Assembly: GCF_963921235.1 (NCBI RefSeq)
Contig: NC_086111.1
Location: 54,870,001 to 54,934,000, forward strand
Direction of reading: 5' to 3'
DNA: 64,000 bases
DNA from: Mobula hypostoma
Taxonomy: Eukaryota
Notes under the pieces: generated by a model
Databases searched by the model: none
Told to the model about the DNA's origin: nothing
What the model saw: only the letters and a program-made list of their open reading frames with translations
Part shown: positions 1-64,000 of the stretch, in pieces
Layout of the letters: each line of letters starts with the position of its first letter
Numbering within the stretch: position 1 is the stretch's first letter
Program-made: the position numbers and the translations under genes

Positions 1-62
1 TCTCCTTGAGTTTGCTTCACTATTCAATATCATGGGTGATCAAACCATGACAGCTGTACCAT

Positions 63-660
63 GCACATCAATACTCACATCCTTCTACAGGTGCGCATTA
101 GAGAGCATCCTAACACGCTGTATCACTGCATGGTACGAAAACTGCACTGCGGCAGAAAGGAAAGCTCTACGACCGGTGGTCAAAATTGCCCAAAGTATCA
201 CCAGCACAGCCTGCACACCATCAAGGACATATGTACAGACGGGTGCCAGACAAAGGCGAGCAATGTCATGAAGGGTCCCACCCACCCTGCTCATGGACCG
301 TTTGTCCCACTCGCATCAGCGAGGTGTCTATGTAGCATCCACGCCAGGACACAAGACTGGAAGACAGTTACTTTCGCCAAGCAGTAAGGCTGATCAACAT
401 CTTCACCCACTAACCTACACCTCTCCCCATCAACCCTCCTCACCATCATTTCCTGCCAGTCACACTCTCCTGTGCCTAGCATCACTTTATGGACATACAA
501 TCTATTTATATAAACAAACTATCTTATGTATTTTAATTGTGTTTTTTACTGTGTTTTATATCTTATTGCATTTTTTGGTGCTGCATCAGATCCGGAGTAA
601 CAATTATTTCATTCTCCTTTATACTTATGTACCGGTGATAACTTTAAACAATCATGAATA
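63..660 (+). mobile_element. Rex1/Babar-type (L2-group) LINE 3' fragment
   Basis: FYRCALESILTRCITAWY...RKAL motif of the RT C-terminal (DUF1891-type) region, followed by a T-rich 3'UTR. Frameshifted. Confidence 0.8.
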
Positions 661-739
661 GTCCACATATCTGCCTTCCTGAACTTTCTCCATTGTCTAG
701 ATTTCCTTACTGATTAGAAATCTAACTGATTGATTGACT

Positions 740-1265
740 GGTTGCCTGTTTAGCCAATGATGACATATGAAACCTGGCAAGAGAGCTCATAAAGTGAAAA
801 AGCTATTGCACTGGGAGCATTCCACTCTTGACTGTGGAAGTCCGAATCTAGTGGTGTGAGTAGTCATCACAACTGGGGTCATCCTTGGTTACGGTGGATG
901 ACCATGACTTCTTCTGCACCCTGTCATGGCCTTCTCTCTCCATGAAGTGTTGCAGAACTGCCTTTGGGAGCGTTGGATCTCACTGTTGATCTCATTCCCC
1001 CCCAACCCAGTCCATCAGAGCTGACTTCGTAAACTCGGACAGGCATGTCCTTATCACACAGGGAGGGGTAAGAGACCTGTTGGCTACCCTCACTTGGTTT
1101 AGCCCGCTTGTCGATGTGGTACACCAGGCTGTGGCCGCTTTCGCACGCAAACGGTTACTTCGAGCTACATAGAGAGCTGAGTGCCTGGCGGGGACCAAAA
1201 GTGAGTGAGCTGCCTCAGAATGGACACATGTCCTTTCACTGGAGATGATACCCCTCCCTGGACAC
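740..1265 (-). mobile_element. RTE-related non-autonomous element, copy 1
   Basis: Its reverse complement aligns by eye with 9628-9870 (CAGGGAGGGGTA...TTTGGTCCCC...CAGCTCTC...GCGGCCACA...GGTCATCCAC). RTE assignment is from recall. Confidence 0.6.
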
Positions 1266-1369
1266 ATTATACAGCACAGAAATCTATCTATCTCAGCCTT
1301 AAATGTACCTGAGGACTTTGCCCCCATGCATCTGTGACAGGTAGTTATAAAGAAGAAATTTAAGACTTT

Positions 1370-1910
1370 AAGACATAGAAGCAGGACTGGGCCCATTGGC
1401 CCATCGAGTTTTCTCTTCCATTTGATCACATCTGATTTATTTTCAATTTCTACCTCATTTTCTTGCCTTCTCTCCACAACCTTTGACACCCTGACTAATC
1501 ACAAACCTATCAAACTCCACCTTCGATATACCCAATGACTTGGTCTCCATGGTCACCTGTGGCAATGAATTCTACAGATTTACCATCCTCTGGCTAAAGA
1601 AATTCCTCCTCATCTCTGTTCTAAAGAGACATCCTTCGATTCAAAGGAAGTGCCTCTAGTCCTAGATTCCTCTACTGTAGCAAAAATCCTCTCAGCATCT
1701 CTAGACCCCAAGATTGAGCAAACTATCAACTATCTTCCTAATAGTAGAAGCCCTTCATATCTGGAATCCTGCTAATAAATCTTTTCTGTACCAGCTACAG
1801 TGAAATAATGTCTTTCCTCAAATAGAACAGCCAAAATTATTCATAATTTTCTGCTCATGTTCCATACTTAATTTGCCAACATTTTGCCCACTCACCTAAA
1901 CTATCAATAG
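1370..1910 (-). mobile_element. Degraded CR1 LINE 3' end
   Basis: GGCCCATTGGCCCATCGAG-type CR1 tail and FFSQRMVNL-like C-terminal coding remnant on the - strand. Confidence 0.7.
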
Positions 1911-4900
1911 TTTTCCTTAATTACTTGTGTTCACCATGCAACTTGCCTTCCTACCTCTTCTTGTATCATCCATAGACTGGTTATTATATACTCACTTCCT
2001 TCCTTATTTCTACAGTGTTAGAATGATGGCTATGCCATTGCCTGAATCTGCTAGTAAAATAGAAACTGGGACGTTCAGTTTGCGATGTTGCAGCAAAGCC
2101 ACTTCATTCAAGTCAGATGATTCCACTGCAATAAATAAGACTTAAATCTCGCAAAAGTGTATGGTGTTAGACTTCTGTCTTGAGCAAGGCTTCTGTTGAA
2201 GCATGGAGAAGATTCAAGAGTACTGAAGAACCAATGAATTATCTTCCTTAAGTTTCAAATTACTGATGTGAGTTAACACAGTGTGGTTAAAACTGAGGGG
2301 CTTAGAAGAGAAAGGGTTAAGTTAGACATGTCGACTTTATAACATTAAAAGGGTCAGCAGAGAAGGGGAAAAGCCCCATGTCCACAGGAAGCACAGTGGC
2401 TACAGGCAGAGGACTTGCAGAAACATAAAGATGAGAAGCTTTAAGGATTCAATTTTGAAAATAGCAATTGAAAGAATATTGGAAATAATATTGCTGTAGT
2501 AGCTTATTGGCCTGTTCAAGTTTAGGATTTAACTGATATTTAGGAACATATATGTAACATCACATATTATAATTATATACTGTACAGTTGAGGTAATAAT
2601 TTTAGTAGAGTACATTTGATAATTATATTTGAGTTCTACAGGAGAGATGATTCATTTAGGTTATCATTATCTGGAACAGATGCTTCAGAAATGGTATATT
2701 TAATTTATGTTCATTATCATAAGTTTGTCTGTTTGAAGAGAATTCAGTTTAAAGAAAGCACATGCTCATTTAACAACTGTGTATACCATGTAATACAACT
2801 TATGTTACCCAGTTGAACTGTTAGTTGATGTTAAGTGCCTTAGTAACCAGCAACACAAAACAGCCTATAACACTATAATTGTATTCCAGTTTATGTTAAG
2901 TAACCCACATTATATTCTTAGTACATTAACATACCTGCAGAGATGCAGTACCAATTAAATCATTCACAATGGGTTCGCCTTCCTCAAGGGGAATGTTCTT
3001 TTTTGGCATAATTTGGAAATTATTTTCACAATTCTGAAGCACCATCTCCAATGGCACCCAGCTCATCAACCAATTTTGGGCATCTGAAATAAGACCAGAA
3101 ATTGCTGACAATACTCGGAAGGTCTGGATCATCTGTTAATGTTTCAAGTAGAGGATCCTTCTTCAAAACTGAGAAGGAGAGAAGAGAAAATTTCTTATCA
3201 AATGGTGTCCAACCCACCTTAACAAATGGGGTTACATTTAGATAAATATAAATCTTTATTAATCCACCAGTCATTGTTTAATTTACCATCAAGCTGAGTG
3301 ACTGAAATCACGAATTATTGCCAAATCATCAAGGAAGAAGCTTCATCACTATTGGTTTACTAAATTCTATTTATTAATTGCAAAGTGCTTTACGACAAAC
3401 ATGAAAAGCACTCTCCAGGCAATTTATAGGGCCACATTGCTACTGCTCTTCATCCTAAATGTGTAGTGAAAGGAAGATATCAGTCAGGTGCCAGCTGGAC
3501 ATCAGTTCCTTGCTCTAAGAATCAAAGCAATTTAGTACAGTCTTGCGGTGAGTTTGTGCATTAGCTTACAATGACCAGCATTTCTGCAATAGCTACCTGG
3601 GTCTATACTCTTGGATATTTTTGAAAGGGTAATTTGGTGACTACAGATACAATGCCTCCCTGAGAGCCACCTACATCATCCATACTAGCTTCTGCAATTC
3701 CATTGTACTAGACATTTCCTCACCATGGCAATGCATCTCTGCAGAGACAGGTTACTGGGCAGCACTGAAACTGCTAAGGCCAGCATGACAGCTGTCTCAG
3801 TCTGATACCTTTACATGATTGAACCAATCTCGGGGCAGATGGGTGTAATAGACTGTGAAATAGGGCAGAAATCAGTTCTGCTTGATTTCTACCCATCTTG
3901 CACCTTGCTTGATTTTTTGTCTGCGGCTTTGACAACAGGGAGAGCCGCTGACTAAAACAAGAATAAGCTTCATCTATAAATTTTAATGCAATTAAAATTA
4001 CATCACTAGATGCCAGCACAACTGTGCAACCTTTCTTCTCCTGGTTCTCAGCCTGGTCTCAAACTACCCATGGTGTATAATGTCTTGCACTTCTAAATGA
4101 CACTCATTTGAGGAACCGAGTTCCAGCTACTGGATATAATTTACGATTTCTTAATGTTCCTTACATAAAGGGATTTGATGATTATTAGATTGGAGTCCCT
4201 GATCTAAATGCTGAGCACATAAATATTTCCATGACTGTAATAAGCCTTTCAAAATTCTCTCAAGTTGTGGATGTCACTGGCAAGGTTCACTCATTGCTCA
4301 TTCATATTTACAATTGAATGTCTTACTCAGCTGCCTCTAAGAACCTGTGAAAGTCAATCTCATTGATAAAGGCACTGAAGTCACATATAGGTCAGAACTA
4401 GTCAGACGAGTAGCTTTCTGAAGAAACAGCTGGTTCCTTTGAACAATCGAACAGTTTTATGATCGTTTTGCTGGTACCAGCTTTTTATTCAAATTCAAAT
4501 TCCCTGAATATCATGGTGGGATTTGTACTTCACATTCCCTAAATTACAGGTCTTCGGATTATTAGTCTTGTAACACAAACAAAATGCTATCCTGTCACCC
4601 ACTCCTGTGATGGCACATTAGCAGCATCTGCCCCGAACTGCCTGGGAAATCTCAGTGCCACACCATCCTATTCCAATGTACAGCGCAGTTTGAATCCTAT
4701 CACCAGAAAATGACTTGCAATGCCCTCCTTTATTTATAAGCAACCAACTCCAGATACAGCAAATATCATTAAGCAGAAGACGTACCGAGAAGCAAATGAT
4801 GTTTCTGTGCTTGCTTTTCCAGGTTGCACTCTTTCCCATGTTGTTCCTTTTAATTTTGGTTCTTCCTATAACTTGAAAGCAAACGTTTAAAATTTCTAGG

Positions 4901-5029
4901 CTGTCTTCTATAAACTTAGTATTGGTAAATAATTATGGCAATAATTCAGCTAATATAAATGTTGTTGTGAACAAAACTCTCCCAGAAGATATATTTTATT
5001 CAAAATAACAGTAGACAAAATACTGTAAA

Positions 5030-6450
5030 ATATAGAACATACAACAATACAGCACACTACAGGCCCTTTGGCCCAAAATGTTGTGCTGACCTTTTAACCT
5101 AGTCTAGGATTAATCCAACCCTTCTCTCCTACATAGCCTTCCACTTTTCTATCATCCATGTGCCTGTCGAAGAGTTTCTTAAATGTCCCTAATGTATCTG
5201 CCTCTCCCGGGCCATTCCGTGAACCCACCATTCTGTAAAAAAAGACTTACCTCCGACATCCCCCTATACCAGGGGTTCCCAAGCTGGGATCCACAGAACC
5301 CTTGCTCAATAGTATTGGTACATGGCATAAAAAAGATTATGAACCCTTGTCCTATACTTTCTTCCAATCATTTTAAAACTATGCCTTCTCATATTAGTCA
5401 CTTATTATTATCTTGTACACCCCTATCAAGTTCTGCCTTGATCTCCTTCACACCAAAGGGAAAAGCCCTAGCTTGCTCAACTCGTCTTCATAAAAAATGC
5501 TCTCTAATCCAGACAACATCCTGGTAAATCTGCTCTGCACATCCTTCCTATAATGATGTGACCAGAACTGAGCACAATACTCCAAGTGTGGTCTAACCAG
5601 TTTTATAGAGCTGCAGCAGTACCTCCCGGCCCTTGAACTCAATCCCCCAACTAAATGAAGTTCAACCCACCATGCGCCATTTTTAACTGCCCTATCAATT
5701 TGTATAGTACAGGCCCTTCAGTTCATAATGTTGTAAGAGCAGAAGAAATAGGAGCAGGAGTAGGCTATCTGGCCTGTCGAGCCTGCTCCGCCATTCAATA
5801 AGTTCATGGCTGATCTGGCCATGGACTCATTCCTACCTACTTGCCTTTTTTTCCATAACCCTTAATTCCCCTGCTACGCAAAAATCTATATAACCTTGTC
5901 TTATAGATACCTATTCAACCTTGCCTCCTCTGCTTCATTGGGCAGAGAATTCCACAGATTCACCACTCTCTGGGAAAAGCAGTTCCTCGTCATCTCCATC
6001 CTAAATATTCTCCCCCAAATCTTGAGGCTATGTCTCAACCTCTTAATCTACTCCAAGATCAATTTATCCCTTCCCTCCTACATAGTCCTCCATTTTTTTC
6101 TATCAACCACATGCCCATCTATGAGTTTCTTTAATGTCCCTAATGAATCTGCCTCTACTACCACCCCTGGCAGGGCATTCCATGCACCCTCTACTCACTC
6201 TGCAAAGATCATAGCCAAAGGCACAGCATTCTCTTCCTTCGCTTACTGATGTAACCTGCAGTATATACCATCTGGGCCCAGGGACTGATCTACCCAATGT
6301 TTTTTTAAAAGTTCCAGCACATCCTCTTTTTTAACATCAACATGTTCTAACATATCAGCCTGTTCTACACTGTCCTCACAAGCGTCAAGGTCCCTCATGA
6401 AGCATAGTATTCATCAAGGATCTCCCTACCTACTCTGACTCCAGGCACAT
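5030..6450 (-). mobile_element. Stack of CR1 LINE 3' fragments
   Basis: LVRPHLEYCAQFWS...RFTRML motif (ORF 5448..5642) and several repeated CR1 3' tails. Confidence 0.75.
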
Positions 6451-6479
6451 GTAAAAGAAATAAAGAAATCCCTTCTACC

Positions 6480-6960
6480 AGTGTCCTATCCATTAATTCA
6501 TACCTCTCCAGACAAACTGTTACCAATGCAGCCTGTGGGGCACAGTTTTTACACATACTGCCATGCCAGTAAGCAACTAGTTCACAGCATCATACTCATG
6601 TATACAACGTTCCTCCAGACCAAAGTGCACAATATATAGACCTCACACATATATTACCACAAATAAGTTAACAAATAATATGGTGCCTTTACAACACAAG
6701 TTAAAAAGTAAACAGTATAACGCTACCGTAAGGGCATTCAGTAGTCTGTTTCACATCCCAACAGCTCTTGTCTTAAAGCTATAGTACCTTCTGCCTGATG
6801 GTAGGGGATCAAAGAGATTGTTGGATGGATGGGAGGGATCATTGATCATTGACCCTGTATATGCAGTGCACCTGATAAATATCTCCAATAGGTGGAAGAG
6901 ATACTCTGATAATCCTTTCAACGGTCCTCGCAATCCTTTGTAGGGACTTGCGGCCAAATT
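6480..6960 (-). mobile_element. Rex/Babar-type LINE 3' fragment
   Basis: RKSLQRIARTVERII and DPSHPSNNLFDPLPSGRRY motifs. Confidence 0.75.
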
Positions 6961-9619
6961 GGTGGTGGGGGGAGGCCTCACTCGCCCCAATCTCCTCAGG
7001 AAGTACCATTCTGAAAAAGAACAACATTTACTCTTTTCATTAATTTCAAATGAACAAAAGCCTCAATCATATGATGAATAAGATCAATCTTTAAATGCAA
7101 TACTTTTGTGCCTTGCAAATGCCAAAAAGGAGCACCAGAAAATGTCTATCTCTCCTGTTCTGTTGTTGTCCAAAGTACACCTTGAACCTACAAGATATAA
7201 CAAGCAGTTCATATTTGTTCCTCTCACGGCAGAAAATGTCAGAAAATAAATCATAGCTCATAGCTCTAGGAAGGTGATATTCTTTCTGAGTTTTTGTCAT
7301 CCTATCCACCTACAGCCCTGTCAGAAGTTTGGGGTCCTTGGAGTGTGAAGGTGATTTCCATGAGGAACTTTGCAAGACTTATTGTTGCCTATACTTTTAA
7401 ATGTCATTGTTAGAGAGTGGAGGAAGAAGAGAACAAATTAGTAGTTTTGTTGAATGAGAAGAATGTGGAAGAATGGTACCTACTTAGTCTCCCATGAGAG
7501 TAAAGAAAAACTCCCTGCGCTGAGTATAAGACTACATTTTGTCAGAGAAGCTGTACTAGATCTCACGGTAACAAGAGGTTTCCAAGATAAGCCAAACCCT
7601 ACCTATGCATCAAAGACCATTGCAGAACTAGAAGCACCATGATCCAGCTCTTACATATCAGCCAATCTGCAGTCCATTCAACCATAAATCAGCTGTTGAT
7701 AGCTTGAAAAGAAATTGACTTCATAGTCAGGCACGATATAGGATATTATAGATCAGCCACTAATGACCCCAACCAATTGTTCTTTCCAAAAGCAAAGTCA
7801 CCTTCCTCAGGGACATATAAAACAACTGTATTGGTGTCTGGAACCTGCATAGGATCTCCAAAGTGCAGAGCATCATAGAATACTCACATGCAGCACTCTG
7901 CACCTCCATCCACAGTACTGAAGTCATGATTTATGGAGGATATCAATCTTTGTCTTGTTAGTTTATGATTACCTATCTCCCTCTGCCTGCATTCCCAATA
8001 GCAAACGTGATGCTGCCTTCCATTCCTTTCACTTCTTTTACACGGGGCATTAAGAACATGTTTAGCTTCTTGTGAGGCATGACTTCTGTGATCCTAATCA
8101 GCTGTATTGCACTAAGTACTCATTCTTTCCTTAATTATAGATTCTTATAACTTCCCCAAGATAGATATTAAAGCAGCAGATTACTAACCTGCTAGTTTCT
8201 CTCCCTCACCTTTCTTCAGTAGTGGACTTATCTTTGTAATTTTCAACCTAAAGTGACAATTTCTGAATCAAGGGAGCTTTAAAAATTATGCCTCTGCAAT
8301 TTCCCATCTGTTTCCTTTATAATCCTGAAGTGGAAGTAATCAGGTTCCCAGGCACTTGTCAGTTTTTAATGATATTCTCTTTTCTAATGCAATTTCCTTT
8401 CTTTTTTTCCAAATATATGCATTTTAATGATCCAGTTCTACAAAAATGCACCAGCCAGCATTCGTTAATTGTACTATAAGTTTCAAATGTGACATAGCGT
8501 GATATTGTAATGGAAAGTACTAATGATCCTTACATGACTCATATATGCAGAGACATGGCAAACAAGTCAGCAACAAATGAACAAAGTAACAATGAAACAA
8601 TTAGTCTACTTCTAAAACTATATTTGCCGCAATTACTTATGGCCTCCCTAAAGACAAAACTACAAATACCTTTTCTTGAAGTATTATCAACAAAACAAAA
8701 CTGACACACTTCAATAGACATAACAGCTTGGAAGTCACGATTCTCCATTGATGTTATATCATGGATGCCTATTTGCCTTGAGGGCGCAAGACACATCTGT
8801 TACATCAACACACTTGCAGGCTTATCTTCTAATTCAGTCAGAAAATCAAATGACTAACTTTCATCATTGCTACAGTACTAGGAGTTCACCCCATATTCCT
8901 CTTATTTTCTGAAGAATTGTTATGCTTACAGACAGACTATCCACTTCATTTACTTTCATTTGAAGAAAAATTTTCACCAAGACAAATTTGGCGCCTTTCA
9001 AAGTATAGGCTTGCCAATTTTCCTTTTTTATAGTTCAGTGCCCTCTATAATCTGTCTTTCTGAGTTATTGGATCACAAAGAAAGATGCTTGCTGGAGCAG
9101 CAAAGGAACAACCTTATTTATATCCTAAAGCCACCAGCAATTGTTGTATAACTGAATTCCATTTCACCATGTTATGGACTTCTATTAAAAATTATTGTAC
9201 AAAAACAATTATAGTCTATAAATGAGTAAATACTAGAAGTCTTAGTCACTATAAGTGACTTGCATTACTTTAACAGTGTTAGTTCTCACAGAATTTGCTT
9301 TGACAACAAAGCAAAAACACATCAGCAAATCTGGATATGTATTACATAATTAAGGATGCCAGCTTTCTCTTAAAAGGGAATAACTTCCGATCTGATATTT
9401 TCCCTGGGTACTTCATCCCTTTCCTTGCCAGCTGTTTGTAACTCAACCGGCCTATTTAGGACCTTGATGTTGTGTTTTATTCTGATTATTTTTGGATTAC
9501 ATATAAGTACCATCAGCAGGACCATTCACCCCTAAACAACCTTCAGTTCAGCTAATCTGCTGTTGGAACCATCTTCCATGGCATTTTTTGCTTTCACCCA
9601 TTCATTATCTTTGTGGCTG

Positions 9620-10192
9620 TATGGGGCGTCAGGGAGGGGTAGCACCTCTGGTGGGGGAACATGTCACGTCCTTCTCAGGGCGGTTAGTCCACCTTTGGTC
9701 CCCACCTGGAAGTCAGCTCTCACCTGTGGCTCCCCGTAGCTGTTTGCATGTGACAGCGGCCACACCCCCGAAGGTCCAACAGTCAAGAAGGCAGTCTCTG
9801 CAAGCGTTGTGGAATGTACAGAGCAGGACAAGACACAGAAGACGTCCTGGTCATCCACTGCGCCTAGTCCCATCTCCAGCCGTCTTGACTCTTGTCTTAC
9901 CACGAGATCCAGTTGGGAATTGGGAAGAGAGAGTGAGGCTGACGCTACGCAACTCTCCCTCACCTAAATCCAAATCAAGCACTAGTCTCGACACCATCAA
10001 AAGCCGGCTGGTGCCGCTGTGACATCAGCGCCGGACTCTGGGAGCGAAGGTTCCCGAGTTCGAATCTAGTCGAGCCGTTCCCGGGCACGCTTTCCATCCG
10101 TGCCGGGTTGAGTGTCGAGCTAGCAACTCAACCCCATTAAAAAAAAAGTACTAATGGTGTCGAGGTCTTCATCGATGACAATGGATGAACCT
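9620..10192 (+). mobile_element. RTE-related non-autonomous element, copy 2 (interrupted by a SINE)
   Basis: Homologous to 740-1265 with an internal deletion. Its 3' stem CTCGACACCAT/ATGGTGTCGAG is split by the SINE. Confidence 0.6.
10003..10147 (+). mobile_element. tRNA-derived SINE
   Basis: A-box-like TGGTGCCGCTGTG, B-box GAGTTCGAATC and A-rich end. Related copies at 23821 (+) and 33856 (-). Confidence 0.75.
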
Positions 10193-10499
10193 TTTTTACC
10201 TTTGTGGCTGACTTCCCATCTTTCACAATCCATTCAAAATTGTATTCTAATTTACATCATGTTCCACTCACCTATTACTTCTTTGCTTTTGCAGGCATTA
10301 GTCTTGGTCTAGCAATGTTGAAATTTAAAATTCACACCTTTCTCTTCAAATCCCTCTTTTTTTGTCCTGTAACTTTAACATATACAATCGTTTAAGGTAA
10401 TTGTGCCCCTCCAATTCTGGTCTTTTATATGTTCTCTGTTTTAATCATGCCAATATCGATAACAATGCCTTCAATTTATTGATTTATTTAAAGATACTG

Positions 10500-10752
10500 T
10501 GTGGCATAGGCCCTGCCAGCCCTTTGAGCTGCACTGCCCAGCAATGCCCAATTTAACTCCAACCTAACTTACAATGATATTTAACCTACTAACCGATATG
10601 TCTTTAGACGGTGGGAAGAAACCGCAGAGCCTGGAGAAAACCCATGGATTCCATGGGGAGGACATACAGATTCCTTACAGATGATGTCGGCATTGAACTT
10701 CAATGGCCCAAGCTGTAGTAGCATCGTGCTAACCACTACACTACCGTGGCCT
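10500..10752 (-). mobile_element. V-SINE/HE1-like tRNA SINE
   Basis: - strand head CACGGTAGTGTAGTGGTTAGCAC, central GGGTTTTCTCC...AAAGAC...TAGGTTAA block and CR1-like tail. Confidence 0.65.
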
Positions 10753-12169
10753 TCTTTAGGCCGAGTTCTGTAATTTACTCAAGCTTCTCTGTCAATCTAC
10801 TTCTCACTTGACTTCACACTCTTCTTTCAAATCTAAATCTTTGACTGAAGTTCTATCCTAAAATCTGCTTATGTGTTTAATTATATTCCTGCCTTTCACG
10901 TACATAATGCACATTTATGGTTCTATATAAATGCAAATTGCCTAGGACCGTCCTGGTCAATCTTGTATTCACTTGCAAGTTCCATTGATGTGATGCTTAG
11001 AGGAGGAATGCAGAGATTATGTATTGCAGTCTTAAGAGACAATGCCGCCTGTGATAACTTGGCTATCAGCTATTCAAAACTGAAATCGATTCCTGAAGTA
11101 GATAGCCAAGCAATCTTATACCCTTCTATCTGTAGCCAGCACTGACTATTTGACAGCTCCAATTACTCCATTTTACATAAATTTTATTTTGAACAGTTCT
11201 CCAATAGTGAATAGACTCCTACAGAAAATTTTCAAGCGCAGAACAGCAGCTCAACACACCATTACTAAAATGTGGGTAGCAGATATTATTGAATGTAGAA
11301 GTTAAGATAAAAGTTTTTAAAAATTAGCAATGTTTTGCATATCTGCAGTTCACATGCTGAATAAAGGCTTTTGTACATTGTACTTCCTGTGGACATAAAA
11401 TAAATTATAAGCAATGCTGATTTACATAGTTTTTTCTCTAATGCACAAATGATTTTCACTATTAATTTCAGAATACTGATTAATGTATTGCCACATGAGA
11501 TATTTGAATTGCAGAGGCTTCTTCAACAAATTAATACTTACAGTTCTTACAGTTTGAAAATGAACATTGCCACCTGGTGGTATACAATCCCAACAATAAT
11601 ACTGTATTCTAACTAGTATTCATCAGATAATTCTGTTCTTCAAAAATTCTACAATGCATTGAAGGAATTAATCTATTTTAACCAAATTAGTTTAGTAAAA
11701 TTCATCATCAGGAATATACAATGCATTATCTCCATATCAAAACAACTCATACATAGTTTTAAAAGCAATTACAGAAAAAATTGCAAAACTCTTGTGTGAC
11801 TATGGCACAAACTCAGCAGCAGATAAAGGCACTGTATAACTGTAAAATCAAATAACTTTTGGTAATTTTAATAAAATATTTTTTTAAATTTAGAGGTTAA
11901 TAATAAATGCATTTTTCTCACATCTGGAGAAAACTAAATACACAGTTAATACTTAGGCCTAGAGCTTGTTGTGAACATTTGATTTTTTTTAAACTTCTGA
12001 TTTGACATTTTCAGAAACAAAGTCACACTTAGGTTTTAATAAATGGTTTACTGAAACATTTGCACACATTCAAAGGAAGATACATTTGTGTGAATCCCCA
12101 GAGCATCTGGGGAGCCTGTGATCTTTCTTTCAGAGGCAAATATCAGAATATCCTTCAAGAGGGTGAATT

Positions 12170-14770
12170 CACTTGCAAGGCAGCAGGCCCTGACTTGTAC
12201 CTGGCCAAGTACAGAAAACCTGTGCCAACCAGCAAGCTGGAGTACTCAAGGACGTCTTCAACCTCTCAGTGGTGTAGTGTGAGGTTCACATCTGCTTCAA
12301 AAGCGAAGCAATCAAACTGGTGACCAAGAGCAGGATAAGCTGTCTCAACAACTATCACAATGTTACACTCTCACCTACTGTAAAGCAGTCCTTTAAGGGA
12401 TTAATAGTGAGTAGAATTAACTTCTGCTTGAGAAAGGACTGGGACCCACTGCAATTAGCCTACCACTACACCAGGTCTACAGCAGACACAACGTCCCTGG
12501 CTCTCCAAAATGATTTGGAGCACCTAGATAACTGTAAACCTATGTCAAGCTGAGTTGTTTATTAATTACAGTTCAGCCTTGAACACCATCTTTCCCTCAG
12601 TATAATCAATGCTTAAAAAATCCCGGACCTCTACCTCCCTCCGCAGCAGGATCTTTGACTTTCTTATTAGGAGACCGCAGTCAATGTGAATCGATAAAAA
12701 CATTTTCTCCTCACTAACAGTCAACACAGGGGCACTTCAAGCACGTGCGCTTCGCCCACTGCTCTGCTTTCATGATTCTGTGGCTAAGCTGTCTTGTTGA
12801 TAGATTGAGTGGCTGAGTGGGGTCGGGACAGCAACCTCTCATTCAACATCAGCAACACAAGAAATTGATATTGGACCAGGAAGGGAAGTTGGGAGAACAC
12901 ATTCAAGTCTTCATTGAGGATTCAGTGGTGGAAAGGGTGGGCAGCTTCAAATTCCTGGGCATTAGCCTCTTGGAGGATCTATCCTGGGCCAACACAATGA
13001 TGCAAAAAGGCCAACATTATACTTCATTAGAAATCTGCAGAGATCCAGTATGTCATCAAAGACTCTTAAAAATGTCTGTAGATGTACAATTTGACAGGTT
13101 GCATCACAGCCTGACATGGAACTTCAAATGTACAGAATCACAAATGGCTGCAGAGAGTTACAGACTCAGGCACAACACTCCCCAACATCAAAGACATCTT
13201 CAAGAGGCAGTGGCTCAAGACAGTGAATCCATCACTAAACGCCCTCAACATCAAGGTCGTGCCTTCTTCTCATTACAGGTTGAGTGCCCTTTACCTAAAA
13301 TGTTTTGGTGCCGGAAGTGTTTCAGATTTCAGATTTTTATGGATTTTGGAAGATATATTGAGGTAGCTTGGGATCACCATCATCTCCAACTCTGAACTTA
13401 TGTGCCACCAGTAAGCAGTCTCTGTCTTACATTTGTTTATCACATGTACTTACCAGTAAAAATTATTACATACCATGAATAGAGTGAAAATATAATGTGT
13501 GCAGGGTAACAGAAGTAGCACAGCAGCATCAGGAGAATACTGTACCTGAATCAGCTGTTGAGCAACAACAAAAAATGGCTGGCTTTCAGTCTCCACCTAC
13601 GATGCCATGTTTTGATTAAAAGGTTACAGTACACTGCATTTGTATTTTACTTTTTTTAGGTTTTATGTAAGGTATTAACACAAACAGCATTGTAGACTTG
13701 TTGGGGTTTTAAGATTTGCATAGGCGACAATCCTGCCAAACTCACCAATGAATTTCTCTGCTCCTTCGTGATCAGAAAATATTTAATTCTGTGCCTTGTC
13801 GTAAATTTCTGCAACCAGCCTGCTGAAGTACCTTGAATTTTCAGTTTGTCATGAAGAAGGGCCTTGGACTGAAACGTCGATTTCCATTTCCATAGATGCT
13901 GCCTGACCTGCTGAGTTCCTCCAGCATTTTGTGTGCGTTGCTCTAGATCTTTGCTGGTTTCATGATCAGTGTACGATAAGCGGCCTATGTTCACTCCGAA
14001 ACTGAAAAATCCACTCTTTCAATACATGGTCCAGTTCTTAATTTTTTGCCTGTGCTTTGCGGTCTTTCATTAACTTTTGTTCATTACATACAGTATGTGA
14101 GGTCACTTCACAGAGACCTGTGCATTGGCTAGGAACCTTCCCAGTGCCTTGCAGAATTTTCTACAGTATTTGTGACGTTATATTAGCGCTGTAGGATCTG
14201 GTGATTGTTCTTGATCCCCAGGTTCTTTTATAAATCCAAGAATGAGTGGAAACTTGTTGCTTCACATCCATTTACTTTAAAGTTTAAACCATGGCAGAGG
14301 TACAGAGTCAGAGTACATGTGTCATGTGCTGTTACTTAGCCAATGAAAAATGAAAAGTTGACAAGCTATTATGTAACTAATATACCGTGTTTCCACCAGT
14401 AGGTGGAGACAACACATATTGGGAAAATAGACGAATTTTTCAAAAATACAAATTGTGTGTCAGAAAAAAACTAAAATATTAGCCTTGCATTAATTCAAGT
14501 AATAGCTTATTAAAGGCATAAAAACAACTGATTACAAGAGCACTAAAAAATCTCATATTTCAGAGGTTTTCAGATTCTGGATTTTTGGACAAGGGGTAGT
14601 CAACCTGTACTACCATCAGAGAGGAGGTACAGGAGCCTGAAGACTCTCTCTAAGCAACCAAGGAGCAGCTTCTTTCCCTCCGCCATCGGATTTCTGAAAG
14701 GATTTGGACTATTTATTTACTATTGTAATTTTATGTCTTCACACTGCACTGCTTCCACAAAACAGGAAAT
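12170..14770 (+). mobile_element. Rex/Babar-type LINE remnant interrupted by a Tigger element
   Basis: DPLQLAY...STAD and VERVGSFKFLGI motifs. Sequence resumes after 14607 (CTACCATCAGAGAGGAGGTACAGGAGCC). Confidence 0.7.
13276..14607 (-). mobile_element. pogo/Tigger (Tigger4/Zombi-like) DNA transposon, internally deleted
   Basis: TA|CAGGTTGAGTGCCCTT ... AAGGGGTAGTCAACCTG|TA TIRs with TA TSD. Transposase remnant SAGWLQKFTTRHRIK (CENP-B-type HTH) on the - strand. Confidence 0.85.
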
Positions 14771-17656
14771 CTCACAAACTGTTGACAGATCCCTGCCTCC
14801 CACACGCTACTTGCCTCCCACATGTCGAGTTCTTTCAGCAGATTATTGCTCCAGATTCCTGCTTCTGCAGTCTCTTGTGGTTCCTGAATAAACAGATTAT
14901 TTTTCTATCGTAGGTATATGCTAATAAGGAAGTGATCTTAAGCGGAGGTTCAATTAACTCACCCCAGCTTCTCCTGTTATCTGGGGTGGGCAACGCAGAT
15001 GACCTCAAAGCTCTGGGAATTCCCGTTGTTTGTCATCTTCCAGGTAACCACTGAAGCATTCAAAGAAAGCAAAGGAATTGAATTGACTAATCTGAACTCA
15101 TTCACCCACTGGTGATGGTTCCTGTAGTCAGGTAATCAGAACTTCCCACCTTAAAGAAATTTTATTGTGTTTAAGTGTGGGCCAGAATCTTCAAGATCAT
15201 CTGGAACTATACATGCAACAAGAATGTATTAAGCCTATAACACTGTATAAATCCCAAAAACCCTTCAAGATGATCCAGATCGGTCTGGAATGGTTTTGGA
15301 AGTTCACAGGTAAAATGTTGCTGTCTTCTAATTCTTGAGCCTTGACGCTTTAAATTTATTTATGGAAGGTGGGTGGCGTTGGCAGAAGCAACAATTATTG
15401 TCTTGCTAATTACCTACCCTGACTTGGTGCATCCTTTAGGTGAAGATATCCCACAGTACTGCTGGTAATGAGTTCTATGATTTAGACAGAATTTTTTGTA
15501 TCATTGTAAGATTCCAGTTTTAGAGTTTTTATTTGTTATTATTTGTCTCCTTTAGCAGGTGAGCTATTCCAGAGAAGGATCACAGCACTGTAGTTTTTTT
15601 TTCTTGGAAAAGATGTGCAGAATTTCTGGTGTTTATGAATCCCGAAACTAGGCTGTCTGATGAACTTTGCTTACCTCAGATTATTTAGTTAATTATCAAT
15701 ATTTTCAAAGGCATTCATCATCTGCTGGGGTGGATGTTTAGATTTGGATTCACGTTCTACTTTGGCAGTCCCTCAGGATTGCTTCCTTTCTCATTTTGAG
15801 AACATTTTGGCACAGACTAGAAGGGCCAAATGGCCTGTTTTCTGTGCTGTAGTGTTCTATGGTTCTATGTCATAAAAGTAAATGATAACATATCTGATTC
15901 TTCAAAATCCATATCTTTTTATTCTCAGCAGGCAAATGTCATGTCAATTAACTGATTGTTAATTAAAAAAGCAGCAATGAAGTTTGTAATTTCTTTAGGT
16001 TGTCTTAACCATCAATGAGAAATATTTATGCTACTGTTTCTCTTCATTCCATCTCTAATTGTCATTACCACAATTACAACCGTTTCTATTGAATGGCTAC
16101 AATTACTAATGAAAACTCTAGAATTACTGAATAAACAAAAGTGTTCTTTGTATTTGTTACTGTATTTTGATTTAATAGTTCATTTTTATTTCTAAGTATG
16201 CTTTTAAATCCTATGATGTTCAGTTAAATCAAATTGACCTGCAAATTAATTCCAGCAGATAAATATGGAAGCAGGCAGCTTTGATGTAGAATACAGAGTT
16301 GCTGCTGACTATTTTGGCATCAGATCTGTTCTGAGGGGATAAACTCCAAAGCAAAATTTTATCAGATCTACTGTAAATCCTCAAGACACTGTATGTACTC
16401 AATGTCACTTTGAGGTTCTCCCAAAAACAACCCTAATTGGAATACAAGCTAAAAAAAAATGAAACGAAAGGAGGCCCCTGGAATGATGTATTTAAACACC
16501 ATCTAAACCAGGTTGTTTAAGTGATTGGTTTACTGTGTGTCTACTGCAGTGGTATACAGAGAAGGTACAGGATCCTTTAAAGTTTCAGCAAAGAGAGGTG
16601 GGATGAATTAATACCAGTGTTTTAAGCAGTGCAGGTGGCATTGTGACATGTAAGGGGATGTTACACATAATCTGCAACTTCTGATCTGTTTATTGATGCA
16701 GTGTGTTGGTGGTGGTAATGAATACAGTAAGGAGACAGCCTTTTCTTTTGTAGTGAGAGCCAATGATAGAGATGGCATTTCACAAAAATTGCCTGTCTGA
16801 CATGGCTCCTTTGCTCAGCAGGGTAGCAAAGCTCATCATGTTGTGCAGGAACAGCCTCCTTGAAGATTTCATCAACCTCCTGAACATCTCCTCCTGCTGG
16901 TCTGCTAGTGTTTTCTGACCCTTCAGCTCTGGGTCTCCTGACTGCACCTACCTCAGGCACCATATGTTGTTAGTGAGGTTATATACCATGTAGGACAAGT
17001 CCGAATAACAATACATGCTCAGAATATGAAGACACCACAATATAACTTACAGGAGACCAATAACGTTCCTACTACAACCTTTGTTCTTCTATTGCTATTG
17101 CTCAGCTCAAGAAGTGCGGGTGCTGGTTCAGAAGACCGACAGGAGAATTCAATGAAATATTCTAGATCTTGAGAGTTTATGACAGGGTGGAGGGAAAGAA
17201 GTTTCCTTTTGCTGGAGAATCTAGAATTTGATGTCATTTGAGGCCCTTCAATGGTCATAACTGACCATGGATATTGTGTCCTAGCTATCTATGTGATATG
17301 CAAACAAGTAGACAAGATGGGGCAGTAGTTTTAGACAGCAAGCCCATGCAGCAGGCTTCCCCTCTCCAGGCAGATGATGAATCCAAAGGAATAGCAGAGA
17401 CCAATACAGTTTGGCACCAGCAGTATCGCAGGAAATGACAGTCAGCGTTGAAGTCAACTTAGGACTGCCTTGGGGACTCTAGCTCTGGATTTTTTCCTCA
17501 GGGGTTACTCCCAAAGCCTTCCCCATGAGTGGCTTGAGCCACAAGGCAGCGGAGGTTTGAGATCAGAATCCTGCTTCTGAGGATGCTGAAGCTAGATGAG
17601 CTGCCAACCATGACTGATGAGCTCCATCTGCCTGAAACGACTGGTTTTAAAGTGCC

Positions 17657-18392
17657 CGTCGGCTGGGGTGATATACTGCATCTGGTGTTCCCGATGCGGC
17701 CTTCTATATATTGGCGAGACCCAATGCAGACTGGGAGATCATTTCGCTGAACACCTACACTCTGTCCGCCAGAGAAAGCAGGATCTCCCAATGGCCACAC
17801 ATTTTAATTCCACGTCCCATTCCCATTCTGATATGTCTATCCACGGCCTCCTCTACTGTAAAGATGAAGCCACACTCAGGTTGGAGGAACAACACTTTAT
17901 ATTCCATCTGGGTAGCCTCCAACCTGAAGGCATGAACATTGACTTCTCAAACTTCCGCTAATGCCCCACCTCCCCCTCATACCCCATCCGTTATTTATTT
18001 ATTTACACACTTTCTTTTTCTCTCTCTTTTTCTCCCTCTGTCCCTCTCACTATACCCCTTGCCCATCCTTTAGGCTTTCCCCCCTCCCCCATTTCTTTCT
18101 CCCTAGGCCTTCTGTTCCATGATCCTCTCATATCCCTTTTGCCAATCAATTGTCCAGCTCTTGGCTCCATCCCTCCCCCTCCTGGCTCCTCCTATCATTT
18201 TTGGATCTCCCCCTCCCCCTCCCACTTTCAAATCTCTTACTACCTCTTCTTTCAGTTAGACCTGACGAAGGGTCTCAGCCCGAAACGTCGACTGTACCTC
18301 TTCCTAGAGATGCTGCCTGGCCTGCTGCGTTCACCAGCGACTTTTATGTGTGTTGCTTGAAATTCCAGCATCTGCAGATTTCCTCGTGTTTG
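17657..18392 (+). mobile_element. Penelope-like element 3' part: GIY-YIG endonuclease, pyrimidine-rich UTR, hammerhead-bearing repeat
   Basis: GVIYCIWCSRCGLLYIGET...RLEEQHFIFHLGSLQPEGMN (GIY-YIG with a CxxC insert), then CTGACGA...GAAACGTC at 18262-18289. Confidence 0.88.
18257..18294 (+). ncRNA. Minimal (Penelope-type) hammerhead ribozyme motif
   Basis: AGAC CTGACGA A GGGTCTCAGCCC GAAAC GTC GACT. Intact core with one stem I mismatch. Confidence 0.65.
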
Positions 18393-18463
18393 AGTAATCC
18401 ACCTTTGCCACTTCTTCTGTCCATAGTAACAGTTCTGCCAGGCTAAGTAGCTAAGCCACACAT

Positions 18464-21400
18464 AAGTTCATAAGACAAAGGAGCAGAAGTCGGCCATTCG
18501 GTCCATCGAGTCTGCTCCACCATTTTATCATGAGCTGATCCATTCTCCCATTTAGTCCCACTCCCCCACCTTCTCTCCATAACCTTTGATGCCCTGGCTA
18601 TTCAGATACCCATCAATCTCTGCCTTAAATACACCCAATAACTTGGCCTCCACTGCTGCCCGTAGCAACAAATTCCATAGATTCACCACCCTCTGACTAA
18701 AAAAATTCCTTCGCATTTCTGTTCTGAATGGGTGCCCTTCAATCCTTAAGTCATGCCCTCTCAAACTAGACTCCCCCACCACGGGAAACAACTTTGCCAC
18801 ATCCACTCTGTCCATGCCTTTCAACATTCGAAATGTTTCCATGAGGTTTCCCCTCATTCTTCTAAACTCCAAGGAATACAGTCCAAGAACGGACAAACGT
18901 TCCTCATATGTTAACCCTCTCATTCCTGGAATCATTCTAGTGAATCTTCTCTGTACCCTCTCCAACGTCAGCACATCCTTTCTTAAATAAGGAGACCAAA
19001 ACTGCCCACAGTACTCCAAGTGAGGTCTCACCAGCACCTTATAGAGCCTCAACATTACCTATCCCTGCTCCTATACTCTATTCCTCTAGAAATGAATTCC
19101 AACATTGCATTCGCCTTCTTCACTACCGACTCAACCTGGAGGTTAACCTTAAGGGTATCCTGTACGAGGACTCCCAAGTCCCGTTGCATCTCAGAACTTT
19201 GAATTCTTTCCCCATTTAAATAATAGTCTGCTTGTTTATTTCTTCTGCCAGAGTGCATAACCATACACTTTCCAACATTATATTTCATTTGCCACTTCTT
19301 TGCCCATTCTTCCAATCTATCCAAGTCTCTCTGCAGACTCTCCATTTCCTCAGCACTACTGGCCCCTCCACCTATCTTCGTATCATCAGCAAACTTAGTC
19401 ACAAAGCCATCTATTCCATAATCCAAATCGCTGATGTACAATGTAAAAAGAAGCGGCCCCAACACAGACCCCTGTGGAACACCGCTGGTAACCAGCAGCC
19501 AACCAGAATAGGATCCCTTTATTCCCACTCTCTGTTTCCTGCCAATCAGCCAACGCTCTATCCACGTATGTAACTTTCCCGTAATTCCACGGGCTCTTAT
19601 CTTGTTAAGTAGCCTCATGTGTGGCACCTTGTCAAAGGCCTTCCGAAAATCCAGATATACATCATCCACTGCATCTTCCTTGTCTAGCCTACTGGTAATT
19701 TCCTCAAAAAATTGTAATAGGTTTATCAGGCAGGATTTTCCTTTAATGAACTCATGCTGAGTTCTGCCTATCTTGTCATATGCCTCCAGGTACTCTGTAA
19801 CCTCATACTTGACAATCGACTCCAACAACTTCCCAACCACCAATGTCAAGCTAACAGGTCTATAATTTTCTTTTTGCTTCCTTGCCCTCTTCTTAAATAG
19901 CGGAGTGACATTTGCAATCTTCTAGTCCTCGGAACCATGCCAGAATCTATTGACTTTTGAAAGATCATTGCTAATGCCTCCGCAATCGCCACAGCTACTT
20001 CCTTCAGAACACGGGGGTGCATTCCGTCTGATCTAGGAGATTTATCTACCTTTAGACTATTCAGCTTCCTGAGTACTTTCTCTGTCGTAATTGTGACTGC
20101 GCACACTTTTCTTCCCTACCACACTTGAGTGTCCGGTATACTGCTGATGTCTTCCTCAGTGAAGACTGATGCAAAATACTCGTTCAGTTCCTCCACCATC
20201 TCCTTATCTCCCATTACAATTTCTCCAGCATCATTTTCTATCGGTCCTATATCTACTCTCACCTGTCTTTTACTCTTTATATACTTGAAAAAGCTTGTAG
20301 TATCCTCTTTGATATTATTTGCTAGTTTCCTCTCATAGTTAATCTTTTCCCTCTTAATGACCTTCTTGGTTTCCTTTTGTAAGCTTTTAAAAACTTCCCA
20401 ATCCTCTGTCTTCCCACTAATTTTTGCTTCCTTGTATGCCTTCTCCTTTGCTTTAACTTTGGCTTTGACTTCTCTTGTCAGCCACGGTTGCATCTTTTTT
20501 CCATTCGAAAATTTCTTCTTTCTTGGAATATGCCTGTCTTGCACCTTCCTCACTTCTCGCATAAACTCCAGCCACTGCTTCTCTGCCATCTTTCCCGCCA
20601 GTGTCCCTTTCTAGTCAACTTTGGCCAGTTCCTCTCTCATGCCACTGTAATTTCCTTTACTCCACTGAAATACCGACACATCAGATTTCGGCTTCTTTTT
20701 ATCAAATTTCACAGTGAACTCAATCATGTCATGATCACTGCCTCCTAAGGGTTCCTTCACCTCAATCTCTCTAAACACCTCCGGTTCATTACACAATACC
20801 CAATCCAGTACAGCCGATCCCCTAGTGGGCTCAACAACAAGCTGTTCTAAAAAGCCATCTCGCAGACATTCTACAAATTCTCTCTCTTGAGATCCAGTGC
20901 CGACCTGATTTTCCCAATCTACTCACATGTTAAAATCCCCCACAATTATCATAACACTGCCCTTTTGACAAGCCTTTTCTATTTCCTGTTGTAATTTGTA
21001 GTCCACATCACTGCAGCTGTTTGGAGGCCTATAAATAACTGCCAACAGGGTCCTTTTACCCCTGCGATTTCTTAGCTCAACCCATAAAGATTCTGCACCT
21101 TCTGATCCTATATCACCTCTTTCTAATGATTTAATATCATTTCTTACCAATAAAGCCACGCCTCCCCTTCTGCCTACCTTCCTATCGTTCCGATACACCG
21201 TGTATCCTTGGACGTTCAGCTCCCAGAGACGTGCATCCTTCAGCAACGTCTCAGTGATGGCCACAATATCATACCTGCCAATCTGTAGCTGTATGACAAG
21301 ATCATCCACCTTATTCCTTATGCTGCGTGCATTTATGTATAACACCTTAAATACTTTAAGACTTAAAGTATTTGGTACTTTTCGCTTTGATTTCACTGCA

Positions 21401-21716
21401 ACTTTATTGCACACAACTCATCCCAATGGCTACAAATTTGCCCCATCACCTGCCTGTCTTTCCTGACATCTTTATCGCTATCTTAGATTTATTTCTGTTT
21501 TCCCCTTCTTCCGCTCTGTCATTCCGGTTCCCATCTCCCTGCCAAATTAGTTTAAACCCTCCCTAACAGCTCTATTAAACTTTCCCGCCAGGATGTTGGT
21601 CCCCTTCGGGTTCAGGTGTAACCTGTCCTTTTTGAACAGGTCATACTTCCCCCAGAAGAGATCCCAATTATCCAAGAATCTGAAGCCCTGCCCCCTGCAC
21701 CAGTCTCTCAGCCACA
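18464..21716 (-). mobile_element. CR1 LINE with near-complete, disrupted ORF2 (APE endonuclease + RT) and the end of ORF1
   Basis: APE motifs NARSIRNK, AITET, IYRPPN, VGDFN, GSDH. RT motifs YLDFRKAFDKVPH, GVPQGSVLGPLLF, KFADD. Split into six ORF pieces. Confidence 0.93.
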
Positions 21717-21849
21717 TGAAGGCCAGGAGCTGAACTTGGTTGTCAGATGTTATTTGAGAAGCATGCCATTGGGAGCATTTAATAGGTAGTGGGAGCTTAT
21801 TCCCACTACAACCCCTGGCTATGCCAACCTTAAGGAACCACTATTTTAA

Positions 21850-22457
21850 AAATAAAAAAGGAAAAACAATAACAGAATGCAGCATATAGTGTTACAGTTG
21901 CAGAGAAAGTGCAGTGCTGGGAGACAATAAGATGCAAGGCCACAATCAGGTAGATTGCCTGTGGTCACGGGTCTACTTTATCATACAAAAGGTCCTTTCT
22001 ATAGTCTTACAACAGTGCGATAGAAGCTGTCCTCGAGGCTGGTGCGAAGTGCTTTCAAGTGTTTTTTTTAAACCTTCTGCCCTATAGAAGAGAGGAGAAG
22101 TGAGAATGCTCAGGGTGGGTGGGTCTTTGATTATGTTGGCTGTTTTAGTGAGGCAACAAGAAGTGCAGACAGAGACCAAGGGATTGGGGTTGGTTTTCCT
22201 CACGTGCTGGTCTTTGCCCCCAATTCTCTGCAGTTTCTCGCAGTGTCAGGCACAGCAGTTATTATACCAAACTGTGATACATCCTGACAGCATGCTTTCT
22301 ACGGTGCATCTATAAAAGTTGAAGTTTAACTGAGTCACGCCAAATTTTTGAAGGAAGTAGAGGGCCTGGTGTGCTTTTTTGGCCATGGTATCTACATCGT
22401 TGGACCAGGACAAGCTATTAGTGATGCCTGCTCCTAGGAACTTGAAGTTCTCAACCA
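21850..22457 (-). mobile_element. Rex/Babar-type LINE 3' fragment
   Basis: VENFKFLG...KKAHQALYFL...FYRCTVESMLSGCITVWY. Confidence 0.78.
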
Positions 22458-23750
22458 TTGCCACACCACTCTTTAAGAAGGGACGGAGGCAGAAGAAAGG
22501 AAATTATAGGCCAGTTAGCCTGACTTCAGTGGTTAGAGAGATGTTGGAGTCCATCATTAAAGACGAGGTTTCAGGGTACTTAGAAACATATGATAAAGTA
22601 GGCCAAAGTAAGCACGGTTTCTTTAAAGAGAAAATTTTCCTGACAAATCTTTTGGAATTCTTTGAGGAAATAACAGACAGGATAGATAAAGGAGAGTCAG
22701 TGGATGTTGTTTACTTGGATTTTCAGAAGGCTTTTCACAATGTGCTGCACATGATGCTGCTTAACAAGAGCCCATAGTATCACAGGAACGATACTAGCAT
22801 CATCCGGCCGCGTTTTTTCATGTTGTATGTCAATGATTTGTATGACAGAATTGATGGCTTTGTGGCCAAGTTCGCAGACGTTAAAAAGATAGGTGGAGGG
22901 CCAGGTAGTGTAGAAGAATGAGTGTGCAGAAGGTCTGAGACAGATTTAGGAGAATGAGCAAAGAAGTGCCATATGCAATATAATGTAGGGAAGTGTATGA
23001 ACATGCAATTTGATAAAAGGAACAAATGTGTAGTCTATTTTCTAAACAGGGAGAAAATTCAAAAATCAGAGGTGCAAGGGGACTTGGGAGTCCTCAAGCA
23101 GAATCCACTGAAGGTTAACTTGCAGGTTGAGTCAGTGGTCAGGAAAGCAAATGCAATGTTAGTCTTAATTTACAAAGAACTAGAATATAATGCTGAAGCT
23201 CTATAAGGCATTGATCAGATCACATTTAGAGCATTGTGAGTAGTTTTAGGCCTTTATCCAAGAAAAAATGTGTTGGCATTGGGGAGTGTCCTGAGGGTGT
23301 TCACGGCAATGTTTTCAGGAATGAAAGGGTTAATGTATGAGCAGCATTTGATGGTTCTGGGCTTGTTTTCACTGGAGTTTAGAAGAATGAGAGGGCATCT
23401 CATTGAAACCTATCGACTAGTGAAAGACACAGACAAAGTGGATGTTTCCTATGGTGGGTGAGTAGTGGACTAAAGGGAACAGCCGCAGAATAGAGGAACA
23501 TCCATTTAGAACAGAGATGAGGAAGAACTTCTTTCGCTAGAGGGTGATGAATCTGTGGAATTCATTATTACGGATGACTGTATTTAAAGTGGACATTGAT
23601 AGGTTCTTGATTAGTCAGGGGTGTCAATGTTTATGGGGAAAAAGGCAGGAGAATGGGGTTGAGAGGAATAATAAATCATCCATGATAAAAAGTGGAACAG
23701 ACTTGATGGGCCGAATGGCCTAATTCTGCTGTTATATCATATGGTCTTAT
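22458..23750 (+). mobile_element. CR1 LINE RT/3' part
   Basis: TPLFKKG...GNYRPVSLTSVV...YLDFQKAF and a CR1 3' tail. Confidence 0.85.
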
Positions 23751-23769
23751 TCCAGATGCCATCTCAGAC

Positions 23770-26030
23770 TGAACCAGAACCAAATGTCAATTTAAGTAGG
23801 GGTGACTACAATGGTATGAAGCCGGCCGGTGGTGTAGGAGCAAATGGTCCTGAGTTCGATTCAGCCAGCTCCTTGCACCCTTTCCATCTATGCTGGGTTG
23901 AGCATTGAGCTAGCAACTTGACCTCATAAAAAAGTCAAATGCTACAGAAAGGGCAAAAATGCTGCCCAATGCACCACAAGGTGCAAAAAGGAACAACGCA
24001 ATGGTATGAATGTGGAGTTGTTCAAGGTGGACTGGAAAAATAAGCTAAGAGTCTGGTTCACGGATGAACAGTGGCAGACATTCAGTAATTTAGTCCTTAA
24101 CACTCAGCAGGAATTTATCCTAAGGAGAAAAAGGGATTCCATGAAAAAGAGGAAATATCGGTGGTTAACAATGGCGGTCAAGGATGATGTTAAATCAAAA
24201 GATAGGAATATACAAAGTGGCAAGTGCCAGGGCTTGATCAGAGGACTGGGAAGTTTTTGAGGATTTAGCAGTGAAAGACTGAAAAGCTGAAATGAAGGAA
24301 GAATATTCATCTGAGAGAAAACTTCCATTTAACAAAACAAACAGAAAGAATTTCTGTGGATATATTAGTGAAAAGAGGTGGCAAAGATAAATGTGCAACC
24401 CCTAGAGAATGAGGCTGGTGAAGGAAACAAAGAAATGACAGATATGTTGAATCTTTTTTATATCAGTCTTCTTGGCAAAGGAACCTGTAAATGGGCTAAT
24501 GACCCTGCACATATTAGATGAGCTCATTTCCAATGACGGGAAGAACATAGAACATTACAGCACAGCATAGCACCGCTTTTTAGCCCATAATGCTGTGCCG
24601 ACCCTTTAACTACTGTACTCTAGAATCAATCTAAATAGAACATGGAAAAAAAGAAACTTGCAGAAATAATCCCAATCACAAGGAATAAAATATTTGGGAA
24701 ACACATTGGGTTAGAGGTAGATAAAACTGAATATAATCAAACCTCTTCAACATGGTTTAATGAAAGGAAAATCATGTTTGACAAATTCACACAAGCTCTT
24801 TAAGGATATTGATGGGGAAGGAGTGGGAACTGTAGATGTAGTGCATTTAGATTTCCAAAAAACAGCTGACAAGGTGCCATATTAGAAGATGTTGTATAAA
24901 TTAAGAGCCCAGCGTATTGGAGCAAATGATTAAATTGACTGAAAACTGACTAAAACATAGGAAGTGGAGAGATGAAATAAGGCAGGAAGGAGGTAAGTAG
25001 TGGAGTATCCCCAAGGATTGGTTTTTGGTCCTCAATTGTTTATGATTTACATTAAAGATCTGGAGGAACGAACAAATGTAAGGTTTCCAAATTTGCTAAT
25101 GATATGAAATTAGGTGGAATGATGTGTTGTGATGAGGACATTGAGATTCTGTGGTGGGATTTAGATTGAGTGACCGCGTGAAAATGTGGCAATTTGAGTT
25201 CAATGTGGGAAGTATGAAGTCATGCACTTTGGTAACAGGAATCAAAGGGCAGATTGCTATCTAAATGGAAAGATCACCCAAAAATGTGAAGGTCTTCAGA
25301 TCTAAATGTTCTTGTGCAGAATTAACAAAATATTTAAAGGCACATCTAACAAGTAGTTAGGGAGACAAAATACATTTTGGCCTTTACTGCAGTGGGGTTG
25401 GAGCTTAAGGATAGAGAGCCTTTGTTACGATTCTACAGGGTGTTAGTGAGGCTGCACCCAAAATAACCAATCAGGATCAGAAACAGGTTTAGTATCACCA
25501 GCATATGTTGTGAAATTTGTTGTTACTGCGACAGGAGTACAATGCAATACATAATACTATATATATATAAAATAGTTTAATTAAATGAGAAATGTAAAAA
25601 AAACTAGTGAGGTAGTATTCATGGGTTCTGTATATAGTTTTGGACCCCTTACCGTAAAGAAGGATATCATAGTATTGAAGGCATTCAAAGGGAAGAGGAA
25701 GAGGAGGGTCTGTGGAGAGAGGCTAAATAGTTTGGATATGTATTTCCCAGAGTTTAGAAGAATGAGGGATGCCCTTATTTAGATGTATACGATCCTAAGT
25801 CAGCATGGCATAGCAGGTGTTGAGATGTCACTTGTGGGAGAGTCACAAGCAAGAGTACATAGTTACAAAATAAAGGACTAGTCATTTACAATTGCGATGA
25901 AGAGACGGTAGCCAACCTCTGGAATTCTCGGAGTGCAAAGCACAGTAGAGTTCTAGATTGTTATTGATATTTAACCTGAAGATAGAAAAAGATACTTAAA
26001 AAGATAGTTGTATTGACTACATAGATGTAT
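23770..26030 (+). mobile_element. Old degraded CR1 ORF2
   Basis: VDW...EQWQTF, LDFQK, SKFAND and EFRRMR remnants with many stops. Confidence 0.7.
23821..23998 (+). mobile_element. tRNA-derived SINE with 12-bp TSD
   Basis: TSD CAATGGTATGAA at 23809-23820 and 23999-24010. B-box GAGTTCGATTC. Confidence 0.8.
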
Positions 26031-26049
26031 TGGCTGAGAAGAAACTTAG

Positions 26050-27981
26050 ATCCTCTCCAGTTTGTCTACTGACACAACAAGTCCACAGTGGGTGCCATTT
26101 CATTGGCTCTTCACTCAACCCTGGAACATCTGGAGAGCAAAGGTACATTCAACAGCACAGGTAGACCACAAGACTCGTGCTTAGTCCCCTACTCTACTCG
26201 CTTTACACTTATGACTGTGTGGCTAAGCACAGCTCCAATTCCATACTTAAGTTTGCTACTACTTCAAATCAGGCTGAATCAAAGATGGTGATGAATCAGC
26301 ATATAGGAGGCAGATTGGAAATTCAGGGAGTGGTGTCACCACAACAAATTTGACTCAATGTCAGGAAGACCAAGGAACTAATTATTGACTTCAGGAAGAG
26401 GAAACTAGAGGGCCATGAGCCAGTCCTCATTGGGGGATCAGAGGTGGAGAGGGTCAGCAACTTTAAATTCCTCAGTGTTACCATCTCAGAGGACCTGATT
26501 CTTGAACTTACATGGTATCTGCCCCTCACCTCATGTAAGAGCAATTATGAAGAAAGCACTACAGCACATCTACATCCTTAGAAGTTTGGGAAGACTCAGC
26601 ATGACATCTACAGTATAACTGACTAACTTCTATAGATGAGTCTTGGAGACTATATTGACAGGCTGCATCACGGTCCAGTATGGAAATACCAATGCCCCTG
26701 GACAGAAAATCCTGCAAAATGTACTGGATATGCCCAGTGCATAACAAGTAAATCCCTCCCCACTATTAAACGCATCTACATGGAGCATCGTCACAGGAAA
26801 GAAGCATGCACCACCATGGATCCCACCACCCTGGTCATGCTTCCTTCTCATTGCTGCCACCAGGAAAAGGTACAGGAGCCTCAGGTTCAGGATCAGTTAT
26901 TACGCCTCAACCATCAGGCTCCTGATCCCTGTTCCAACTTCACTTGCTCCATCACTGAATTGTTCCCACAACCTATGGACTCACTTTCAAGGGCTCTTCA
27001 CCTTATGTTCTCAATATTTATAGTCATAGTCATACTTTATTGATCCCGGGGGAAATTGGTTTTCGTTACAGTTGCACCATAAATAATAGTGATAGAACCA
27101 CAAATAGTTAAATAGTAATATGTAAATTATGCCAGTAAATTATGAAATAAGTCCAGGACCAGCCTATTGGCTCAGGGTGTCTGACCCTCCAAGGGAGGAG
27201 TTGTAAAGTTTGATGGCCACAGGCAGGAATGACTTCCTATGACGCTCCGTGCTGCATCTCGGTGGAATGAGTCTCTGGCTGAATGTACTCCTGTGCCCAC
27301 CAAGTACATTATGTAGTGGATGGGAGACATTGACCAAGATGGCATGCAACTTAGACAGCATCCTCTTTTCAGACACCACCGTGAGAGAGTCCAGTTCCAT
27401 CCCCACAACATCACTGGCCTGACGAATGAGTTTGTTAATTCTGTTGGTGTCTGCTGCCCCCAGCCTGCTGCCCCAGCACGCAACAGCAAACATGATAGCA
27501 CTGGCTACCACAGACTCGTAGAACATCCTCAGCATCATCCGGCAGATGTTAAAGGACCTCAGTCTCCTCAGGAAACAGAGACGGCTCTGACCCTGCTTGT
27601 AGACAGCCTGTGTTCTCTGATCAGTCCAGTCGTATCCCCAGGTATTTGTAATCCTCCACCATGTCCACACTGACCCCCCTGGATGGAAATAGGGGTCACC
27701 GGTACCTTGGCTCTCCTCAGGTCTACCACCAGCTCCTTAGTCTTTTTCACATTAAGCTGCAGATAATTCGGCCCACACCATGTGACAAATTTATTATTAT
27801 TATTTCTTTTTTAATCTTTTTGTATTTGCACAGTTTGTTGTCTTTTGCACACTAATCGTCCACCTTTTCATTGATTCTATTACGGTTATTGGATTTATTG
27901 AGTATGCCCGCAAGAAAATTAATCTCAGGGTTGTACGTGGTGACATACATGTACTTTGATAATAAACTTACTTTGAACTTT
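26050..27981 (+). mobile_element. Rex/Babar-type LINE with a nested opposite-strand copy
   Basis: [24 protein letters not shown] and VERVSNFKFL motifs. Tail ends AATAAACTTACTTTGAACTTT. Confidence 0.75.
27018..27788 (-). mobile_element. Rex1/Babar LINE 3' fragment (well preserved)
   Basis: KTKELVVDLRR and QSRLCFLRRLRSF...FYESVVASAI...RHRKSFLPVAIKLYN. (CTATGA)n-type tail. Confidence 0.85.
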
Positions 27982-28037
27982 ATTGGGTATTATTGTACTT
28001 TGATAATAAACTTACTTTGAACTTTATTGGGTATTAT
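27950..28037. repeat. Perfect 44-bp tandem duplication
   Basis: TGTACTTTGATAATAAACTTACTTTGAACTTTATTGGGTATTAT x2. Confidence 0.9.
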
Positions 28038-29439
28038 GAGTAACTGGCACAGAAAGGAGTTGAGACCATAAAGGATCCACCATGATGGTAGTTAGTGGTG
28101 AGGCTAACTTGAAGAGCCGGGTAGCTCACCCCTGCTTCTACTTTCTTGTGTTCTTTGGAGCTCTCTCCATCAAAGGGTATTTGAATATTTTGAATCCAAG
28201 CTAAATAGATTGTTCACAAGGGAGTGTAAAGTACTCAAGTACTGTGGAATGAGGAGTTAAAGTTACAATCAAATTGGCCATTATCTAAATGTGGAACAGG
28301 CTGGGTGGGACTAAGAGAAATTGTCAGAGCAAATACTGTGAGGCTACTTCCTCTGACTGGAGAAACCAGAGCAGGGGGAGTAACTTCATATAAAGGATCA
28401 GAAATAAGATAAAACTCTTTCCTCAGAAGGTTATGACTTTTTGGGAAACATTAATTTCATGAATATGGATGTCTTGTTGCCAATTATAATCATAGTGGAA
28501 CTTGATTTTGGAGCACTGTCAAAGTCAAGGTTGATGGTGGACTGGGCCAGAAAATAGATTGAAAATGTAGAAATCTATCATAATCCCAGGGTGGCAGAAG
28601 CATTGTGTGAACAAAATTGACTGGTTGGTCACTATGATAATTTTAGTGCTGAATTCAAATAACTAGATTCAAATAAGCTTCAATGTGGAAGGACACAGAA
28701 TTGGAAACTGGAATTGGTTTATTATTATTATCAGATATACCGTAATGCAGTGAAAAGCTTGTCCTCATACAGTTCATATAGATCAAATTATTGTCCGGCG
28801 CTTTGAAGCAGAACAAGGTAAATATTAACAGAATGCAGAATTAATTGTAAAAGTCGCAGATAAAATATAATGCAGGACAAGATCATTACGAGTTAGATCA
28901 CGAGATCAAAAGTTCATCCTATCACACTAGAGAAATAATTACGTCTTAACAGTGGGGTGGAAGCTCTCCTTCAACATGATGCTACGTGCTTTCAGGTTTT
29001 GTATCTTGTGCGCGATGGAAGAGGGAAGAAGATTTCAAGCAGCAAGTCCAGGGTAGATGTTGAGATATCACGTGAGAGCGACGGGATGGGTAGGTTGATA
29101 ATACTAGCTGCTGATTACAGATACTTAAGACATATCTAATTGAAAGTATGAAAAATGCTGGGAGTACTCAGTAGACAGCATTTGTGCAGGGCAATCTGAG
29201 TTAATTTCCTGATGAGAGATAATCGAATTGAAACATTAACTCTGAAAACCTGTCCACGGACGGCACCTGATCCTCTGATTTTCCAGCAATTACTATTTGT
29301 CAAATTTGCAACATTTAGAATATTTTACTTTGAACACAAGAGAAAATATTGTTTTTTTCCCCACAATTTCTGAGTTAATCGGGGAAAGGATTGGTTTGTG
29401 AAAGTTGACAAGAATCTTGCTTTAATCCACGCTTTGATC

Positions 29440-29880
29440 CTCATTGTAGCTCAAACGGAGTTACACCGGAAGTAGTATTTTCAAACATGGCTGCGGTGAA
29501 AGCGCTCTATCGCCCTCTTCGTGAGCGGAAGGAACCGAAGAGAGACCGGATGCGACGATAGAAGGACGGAAAATGGTGTACGTGTCCAACGGTAAGAAGG
29601 AAATATCTCTGGAGTGGTGGAGGATAGATGGGGTTGTGTGTGTGTATGTTTCGGATACAGGCTCGCGGTAATGGTCGGGGTTTAATGGAGTGTTGTGGAT
29701 GTCAATCGGTTGCTCAGTTTTTGCCTGCGGGATCACGCCGATGTTTCCTGCTTGAAGTAAAACATAACCAGGCGCTGCCAGTAGTCATAGTCACGGTACA
29801 AGTTCTACGCACTCCTGCAACATCCACTGGGATTCGAGCTAAAATCCTTTATGTGGAAGGCGGGGGTATGAGGGCTAATT
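29440..29880 (+). promoter_or_regulatory. CpG-island promoter of SELENOK with ETS/GABP and YY1-like sites
   Basis: Local CpG enrichment in CpG-poor surroundings. ACCGGAAGT at 29465-29473 and AACATGGC at 29484-29491. Confidence 0.7.
29573..29591 (+). CDS. SELENOK: Selenoprotein K, coding exon 1 (MVYVSNG)
   Basis: ATG GTG TAC GTG TCC AAC G|gtaag in a CpG-rich promoter. Matches the vertebrate SELENOK N-terminus MVY(I/V)SNG. Confidence 0.96.
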
Positions 29881-32800
29881 TAAAATGTACAAAACATTTA
29901 GGTAATGTCTAAATAGTAAGAATTTAAGATAAACTATACAGCGTAATGTCAATTACTAGGGTAAGTTGACCAAAAATACTTATCTGCACTTTGTTCGGCA
30001 TTTTGTTATTAATTTCACCTTGCACTGCCTCGATGCACTCTGTAATGAATTAATCTGTATGAACAGTTTACAACACAAGCTTTTCACTACCTCTCGGGTT
30101 GATGTAACAATAACAAACCAATTCGATGACACGTTACAAGTTGATCATGGGATCTACTAATTGGACCAAACATTACAAAGCTCGGTTCAACATTTTATCT
30201 TATAGAAGAAAAGTCTTGACTTACAATCAAAACTGAGTGTGTTCAGTGCTTGACAGATGCTAGCAAAGGCCTGGGTTCCAGTCAGAACACTAAAGAATCA
30301 CTGCCTGATGGGCAGGTTGAAGCAAGCATATCGATGCCAGGAAGATGATGGTAACGTCTAATAGGATCTGGGTACAAAGTTCAAGTCATAGGAGAGAACC
30401 CCATTTTTTAAATGGTACTTCAAATACTGTACCTGCAGCTGCTGGCTCACTGGTGCTTAGATCACAACAGAACCTGCAGCGGCATAGTTAAATTTCTGCC
30501 AATGACAGCCAAACTAATGTTATTTGGGGTCATTTTCTGTATTAATGATGGAAAGTGTATTTTCATACCTGTGATTTTTCTAGAATAACCCAATTCTTAA
30601 TTAGAGAAATGGGTAAGTTATCTATAACGAGTAATGTATAATCCTGTAGTATTTTATGATTTTAAGATAACAATTTAGCACATTAAAATTAACCCACAAA
30701 GTTTCAATGAACTTGGATGGCTTAAGACATAGGAGCAGAATTAGGCCATTTGGCCCATCGTCTGCTCCACCATTCAATCATGGCTGATCCTTTTTCCCCC
30801 TCCTCAGCCTCATTGCCCAGCCTTTTCCCCGTAACCTTTGATGCCATATCCAATCAAGAACCTATCAAGCTCTGCCTTAAATACACCCAACAACCTAGCC
30901 TCCATAGCTGCCTGTGGTAATAAAGTCCACAAATTCACCACTCTCTGGCTAAAGAAATTTCTCCACATCTCTATTTTAAATGGACAGTCCTCCATCTTGA
31001 GGCTGTGCTATCTTGTCCTAGACTCCCCCACCATGGGAAACATCCTTTCCACATCTACACTGGGCCTTTCAACATTCAAAAGGTTTCAGTAAGATCCCCA
31101 TTCTCCTCCCACCTCCCCCCCCCATCATCCTTCTAAATTACAGTGAGTACAGACCCAGAGCTATCAAATGTTCCTCATATGATAACCCTTTCATTACCAG
31201 AATCATTCTTGTGAACCTCCTCTGACCCCTCTCCAATGCCAGTGCATCTTTTCTTAGATGAGGAGTCCAAAACTGTTCACAATACTCAAGGTGAGGCCTC
31301 ACCAGTGCCTTATAAAATCTCAGCATCACATCCTTGCTCATGTATTCTAGACCTCTTGAAATGAATGCTAACATTGCATTTGCCTTCCTCTCCACCTACT
31401 CAACCTGCAAGTTAACCTTTAGGGTGTTCTGCACAAGGACTCCCAAGTCTCTGCACATCAGAGTTTTGGGTTTTCTCCCCATTTAGAAAATAGTCCGCAC
31501 GTTTATTTCTACCACCGAAGTGCGTGATAGTGCATTTTCCAATATTGTATTTCATTTGCCACTTTCTTGCCGATTCTCCTAATCTGTCTATGTCCATCTG
31601 CAGTCTACCTGTTTCCTCAACAATACCTGTCCCTCCACTAATCTTCATATCATCTGTAAGCTTGGCAACAAAGCCATCTATTCCATCATCAAATTCATTG
31701 ATATACAGCATAAAAAGAAGCGGTCCCAACACCGACCCCTGCAGAACACCACTAGTCTCTGGCAGCAAACTAGAAAAGGATTCTTATTTCCTACTCACTG
31801 CCACCTACCAATCAGCCAATGCTCCAATCGTGTTAGTAACTTTCCTATAATACCATGGGCACTTAACTTGGTAAGTAGCCTCATGTGTGGCACTTTGTCA
31901 AAGGCCTTCTGAAAATCCAAATATACAACATTCACTGCATCCCTTTTACTTATCCCACTTGTAATCTCCTCAAAGAATTCCAACAGGTTTTCCAGGCAAG
32001 ATTTTCCCTTAAGGAAACTATGCTGACTTTGTACTATCTTGTCCTGTGTCACCAAGTACTCCATAACCTCATCCTTAACAATTGACTCCAACATTTTCCC
32101 AACCACTGAGGTCAGGCTAACTGGTCTATAATTTCCTTTCTGCTGCCTTCCTACTTTCCAGAGTGGAGTGACATTTGCAATTTTCCAGTCCTCTGTCACC
32201 ATGCCGGAGTCCGATGAGTTTTGAAAGATCATTACTAATGCCTCCACAATCTCTACCGCTATCTCTCTTTCAGAACCCTAGGGTGAAGTTCCTCTGCTGT
32301 GGGTGACTTGTGTACCCTTAGGTCTTTCAGCTTTTTGAGCATCTTCTCCCTTGTAATAGTAACTGCACTCACTTTTCTTCCCACACACCCTTTATATCTG
32401 GGATACCGTTAGTGTCTTCCACAGTGAAGACTGTTGCAAAATGCTCATTTACTTCATCTGCCATCTCCTTGTTCTTAGTTATTATTTCTCCGGCCTCATT
32501 TTCTAGTGGTCCTATATCAACTCTCATCTCACTTATTTTTTCATACTTGAAAAAGTTTTTACTGTCCACTTTGATATTGTTTGCTAGCTTGCTTTCATAT
32601 TTCATCATTTCCATCTTAATGATTCTTTTAGTTGCTCTCCGGAGGTGTTTGAAAGCTTGCCAATCCTCTATCTTCCTGCTAATTTTTGCTTTGTTATATG
32701 TTCTCTCTTTTGCTTTTACATTAGCTTTGAATTCCCTTGTCAGCCATGATTGTACTATTTTACCATTTGAGTATTTCTTCATTTTTGAAATACTTCTATC

Positions 32801-32944
32801 CCGCACCTTCTCATTTTTCCCAGAAACTCTCACTATTGCTGCTCTGCTGTCGTCCCTGCCAGCACCTCCTTCCAATTTACTTTGGCCAACTCCTCTCATA
32901 CCTCTCTAATTTCCTTTACTCCACTGAAATACTGCTATGTCAGA

Positions 32945-33825
32945 AAACACAAAATTCTCTGCAGATTCTGGGGTCAAAACAACACTCACAACATGCTGGA
33001 GGAACTCAGCAGGTCGGGCAGCATCCGTGGAAAAGATCGGTCGACGTTTCAGGCCGGAACCCTTCGTCAGGACTGTAGAGGGAAGGGGCAGAGGCCCTAT
33101 AAAGAAGGTGGGGGGAGGGTGGGAAGGAGAAGGCTGGTAGGTTCCAGGTGAAAAACCAGTAAGGGGAAAGATAAAGGGGTGGGGAAGGGGAAGCAGGGAG
33201 GGGATAAGCAGGAAAGGTGAGGAAGGAAAAAGGGTAGTAGAATGGGTAGTAGAAGGAGGCGGAACCATGAGGGAGGTGGTAGGCAGCTGGGGGAGGGGGA
33301 AGAGTAAAACTGGGATAGGGGCAGGGAGAGGCAGGGAATTGCCGAAGTTGGAGAATTGAGTGTTCATACCAAGGGGCTGGAGACTACCCAGAAGGTATAT
33401 GAGGTGTTGTTCCTCCAACCTGAGTTTAGCCTCATCATGGCAGTAGGGGGGGCCATGTATGGACATACCCGAATGGGAATGTGAAGCAGAGTTGAAGTGG
33501 GTGGCAACCGGGAGATCCTGTCTGTTTTGGCGGACAGAGCGGAGGTGCTCGATGAAGCGGTCCCCCAATCTGCGTTGGGTTTCACCGATGTAGAGGAGGC
33601 CACACCAGGAGCACCGGATGCAATAGATGACCCCAACAGACTCTCAAGTGAAGTGTTGCCTCACCTGGAAGACCTGTTTGGGGCCCTGAATGGTGGCAAG
33701 AGAGGAGGTGTAGGGACAGGTGTAGCACTTACACTTACAGGGATAAGTGCCGGGTAGGAGATCCGTGGGGAGGAGTGAGTGGACCAGGGAATTGTGGAGA
33801 GAACGATCCCTGTGGAAAGCAGAGA
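32945..33825 (-). mobile_element. Penelope-like element (GIY-YIG + hammerhead-bearing repeat)
   Basis: GDRFIEHLRSVRQ...LEEQHLIYLLGSLQPLGMN. TSD GCTAT(G/A)TCAGA at 32934-32944 and 33826-33836. Confidence 0.88.
33039..33076 (-). ncRNA. Minimal (Penelope-type) hammerhead ribozyme motif
   Basis: - strand CAGTC CTGACGA A GGGTTCCGGCCT GAAAC GTC GACC. Confidence 0.65.
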
Positions 33826-33855
33826 GCTATATCAGACTTTACTTTCTCCCTACCA

Positions 33856-34142
33856 AAATTTTTTTTTTTCTTTTTGGCGTGTGCCTGCGTGCGTCCGTGA
33901 TGATTTTTTCATGGGTTTTTACAAGGTGCGGAGTGACAGAGAGAGAGACTGTGTGGCTTGCCACTCCTCACACAGACATTTTCACAGTATTTTTCCCTTT
34001 ATTTTACGAGGTCGAGTTGCAATCTCGACACTCAACCGGACACAGATGGAAAGCCTACTCGGGAGCGGACCCGACTGGTTTCAAACCCGGGAACCTCCGC
34101 TCCCGGGTCCGGCGCTGATGTCATTGCGCCACCAGCCAGCCC
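33856..34142 (-). mobile_element. tRNA-derived SINE with TSD
   Basis: Same head and body as the 10003 copy. TSD TCTCCCTACCA at 33845-55 and 34143-53. Poly(A) tail on the - strand. Confidence 0.8.
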
Positions 34143-36079
34143 TCTCCCTACCAGATTTCAAGTTGAACTCAATCATATTGTGATCATTGCCTCCTAAGGG
34201 TTCTTTTACCTTAAGCTCTCTAATCTCCTCTGGTTCATTACATGACACTCAATCCAGTACAGCTGATCCCCGAGTAGGTTCAATGACAAACTGCTCTAAA
34301 AAGTCATCTTGTAGGCATTCAACAAACTCACTGGCATTCAACAAACTCACTTTCTTGAGATCCATTTACAACCTGATTTTCCCCAATCGACCTGCATGTT
34401 AAAATTTCCCATGACTATCATAACATTGGCCTTTTGATACGCCTTTTATATTTCCCGTTGTAATACGTGGTCCACATCCCAGGATCCCAGTTGGGAGGAC
34501 TGTATATAACTGACAACAGGGTCCTTTTGCCCTTGCAGTTTCTTAACTCAGCCCACAAGGATTCAACATCTTCCGATCCAATGTTACATCTTTCTACTGA
34601 TTTGAAGCCATTGTTTACCAGCAGAGCCATGCCACCTGCTCTGCCTATCTTACTATCCTTCTGATACAATGTGTAACCTTGGATATTTAGCCAAAGCCTA
34701 TGGAAAAATGGATTTTGTAACTTGCTTCTGTTGTTCAACATCATCAACCTTGAATGTTGTAGGGAGATCATTTTCACTCAGACAATACCCTCATGAAGGT
34801 AAACTTTTGTGTTCCGTTAAAAAATTGATCGTTAAATTCGTTTATTACATGGTATATTTTTGCCTTGATTATAAAGTACATTTCAATGTTAGCTTTTTTA
34901 AGAAAAATGATTGTCTAGTTCACATTTATAATGTCTACATTTATAATCAGAGTTAGGGGATTTGTGCAAGATTAAGGTCCATGTGATATTAAAATATATG
35001 GAAATTGGTGAAAACAATCTTAAATTTTTTTTAAAAATGCAATTTACATTTTGCTGATCAAACTGTTTGAACTTGTTAGTTTGGGAAGGCAGAGAGAGAA
35101 AAACCACCTGGTCATCTTTGTTATTACCACACTTCAACTTGCTGCTTTAATTTTGTGCTTAAGTTATCAAACAATTAAGACTTTTTAGGCAAAACCAGGC
35201 TAGCGATCTTGTAATGTCAGAACACAAACTAATGGAGCTCTTCCAATCATAGACTGTTTCTTTAGGGGGGGAAAAAAAAAGTAAAGGTACTTTTATAATC
35301 ATTACAAAATAGTACATCTAATTGGTTTGCCATTTATTAGATGTAGGTGATTTTTAGATGGTAAATTATTTCCCATACTTGTGTGCAATGTTAATATATC
35401 ACTGCTTATGCAAGTTTCTAGTACTCTACATGTAGCAATAAACTAAAAATGCGTTTCTGTCCCTGATTTGTCAAGGGGAATCTTCTTCCTGATCTTGCCA
35501 ATATTCGTTGTATTCAGCTGTTACCCACCTTAGTGATTATGTTGATGGAGAAGATTGCAGGTCACAGTGCAAATGACAGTGTTTTTGGAATGGTGCAGTA
35601 TAGATGACTGAAATATGTGCCACTCCAAAGCACAAAAGTTGACCTTTTTTGTGAGCTGCATAGCCTATTAGTATTCAATGTTTTAGAGAGGTACTTCCAA
35701 AATCTTATGCAGCTTCTCGCACTTCCTGCATATGTGTTTTTTTAAATCTTAGAGGCAAGTTTCTGCACTGACTTACATACAGGAATTTTCTTAAGCTCAA
35801 TGCTGGATATGATACTTATATATATTATCAATATTTGTGCACAACCATATTCAAAAGATAATTTTTTGAAAAGGGGTAATTTTGATTAGATGAGGTTTGT
35901 AGCACAGCTTCCTGAAGTGGTCAGAACTATATTCATTACACAATTACAGAATTTGAACTGAGCATTGTATGTTGAGGTGAAAGGGAACCAAAGCATATAA
36001 ATGTTCACTGGAATGTTTCTTCATGGCATTATTGTATACTGACAGTAGTGTTTAAACACTGTACTGCATTCTTTTTCAG

Positions 36080-36170
36080 GTCAAGTTGTGGATAACAGGA
36101 GTCAAGCACCATGGAGCTTATCATCAATTGTTCAGTTTTTCTGGGGAATAGTGGAGTTTATTGCATTTTT
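36080..36170 (+). CDS. SELENOK: Selenoprotein K, coding exon 2 (transmembrane segment)
   Basis: ctttttcag|GTCAAGTT...GCATTTTT|gtaagt, 91 nt. Encodes QVVDNRSQAPWSLSSIVQFFWGIVEFIAFF and is phase-compatible with exons 1 and 3. Confidence 0.96.
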
Positions 36171-36193
36171 GTAAGTATCAATGTGTACTACTA

Positions 36194-36711
36194 AGAAGAG
36201 AAAACCTGCAGATGCTGGAAATCAGAGTCTCTCTCTCAAAATGCTGGAGGAGCTCAGCAGGCCAGGCAGCATCTATTAAAAAAAGTACAGTTGACGTTTC
36301 AGGCCAAAACCCTTTGGCGGAACTGGAGAAAAAAAGCTGAGGAGTAGATTTAAAAGGTGGAGGCAGGGGGAGAGAGAAACACATGTGATAGGTGAAACCT
36401 GGAGAGGGAGGGATGAAGTGAAGAACTGGGAAGTTGATTGTCTCCCTCGCCCCCTCTGGTGCCCCTCTCCACTTTTTCTTTCTTCCATGGCCTTGCTCTT
36501 TCACCAGCTTCCGGGCTCTTTATATCATCCCTCCCTCTCCAGGTTTCACTCATCACCTGTGTTTCTCTCCCCCCCGCCACCCGCCTTTTAAATCTACTCA
36601 GCCTTTTTTCTCCAGTCCTGCCAAAAGGTTTCAGCCTGAAACGTCGACTATACTTTTTTTCCGTAGATGCTGCCTGGCCTGCTAAGTTCCTCCAGAATTT
36701 TGTGTGTGTTG
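36194..36711. mobile_element. Inverted pair of Penelope terminal-repeat fragments in SELENOK intron 2
   Basis: Left arm on -, right arm on +. 13-bp TSD ATGTGTACTACTA at 36181-93 and 36712-24. Confidence 0.85.
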
Positions 36712-36780
36712 ATGTGTACTACTATTTCTTTCTTAAAAAATGCAGAATCTCTACTGAAAATATTTTTGTTTTACATATAG

Positions 36781-36867
36781 CTTTCGAACATTGTTCAATC
36801 CATCTGGAACTGACTACAAAACATCTAGAAGTCAGACGTCCTGGGGTAGACCAGATGATGGAAGAGG
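36781..36867 (+). CDS. SELENOK: Selenoprotein K, coding exon 3
   Basis: ttacatatag|CTTTCGA...GGAAGAGG|gtaatt, 87 nt. Encodes FRTLFNPSGTDYKTSRSQTSWGRPDDGRG, including the conserved DDGRG. Confidence 0.93.
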
Positions 36868-38317
36868 GTAATTCTAAGCTAAAATAGAGAATGTTTTTTT
36901 TATTTCATTGATCTCTTGAATCTTTCCTTACACGTACTTTACTGAAAATGGAAGTTGATAAGGAGTTTATTCCATGGCTCTGTGTGGCCTCTGATAAAAA
37001 GCAAAGCTTCTTATTGCAAGGCAAAAGAAACTCAGAAGTTATCAGAGCAGTGGTATTGAGAGCAACCAGTGGATTAATGGATTTTATTTCAGAGAACAAG
37101 AAAACTAAATGCAACATTTCCATTCGGATGCTGGGAAAATGAGCTCCCTAGTACCCTGGCTGTTAAATAATTTATATCATAAATATATCCAGGGTGGGCA
37201 ATGATACAAAGCTAGATTTGCAATGCAGGTTGTAAGGAAGAGCTTTGAGGTATCTAAAGTAAGCGAGCGTGGATGTGGCAGGCACAATACGTTGCGGGAA
37301 AACATAAAATTGTCCACTTTGATAGGAAAGATTTTTTTTTAATATATAAAAAAAGGGTTCAGAGGGACCTGCATATCCTTGTACAGGAATTGTTGCAACT
37401 GCTTTGGACTTCACTACCAGTACAAAAAATGCTTACTGTGATAATAGGATTTTGATCAACTTGCATCTAGAATGCCATGTCTGATATCCTTAATTTTTGA
37501 CATATTAGTGATGTCTGATCTTGAAGGCTGGTTATAACTGCAATAAAGCAGTGCACTGAAGGTTCAGCAGTTACTCTTTGGAGATGGGAGGTGGTGGCGG
37601 CTGGGTCTTCCTGAGAGGTGGGATGAAACACACTGGGCCTTTATGTTCTTTTGTTAAGAACAAGAGTTGATCATATTGAAACATTCAAAATTCTCATGAG
37701 GCTTGAAGATAGATGGAAAAATAATTTTAAGGGTGTCCTGAATCAGAGATCACAAACTCAAACTAAGGGGTGTTATTTCCAGACTGAGATGAGGAGAAAT
37801 TTCTTCGAGGTTTGAAAAGACTGAGATACTGAATTTATTTAAGATAATTGTGGATATTATGGAAATGTGGTTAGTGTAGAAAAGTGAAGCTCAGAGATAC
37901 AAGATCAGACATAATCTTGTTAAATGGTGAAGCAACATGAGGGACTGAATAGTCCACTTTTATTTCCAGTACAAAATTTGCATTTGTTAAACACTGGTTT
38001 CAGGAACCCTCAATAACATTTCTTCCTGTCTGAAAACTTTCAAGCAAGTATCAAAATGATGCAGTAAGTGTCACTCATAATCTACTTTCTTCTGTCAGTA
38101 TACTGCTTGAAATAGATTAAAGTTGAGGATGGAAGTAGGAATAAACATTTGTGTTAAAGTGGGTTAGTAAAAGGAACCTTAAAATACACTGTTACAAATA
38201 AGCTTTAATATTTTAGGTTGTTTGTTAGAAATTGTGCAGTATGATTTCAGATTATGTATTGATATTGTATCCTATTATTTCTATTTTCATTTTGTAAAAC
38301 AATTAATTTTTTTAAAG

Positions 38318-38404
38318 GCCGCCTGGAGCTCCACGGAGAAGAATGGGTCGAATAAATCATGGAGGAGGTCCGGCACCACCTCCAATGTCTGGAGGATGAG
38401 GAAG
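38318..38404 (+). CDS. SELENOK: Selenoprotein K, coding exon 4 with Sec codon (TGA 38397-38399)
   Basis: tttaaag|GCCGCCT...GGA GGA TGA GGA AG|gtacgc. Encodes PPGAPRRRMGRINHGGGPAPPPMSGGUG, the G/P-rich SELENOK tail. Confidence 0.96.
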
Positions 38405-39240
38405 GTACGCAAGTAGTGGTTGCAAACAGGAATTTGTTGGTATTGTGTTACTCCATGGCTGCAAGGGTGCACCATTACTGAAAATAATGATTACTTCATC
38501 AGCAACTTCTAAATCAGTTATCTTTGTCCTCCTGGGTGGGTTTAAGGAAACAAGTGCTTGGGAATTCATTTTGTCAAGATTTGTAAATAGCCCTTCAGCA
38601 ATATAGGTTGTAGCATAGCAGAATTGTTGAACTGCTGCAGATATTGAAGATATTGGCTGCTTTACTGCCAGCTCCACAGTGGCAATTAGGGATGGACAGA
38701 TTTTAGCTCTGCCAGTATCACTCTCATATAACAAACAAATTAATACTATTAACATTACAAACTTTGTTTTTAACTTGCTCTTCTTTACTCTGTTATCTGT
38801 CTTGTGCAATATTTGATAGCCATGCATTATGGCAGGCTTAAGCAGACTATAAATCAATGTTTTGCTGCACGCAAGCAAAAGGATAATTAAATCAACAGAG
38901 CGAGTATCACAAATGGTCATTGTCCTTATTCACATAAGTGCTTATGGTATTTATTTTGCAATCTTTTAAGAGGTGCTCATTTGCTTATTAAACTTATATT
39001 CTTGACCATCAATTTACAGGTGTTGGTTTGTAGTGTAATCAGTTAAATAGTTGGATTTAATATTTATCTTAGTCGTCATGTTGTTCTACTTATTACTGTG
39101 ACTGAACTGAGGAAATTCAAGGCCTAAACTACTGTTCAATAGCAGTATGAGAATCTTGGTGTTCAATAATTATACAATGGAATAGGTTTTTGAAAGAATT
39201 TAGGGGTAAAAAGTGACATTTTTGTAAAACCTCTTTACAG

Positions 39241-39244
39241 GTAA
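39241..39244 (+). CDS. SELENOK: Selenoprotein K, last coding exon (completes Arg codon, then TAA)
   Basis: ctctttacag|G TAA gives the C-terminus GGUGR*. Total CDS 19+91+87+87+4 = 288 nt = 95 aa plus stop. Confidence 0.93.
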
Positions 39245-39382
39245 ATGCCTGCTTTCCAAAGCAGGCACCGGCTCATGCATTCACCGTGATGTGAGAAGAT
39301 TGGAAGAAACTGGAACTGTCAAGTTTTACTAATATGAAGGGGTGAATGCACTCGTCCATGCAGAAGTGTTGCCCTCTGTTAA

Positions 39383-39456
39383 ATGCAGCGGATAATGATG
39401 TTGTGCCAGGAATACCTGAATTCAAAGGTTCTGGCACAATGGAAATGCAACTGCAT
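39383..39456 (+). promoter_or_regulatory. SECIS element (type II) in SELENOK 3'UTR
   Basis: Helix I ATGCAG (39383-88) / CTGCAT (39451-56). Core ATGAT (39395-99) / GGAA (39441-44). Helix II GTTGTGCCAG / CTGGCACAAT. Unpaired AA at 39411-12. Apical mini-stem ACCT/AGGT. Confidence 0.95.
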
Positions 39457-39544
39457 GGTATCTCAAAAAAGATTTCAAGTATTTTCAGACTTGTATTTGA
39501 ATTGTCTTATATTGAACTGAACTGCTGTTCTTTGTCTTTCCATT

Positions 39545-39550
39545 AATAAA
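39545..39550 (+). terminator. Polyadenylation signal of SELENOK
   Basis: AATAAA about 90 nt downstream of the SECIS. Confidence 0.75.
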
Positions 39551-39884
39551 GTATTTAAAGTGTTGGCCTACAATAGTGTGCTAAAGATTAATACATTAAT
39601 ATTTTTATTAGCTACACTTGTGAAACCTGTTATGCTCAATAGCCTCCCTAAAGAAAAGGCAGATAAATTCCCATAAGTAAAATACAACTGCCTAACAATT
39701 AATGTAGTTTAACAAAAAATAAACACCAGAATGTACGCATGTACATACGAGTGTGTATATATAGGAGATACAATTGAAACGCAAATGCACTTACCATATA
39801 TCACTTCCAGGACTACCAACTCTTATAGTGCATACACGTTTCTGTGGTGTTTCACAGACAGCAACGCAAGCCCTTTGTCCCACA

Positions 39885-42800
39885 AGAACAGAAGAAATTA
39901 TGAACAGGAATAGGCCACCAGGTACCTCAAGCCTGCACTGCTAGTCATTATATTAATGGCTTTTCTATGCTGGCATCAACTCCCCTTTTGTGCCAGTTCT
40001 CTAATGTTATTTACCTGTGTAAAAATATGTTTAATGAACTGCTTCCACCATCCTCTAGCTGAGAATTCCAAAGATTCACTATCCTGAGGAAAGAAATTCT
40101 ATGTATCTCAATTTTAAATGACCAGCTCCTTGTTTGCCACTCCCCCACTAATGGAAACATCTCAACAGCTACCCAATGAAATGTTCTCATCTTTGAATAA
40201 GATAGCACCTCAAATCTCAAAGAGTACAGACCTAAACTATCCAGTGTCTCTGTGTTGGATATCCCAGGAATTAGCCTGATGAATCTCCTTCAAATTTCTT
40301 CTAGTAATACTATATCCTTTCTCAAAATAACTGCACAATATTCCAGGAGTGGCTTCATCTACATCTTGTACAACTTAAAGCCCAACTCTGCTATTTAGCT
40401 TATTATCTACTGATTAGGCCTGCTTGCAGATATTTAGATTCATACACACTAGAACAGATATATTTCTGGACTTTACACTTGTGCACTCTGCCTTTTCAAT
40501 AATGACCTGCTTTTTGATTTCTATTACCAAAGTCCTTGACCTCCCAATTCCCACATTAAACATCATTTGCCAGGTATTTCTGTAACCTATTGCTCAGTCA
40601 CAGTGTCCTCATCATAACATGTCCATAAGACCTAGGAGCAGAATTAGGCCATTCCATCATGGTTGATGTATTATCCCTCTCAATCTCATTTTCCTGCCTT
40701 TTCCCTGTAATCTCTGATGCCCTGATTAATCAAGGACTGATCAACCTCAGTCTTAAGTATATCCAATGACTTGACCTGAACAGCATCTGTGGCAAAGAAT
40801 TCCACAGATTCAGCACCCTATGGCTCAAGAAATTTTTCGTCATCTGTTCTAAATGGATATCCCTCAATTCTGAGGCTGTGTCCTCTGGTCCTAGTCTCAC
40901 CCACTATAGGAAAAATCCTCTCCACATATACTCTATCCAGACCCTTCAATATTTGATAGGTTCAAATGAGATTCTCCCCCCACCGCCCCACCATTCTTCT
41001 AAACTCCAACAAGTACATGCCCAGAGCCATCAAACATTCCTCATACATTAACCCTTTCATTCCTGGGATCATGCTCGTGAACCTCCTCTGGACTCTCCGG
41101 AATGCCAGCATATACTTTTTTAGATAATGGACCCAAAACTGCTCACAATACTCAAGTTCAGTCTGACCAATGCCTTATAAAGGTTCAGTACTATCCTTGC
41201 TTTTATATTCTAGTCCTCTCAAAATGAATGCTAACATTGCATTTGCCTTCCTTACCACCAAATCAACCTGCAAGTTAGCCTTTAGGGAATCCTGCATGAG
41301 AACTCCCAAGTCTTGCGGCATCTCCGAGTTTTGAATTTCTCCCTGCTTAGAAAATAGTATGGGCCTTTTATCCTCCTGTCAAAGCACATGACCGTGCACT
41401 TCCCTACATTATATTCCATCTGCCACTTCTTTGCCCATTCCCCCAATCTATCTAAATCCTGCAGACGCACTGCTTCCTCAAAACTGCCTGCCTCTCCATT
41501 TAGCTTCATTATCGTCCGCAAACTTGGCCATAAAGCCATCAATTCCTTCATCAAAATCATTGGCATACAGCACAAAAAGAAGTCTTCCCAACACAAACCC
41601 CTGCAACACACCACTAGTCACCAGCGCCTAACCAGAAAAGGGCCCCATACTTGAAATTAGCCCAGAATAGGCAGTTCCGGCCCTTCAGCCATGCCACCCA
41701 GCGACCCCCAATTTAACCCTAGCCTTACACAGGACGATTTACATTGACCAATTAACCTACCCTCCAGTACATCTTTGGACTGTGGGAGGAAACCCACGCA
41801 GTCAAGGGGAGAACGTACAAATTCCTTACAAGCCTCAGTGGGAGTTGAACCCACATCACTGGTACTGTAAAGTGTTGTGCTAACCACTATGCTACCATGC
41901 TATTCCTGGTATTGTTTGAATAAGCTATTTGAATATCAACTATTGTTCATTGACTGACTTGTCATTATTTTCCCAGCCCACCTTAGACAAATCCACCTTC
42001 ATACCATTCTAGTTTCCCTTATCTAAATTAAAGATAGTGGTTTTGGTTCTTGGTGTTCTCCCTCAGGTTACATCTTAATTATTACAGTTGTGGTCATTAC
42101 TTCCTAGCTGTGGATAACCTATTAGATCTCTTATTAATCCTTATTCACTGCACATGTTCAAATCTAAAGTAGCTTATTCCTGGGAAGATTTCATAACACA
42201 CTGCTCAAAAAGGAATCCCTAACACTGTACACAAAATCTTCCATGATTCTCTTGCCAGTACGATTCATTCAAATAATATGCACATTAAAATTTCACATAA
42301 CAATTGCAATTCTTTTTCCCCCATTTATGCTCTGCCCGATCAAGAGGTTACATTTTGAGGGCTCACAAAGTATTCCCACCTGATTGTTCTTTTCTCTGCT
42401 ATTCATGGGTTCAACCCAAACCAATTTTACATTATTATCCACTGCCTCTATATCACAACTCAACACACACAAAATACTGGAGGAACTCAGCAGGCCAGAC
42501 AGCATCTATGGAAAAAAGTACAGTTGACATTTCAGGCCAAGACCTTTTAGCAGGTTGCTTGGATTTCCAGCATCTGCAGATTTTCGCGTGTTTGCGATGT
42601 CACAACTCAATTTATTTTGATACCTTCCTTGATTAACAACAATATCCTGTCACCTTTTCCTTTGGTCTGTTACTTTGGAACACTGTATAACTTGGAATAT
42701 TGAGTATCTATTTTTGGTAACTGTGCAACCAAGTCTCTGCAAAACCTTTTAGATCATACTGTAAACTATCTTACTGCAAATCTGCTTGTATTCAAATAAA
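39885..42800 (-). mobile_element. Old CR1 with nested younger CR1 (about 40625-41650), V-SINE-like element (about 41660-41900) and Penelope fragment (42464-42599)
   Basis: RLQDLDRLGEWAKKWQMEYNVGKC motif, SINE head TAGCATAGTGGTTAGCAC on -, and TSD TCACAACTCAA around the Penelope piece. Confidence 0.7.
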
Positions 42801-43020
42801 AACCATTAAGCTGACTTTAGACTAACTGGATTTGTGTTGTGCTGCATGCTTTGTTTACATTTTCTGCCCAGTGCACCACATTTTGCCAATTCCCCACTTG
42901 TCATTGTGCTCTCATTTCCACTTGATTTATTAAGCATCCCATTCTTGGAGCCCTCCCACCTTCCTATTACAATGAAGTACAGGCTAAGCATTGGCTTTCA
43001 CACACTGTATCATCCATATA

Positions 43021-43870
43021 CAGTGCCTAAGTATTCAGCCCCTCCCCAGAAGTTTTCATGTTTTATTGTTTTACAATATTGAATCACGGTGGATTTAATT
43101 TGACTCTTTTGAAACTGATCAACAGAAAGGACTCTTCCATGTTAAAGTGAAAGCAAATCTCTACAAATTGGTATAAATTTATTACAATTATTAAACACAT
43201 AATTGATAGCATAATTACTCACCCCCTTCAAGTCAGTATTTAGTAGGTGCACCTTTGACAGCAATTACAGCCTTGAGTCTGTGGATAGGTCACTATCAGC
43301 TTTGCACATCTGGACACTACAATTTTTCCCCCATTCTTCTTTACAAAACTGCTCAAGCTCTGTCAGATTGCATGGAGATTGTGAATGAACAGCCCTTTTC
43401 AAGTCCAGCCACAAATTCTCAATTGGATGGACTCTGACTTGGCCACTCCAGGATATTAACTTTGTTGTTTTTAAGCCATTCCTGTGTAGCTTTGGCTTTA
43501 TGCTTGGAGTCATTGTCTTGCTGGAAAACAAATCTTCTCCCAAGTCACAGTTCTCTTGCAGAATGCATTAGGTTTTCCTCCAGGATTTCTCTGTACTTTG
43601 CTGCATTCATTGTCCCTCCACCTTCACAAGCATGCTAGGGCCTGCTGCAGTGAAGCATCCCCACAGCATGATGCAGCCACCGCCATGCTTCACAATAGGG
43701 ATGGTGTGTTTTGGACGATGTGCAGCATTTGACTTAAGCCAAACCAAGCATTTAGTCTGATGGCCAAAAAGCTCAATTTTGGTTTCATCAGACTACAGAA
43801 CCTTCTTCCAGCTGACTTTCAGAGTCTCCCACATGCCTTCTGGCAAACTAGCCAAGATGTCATGTGGCCT
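43021..43870 (-). mobile_element. Tc1/mariner DNA transposon, truncated
   Basis: TA|CAGTGCCTAAGTATTCAGCCCC TIR. DD34E catalytic remnants FQQDND.KH...EWPSQS...[13 protein letters not shown]. Confidence 0.9.
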
Positions 43871-46455
43871 CCATTCTGAGAAACAGCCTTCAACTCATCA
43901 CACTCCTACCTCCAAGTCAATTTTTAATCCATCTAACTAACTCGCCCTAGATTCCATGGGACTTGACCTTCTGGACCACCTTACCATTTTGGACTTTGTA
44001 AAAAGCCTTGCTAAGGTCCAAACGGAAAACATTCATTGTCCTACTCTCATCTGCTTTCTTGATTACTTCTTCATAATACCCTAAAAGGTTCTTTAAGTGT
44101 GAATTCCTACATACAAAGCCATGCTAACTCCTCCTAATCAGTCTCTATCTGTCCAAATGCTGATAGATCCTGTCTCTCAGGATTCCCTCCAGTAACTTGC
44201 CCACTACTGGTGTCAGGGTGACTGGCCCACTACTGGTGTCAGGGTGACTGACCCATAGTTCCCTGGCTTTTCTTTACTACCCTTTTTAAGCAATGGAATA
44301 ACCTTAGCCACTATCTGGTCTTCAGGAACTTCACCAGTGGCTAACGATGAAGCAAATATCACCACAATTTCCTCTCACTTTCCACAAATTCTGAGGATGC
44401 ACTCAGTTAGGCGTCATGGACTTGGCCACCCCAACACACTGTAAGGCTGCAGATATCTCCTCCCTGGTAATATGAATGTTCTATAAAACATCTCCATGTG
44501 TCTATTGAGCACCTATGATTTTCTCCTCAGTGAACAGAGGAGAAATATTCATTTAAAATACCACCCATCTCATGTAGCTCAACTCAAGGTAGACAGGGTT
44601 GTAAAGAAGGCTTTTGGCATCCTGGCATTCATAAATCAAAGTACTGAGTATAGGAGTTGGGGTGTTATGGTGAGGTTGTGTAACGCATTGGTGAGGCCAA
44701 ATTTGGAGTATTGTGTGCAGTTCCGAGTGCAGAGAAGATTTACTAGGATGTTGCCGGGTCTTCAGGAGTTGAGTTACAGGGAAAGATTGAATAGGTTAGG
44801 AGTTTATTAGACAATAGACATTATCCCTTGGAGCGTAGAAGAATGAGGGGGGATTTGATAAAGGTTTACAAAATTATGAGGGGTATAGATAGAGTATATG
44901 CAAGTAGGCTCTTTCCACTTAGATTAGGAGAGATAAATATGAGAGGACATGGCTTTAGGATGAAAGGGGAAAGGTTTAGGGGGAACTTCTTCACTCAAGA
45001 GAGTGGTGGGAGTGTGGAACGAGCTGCCATCTGATGTGGCAAATGCGGGCTCACTTCACTCTTAAATTTTAAGAATAAATTGGATAGATATATGGATGGG
45101 AGAGGTCTGGAGGGTTATGGACTGGGTGCAGGTCAATGGGACTAGCAGAATAACATTTTGGCACAGACTAGAAGGGCTGAAGGGGTGTTTTCTGTGCTGT
45201 AGTGTTCTATGGTGCATAGGCACCCCTGTTTATCTCAACAGGTATCTACTCTAGCTATCCTTTTACTCTTACATAACTATCGAACCTCTTGGGATTTTAC
45301 CTAACCTTACCCACAAAACCATCTCATACACTCTTTGCCCTCAAAATTCCCTCTTAAGAGTATTCCTAAATTTCTTAGTCATCAGGGGACCCAAGGACCT
45401 GTCCTATCTTTTTCTATCACTATCTTAAAACTAATAGAATTATGGTCACTAGAACCAAAGAGATCCCTGACTGTCACTTCATTTATTTGTCCTGCCTCAT
45501 TCCCTAAAATCCAGATCTATTATTGCACCCTCACCCTTTATATACTGACTCAGGAAACTTTGCTGGAGACATTTCACAAATTCCACCCCATCCAGACCCT
45601 TAACACCTTGGGAAATACCAGGGAAGTTAACATCTTCCACTAATACAGATCTATTGTTCTTACAACTGTGAGAAGCTCTTGTACACACCGCTCCCCAAGT
45701 TGCCTCTGACTACAGTGACCCTCCATTCTTGTTTCTCAGTTCCATCCATGTGGCCTTACTGGACGATCCCCTAAGAATGTCATCTCTAAGTACTGCTGTT
45801 ACATCCTTCTTTATCAAAAAGAGTGCACCCCCTCCTTGCTAACCTGTACCTCTGTCATGCCTGCAGCATCAGTGTCCTGGAATTCTGAGCTGCCAGTGTT
45901 GCCTTTCTGTCAGCCATGTTTGTGTTGTGTTATGGCTATAACATTCCCAGTCCTCAGTGCCAATGCGCACACACAGAGTTTGTTTGCCTTACCTGTTCAA
46001 CCTCAAGCATTGAAATAAATGCAGTTTAACTAAGTATTTCTTTCCCTGACTGTTCTGATTACTAGTCATGCTCTCACTGACTACTGCTTTATTCCTACTG
46101 CTCTACCAACATAGTTTAATCCCTTCAGTGTGACACCAACAAAAAGAAAAATATTGGTACTTCTCTGTTTCAAATACAATCTTGTATAGGTCACCTACCC
46201 AAGAAGAGATCCCAATAATCCAAGCACCTGATTCCCTATCCCCGCACCAGCTCCTCAACCATTTATCTGGTATGTTCTATTTCTGACCTTGCTGGCGCGG
46301 GACGATCACTATCCTCAAAATCCTGTTTCGTAACGTCTAACCCACATCCCAATACTCATTATGCAGTACTTCATCCTTGTTCTACATATGTCGTTTGTAC
46401 CAACAGGTACCACGACCTCTGGCTGTTCACGCTCCCCCAAGAGAATTTTCTGCAG
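43870..46455 (-). mobile_element. Degraded CR1 (ORF2 and ORF1 esterase remnant) with nested + strand CR1 3' piece (about 44575-45215)
   Basis: VVPVGTNDI (SGNH/GDSL ORF1) near 46400. VKKAFGILAFI...LVRPNLEYCVQF in the nested copy. Confidence 0.72.
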
Positions 46456-46719
46456 CCAGAGACATTTTTCGCAGTTTGCCCAGAATTGCACACGCATAGG
46501 GCAAGCAACAGTTTCTCTGCATTGTCTCACAGGTAACTGGCAAATCCTATTTATATTTTACTTTTTATCCCTTCAGCTTATTAAATGTAATTTCATACAA
46601 CTGGAGTTAAAGGAGGTAGTTTGACCCATTGAGGCAATGCTGCCTTGGTGATCGTCTGCTGTGGAACTTGAAGTTGCCAACCCCAGAGATACATATACTG
46701 TACACACTAACAAGCAGCA

Positions 46720-47190
46720 GCATACGCTAGGCACGGCGATAGAGAAGAATTAGCACCACAAAATACGTACGGGCGGAGAACAGCCGGCAGAAGCTATGTC
46801 TGAGACACACTCTGACAGGAAGCTACACGGACACAGAGGCTGTAGGACATACGGAGACAGGAAACGCTCGGTGGGGAAGGCACACTCGCCGAAAAACAGT
46901 CCCAACATTTTCGGGGAGACCTGGTAGTCCTTACCCAGACCTGGTCGTGAAAAAAAAAAATGACGCAAGTGGAACCGGACAACGGCAAAGAAAAAGAGAA
47001 GGAAAAGGAAAAGGAGCAACGCGGGGTGAAGCGGCCGATCGTCCCCGCCGCCATCCCAGAGTCCGTACTCGAGGTGAGTGCAAGTCGGCAAACCTGGTCC
47101 TCAATCATTCTGAGCCTTAACCATCCTCACTCTTGTCTCTAACTGACCCCGAGACACTCAGAACCGTAGCCTTCTAGGCCCCGTAACCAA
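46720..47190 (+). promoter_or_regulatory. CpG-island promoter / first exon region of ACTR8
   Basis: Dense CpGs around the ATG at 46960. Confidence 0.7.
46960..47073 (+). CDS. ACTR8: Actin-related protein 8 (INO80 subunit), coding exon 1
   Basis: MTQVEPDNGKEKEKEKEKEQRGVKRPIVPAAIPESVLE|gtgagt. Matches the ACTR8 N-terminus (EKEQRGVKRPIVP). Confidence 0.95.
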
Positions 47191-47268
47191 CCTGACTCAC
47201 TGCATCTTACGTTCCCTTCCCCTGCTTCCTAGTCTTTTTTTTCTCGCTTCTAAAGTTACTTCTTACCT

Positions 47269-47479
47269 CATCAAAGTTGCTGGTGAACGCAGCAGGCCAG
47301 GCAGCATCTCTAGGAAGAGGTACAGTCGACGTTTCAGGCCGAGACCCTTCATCAGGACTAACTGAAGGAAGAGTTATTAAGAGATTCCTAGAGATGCTGC
47401 CTGGCCTGCTGCGTTCACCAGCAACTTTGATGTGTGTTGCTTGAATTTCCAGCATCTGCAGAATTCCTCGTGTTTGCGG
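47269..47479. mobile_element. Palindromic Penelope-derived mini-element in ACTR8 intron 1
   Basis: 12-bp TSD TACTTCTTACCT at 47257-68 and 47480-91. Perfect 48-bp inverted repeat at 47269-47316 / 47385-47432. Confidence 0.88.
47322..47362 (-). ncRNA. Minimal (Penelope-type) hammerhead ribozyme motif
   Basis: - strand AGTC CTGATGA A GGGTCTCGGCCT GAAAC GTC GACT: intact CUGANGA/GAAA core, stem I AGTC/GACT, palindromic ACGT stem III. Confidence 0.7.
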
Positions 47480-48491
47480 TACTTCTTACCTGTTAGTTTT
47501 CAGTCCTGTCATTAGTAATTCTTTCCTCTCTTCAGGATAGCGTTGTGGTAACATATGAAGAGGCAGTTTGAGTTTTTTTTATTGGTTATCTTCTCTCTGC
47601 CAATCTCAGGTGCTTGCCCTCTGTGGGTTTGATTGCCAACTTCAAAGTGAGTGTTGCACAATTGAAAACAGACCGTGCTACTTCTGAGCACTTATTAAAG
47701 GAAACTTTAGAAGAATTTGCACATGATTGAGACTGAATATAGAGAAGCAGCGCTGTCCATCATAAGGAAGATGATTGTGATTATTGGAGGTTAATCTCAG
47801 CCTTGGAACACTGCTGAAGCAGTTTCTTTGAGCAGTATCCTAATTTCACACATTTTCAGCTGAGATCCACATAATTACAAGCTGAGAAAGAGAAATATTT
47901 GTATAACATTGGATAGTTTTTCCCAGTTGTTGCTCTTCAAATAATTTCAGGCTTTTCTGCAGCAACTAATGTAAACGGATAAGTGGCAAACAGCAGTTTT
48001 GGATTTCCTAAGGGTGTTTAATAAGATACCACATATAAATTGATTACTAATAATAATTTGCATGGATGGCAGATTAAATTAACAAACACACGGCAAAAAG
48101 TACGGATAAAATGTTCATTATCAGTTTGATAAGTGTAACCTACTTGGATAGCTCAGGGATTATTGCTGGGGCTTCAGCCATTTTCAATCTTTTATTCTGC
48201 TACTCTTACTGGCAGTTCTGGTCCACAGAAGTAAAAGCAAATCTTGAAAGAGTGTGGAGAAAATTTACAAGGATGTTGCTAGGATTTGAGGACCTGAGTC
48301 ATCGGGAAAGGTTGAATAGATTAAGACTTTATTTCCTGGAGCACAGGAAATGAGGGAAAATCTTATAGTGGTGTACAAAACAATGATGGGTTTAGATAGA
48401 ATAAATACATGCCTTTTCTCTAAAGTTGTATTTCACCTTTTCTCTGAGATTGAGTGAGACTACAACTAGAATCACAGGTTTAGGTTGAAAG

Positions 48492-49865
48492 GTTCAAAGT
48501 AAATTTATTATCAAAGTACATATGTCACCATATACAAACCTGAGATTCATTTTCTTGTGGACATTCTCAATAAATCCAATGACCATAATAGGATCAATGA
48601 AAGACCTCACCAACTGGACGTACAACCAGTATGCAATAGACAATAAATGGCAAATACAAAAAGGAAGAAATAATAATAATAAATATATTAGCAATTAATA
48701 TCCAGAACATAAATTGAAGAGGGAGGCCTTGAAAGTGAGTCCATAGGTTGTGGGAACATTTCAGTATTGGTTCAGGAGCCCAATAATTGAGGGATAATAA
48801 CTTTTCCTGAACCTGGTGGTGTGAGTCCTGAGGCTCCTGTACCTTCTGCCTGATGACAGCAGCAAGAAGAGAGAATAACCTGGGTAGTGAGGGTCCTTGA
48901 TGATGGAAGTTGCTTTCCTGCACCAACACTCCATGTAGATGTGCTCAATGGTGGGGAGGTCTTTACCAAGATAGACTGGGCCATATCCAATACTTTGTGT
49001 AGGATTTTCCATTCAAGGGCATTGATGTTTCCATACCAGGCTGTGATGCAGCCAGTTAATATACTCAGCACTGCAAATCTATAGAAGCTTGTCGAAGTTT
49101 TAGGTGTCACGCTGGATCTTCACAAACTCCTAAGAAGTAGAGGCACTACCATGCTTTCTTCATAATTGCACTTGTGTGCTGGGTCCAGATAGGTCCTTTG
49201 AAATGATAACACCGAGGTACTTAAAGTTGCTGATCCTCTTCATCTCTGATCCTCTGATGAGGACTGGCTCTGGACCTCTGGTTTCCTCCTCCTGAAGTCA
49301 ATAATTAGCTCCTTAGTCTTGCAGATCTTGAGTGAGAAGTTGTTGTTGTGGCACCACTGAGCCAGATTTTCAAATTCCTTCCAATATGCTGGTTTGTCAC
49401 CATCTTTGATTCGGCCGAGAATAGTGGTGTCATCAGCAAACTTAAATATGGCATTGGAGCTGAGCTTAGCCACTGATTCATAAATGGAAAGCAAGTAGAG
49501 CAGAGGACTAAGCACACAGCCTTGTGGTGCACCTACACCAACAGAGATTGTGGAGTAGGCGTTGTTGCCAATCCAAACTGACTGGGGTCTACAAGTGAAG
49601 AAATTGAAGATCCAATTGCACAAGGAACTGTTGAAGCCAAAGTCTTAACGCTTATTGATAATATTGAATGCCAAGCTGTAATTGATAAAGAGCATCCTGA
49701 TGTATGCATCTTTGCTGTCCAGATGTTCCAGGGTGGAGTGAAGAGCCAATGAGATGGCACCTGCTGTGGACCTGTTGTGCCAGTAGGCAAATTGGAGCAG
49801 ATCCTAGTTGCTTCTCAGGCAGGAGTTGGTATATTTCATCACCACCCTCTCAAATCACTTCGTCA
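48492..49865 (-). mobile_element. Rex/Babar-type LINE RT/3' part
   Basis: [13 protein letters not shown]...FKFADDTT...[11 protein letters not shown]; ILTGCITAWYGN; SGRRYRSLRTHTTRFRKS. Confidence 0.88.
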
Positions 49866-50135
49866 CTTTCAGAACAGAAGTGCGAAGAAATTTTTTTAGT
49901 CAGAGGGTGGTGAATCTATGGAATTTGTTGCCACGGGCAGCAGTGGAGGCCAAGTCATTGGGTGTATTTAAGGCAGAGATTGATAGGCATCTGAGTAGCC
50001 AGGGCATCAAAGGTTATGGTGAGAAGGTGGGGGAGTGGGACTAAATGGGAGAATGGATCAGCTCATGATAAAATGGCGGAGCAGACTCGATGGGCCGAAT
50101 GGCTGACTTCTGCTCCTTCGTCTTATGGTCTTATG
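49866..50135 (+). mobile_element. Short CR1 3' end
   Basis: FRTEVRRNFFSQRVVNLWN...GYGEKVGEWD, near-identical to the 3' end of the 18464-21716 copy. Confidence 0.85.
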
Positions 50136-51434
50136 AGATAAGTGCTTCTGAACGATAGTCATTGAGGCAGGTGAAATATTTATGGAGAACCTGAGGGGGA
50201 ACTTCCTCACTCAGGGTGGTGAGAATGGGGAATGATCTGCCAGTGGAGATGGTTGATGCAGGTTCAATTACAACATTTAAGAGAAGCTTGGATCAGTATC
50301 TGGATGAGAAGGGTATGGAGGGCTTTGATCTAGGTACAGGTAGATGGAACTAGTCAGAAATACAGGTCAACACAGACTAGATGGGCTGAACAGTCAGTTT
50401 CTGTACTCTATGACTGTATGAACTAAAAAGGAATCAGGTGCAATATATTCAGGTTTGCTAAAAAGATAAAGGCAGTGAAGTAGGATATGTGAAGGGCATA
50501 CAGTCTTAAAAAGGATATAAATGGGTTAAGTGAGCGGCAAAAAGGGGACATGTAGAGTGGGAAAGTTTGAGGATATCCATCCTGGTAAAAAGAAAAGAAG
50601 CAAGATTTACTTGGATAAAGTGAGATGACATCCCTGTATGAAATAGACTATGCTCGTGCCTCGGTACAGCACAGAATGAAAAATACAGATGGGATGTTGG
50701 TCTTTACATGGAGGGTGGAGTATAATGATGGATGAGTCTTGCTGCATTGCCATCACCAAGTCTTCCACAGCAGCATCCCATGGGTCACCACTGACCAGAA
50801 CTCAGCTTGTACACTGTTGCCTACAGCATGAGGCTGTACATGACTTATTGTCGACCTGATGTGTGAGAATGTCATTCTACGCCTAACTGTGTGTGGCTCT
50901 AACAGCACTCAACAAGTTCCACATTACCTAAGAGGAAATTTTTCACTTGATTGAAGCTCTGAGCATCCATTTTATGTACCACTAGTACCATGCACCATCA
51001 TATCATGCTGAATATGTAAATATTCAGGCTAATTCAACAGCATCTCCAAAACCCATTAGCTCAGTCATCTCACAAACACAAGAGATTCTGCAAATGGTGT
51101 AAGTCCAGAGTAACACCTACAAAATGCAGGAGGAACTCAGCCTGTCAGGCAGCATCTATGGAAAGGAATAAAGAGTCGACAGTTCAGGCCAAGACCCAAG
51201 GAGAAGCAAGCATCTGGGAATGGCTCCAATTATAGATTCCTTCTCAGTAGCATACTTATCCTAACTTGAAAATGCATTACAGTACTGCTTTTAATAGTTA
51301 GATAAAAGTCTTTGTTATTCCAAGAAACAGCAGTGCGAGAGCACAAGAACTGCAGTGGTTGAAAAGAAGTTTAGGAATGGTCATTAAATTCCAATCTTGA
51401 CAAAGACACCTGCATCCCGGAAATAGAATAGGAG

Positions 51435-52105
51435 TTGGTTTATTATTGTCACATGTACCAAGGTATAGTGAAAAGCTTGTCTTGCATACCGATCACACAG
51501 ATCAATTCATTACACAGACCATTGAGGTAGTACAAGGCAAAACTATAACAGAATGTAGAATAAAGTGCAACAGCTAAGAGAAAGTGCAATGCAGATAAAC
51601 TACAAGGTGCAAAATTATAACAAGATAGACTGTGAGATCGACAGTTCATTTATCTTACTTGAGAACTGTTCAATAGTCTTTCAACAGCAGGGTAGAAGCT
51701 GTCTTTGAGCCTAGTGGTCCATGCTTTCAGGCTTTTATATCTTCTGCCTAACAATAGAGAGGAGAAGAGAAACTGTCTGGGAGTGGGTGGGGTTTTTAAT
51801 TATGCTGGCTGCTATACTGGGGTATATACAGAGTCTATAGATGGAAGGCTGGTGTGTGTGATGTAAATGCAGTTCAAAAATAACTCTGAAGTGTGTTACA
51901 GTCACAGGGAGACCAGTTCCCATACCAATCTCTAATGCATCCAGGTAGGATGTCTTCTGTGGTTCATCAATAACAATTAGTAAAGGTTGATGAGGACATG
52001 CAAAATTTCTTTAGCCTCCTGACATGTTGGTGAGCTTCCTTGACTGTGGCATCTATGCAGTTGGTCCAGGGTAGCCTGCTGTTAATGTTCATCCCTAGGA
52101 ACTAA
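51435..52105 (-). mobile_element. Degraded Rex/Babar-type LINE 3' end
   Basis: Same 3'UTR family as 21850-22457 and 28720-29140. Confidence 0.6.
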
Positions 52106-52613
52106 AAGGCCCTACCCTAATACTGGCTATTCTTATCAACTGTGGTCTGTTGGTCAAGAAGAAAATTCCCAAGTAATATGAGATGAGTATTGTCCTGAAA
52201 ATTGAGTTAAAGAAAGATAATTAGTGGTGATACAAACAGAAGACAATCTGCAGATGCTGAAAAATCCAAAGCAACACACACAGAATGCTGGAGGAACTCA
52301 GCAGGTCAGGAAGAATCAATGGAAAAGAGTAAACAGTCAATGTTTCGGGCTGATATCCTTCTTAATGGAGATATGTTTAATCTCTTTCTGTTGGACTTTC
52401 TGTCAGGAAAGTAGAAGCAGAAAATAAATGTGCAAAAAGTAGCAAAAATTCTGTGGTAAAGCACTTTATCTTTGGATCAATAAGTGTTTAGAATAATTAA
52501 CCTGCTAAGTTTAGGGGACTGGAAGATTGACCTCCTATGTTTACTTTTCATTTATTAAGTTTCTTGAACATTATCTTATTATGGATTGTAAACTGAAATT
52601 TTATGCTTTGAAG

Positions 52614-52784
52614 CCGATCCAGAGCAACTTCATTGTGGTTATTCACCCTGGATCATCCACTCTGAGGATTGGCCGAGCTGCTGATACACTCCCTATTGGT
52701 GTACCTCACATCATCGCCCGAAGACATAAACAACAAGGACAGCCTCGATATGAGGACCCATGGCTTCAAAGGGATGGTCTCAAT
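52614..52784 (+). CDS. ACTR8: ACTR8 coding exon 2
   Basis: tttgaag|CCG...CTCAAT|gtaagc, 171 nt. Encodes PIQSNFIVVIHPGSSTLRIGRAADTLP...RDGLN. Confidence 0.95.
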
Positions 52785-52838
52785 GTAAGCTTTTTTTGTT
52801 TTATCCTTTTATAGTGATGGGGATTCGGTCATTTAATC

Positions 52839-53435
52839 CATTGGTCCCCAACCACCGGGCCGCAAAGCATGTGCTACCGGGCCGCAAGGAAATGATATGA
52901 TTTGGCGATATGAAAAAATATGAGTCAGCTGCACCTTTCCTCATTCCCTGTCACGCCCACTGTTGGAACTTGAACGCACGCGAGGTCATTACATAAGGAA
53001 CCCCCTTCGAGTACTGCATCGCTGTCTCCCATCACCCTTCGGTGGGACCGTCTTGTTGCAGGGAAACAAGCTCAGGGCTCCCACTGATTCAGCCATATTG
53101 GTGTGTTGCAATGATTTTATATGTTCATATGGGGAAAGTATGTGCTGTGTGTTTAATAGCCAAACGTTACTTAAAATGTTATAATGCTATTGACAGTGAA
53201 TAGTGACTTAGAATTGACTTATCACTATATTCATGCAAGGAAAATATGTGGTGTGTTTAATATTAAATTCATTAGATAAACCCTTTTAGAAACGAAATTG
53301 AGTGTATTAGCCACTTGTAAGTGACTTATAGTTGACTTATCACCTTATTCCGGTCATGATTAAGACCCTCACCTGCCCGCCCCCCCCCCCCCCCGGTCGG
53401 CCGGTCCGCGGTGCAAAAAAGGTTGGGGACCCCTG
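52839..53435. mobile_element. hAT-Charlie (MER1-like) non-autonomous DNA transposon
   Basis: TIRs CATTGGTCCCCAACC / GGTTGGGGACCCCTG. 8-bp TSD ATTTAATC at 52831-38 and 53436-43. Confidence 0.9.
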
Positions 53436-54059
53436 ATTTAATCTACTGCTATTTGGATTGTAGAATTTAGGGTAAGGCTTAAGAATAAGAATAACAACTG
53501 CATTTGTACAGTGTCTTCAACAAAGTGAGATATGCCAAGGCACTTCACAAAAGCATTGTCAAACAAAACTATTTGGTTACGGAAGAAGTTTAAAGAACGA
53601 TAAGCTAAATATTGAATAAGAAACATGCTTAGAAACTCAGATAAAAATTAAAGGATGACTGGTGGATAAGAAATAGGAAAAAAGAGTAAATCACTTGGTC
53701 CCTCAAACTTGTTCTGGAATTCAGCATTATTGTGGCTGCATTCTCTGTCAACACTATCATCCTGCACTATCCTCATATCCCTCAATTCAGTGAATATCAA
53801 GGAATTTATTGATAGCTGTTTGTTTGCATTTGGTAAGTTAACTTTTACAGCCTCTGCAGTAGTGAATTCCAAAGATTTACCACCCTCCAAGTGAAGAAAT
53901 TTCCCCTTATTTCAATCCTTTTGCTTTGAGACTATTATCTACCCATTTACTCTTTTCAGGCCATGAAGAATTTTACTTTTGTCCGTGAGATCACTTCTCA
54001 GTATTTCCAAATTTGAGAGAATGGGAGACTGTCCTCATGTGACATACCCACTGTAAGAG

Positions 54060-57000
54060 AATCCGGTCTAATGCATCAAAAAAGGTGAATACAGGACTGG
54101 AGGTGTTATATTTGAATGCACGCAGTGTATGAAATAAGGTAGATGAACTTCTGGCACAGTTGCAGATTGGCAGGTATGTTGTAGGCATCGCTGAATCAAG
54201 GCTGAAAGATTATAGCTGGGAGCTTAATGTTCAAGGATGGATATTGTATTGAAAGGATAGGCAAGAAGGCAGAGGGTGGGGCAGCATTTCTCTGTTGGTA
54301 AAAAATGAAATCAAATCATTAAGAAAGAGGTGACATAGGGTCAGAAGGTGTTGAGTCATTGTGGATAGAGCTAAGGAACTGCAAGGGTAAAAAGACCCTG
54401 ATAGGAGTTGTATACAGACCCCAAAGAGCAGTAAGGATGTGGCTGACATATTACAACGGGAGATAGAAAATGCATGCCAAAAGGGCAATATTACGATAGT
54501 CATGGGGACTTCAATATGCAGGTAGATTTGAAAAGTGAGGTTGGTGCTGGATTACAGGATGGGGAACTTCTAGAGAGCCTACAAGATGGCTTGTTAGAGC
54601 AGCTCGTGGTTGAGCCCACTAGAGGATCAACTATTCTGGATTGGATGCTGTGCAATGAACCAGAATTGATTGGAAAAGAACATTGGCAGGGATGACGGCA
54701 GTGCAGCAATGGCTGGAATTTCTGGAAGCAATTCGGAAGGCCCAGAATATATATAATCCCAAAGAGCAAGAAGTGCTCTAAAGGAAAGATGACACAACCA
54801 TGACTAACAAGAGAAGTCAAAGCCAATATAAAAGTCAAAGAGAGGGCATATAATAGAGGAAAAATTAGTAGGAAGTTAGAGGATTGGAAAGCTCTAAAGC
54901 TTTTAAAAACCAAGAGAAGGCAACTAAAAAAGTCATTAAGAAGGTAAAGATGGAATAGGAAAGTAAGCTAGCCAATAATATTAAAGAGGATACCAAAAGT
55001 TTCTTTGGATACATAAAGTGTAAAAGAGAAGTGAGTTTGGATTTTGGACCGCTGAAAAACGATGCTGGAGAGGTAGTAATGAGGGACAACAAAAGAGCAG
55101 ATGAACTGAATAAGTATTTTGCATCAGTCTTCACTGTGGAAGACACTGGCAGTTCCAGGTGTCGGGGCATGAAGTGTGTGAAGTTACTATAAATGAAGAG
55201 AAGGTTCTTGGAAAACTGAAAGGTCTGAGGGTAGATAAGTCACCTGGACCAGGTAGTGCACACCACAGGGTTCTGAAAGAGGTGGCTAAAGAGATTGCGG
55301 AGGCATTAGTAATGATCTTTCATCAATCACTGGATTCTGGAATGGTTCCGGAAGATTAAAAAATTGCAAATGTCATTCCACTCTTCAAGAAGAAAGAGAG
55401 GCAGAAGTGAGCACTGGCGCTCCCCAAGGCTGTGTGCTCAACCCGCTGCTGTTCACACTACTGGCACATGACTGTGTCACATGACAAAGCTCAAACTGTG
55501 TCATCAAGTTTGCGGATGACACAAAAGTGGTTGTCCTCATCAAGAACGATGACAAGATGGAGTATAGAAAGGACCGGTGGATTGGTGTGAGAAAAATTAC
55601 CTAAGCCTGAACATGGAGAAGACCGAGGAAATCATTGTGGACTTCAGGAAGGTACAGACAAAGCATCCCCCTCTGCGAATATATGGTTCTTCTATAGAAA
55701 GTTAAGTGTACCAAGTTCCTGCGAGTTCACATCATGCATGACCTCACCTGGTCCATTAAAATCACCTCCCTCAACAAGAAGGCACTGCGGTGTCTCCACT
55801 TCCTAAGACTGAGGCAAGCAAGGCCCTGCCCTGCAACTTAACTGTGTTTTATAGGAGCACCATTGAAAGCGTCCTGACAAGTTGCAACTCCATCTGGTAC
55901 AGAAGCAGTCGAGCATCAGACCAGAAGACCCTACGTAAGACTGTGAGAACAGCTGAGAGGATCATAGGGGTCTCCCTACCATCCACTGGGGATATTTATC
56001 ATGAGCACCGCGTATGCAGAGCCCTTAGTGTTATTAAGGATCCCATCCGTCCAACCAGCATCCTTTTTGGCTTTCTACCATCAGGCAGGAGATGACGATT
56101 CATAAAAACAAGAATGGTCAGAATGAGAAATAGTTTCTTTCCCCGGCTATTAGGCTTCTGAACTCCCTGACACACGGTATTCGATGTGTCACTAGTTAAT
56201 CTGTTCTGTACCTTACACTATTTAATATTAATGCACTTGAGTTTGTTATTTATGTGTGGTCCATCTGTAGATTTTATCCTTACCTTCATAAGTTATATAC
56301 ATGTATGTAGATAAATGGCAAAAAAACTTGACTTGATAGGCCACTTGGTGTGACCTCAGTGGTTGGGAAGATGTTGGAGTTGATTATTAAGGATGAGGTC
56401 TCAGGGTACTTAGAGGCACTTGATAAAATAGGCCGTAGTCAGTATGGTTTCCTCAAGGGAAAATCTTGCCTGACAAATCTGTTGGAATTCTTTGAAGAAG
56501 TAACAAGCAGGATAGACAGAGGAGAATAGATTGATGTTATATACTTGGATTTTCAGAAGGCCTTTAATAAGGTGCTGCGCATGAGGCTGCTTAACAAGCT
56601 ATGAGCCCATGGTATTACAGGAAAGATTCTAGCATGGATAAAGCAGTGGCTGACTGGTAGGTGGCAAAGAGTGGGAATGAAGGGAGCCTTTTCTGGTTGG
56701 GTGCCAGTGACTAGTGTGTTGCACAGGGGTCTGTGTTGGGAACGATTCTTTTTACGTTATATGTCAATGATTTGGATGATGGAATTGATGGCTTTGTTGC
56801 AACACTTGCAGACGATATGAAGGGAGTGGAGGCACAAGTAGCTTTGAGGAAGTAGAGGGGCTACAGAAGGACTTAGATAGACTAGGAGAATCGGTAAAGA
56901 AATGGCAGATGGAGTACAGTGTTGGGAAGTGTATGGTCATGCACTTTGGTAGAAGGAGGGGTTGGCTATTTTCTAAATGGAGAGAAAATACAAACAATTA

Positions 57001-58090
57001 AAATTATGATGGGTATAGATAGAGTGAATGCAAGCAGGCTTTTCCACTGAGGCAAGGGGAGAAAAAAAACAGAGGACATGGGTTAAGGGTGAGGGGGGGA
57101 AAGTTTAAAGGGAACATTGGGGGGGGGCTTCTTCACACAGACAGTGGTGGGAGTATGGAATGAGCTGCCAGACGAGGTGGTAAATGCGGGTTCTTTTTTA
57201 ACATTTAAGAATAAATTGGACAGATACATGGATGGGAGGTGTATGGAGGGATATGGTCCGTGTGCAGGTCAGTGGGACTAGGCAGAAAATGGTTCGGCAC
57301 AGCCAAGAAGGGCCAAAGGACATGTTTCTATGCTGTAGTTTCTATGGTTCTGTGGTTCTAACTGAGGTGCAAATGGACTTAGGAGTCCTTGTGCAGGATT
57401 CCTAAAGGTTAATTTGCAGGTTTAGTCTGTAGTGAGGATGGCAATTGCAATGTTAATATTCATTTCAAGAGGATGAGAATATAAAAGCAAGGATGTAATG
57501 TTGAGACTTTATATTGCACTGGTGAGGCCTCACTTGGAGTATTGTGGACAGGTTAAGACCCATTATCTTAGAAAGAATGTGTTGAAACTGGAGAGAGTTC
57601 AAATGAGGTTCACAAAAAATATTCCAGGATTGAATTGCTTGTCACATGAAGAGCGTTTGATGGCTCTGGGCCTGTATTCACTAGAATTCAGAAGAATGAG
57701 GGGTGATCTCATTGAAACCTGTTGAATGGTAAAAGGCCTTGATAAAATGGATGTTGAGGTAATAGTTCTTATAGTGAGAGACTCTGAGACAGAAGACACA
57801 GCCTCAGAATAGGGGGGTGTTCTTTTAGAATGAAGATGAGGAGGAATTTCTTTAGCCAAAGAGTGGTGAATCAGTGGAATTTGTTGTCACAGGCAGCTGT
57901 AGAGGCCATGTCTTGATGTATATTTAAGGCAGAGGTTTATAGATTCTTGATTGGTCAGGGCATGAAGGGAAATGGGGAGAAGGCAGGAGATTGGGGCTGA
58001 GAGGAAATTTGGATCAGCCATGATGAAATGGCGGAGCAGAGTCTATGGGCCCAGTGGTCTAATTCTACTCTTATATCTTATGGCCTTATG
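54060..58090 (+). mobile_element. CR1 LINE ORF2 in ACTR8 intron 2 with nested Rex/Babar (about 55407-56335) and a second CR1 3' end (about 56998-57360)
   Basis: APE motif LYLNARS, GDFNMQ, RT motifs and LVRPHLEYC. Nested GAPQGCVL...KFADD...FYRSTIESVLTS. Confidence 0.85.
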
Positions 58091-58539
58091 TCACAAAACA
58101 TTGAGGGAATAAGAATAGTGGTGTGCATGCAAAGGGGCTTAAAGAGAATGTCAACGAATGAGTAGACAACAATGTGCAGATGGAGTAAAATGTGGAAAAG
58201 TTTAAGGTCATCCAAATACTGAGTATTTTTACATGGCAAGAGTTAGGAAATTATGATATTCCAAAGAGCTGGATGTCCTTGAGCAGGTAATTAGAAAGCC
58301 AAACGGTTTGTTAGTCCTACTGTGTGAGAATTTGAGTATAAGAATAAAGGTGTCTTACTACGATTATGTAGGACACATAATTGATGAGATCACAGTATAC
58401 AATTCTTGAAAAAGGACGTACTCGCTACTGAGGCAAGGGTGAATCTAGTGCAGCTTTTACATTGCAACTCATCCTATTGATGCAATTTTGCCCTATCTCA
58501 CTACACATTGTCTCTGTCGTAAATCAGCTACCACATCTT

Positions 58540-59780
58540 CAGCACTATTATCCACGTTTCCTTTGATACTTCTTTCATTAAAATACAGGCAGATCAGGGC
58601 GCTAGTCGCACCCTGCTCAACATTTTGATTCCTAACCGCCTGAGATCTTACCGATATCTGCCTCCAGAACCTCTCCACTAACTGTTCTGGCACTCTGGTT
58701 TCCATCTGCCTGAAACTCTAGTTAAACCCCATTGTGTGGCATTAACAAACCTTCCCCCTCTAGCTCAGGTACAAACCATCCCTTCCGTACAGGTCCCACC
58801 TTCCCTGCAAGAGAGCCCAATGAACCAAAAACCGTATGTCGTCCCTCCTACACCAACTCCTTAGCCATGTATTAAACTGTATGATCTTCCTAGATCTGGC
58901 ACAGGTGGCAATCCTGAGATCACAACCCTGGAGCTCCTGCCCTTTAACTTAGAACCTAACTCCCTCAGCAGAACCTCGTCACTTGCCCTACCCATATCAT
59001 TGGTACCTACATGGCAGTTCACCCTCCCACTTGGGAATGCTGAAGACTTGATCCAAGTTATCCAGACTGACACCCAGGAGGCAACATACCATCTGGGAAT
59101 CTTGTTCTCGCCCTCAGAACCTTCTGTCCGTTCCCCTAACTAACGAATTCCATATCACCACAACATGCCTTTTCTCCGCCTTTCCCTTCTGAGTCACAGA
59201 GGGAGGCTCAGTGCCAGAGACCTGACCACTGTGACTTTCCTCTGTAAGGTCATTTCCCCCCCCCCCACACAAAAGTATCCAAAGTGATATACCTGATATT
59301 GCGGGGAATGTCCACAAGGGTACTCAGCACAGGCTCCTTCACCCCTTTCCCCTTCCTGACTGTCACTGTTTCCTGTGTCCAGTACCTTGGGTGCACCTAC
59401 CTCTCTATATATCCTATCTATCACCCCCTCAGCCTCCTGACTGATCCGGAGTTCATCCACTTCCAGCTCCAACGCCTTAACGCAGTTTGTTAGAAGCTGC
59501 AGCTGGATGCACTTCTCACAGTTCTAGTCATCAAGGACATTGGCAGTCTCCCTGCCTTCCCACATCCCACAAGAGGAGCATTTCATTATCCTGCCTGGCA
59601 TCTCTGCTGCCCTAGCTGAGCAGATGTAAAGAAGAGAAGGAAAAATTTAACTTTCCTTTGCTTTCTCTGAGTGAAGCCTTTGTTCACTGAAGCATCAAAG
59701 GGCTAAAGCCTCAAGAACGCACTCTGGCTATGTCCACTCAGACGACGAACGCTGCGACAATAGTTTGCCCCTACCTTCCT
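58540..59780 (-). mobile_element. CR1 5' part: ORF1 (SGNH esterase) remnant
   Basis: LELEVDELRI coiled coil; VVIWNSLVRGTDRRF (degenerate GDS); HVGTNDMGR...VVISGLPPVP. Confidence 0.75.
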
Positions 59781-60566
59781 TTAATTTGCAGTTACTAATC
59801 AATCCTAAATGACAACTGGTCGCTGGTCAAAGCTGTTTTTCTCTGCTACTATTTGTATGTTATTATTCTTTCCCTACATCTCAATTACGATTAACTCATA
59901 AACATCTCCAACTTCCAAAACTCTGCTTTTTATCCTCGGGCAGTGGACCTGATTGAAATCTCTCTCTCTAAACCTCTGACGTCTGGATTAGCCGCTGGTC
60001 AAAGCTCTGTTACGCTGCCGCAATCCACTGCTGACTTTTATCCTTGGGCAGTGGACCTGAATGAAGTCCCCTCCTCTCCAAACTTCTGATATCTGGATTG
60101 GCCGCTGATCAAAGCTCCTTATCAACTTGCAAATGTTACTTTTGGTCTGATCAGGCCATTGAGATAATCATACCTTTGTTTTACCCTTTGCTCAAGCTTG
60201 CTGACCCAAGATGATCATTTTATTTTTGTTCTTTATCTTCTGTTAACCAATAGACAATTAATTCCAGTATATTTCCCCTAATTATTGTGTTCTAACCTTA
60301 TTGATCAACCTGTGTGGGGCCTTTAGTTGACTCTGCCCAGTTGTATTATTATTTTTGGTAATTCCCTATTTTTTGGAGTTGAAGGATTGGCTACGAATGA
60401 TAAAGACTCCAGATTTAGCGTAATGCCAATCCTTACACGAGAACACCAATTTTCAATAAAGAAATGAGTTGTTTTAATTTATAGTTAACGTGCGAAGATA
60501 ATCTAAAAATTAGACAATCCACAGTAACCATGAAATACTGATCAAAATAAAAAATATGTTTTTAAG

Positions 60567-60677
60567 AAACCTGAGAGTAATGAGCAAAGACTGAATGGCC
60601 TTAAAATGGTGGATCAAGCAATATGGTCCAAAAAGATGTCAAATGGTGCAAGACGGATACCAGCTCCACCAGATCAG
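60567..60677 (+). CDS. ACTR8: ACTR8 coding exon 3
   Basis: ttttaag|AAACCTGAG...GATCAG|gtac, 111 nt. Encodes KPESNEQRLNGLKMVDQAIWSKKMSNGARRIPAPPDQ. Confidence 0.95.
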
Positions 60678-61029
60678 GTACAGCTTTATATTTCTGCACT
60701 AGATTACACTTTCATAATCACTTTTGATCTTGAAGAAAGAGAGCCATGTGTTGTTAAGAAATGAGATTAATACCTAGATTCCTTAATTGTATTACTTCAG
60801 AATGATAAAGAATGGCGGGCATTTCAAATGAACTTTTTTTGATAGTTTGGCATTTTCTATAGTGTTTGGATTTTTAAGTTGTGTGCACAGAATTGGGCAC
60901 TTGTTTGAATTTTTAAAAAGGTTTCAGGAAAACAGCACGTGGGAGAGCCAGTATGTCTTGGTACAGATAAAATGGAGAACTCTCTGAACAGTAGATAACA
61001 CATACTTACCATTTAATGTTCTTTTGCAG

Positions 61030-61134
61030 GTCAGGGCGTATAACAAACAGATGAGACCAGCTGTCTTGGATGCTAATTCTGGGGTCAAATGGACAAACAC
61101 ATCACATCAACCCGAATTTCTTGTAGGTGAAGAG
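61030..61134 (+). CDS. ACTR8: ACTR8 coding exon 4
   Basis: ttttgcag|GTCAGG...GAAGAG|gtaata, 105 nt. Encodes VRAYNKQMRPAVLDANSGVKWTNTSHQPEFLVGEE. Confidence 0.95.
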
Positions 61135-61242
61135 GTAATACTTTCCTTTATTTGGTAAATAAATCTTTTGTTGATCTGGAAATCTTTAGAGGAGAGCATG
61201 AGCATTAACAGTGGTGCTCTGGTCTGCATTTATCCGTCAAGC

Positions 61243-62300
61243 ATAAGAGATAGGAGCAGAGTTACACCATTCTGCCTGCCATTCCATCATGGCTGATTTA
61301 TTATCCCTCTCAACCTCATCCTCTTTCCTTCTCCTCGCAACATTTGACCCCCTTACTAATCATGAACCTATCAACCTCTGCTTTAAATATACCCAATGTC
61401 TTGTCTTACATAGCTGTCTGTAGCAATAACTTCCACAGATTCACCATCTTCTGGCTGAAAATTTCTCCTCAACTACATTCTAAAGGGACACCCATTTATT
61501 CTGAGGCTGTGCCCTCTGGCTCTAGACTCCCCCACTCTCGGAAACAACCTCTCCATATCCACTTTATTTAGGCTTTTCAATATTCAACAGGTTTCCATGA
61601 GATTCCCCCTCATTCTTCTAAACTGCAGCGAGTCCAGGCCCTGAGCCATCAAGCACTCCTCGTATGTTAACCCTTTCAATGCCAGCACATCATTTCTTAG
61701 ATAAGGCATCCATAACTGTTCATGATACTCCAAGCATGGTATGACCCGTGTTTTATAGAGCCTCAGTATTACATCCTTGCTGTTACATTCTCGACCTCTC
61801 GAAATGAATGCTAACATTGCATTTCCCTTACCTACCACCAACTCAATCACAGTTTAACCTTTAGGGAATCCTGCACAAGGACTCTCAAGTTTCATTGCAC
61901 CTCTGGCCTGAATTTTCTCTGTTTAGAAAATAGTCTATGCTTTTATTCCTTCTACCGATGTACATGACCATGCCTTCCCTACACTATATTCCATCTGAGG
62001 TTTCTTTACCCATTCTCCTAATATGTCTAAATCCTTCTGCAAATTCTCTGCTTCTTTAACACTACCTGCCCCTCCACCTATCTTTGTATCATCCACCAAC
62101 TTGATTACAAAGCCATCAATTCCATCATCCAAATCATTGACAGACAACATAAAAAAAGGTCCCAAATTCAACTCCTGTGGAGCACTAGTAGTCACCAGCA
62201 GCCAACCAGAGAAGTCCCAATTTATTCCTCCTCTGTCTCCTGCTAGTCAGCCAATCTCTCTATGCCAGTATCTTTCCTGTAATACCAGGGGCTATTTAGT
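61243..62300 (-). mobile_element. CR1 LINE RT/3' part in ACTR8 intron 4
   Basis: NDLDDGIDGFVIKLVDDTKIGG; NAMLAFISRG; FRRMRGNL. Confidence 0.85.
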
Positions 62301-63018
62301 AGCATCAAGCAATAGCACTGCAACAGATTATCTATTCATTTTCTAACCTGCCATGTGTATTGTAAAATATTCTGGGGCAATTACTGTCACAAATGCTATT
62401 TTGTTGATGTTTATTAACAGAAGTATTCATATTTTAATTATATTTTCATTACTGGGTTGTGGTAATATTAGCTTCGTGTTTTTGGTAAGTTATGCATATA
62501 CTGTGTGGTCCACCTTGGACTGTTTAATTAGGCAGTATACATGTATTCAGTTGAATGTGAGCTTGAACTTGAACTTAAGTTGGTCATTTCCTAGCAGCTA
62601 TAACACCAGATCTACAAACTTCATAAACCTGTGCTGATCTTGCCATTAATTCTTATATTTTTGTAAATGGTGAAACTGTGGTAATTACTATGTTTAACTT
62701 TGATCACAGCTTTGCTTCACGAGATTAGATAAATAATCATTAGGCAATACCAATAACAGTTTCTCAGAGGTGAGAAGACCATTCCAAATTACTGGTAACT
62801 AATTTGATACTTTTAATCCATCATGATAACCTCTCTTTCATTCTTATTCTTTCTATTTTTTTCTTTGGATAGGAATGACTGCACAGAATCAGTGGCTCTG
62901 TGTCAATTTTACTTAAATTTGATGCACTTAGATGTTCAGTTAATATGGTGGCAGATTTATTTAATAGCAAAAGTTTAAATATCATGGAAAATATTGACGC
63001 GTAATTTTCTTCTCACAG

Positions 63019-63192
63019 GCATTGTACGTAAATCCAACAGATTACTACAATATACATTGGCCAATTCGCAGAGGTCAGTTTAACCTTCATTCAGGACCTG
63101 GAGGTTCTCTCACTGCAGTACTGGCTGATCTGGAAACTATATGGACGTACGCTATTCAGAAATTTCTAGAAATTCCACGTAAAGATTTAAAG
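63019..63192 (+). CDS. ACTR8: ACTR8 coding exon 5 (gene continues beyond window)
   Basis: ctcacag|GCATTG...TTAAAG|gtgagt, 174 nt. Encodes ALYVNPTDYYNIHWPIRRGQFNLHSGPGGSLTAVLADLETIW...KDLK. Confidence 0.95.
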
Positions 63193-63836
63193 GTGAGTGA
63201 CTTAACTTCTGTGTTTCAAATGATAAAGTTCAAGGGCTAGTATGTATTCTTAAAACATTTCAATTATTGACCACATGATTGACAGTAAGCATATTACAAA
63301 ACTTATTTCTGACTTTGATTTTTAAAAAGTAAACTATTCACTTCCATCACAGTTTCCCTCTTGACTGTTGCTATTGTTCAACTATTTCCTGACAAACCTT
63401 CACCAGAGATTGTAACGTCAAATAAAAAAACTTCAGTGAAACATCAGTATGACTTTATTCGTTACAAAATTTATTCCATACTTTTTGTATTAAACTGTTC
63501 TGTTAATTATTATACAACTTTCAATCATTAGATGCGCAGTAAGTTCAAGGACTTAATAGTTGTGATCTTGGGGTAGAGATTAGCATAACTTTCAGGAGCA
63601 AAATTGACAAGTTATAAGATAAACTGCGAAAAACTGAACTTTGCCTATTCCTCCTTTAAGTTTGTTTCACATCTTCCTTTTAATCTACACTGATCTATAT
63701 TTATTGAGTTCTTTTTGTCTTCGGTACTATCATTTTGAACCTAATAGCAATTCACAAAAAAACTGGAGTTTTTGCATAATGAAAAGTGGCAGCAAAGCCC
63801 GTTTCTTAGTATAGTTGACCACCTGTTTATAATCAT

Positions 63837-63975
63837 GATAAAATCTGAAGGTGCTGGAAATCCAGGCAACGCACAAAAATTGCTGGAGAAACTCAGCAGG
63901 CCAGGCAGCTTCTATTTACTCTTTTCCATAGATGCTACCTAGCCTGCTGCATTCCTCCAGCAATTTGTGTGTGTT
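63837..63975. mobile_element. Palindromic Penelope-derived mini-element lacking the hammerhead
   Basis: Inverted arms. TSD ACCTGTTTAT(A/G)ATCAT at 63821-36 and 63976-91. Confidence 0.78.
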
Positions 63976-64000
63976 ACCTGTTTATGATCATTTGAGTAAT

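What the first reader, a model, noticed from the sequence alone, without database searches (positions are those of the whole stretch)
29573..39550. Complete selenoprotein K gene with UGA recoding, missed by the ORF track
Seen: five phase-compatible exons splice to MVYVSNGQVVDNRSQAPWSLSSIVQFFWGIVEFIAFFFRTLFNPSGTDYKTSRSQTSWGRPDDGRGPPGAPRRRMGRINHGGGPAPPPMSGG-U-GR*, with TGA as codon 93 and a canonical SECIS about 140 nt after the TAA. Established: SELENOK has Sec three residues from the C-terminus, and the SECIS recruits SECISBP2/eEFSec. Automated pipelines often truncate such genes at the UGA. This is known biology, but it is the main hidden system in the window.
Basis: partly seen in the sequence, partly recalled or inferred. 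Interest (0 to 1): 0.7.

Follow-up and report, generated by a model that had tools for sequence, protein, structure and literature searches.

The report
Selenoprotein K gene of a shark-like fish
This is an intact, expressed selenoprotein K (SELENOK) gene of a cartilaginous fish, with its in-frame UGA selenocysteine codon and SECIS hairpin; the call is correct, but this is ordinary, well-known biology.

Summary
TGA is codon 93 (38397-38399) and TAA lies at 39242-39244.

- **Protein:** the 92 residues before the TGA match Pfam SelK_SelG end to end (91.5 bits). The best database hits are shark SELENOK (85-74% identity).
- **Splicing:** intron-less transcript contigs from three organisms carry junctions 2-3, 3-4 and 4-5 exactly. 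The exon 1-2 junction is supported only indirectly.
- **SECIS:** a type-2 SECIS lies at 39374-39466 (AUGA 39395, AA 39411, GA 39442).
  - It keeps its helices through compensatory changes in shark, chimaera, cattle and bird.
  - A covariance model built without the window hits only this site in 64 kb (E 7e-16).
  - Rfam found no SECIS, but it also missed the bovine SELENOK SECIS.
- **Synteny:** ACTR8 follows on the same strand, as in cattle, bird and teleost.

Verdict: an orthologue of a known vertebrate selenoprotein, of low interest.

Side notes: the "SelK proximal stem-loop" after the stop codon is conserved across jawed vertebrates, and elasmobranchs share a 24-codon uORF. The scan's index holds only a sister note on this same window (s1-144749), nothing on other DNA.

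The parts
29487..29561 (+). Candidate 24-codon upstream ORF in the 5' leader (ATG at -86, TAG 12 nt before the main ATG). The transcription start is unknown, so this is tentative.
   Evidence: A uORF of the same position and length occurs in Heptranchias and Stegostoma but not in Callorhinchus, bird or teleost. It may instead be a conserved promoter motif.
29573..29591 (+). Exon 1 coding part (MVYVSN + first base of Gly7), with donor G|GTAAGA.
   Evidence: The same ATGGTGTACGTGTC.AA.G|GT sequence sits at the annotated gene start in five orthologous loci. The junction itself was not covered by contigs.
36080..36170 (+). Exon 2, encoding residues 7-37 (N-terminal part and most of the transmembrane helix).
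   Evidence: On its own it passes Pfam SelK_SelG (27.5 bits against a cut-off of 23.3). Spliced contigs begin or break exactly at 36079/36080 and join 36170 to 36781.
36781..36867 (+). Exon 3, encoding residues 37-66.
   Evidence: Joints 36170>36781 and 36866>38317 (GT..AG, cut +1) appear in contigs of runs X2, X3 and X21.
38318..38404 (+). Exon 4, encoding residues 66-94 and holding the Sec codon.
   Evidence: It matches Pfam profile positions 66-86 of 86. The joint 38402>39239 (GT..AG, cut +2) appears in all four runs.
38397..38399 (+). In-frame TGA, the selenocysteine codon 93. It lies 5 nt before the last exon junction.
   Evidence: TGAGGAAG|GT is identical in all six orthologous loci. Database orthologues end at ...MSGG, just before it.
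39241..39244 (+). First 4 nt of exon 5, which complete Arg95 and give the TAA stop (39242-39244). The whole 3'UTR lies in this last exon.
   Evidence: GTAAA is invariant in seven species. This layout is described for SelK in PMC3316567.
39247..39266 (+). Proximal stem-loop (PSL) starting 2 nt after the stop: GCCUGCUU(U)/(A)AAGCAGGC.
   Evidence: The stem forms in the minimum-free-energy fold of all seven species. It is an 8-bp helix, 94.6% paired, with 3 pairs showing compensatory change. It equals the 'SelK PSL' of PMC6844570, whose function is unknown.
39374..39466 (+). Type-2 SECIS element: AUGA 39395-39398, 12-bp helix II, unpaired AA 39411-39412, 4-bp mini-stem, GA 39442-39443.
   Evidence: Fold. 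RNAalifold and pair counts give 92% paired, with 7 of 15 pairs compensatory. Model R1, built without the window, gives 76.2 bits, E 6.7e-16, and is the only hit in the window. The pattern scan finds it as a unique site.
39545..39550 (+). Proximal AATAAA polyadenylation signal. Conservation with Heptranchias ends here.
   Evidence: However, organism A contigs run on about 900 nt past 39750, so a longer 3'UTR form probably exists.

Best explanation
The stretch is the functional SELENOK (selenoprotein K) orthologue of a cartilaginous fish.

**Gene and product.** Five exons are spliced into an mRNA encoding a 95-residue protein. It has one hydrophobic helix (about residues 20-42) and a Gly/Pro/Arg-rich tail, and it ends in Sec93-Gly-Arg.

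**How it works (inferred).** UGA93 is read as selenocysteine because a type-2 SECIS hairpin lies in the 3'UTR, 159 nt downstream in the mRNA. By established knowledge of eukaryotic Sec decoding, the SECIS recruits SECISBP2, eEFSec and Sec-tRNA. The UGA lies only 5 nt before the last exon junction, so failed recoding should give a protein three residues shorter rather than trigger nonsense-mediated decay.

**Shown here:** exon structure, homology, splicing of exons 2-5, conservation of the SECIS sequence and structure, and synteny.

**Inferred:** Sec insertion, SECIS-factor binding and membrane topology.
For: - **Reading frame:** exact exons and frame.
- **Family:** Pfam SelK_SelG full length, 91.5 bits, E 5e-26; exon 2 alone passes the cut-off.
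- **Homologues:** the best are annotated shark and chimaera SELENOK, 85-74% identity, E down to 8.5e-48.
- **Gene structure:** identical exon boundaries in Heptranchias. Exon 1 and its donor are conserved in five loci.
- **Recoding context:** TGA-GGA-AG|G-TAA is invariant in all orthologous loci.
- **Expression:** intron-less contigs from runs of three organisms show joints 36170>36781, 36867>38318 and 38404>39241 with GT..AG. There are 0 mismatches in organism A, and introns are almost uncovered there.
- **SECIS:**
  - Canonical AUGA / 12-bp helix / AA / mini-stem / GA.
  - 92% paired against 29-40% in slid controls, with 7 of 15 pairs compensatory.
  - A model built from 5 orthologues without the window gives a single window hit, E 6.7e-16.
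  - Unique in the pattern scan.
- **Synteny:** ACTR8 exons lie downstream on the same strand, as in cattle, bird and teleost loci.
- **Literature:**
  - SelK is present in all vertebrates (PMC3316567).
  - The SelK SECIS is type II (PMC6844570).
Against: - Rfam found no SECIS family, either at gathering score or at E<=10. The same search also misses the bovine SELENOK SECIS, so this says little.
- The exon 1 to exon 2 junction was not observed. Exon 1 lay outside the single read laying stretch, and the k-mer search for exon 1 was weak (0.5 of words in X6, 0.2 or less elsewhere).
- The runs are only guessed to be RNA.
- No protein-level evidence of selenium incorporation exists here.
- The 3' end is uncertain: contigs read past the proximal AATAAA.
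Confidence: 0.95

Rival explanations
1. The gene is real, but UGA93 acts mainly or only as a stop. The product would then be a 92-residue protein without Sec, and the hairpin would be a 3'UTR structure with another role.
For: Termination always competes with Sec insertion, and only three residues are lost. Rfam gave no SECIS call. No selenium data are available.
Against: - The two codons and the stop after the TGA are invariant from chimaera to cattle.
- The hairpin keeps every SECIS hallmark and covaries.
- The Rfam negative fails its own positive control.
Confidence: 0.03
2. It is a decaying or silent copy (pseudogene), and the functional SELENOK lies elsewhere in the genome.
For: SelK has many pseudogenes in mammals (PMC3316567). 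The exact product is not in the protein collection.
Against: - Mammalian SelK pseudogenes are processed copies, whereas this one has all four introns with GT..AG borders.
- It has an intact frame.
- Transcript contigs match it without mismatch.
- It lies in conserved synteny with ACTR8.
Confidence: 0.015
3. The exons are a chance assembly of open frames, and the hairpin is a chance match.
For: None beyond the shortness of the exons (19-91 nt).
Against: E 8.5e-48 to shark SELENOK, spliced contigs and a unique SECIS hit.
Confidence: 0.005

Closest known systems
Annotated chondrichthyan SELENOK (Chiloscyllium punctatum isoform X2, Heptranchias perlo, Pristiophorus japonicus, Callorhinchus milii)
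   Same: - 85, 82, 81 and 74% protein identity.
- The same exon boundaries.
- A 3'UTR 74% identical to Heptranchias over 388 nt, including the PSL and SECIS.
- The same uORF in Heptranchias and Stegostoma.
   Different: - It is identical to none of them, so the window comes from another cartilaginous-fish species.
- It has one Gly fewer in the HGGGG run.
- Intron 1 is 6.5 kb and holds LINE remnants.
- Intron 4 starts GTAC rather than GTAA, so here only the spliced mRNA gives Arg-stop.
Mammalian and avian SELENOK (SelK)
   Same: - The Pfam family, with Sec third from the C-terminus.
- Invariant TGAGGAAG|GTAAA, with the whole 3'UTR in the last exon (PMC3316567).
- A type-2 SECIS (PMC6844570).
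- A proximal stem-loop.
- ACTR8 downstream.
   Different: - Only about 58-60% protein identity.
- SECIS and PSL stems differ by compensatory substitutions.
- No uORF at -86 in the bird locus.
SELENOS (selenoprotein S)
   Same: It works alike: a small ER-membrane protein with a disordered tail, Sec near the C-terminus, a type-2 SECIS and a proximal 3'UTR stem-loop (PMC6844570).
   Different: It belongs to a different family with no sequence match. The SelS PSL encloses a splice site and is followed by a SPUR element; neither has been found for SelK (PMC6844570).

Membership tests
SELENOK (Pfam PF10961 SelK_SelG) | Sequence match to the family profile above the curated cut-off | tested here: met
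   91.5 bits against a cut-off of 23.3, residues 2-92 on profile positions 1-86 of 86. Exon 2 alone scores 27.5 bits.
SELENOK (Pfam PF10961 SelK_SelG) | One N-terminal hydrophobic (transmembrane) segment followed by a Gly/Pro-rich tail | tested here: met
   The highest Kyte-Doolittle 19-residue window is residues 20-38, mean 1.81. G+P+R+S make up 65% of residues 45-92. This is a simple hydropathy measure only; topology was not tested.
SELENOK (Pfam PF10961 SelK_SelG) | In-frame UGA at the orthologous Sec position, third residue from the C-terminus, with conservation continuing past it | tested here: met
   TGA is codon 93 of 95. TGA-GGA-AG|G-TAA is identical in six orthologous loci.
SELENOK (Pfam PF10961 SelK_SelG) | Orthologous gene structure and synteny (five exons, ACTR8 downstream on the same strand) | tested here: met
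   Exon boundaries match Heptranchias. ACTR8 exons lie at 46972-61152 on the + strand. An actin-family gene follows SELENOK in cattle, bird and teleost loci.
SELENOK (Pfam PF10961 SelK_SelG) | Transcribed and spliced as predicted | tested here: met
   Junctions 2-3, 3-4 and 4-5 appear in intron-less contigs of three organisms. Junction 1-2 is inconclusive: contigs break exactly at the exon 2 acceptor, and exon 1 words are only partly found.
SELENOK (Pfam PF10961 SelK_SelG) | Selenium actually incorporated at UGA | not testable with these tools
   Needs 75Se labelling or mass spectrometry.
Eukaryotic SECIS element, type 2 | AUGA...GA non-Watson-Crick core at the base of helix II | tested here: met
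   AUGA 39395-39398 faces GA 39442-43. AAUGA and GA are invariant in six species.
Eukaryotic SECIS element, type 2 | Helix II of about 12 bp, then unpaired AA, then a further mini-stem (form 2) | tested here: met
   12 bp, AA at 39411-12 and a 4-bp mini-stem. The structure was predicted independently by RNAalifold. 92.2% of cells are paired, and 7 pairs show compensatory change.
Eukaryotic SECIS element, type 2 | Recognised by a curated SECIS covariance model (Rfam SECIS families) | tested here: not met
   No SECIS hit at gathering score or at E<=10. The control, the bovine SELENOK SECIS, is missed as well. An own model built from orthologues hits at E 6.7e-16. SECISearch3 is not available here.
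Eukaryotic SECIS element, type 2 | Binds SECISBP2 and supports UGA recoding | not testable with these tools
   Needs a binding or reporter assay.

The most novel reading that the evidence does not exclude
The module straddling the last exon junction may be a functional cis-element rather than a passive 3'UTR feature.

The module consists of:
- the invariant UGA-GGA-AG|G-UAA-A(Y) sequence, which after splicing re-creates a good 5' splice site, AAG|GUAAAU;
- immediately after it, the proximal stem-loop.

The stem-loop keeps its 8-bp stem through compensatory changes in sharks, chimaera, a teleost, a bird and cattle. It might mask the regenerated splice site, or it might tune termination against Sec insertion at a UGA two codons from the stop. 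The PSL's function is stated to be unknown in PMC6844570.

An elasmobranch-specific 24-codon uORF may add translational control.
Probability: 0.25. Interest if true: 0.4.

Novelty: already known. Interest (0 to 1): 0.1.

Why it matters
The main value is annotation quality. SELENOK belongs to the selenoprotein set found in all vertebrates (PMC3316567). It is one of the C-terminal-Sec families that pipelines commonly cut at the UGA or mis-splice (PMC12822975; see P0006). A correct gene model for this genome is therefore useful but not surprising.

The small added value is comparative. The SECIS and the function-unknown SelK proximal stem-loop are both conserved in structure across jawed vertebrates.

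Tried and rejected
- **Rfam.** A scan of the whole window at gathering score and of 39200-39620 at E<=10 found no SECIS family. The best hit was a spurious SNORD45 match over the SECIS. I rejected this as evidence against a SECIS, because the same search misses the bovine SELENOK SECIS.
- **First SECIS scanner.** My first strict version missed the orthologues, which have mismatches in helix II. I relaxed it. It still missed Stegostoma and the teleost, which were found by BLAST and by the covariance model.
- **The look-up of encoding contigs.** No record was found for P0001, P0007 or P0017. One look-up and one run search did not complete and were repeated.
- **Exon 1 expression.** The k-mer search was weak: 10 sampled words, with 0.5 of them in X6 at best.
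- **Howard et al. 2005 (SRE paper).** It is not held in the library. Whether SelK was among its predicted UGA-adjacent structures could not be checked.
- **Upstream synteny.** Comparison with the upstream flanks of the orthologous loci gave only shared transposon matches.
- **Helix I of the SECIS.** It could not be put in one register across sharks and amniotes, so it was left out of the model.
- **Not run.** No structure prediction, complex prediction or further large protein search was needed.
Full report
**Observation.** The window contains only A, C, G and T, with no N runs.

Exact borders were derived from the sequence:

| Exon | Coordinates | Flanks |
|---|---|---|
| 1 (coding part) | 29573-29591 | donor G\|GTAAGA |
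| 2 | 36080-36170 | ttttcag\| ... \|GTAAGT |
| 3 | 36781-36867 | atatag\| ... \|GTAATT |
| 4 | 38318-38404 | ttaaag\| ... \|GTACGC |
| 5 | from 39241 | tttacag\|GTAAAT |

The phases fit. TGA is codon 93 (38397-38399), followed by Gly, Arg and TAA (39242-39244).

**What the protein is.**
- Exon 2 alone passes the Pfam SelK_SelG cut-off, and exon 4 aligns to the end of the profile.
- The 92 residues before the TGA match the profile end to end at 91.5 bits.
- A search of 5.8 billion clusters returned 29 hits with E<=0.001. All carry PF10961, and nearly all of those that carry a source name are named selenoprotein K.
- The best hits are Chiloscyllium 85%, Heptranchias 82%, Pristiophorus 81%, Stegostoma 80% and Callorhinchus 74%. 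Tetrapods and teleosts score about 53-67%.

The window is therefore from a cartilaginous fish that is none of those species.

The stored orthologues end at ...MSGG, exactly where the window has TGA. One GenBank model, P0006, avoids the TGA by a frame jump and then reads the 3'UTR. This illustrates the annotation problem described in PMC12822975.

The protein has one strongly hydrophobic stretch (residues 20-38, Kyte-Doolittle 1.81) and a Gly/Pro/Arg/Ser-rich tail.

**Gene structure and synteny.**
- Heptranchias perlo (L001) has the same exon boundaries.
- Exon 1, with its donor, is conserved at the annotated gene start in five orthologous loci.
- TGAGGAAG|GT at the end of exon 4 and GTAAA at the start of exon 5 are invariant from chimaera and teleost to bird and cattle. 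Conservation thus runs through and past the UGA, as expected for a recoded codon.
- ACTR8 exons lie downstream on the same strand at 46972-47076, 52617-52790, 60567-60680 and 61027-61152. This is the arrangement seen in the cattle, bird and teleost loci.

**Expression and splicing.** The 3'UTR is held completely by four runs of one organism (A) and partly by runs of others. I laid contigs of four runs on 35800-39750.
- In organism A, contigs of 1557 and 1608 nt join 36867 to 38318 and 38404 to 39241. One also joins 36170 to 36781. They carry no mismatch.
- A 699-nt contig of organism I carries exons 2-5.
- A contig of organism B carries exon 2, exon 3 and 632 nt further upstream.
- All joints are GT..AG.
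- In organism A most intronic bins have depth 0-3 against 50-80 on exons, so these runs behave as RNA although they are only guessed to be.

Contigs break exactly at the exon 2 acceptor, and the word search for exon 1 was weak.

Organism A contigs continue about 900 nt beyond 39750 and stop at a repeat. A 3'UTR longer than the one ending at the proximal AATAAA (39545) therefore probably exists.

**SECIS.** Folding 39370-39465 gives the canonical form 2:
- AUGA at 39395-39398 faces GA at 39442-39443.
- Helix II has 12 bp.
- AA at 39411-39412 is unpaired.
- A 4-bp mini-stem follows.

The core lies 150 nt after the TAA, and 159 nt after the UGA in the mRNA.

Rfam reported no SECIS family, either at gathering score or at E<=10. 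The same search also misses the bovine SELENOK SECIS, so that negative is uninformative.

Comparative tests replaced it:
- The element aligns with those of Heptranchias, Callorhinchus, Stegostoma, Bos mutus and a bird. AAUGA, GGAA and GA are invariant.
- RNAalifold predicts helix II and the mini-stem independently, with 7 of 15 pairs showing compensatory change.
- 92.2% of cells are paired, against 29-40% when the partner is slid.
- A covariance model built from the five orthologues without the window gives a single hit in both strands of the 64-kb window. It lies at 39374-39466 with 76.2 bits and E 6.7e-16. The model also finds the teleost element.
- A simple pattern scan finds no other site with at least 11 of 12 helix-II pairs.

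**Mechanism.** By established knowledge, the SECIS recruits SECISBP2 and eEFSec with Sec-tRNA to decode UGA93. This is inferred, not shown.

The UGA lies 5 nt before the last junction. [quoted passage not shown]

SelK occurs in all vertebrates and belongs to the ancestral selenoproteome. Its whole 3'UTR lies in the last exon (PMC3316567).

**Side observations.**
1. Two nucleotides after the stop lies a hairpin (39247-39266). It corresponds to the 'SelK PSL' of PMC6844570, whose function is unknown.
   - It forms in the minimum-free-energy fold of all seven species.
   - It keeps 94.6% pairing, with three compensatory pairs.
2. Splicing re-creates AAG|GUAAAU just before that hairpin. This is the sister note s1-144749. 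The sequence is invariant, but no contig shows its use.
3. A 24-codon uORF at -86 is shared by the window, Heptranchias and Stegostoma.
4. Intron 1 holds antisense LINE reverse-transcriptase fragments.
5. Intron 2 is mostly a roughly 200-nt-armed inverted repeat of an abundant element.

**Verdict.** This is an orthologue of a well-known gene, so novelty is nil and interest is low.

Noticed in passing
window 39247-39266 (and L001 10945-10964, L002, L003, L004, L005, L006 7127-7146): The proximal stem-loop right after the SELENOK stop codon is conserved in structure across shark, chimaera, teleost, bird and cattle. The stem is 8 bp, 94.6% paired, with 3 compensatory pairs. It equals the 'SelK PSL' of PMC6844570, whose function is unknown.
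   Followed up: partly
window 38400-38404 + 39241-39246: Splicing of intron 4 re-creates a consensus-like 5' splice site, AAG|GUAAAU, over the stop codon (sister note s1-144749). The sequence is invariant in 7 species. In most other species the intron also starts GTAA, so intron retention would give the same Arg-stop; in the window it starts GTAC. No contig shows re-splicing.
   Followed up: partly
window 29487-29561: A 24-codon uORF (MAAVKALYRPLRERKEPKRDRMRR) starts at -86 and ends 12 nt before the SELENOK ATG. A uORF of the same position and length occurs in Heptranchias and Stegostoma, but not in Callorhinchus, bird or teleost. It may instead reflect a conserved promoter motif (AACATGGC), since the transcription start is unknown.
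   Followed up: partly
window 31412-32244 (- strand), within intron 1: Two broken reverse-transcriptase ORF fragments (Pfam RVT_1, 47.6 and 31.7 bits) of an antisense non-LTR retroelement. They probably account for the composition shifts at 30500-34000 and part of the 6.5-kb length of intron 1.
   Followed up: partly
window 36237-36702 (intron 2): Most of the 610-nt intron 2 is an inverted repeat with arms of about 200 nt, 83-88% complementary. It is made of a very abundant element: summed contig depth reaches up to about 100,000 in transcriptome runs. The pre-mRNA could form a long hairpin here.
   Followed up: partly
window 39566-40651: Transcript contigs of organism A run about 900 nt past 39750, beyond the proximal AATAAA (39545), and stop at a repeat near 40651. 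Further signals are AATAAA at 39718 and ATTAAA at 40555. This suggests a long 3'UTR isoform or read-through.
   Followed up: no
window 46972-61152 (+ strand): ACTR8 orthologue exons (46972-47076, 52617-52790, 60567-60680, 61027-61152) lie downstream of SELENOK, in conserved vertebrate synteny.
   Followed up: partly
L006 7254-7343 (Aldrovandia affinis): The teleost SELENOK SECIS found by the model (46 bits) has CUGA instead of AUGA at the core.
   Followed up: no
P0006 (Chiloscyllium punctatum, GenBank hypothetical protein): This public gene model bypasses the Sec TGA by a frame jump inside exon 4 and then translates the 3'UTR (…GRGPPGDEEGKRLLSKAGG…). It is a concrete example of selenoprotein misannotation.
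   Followed up: partly
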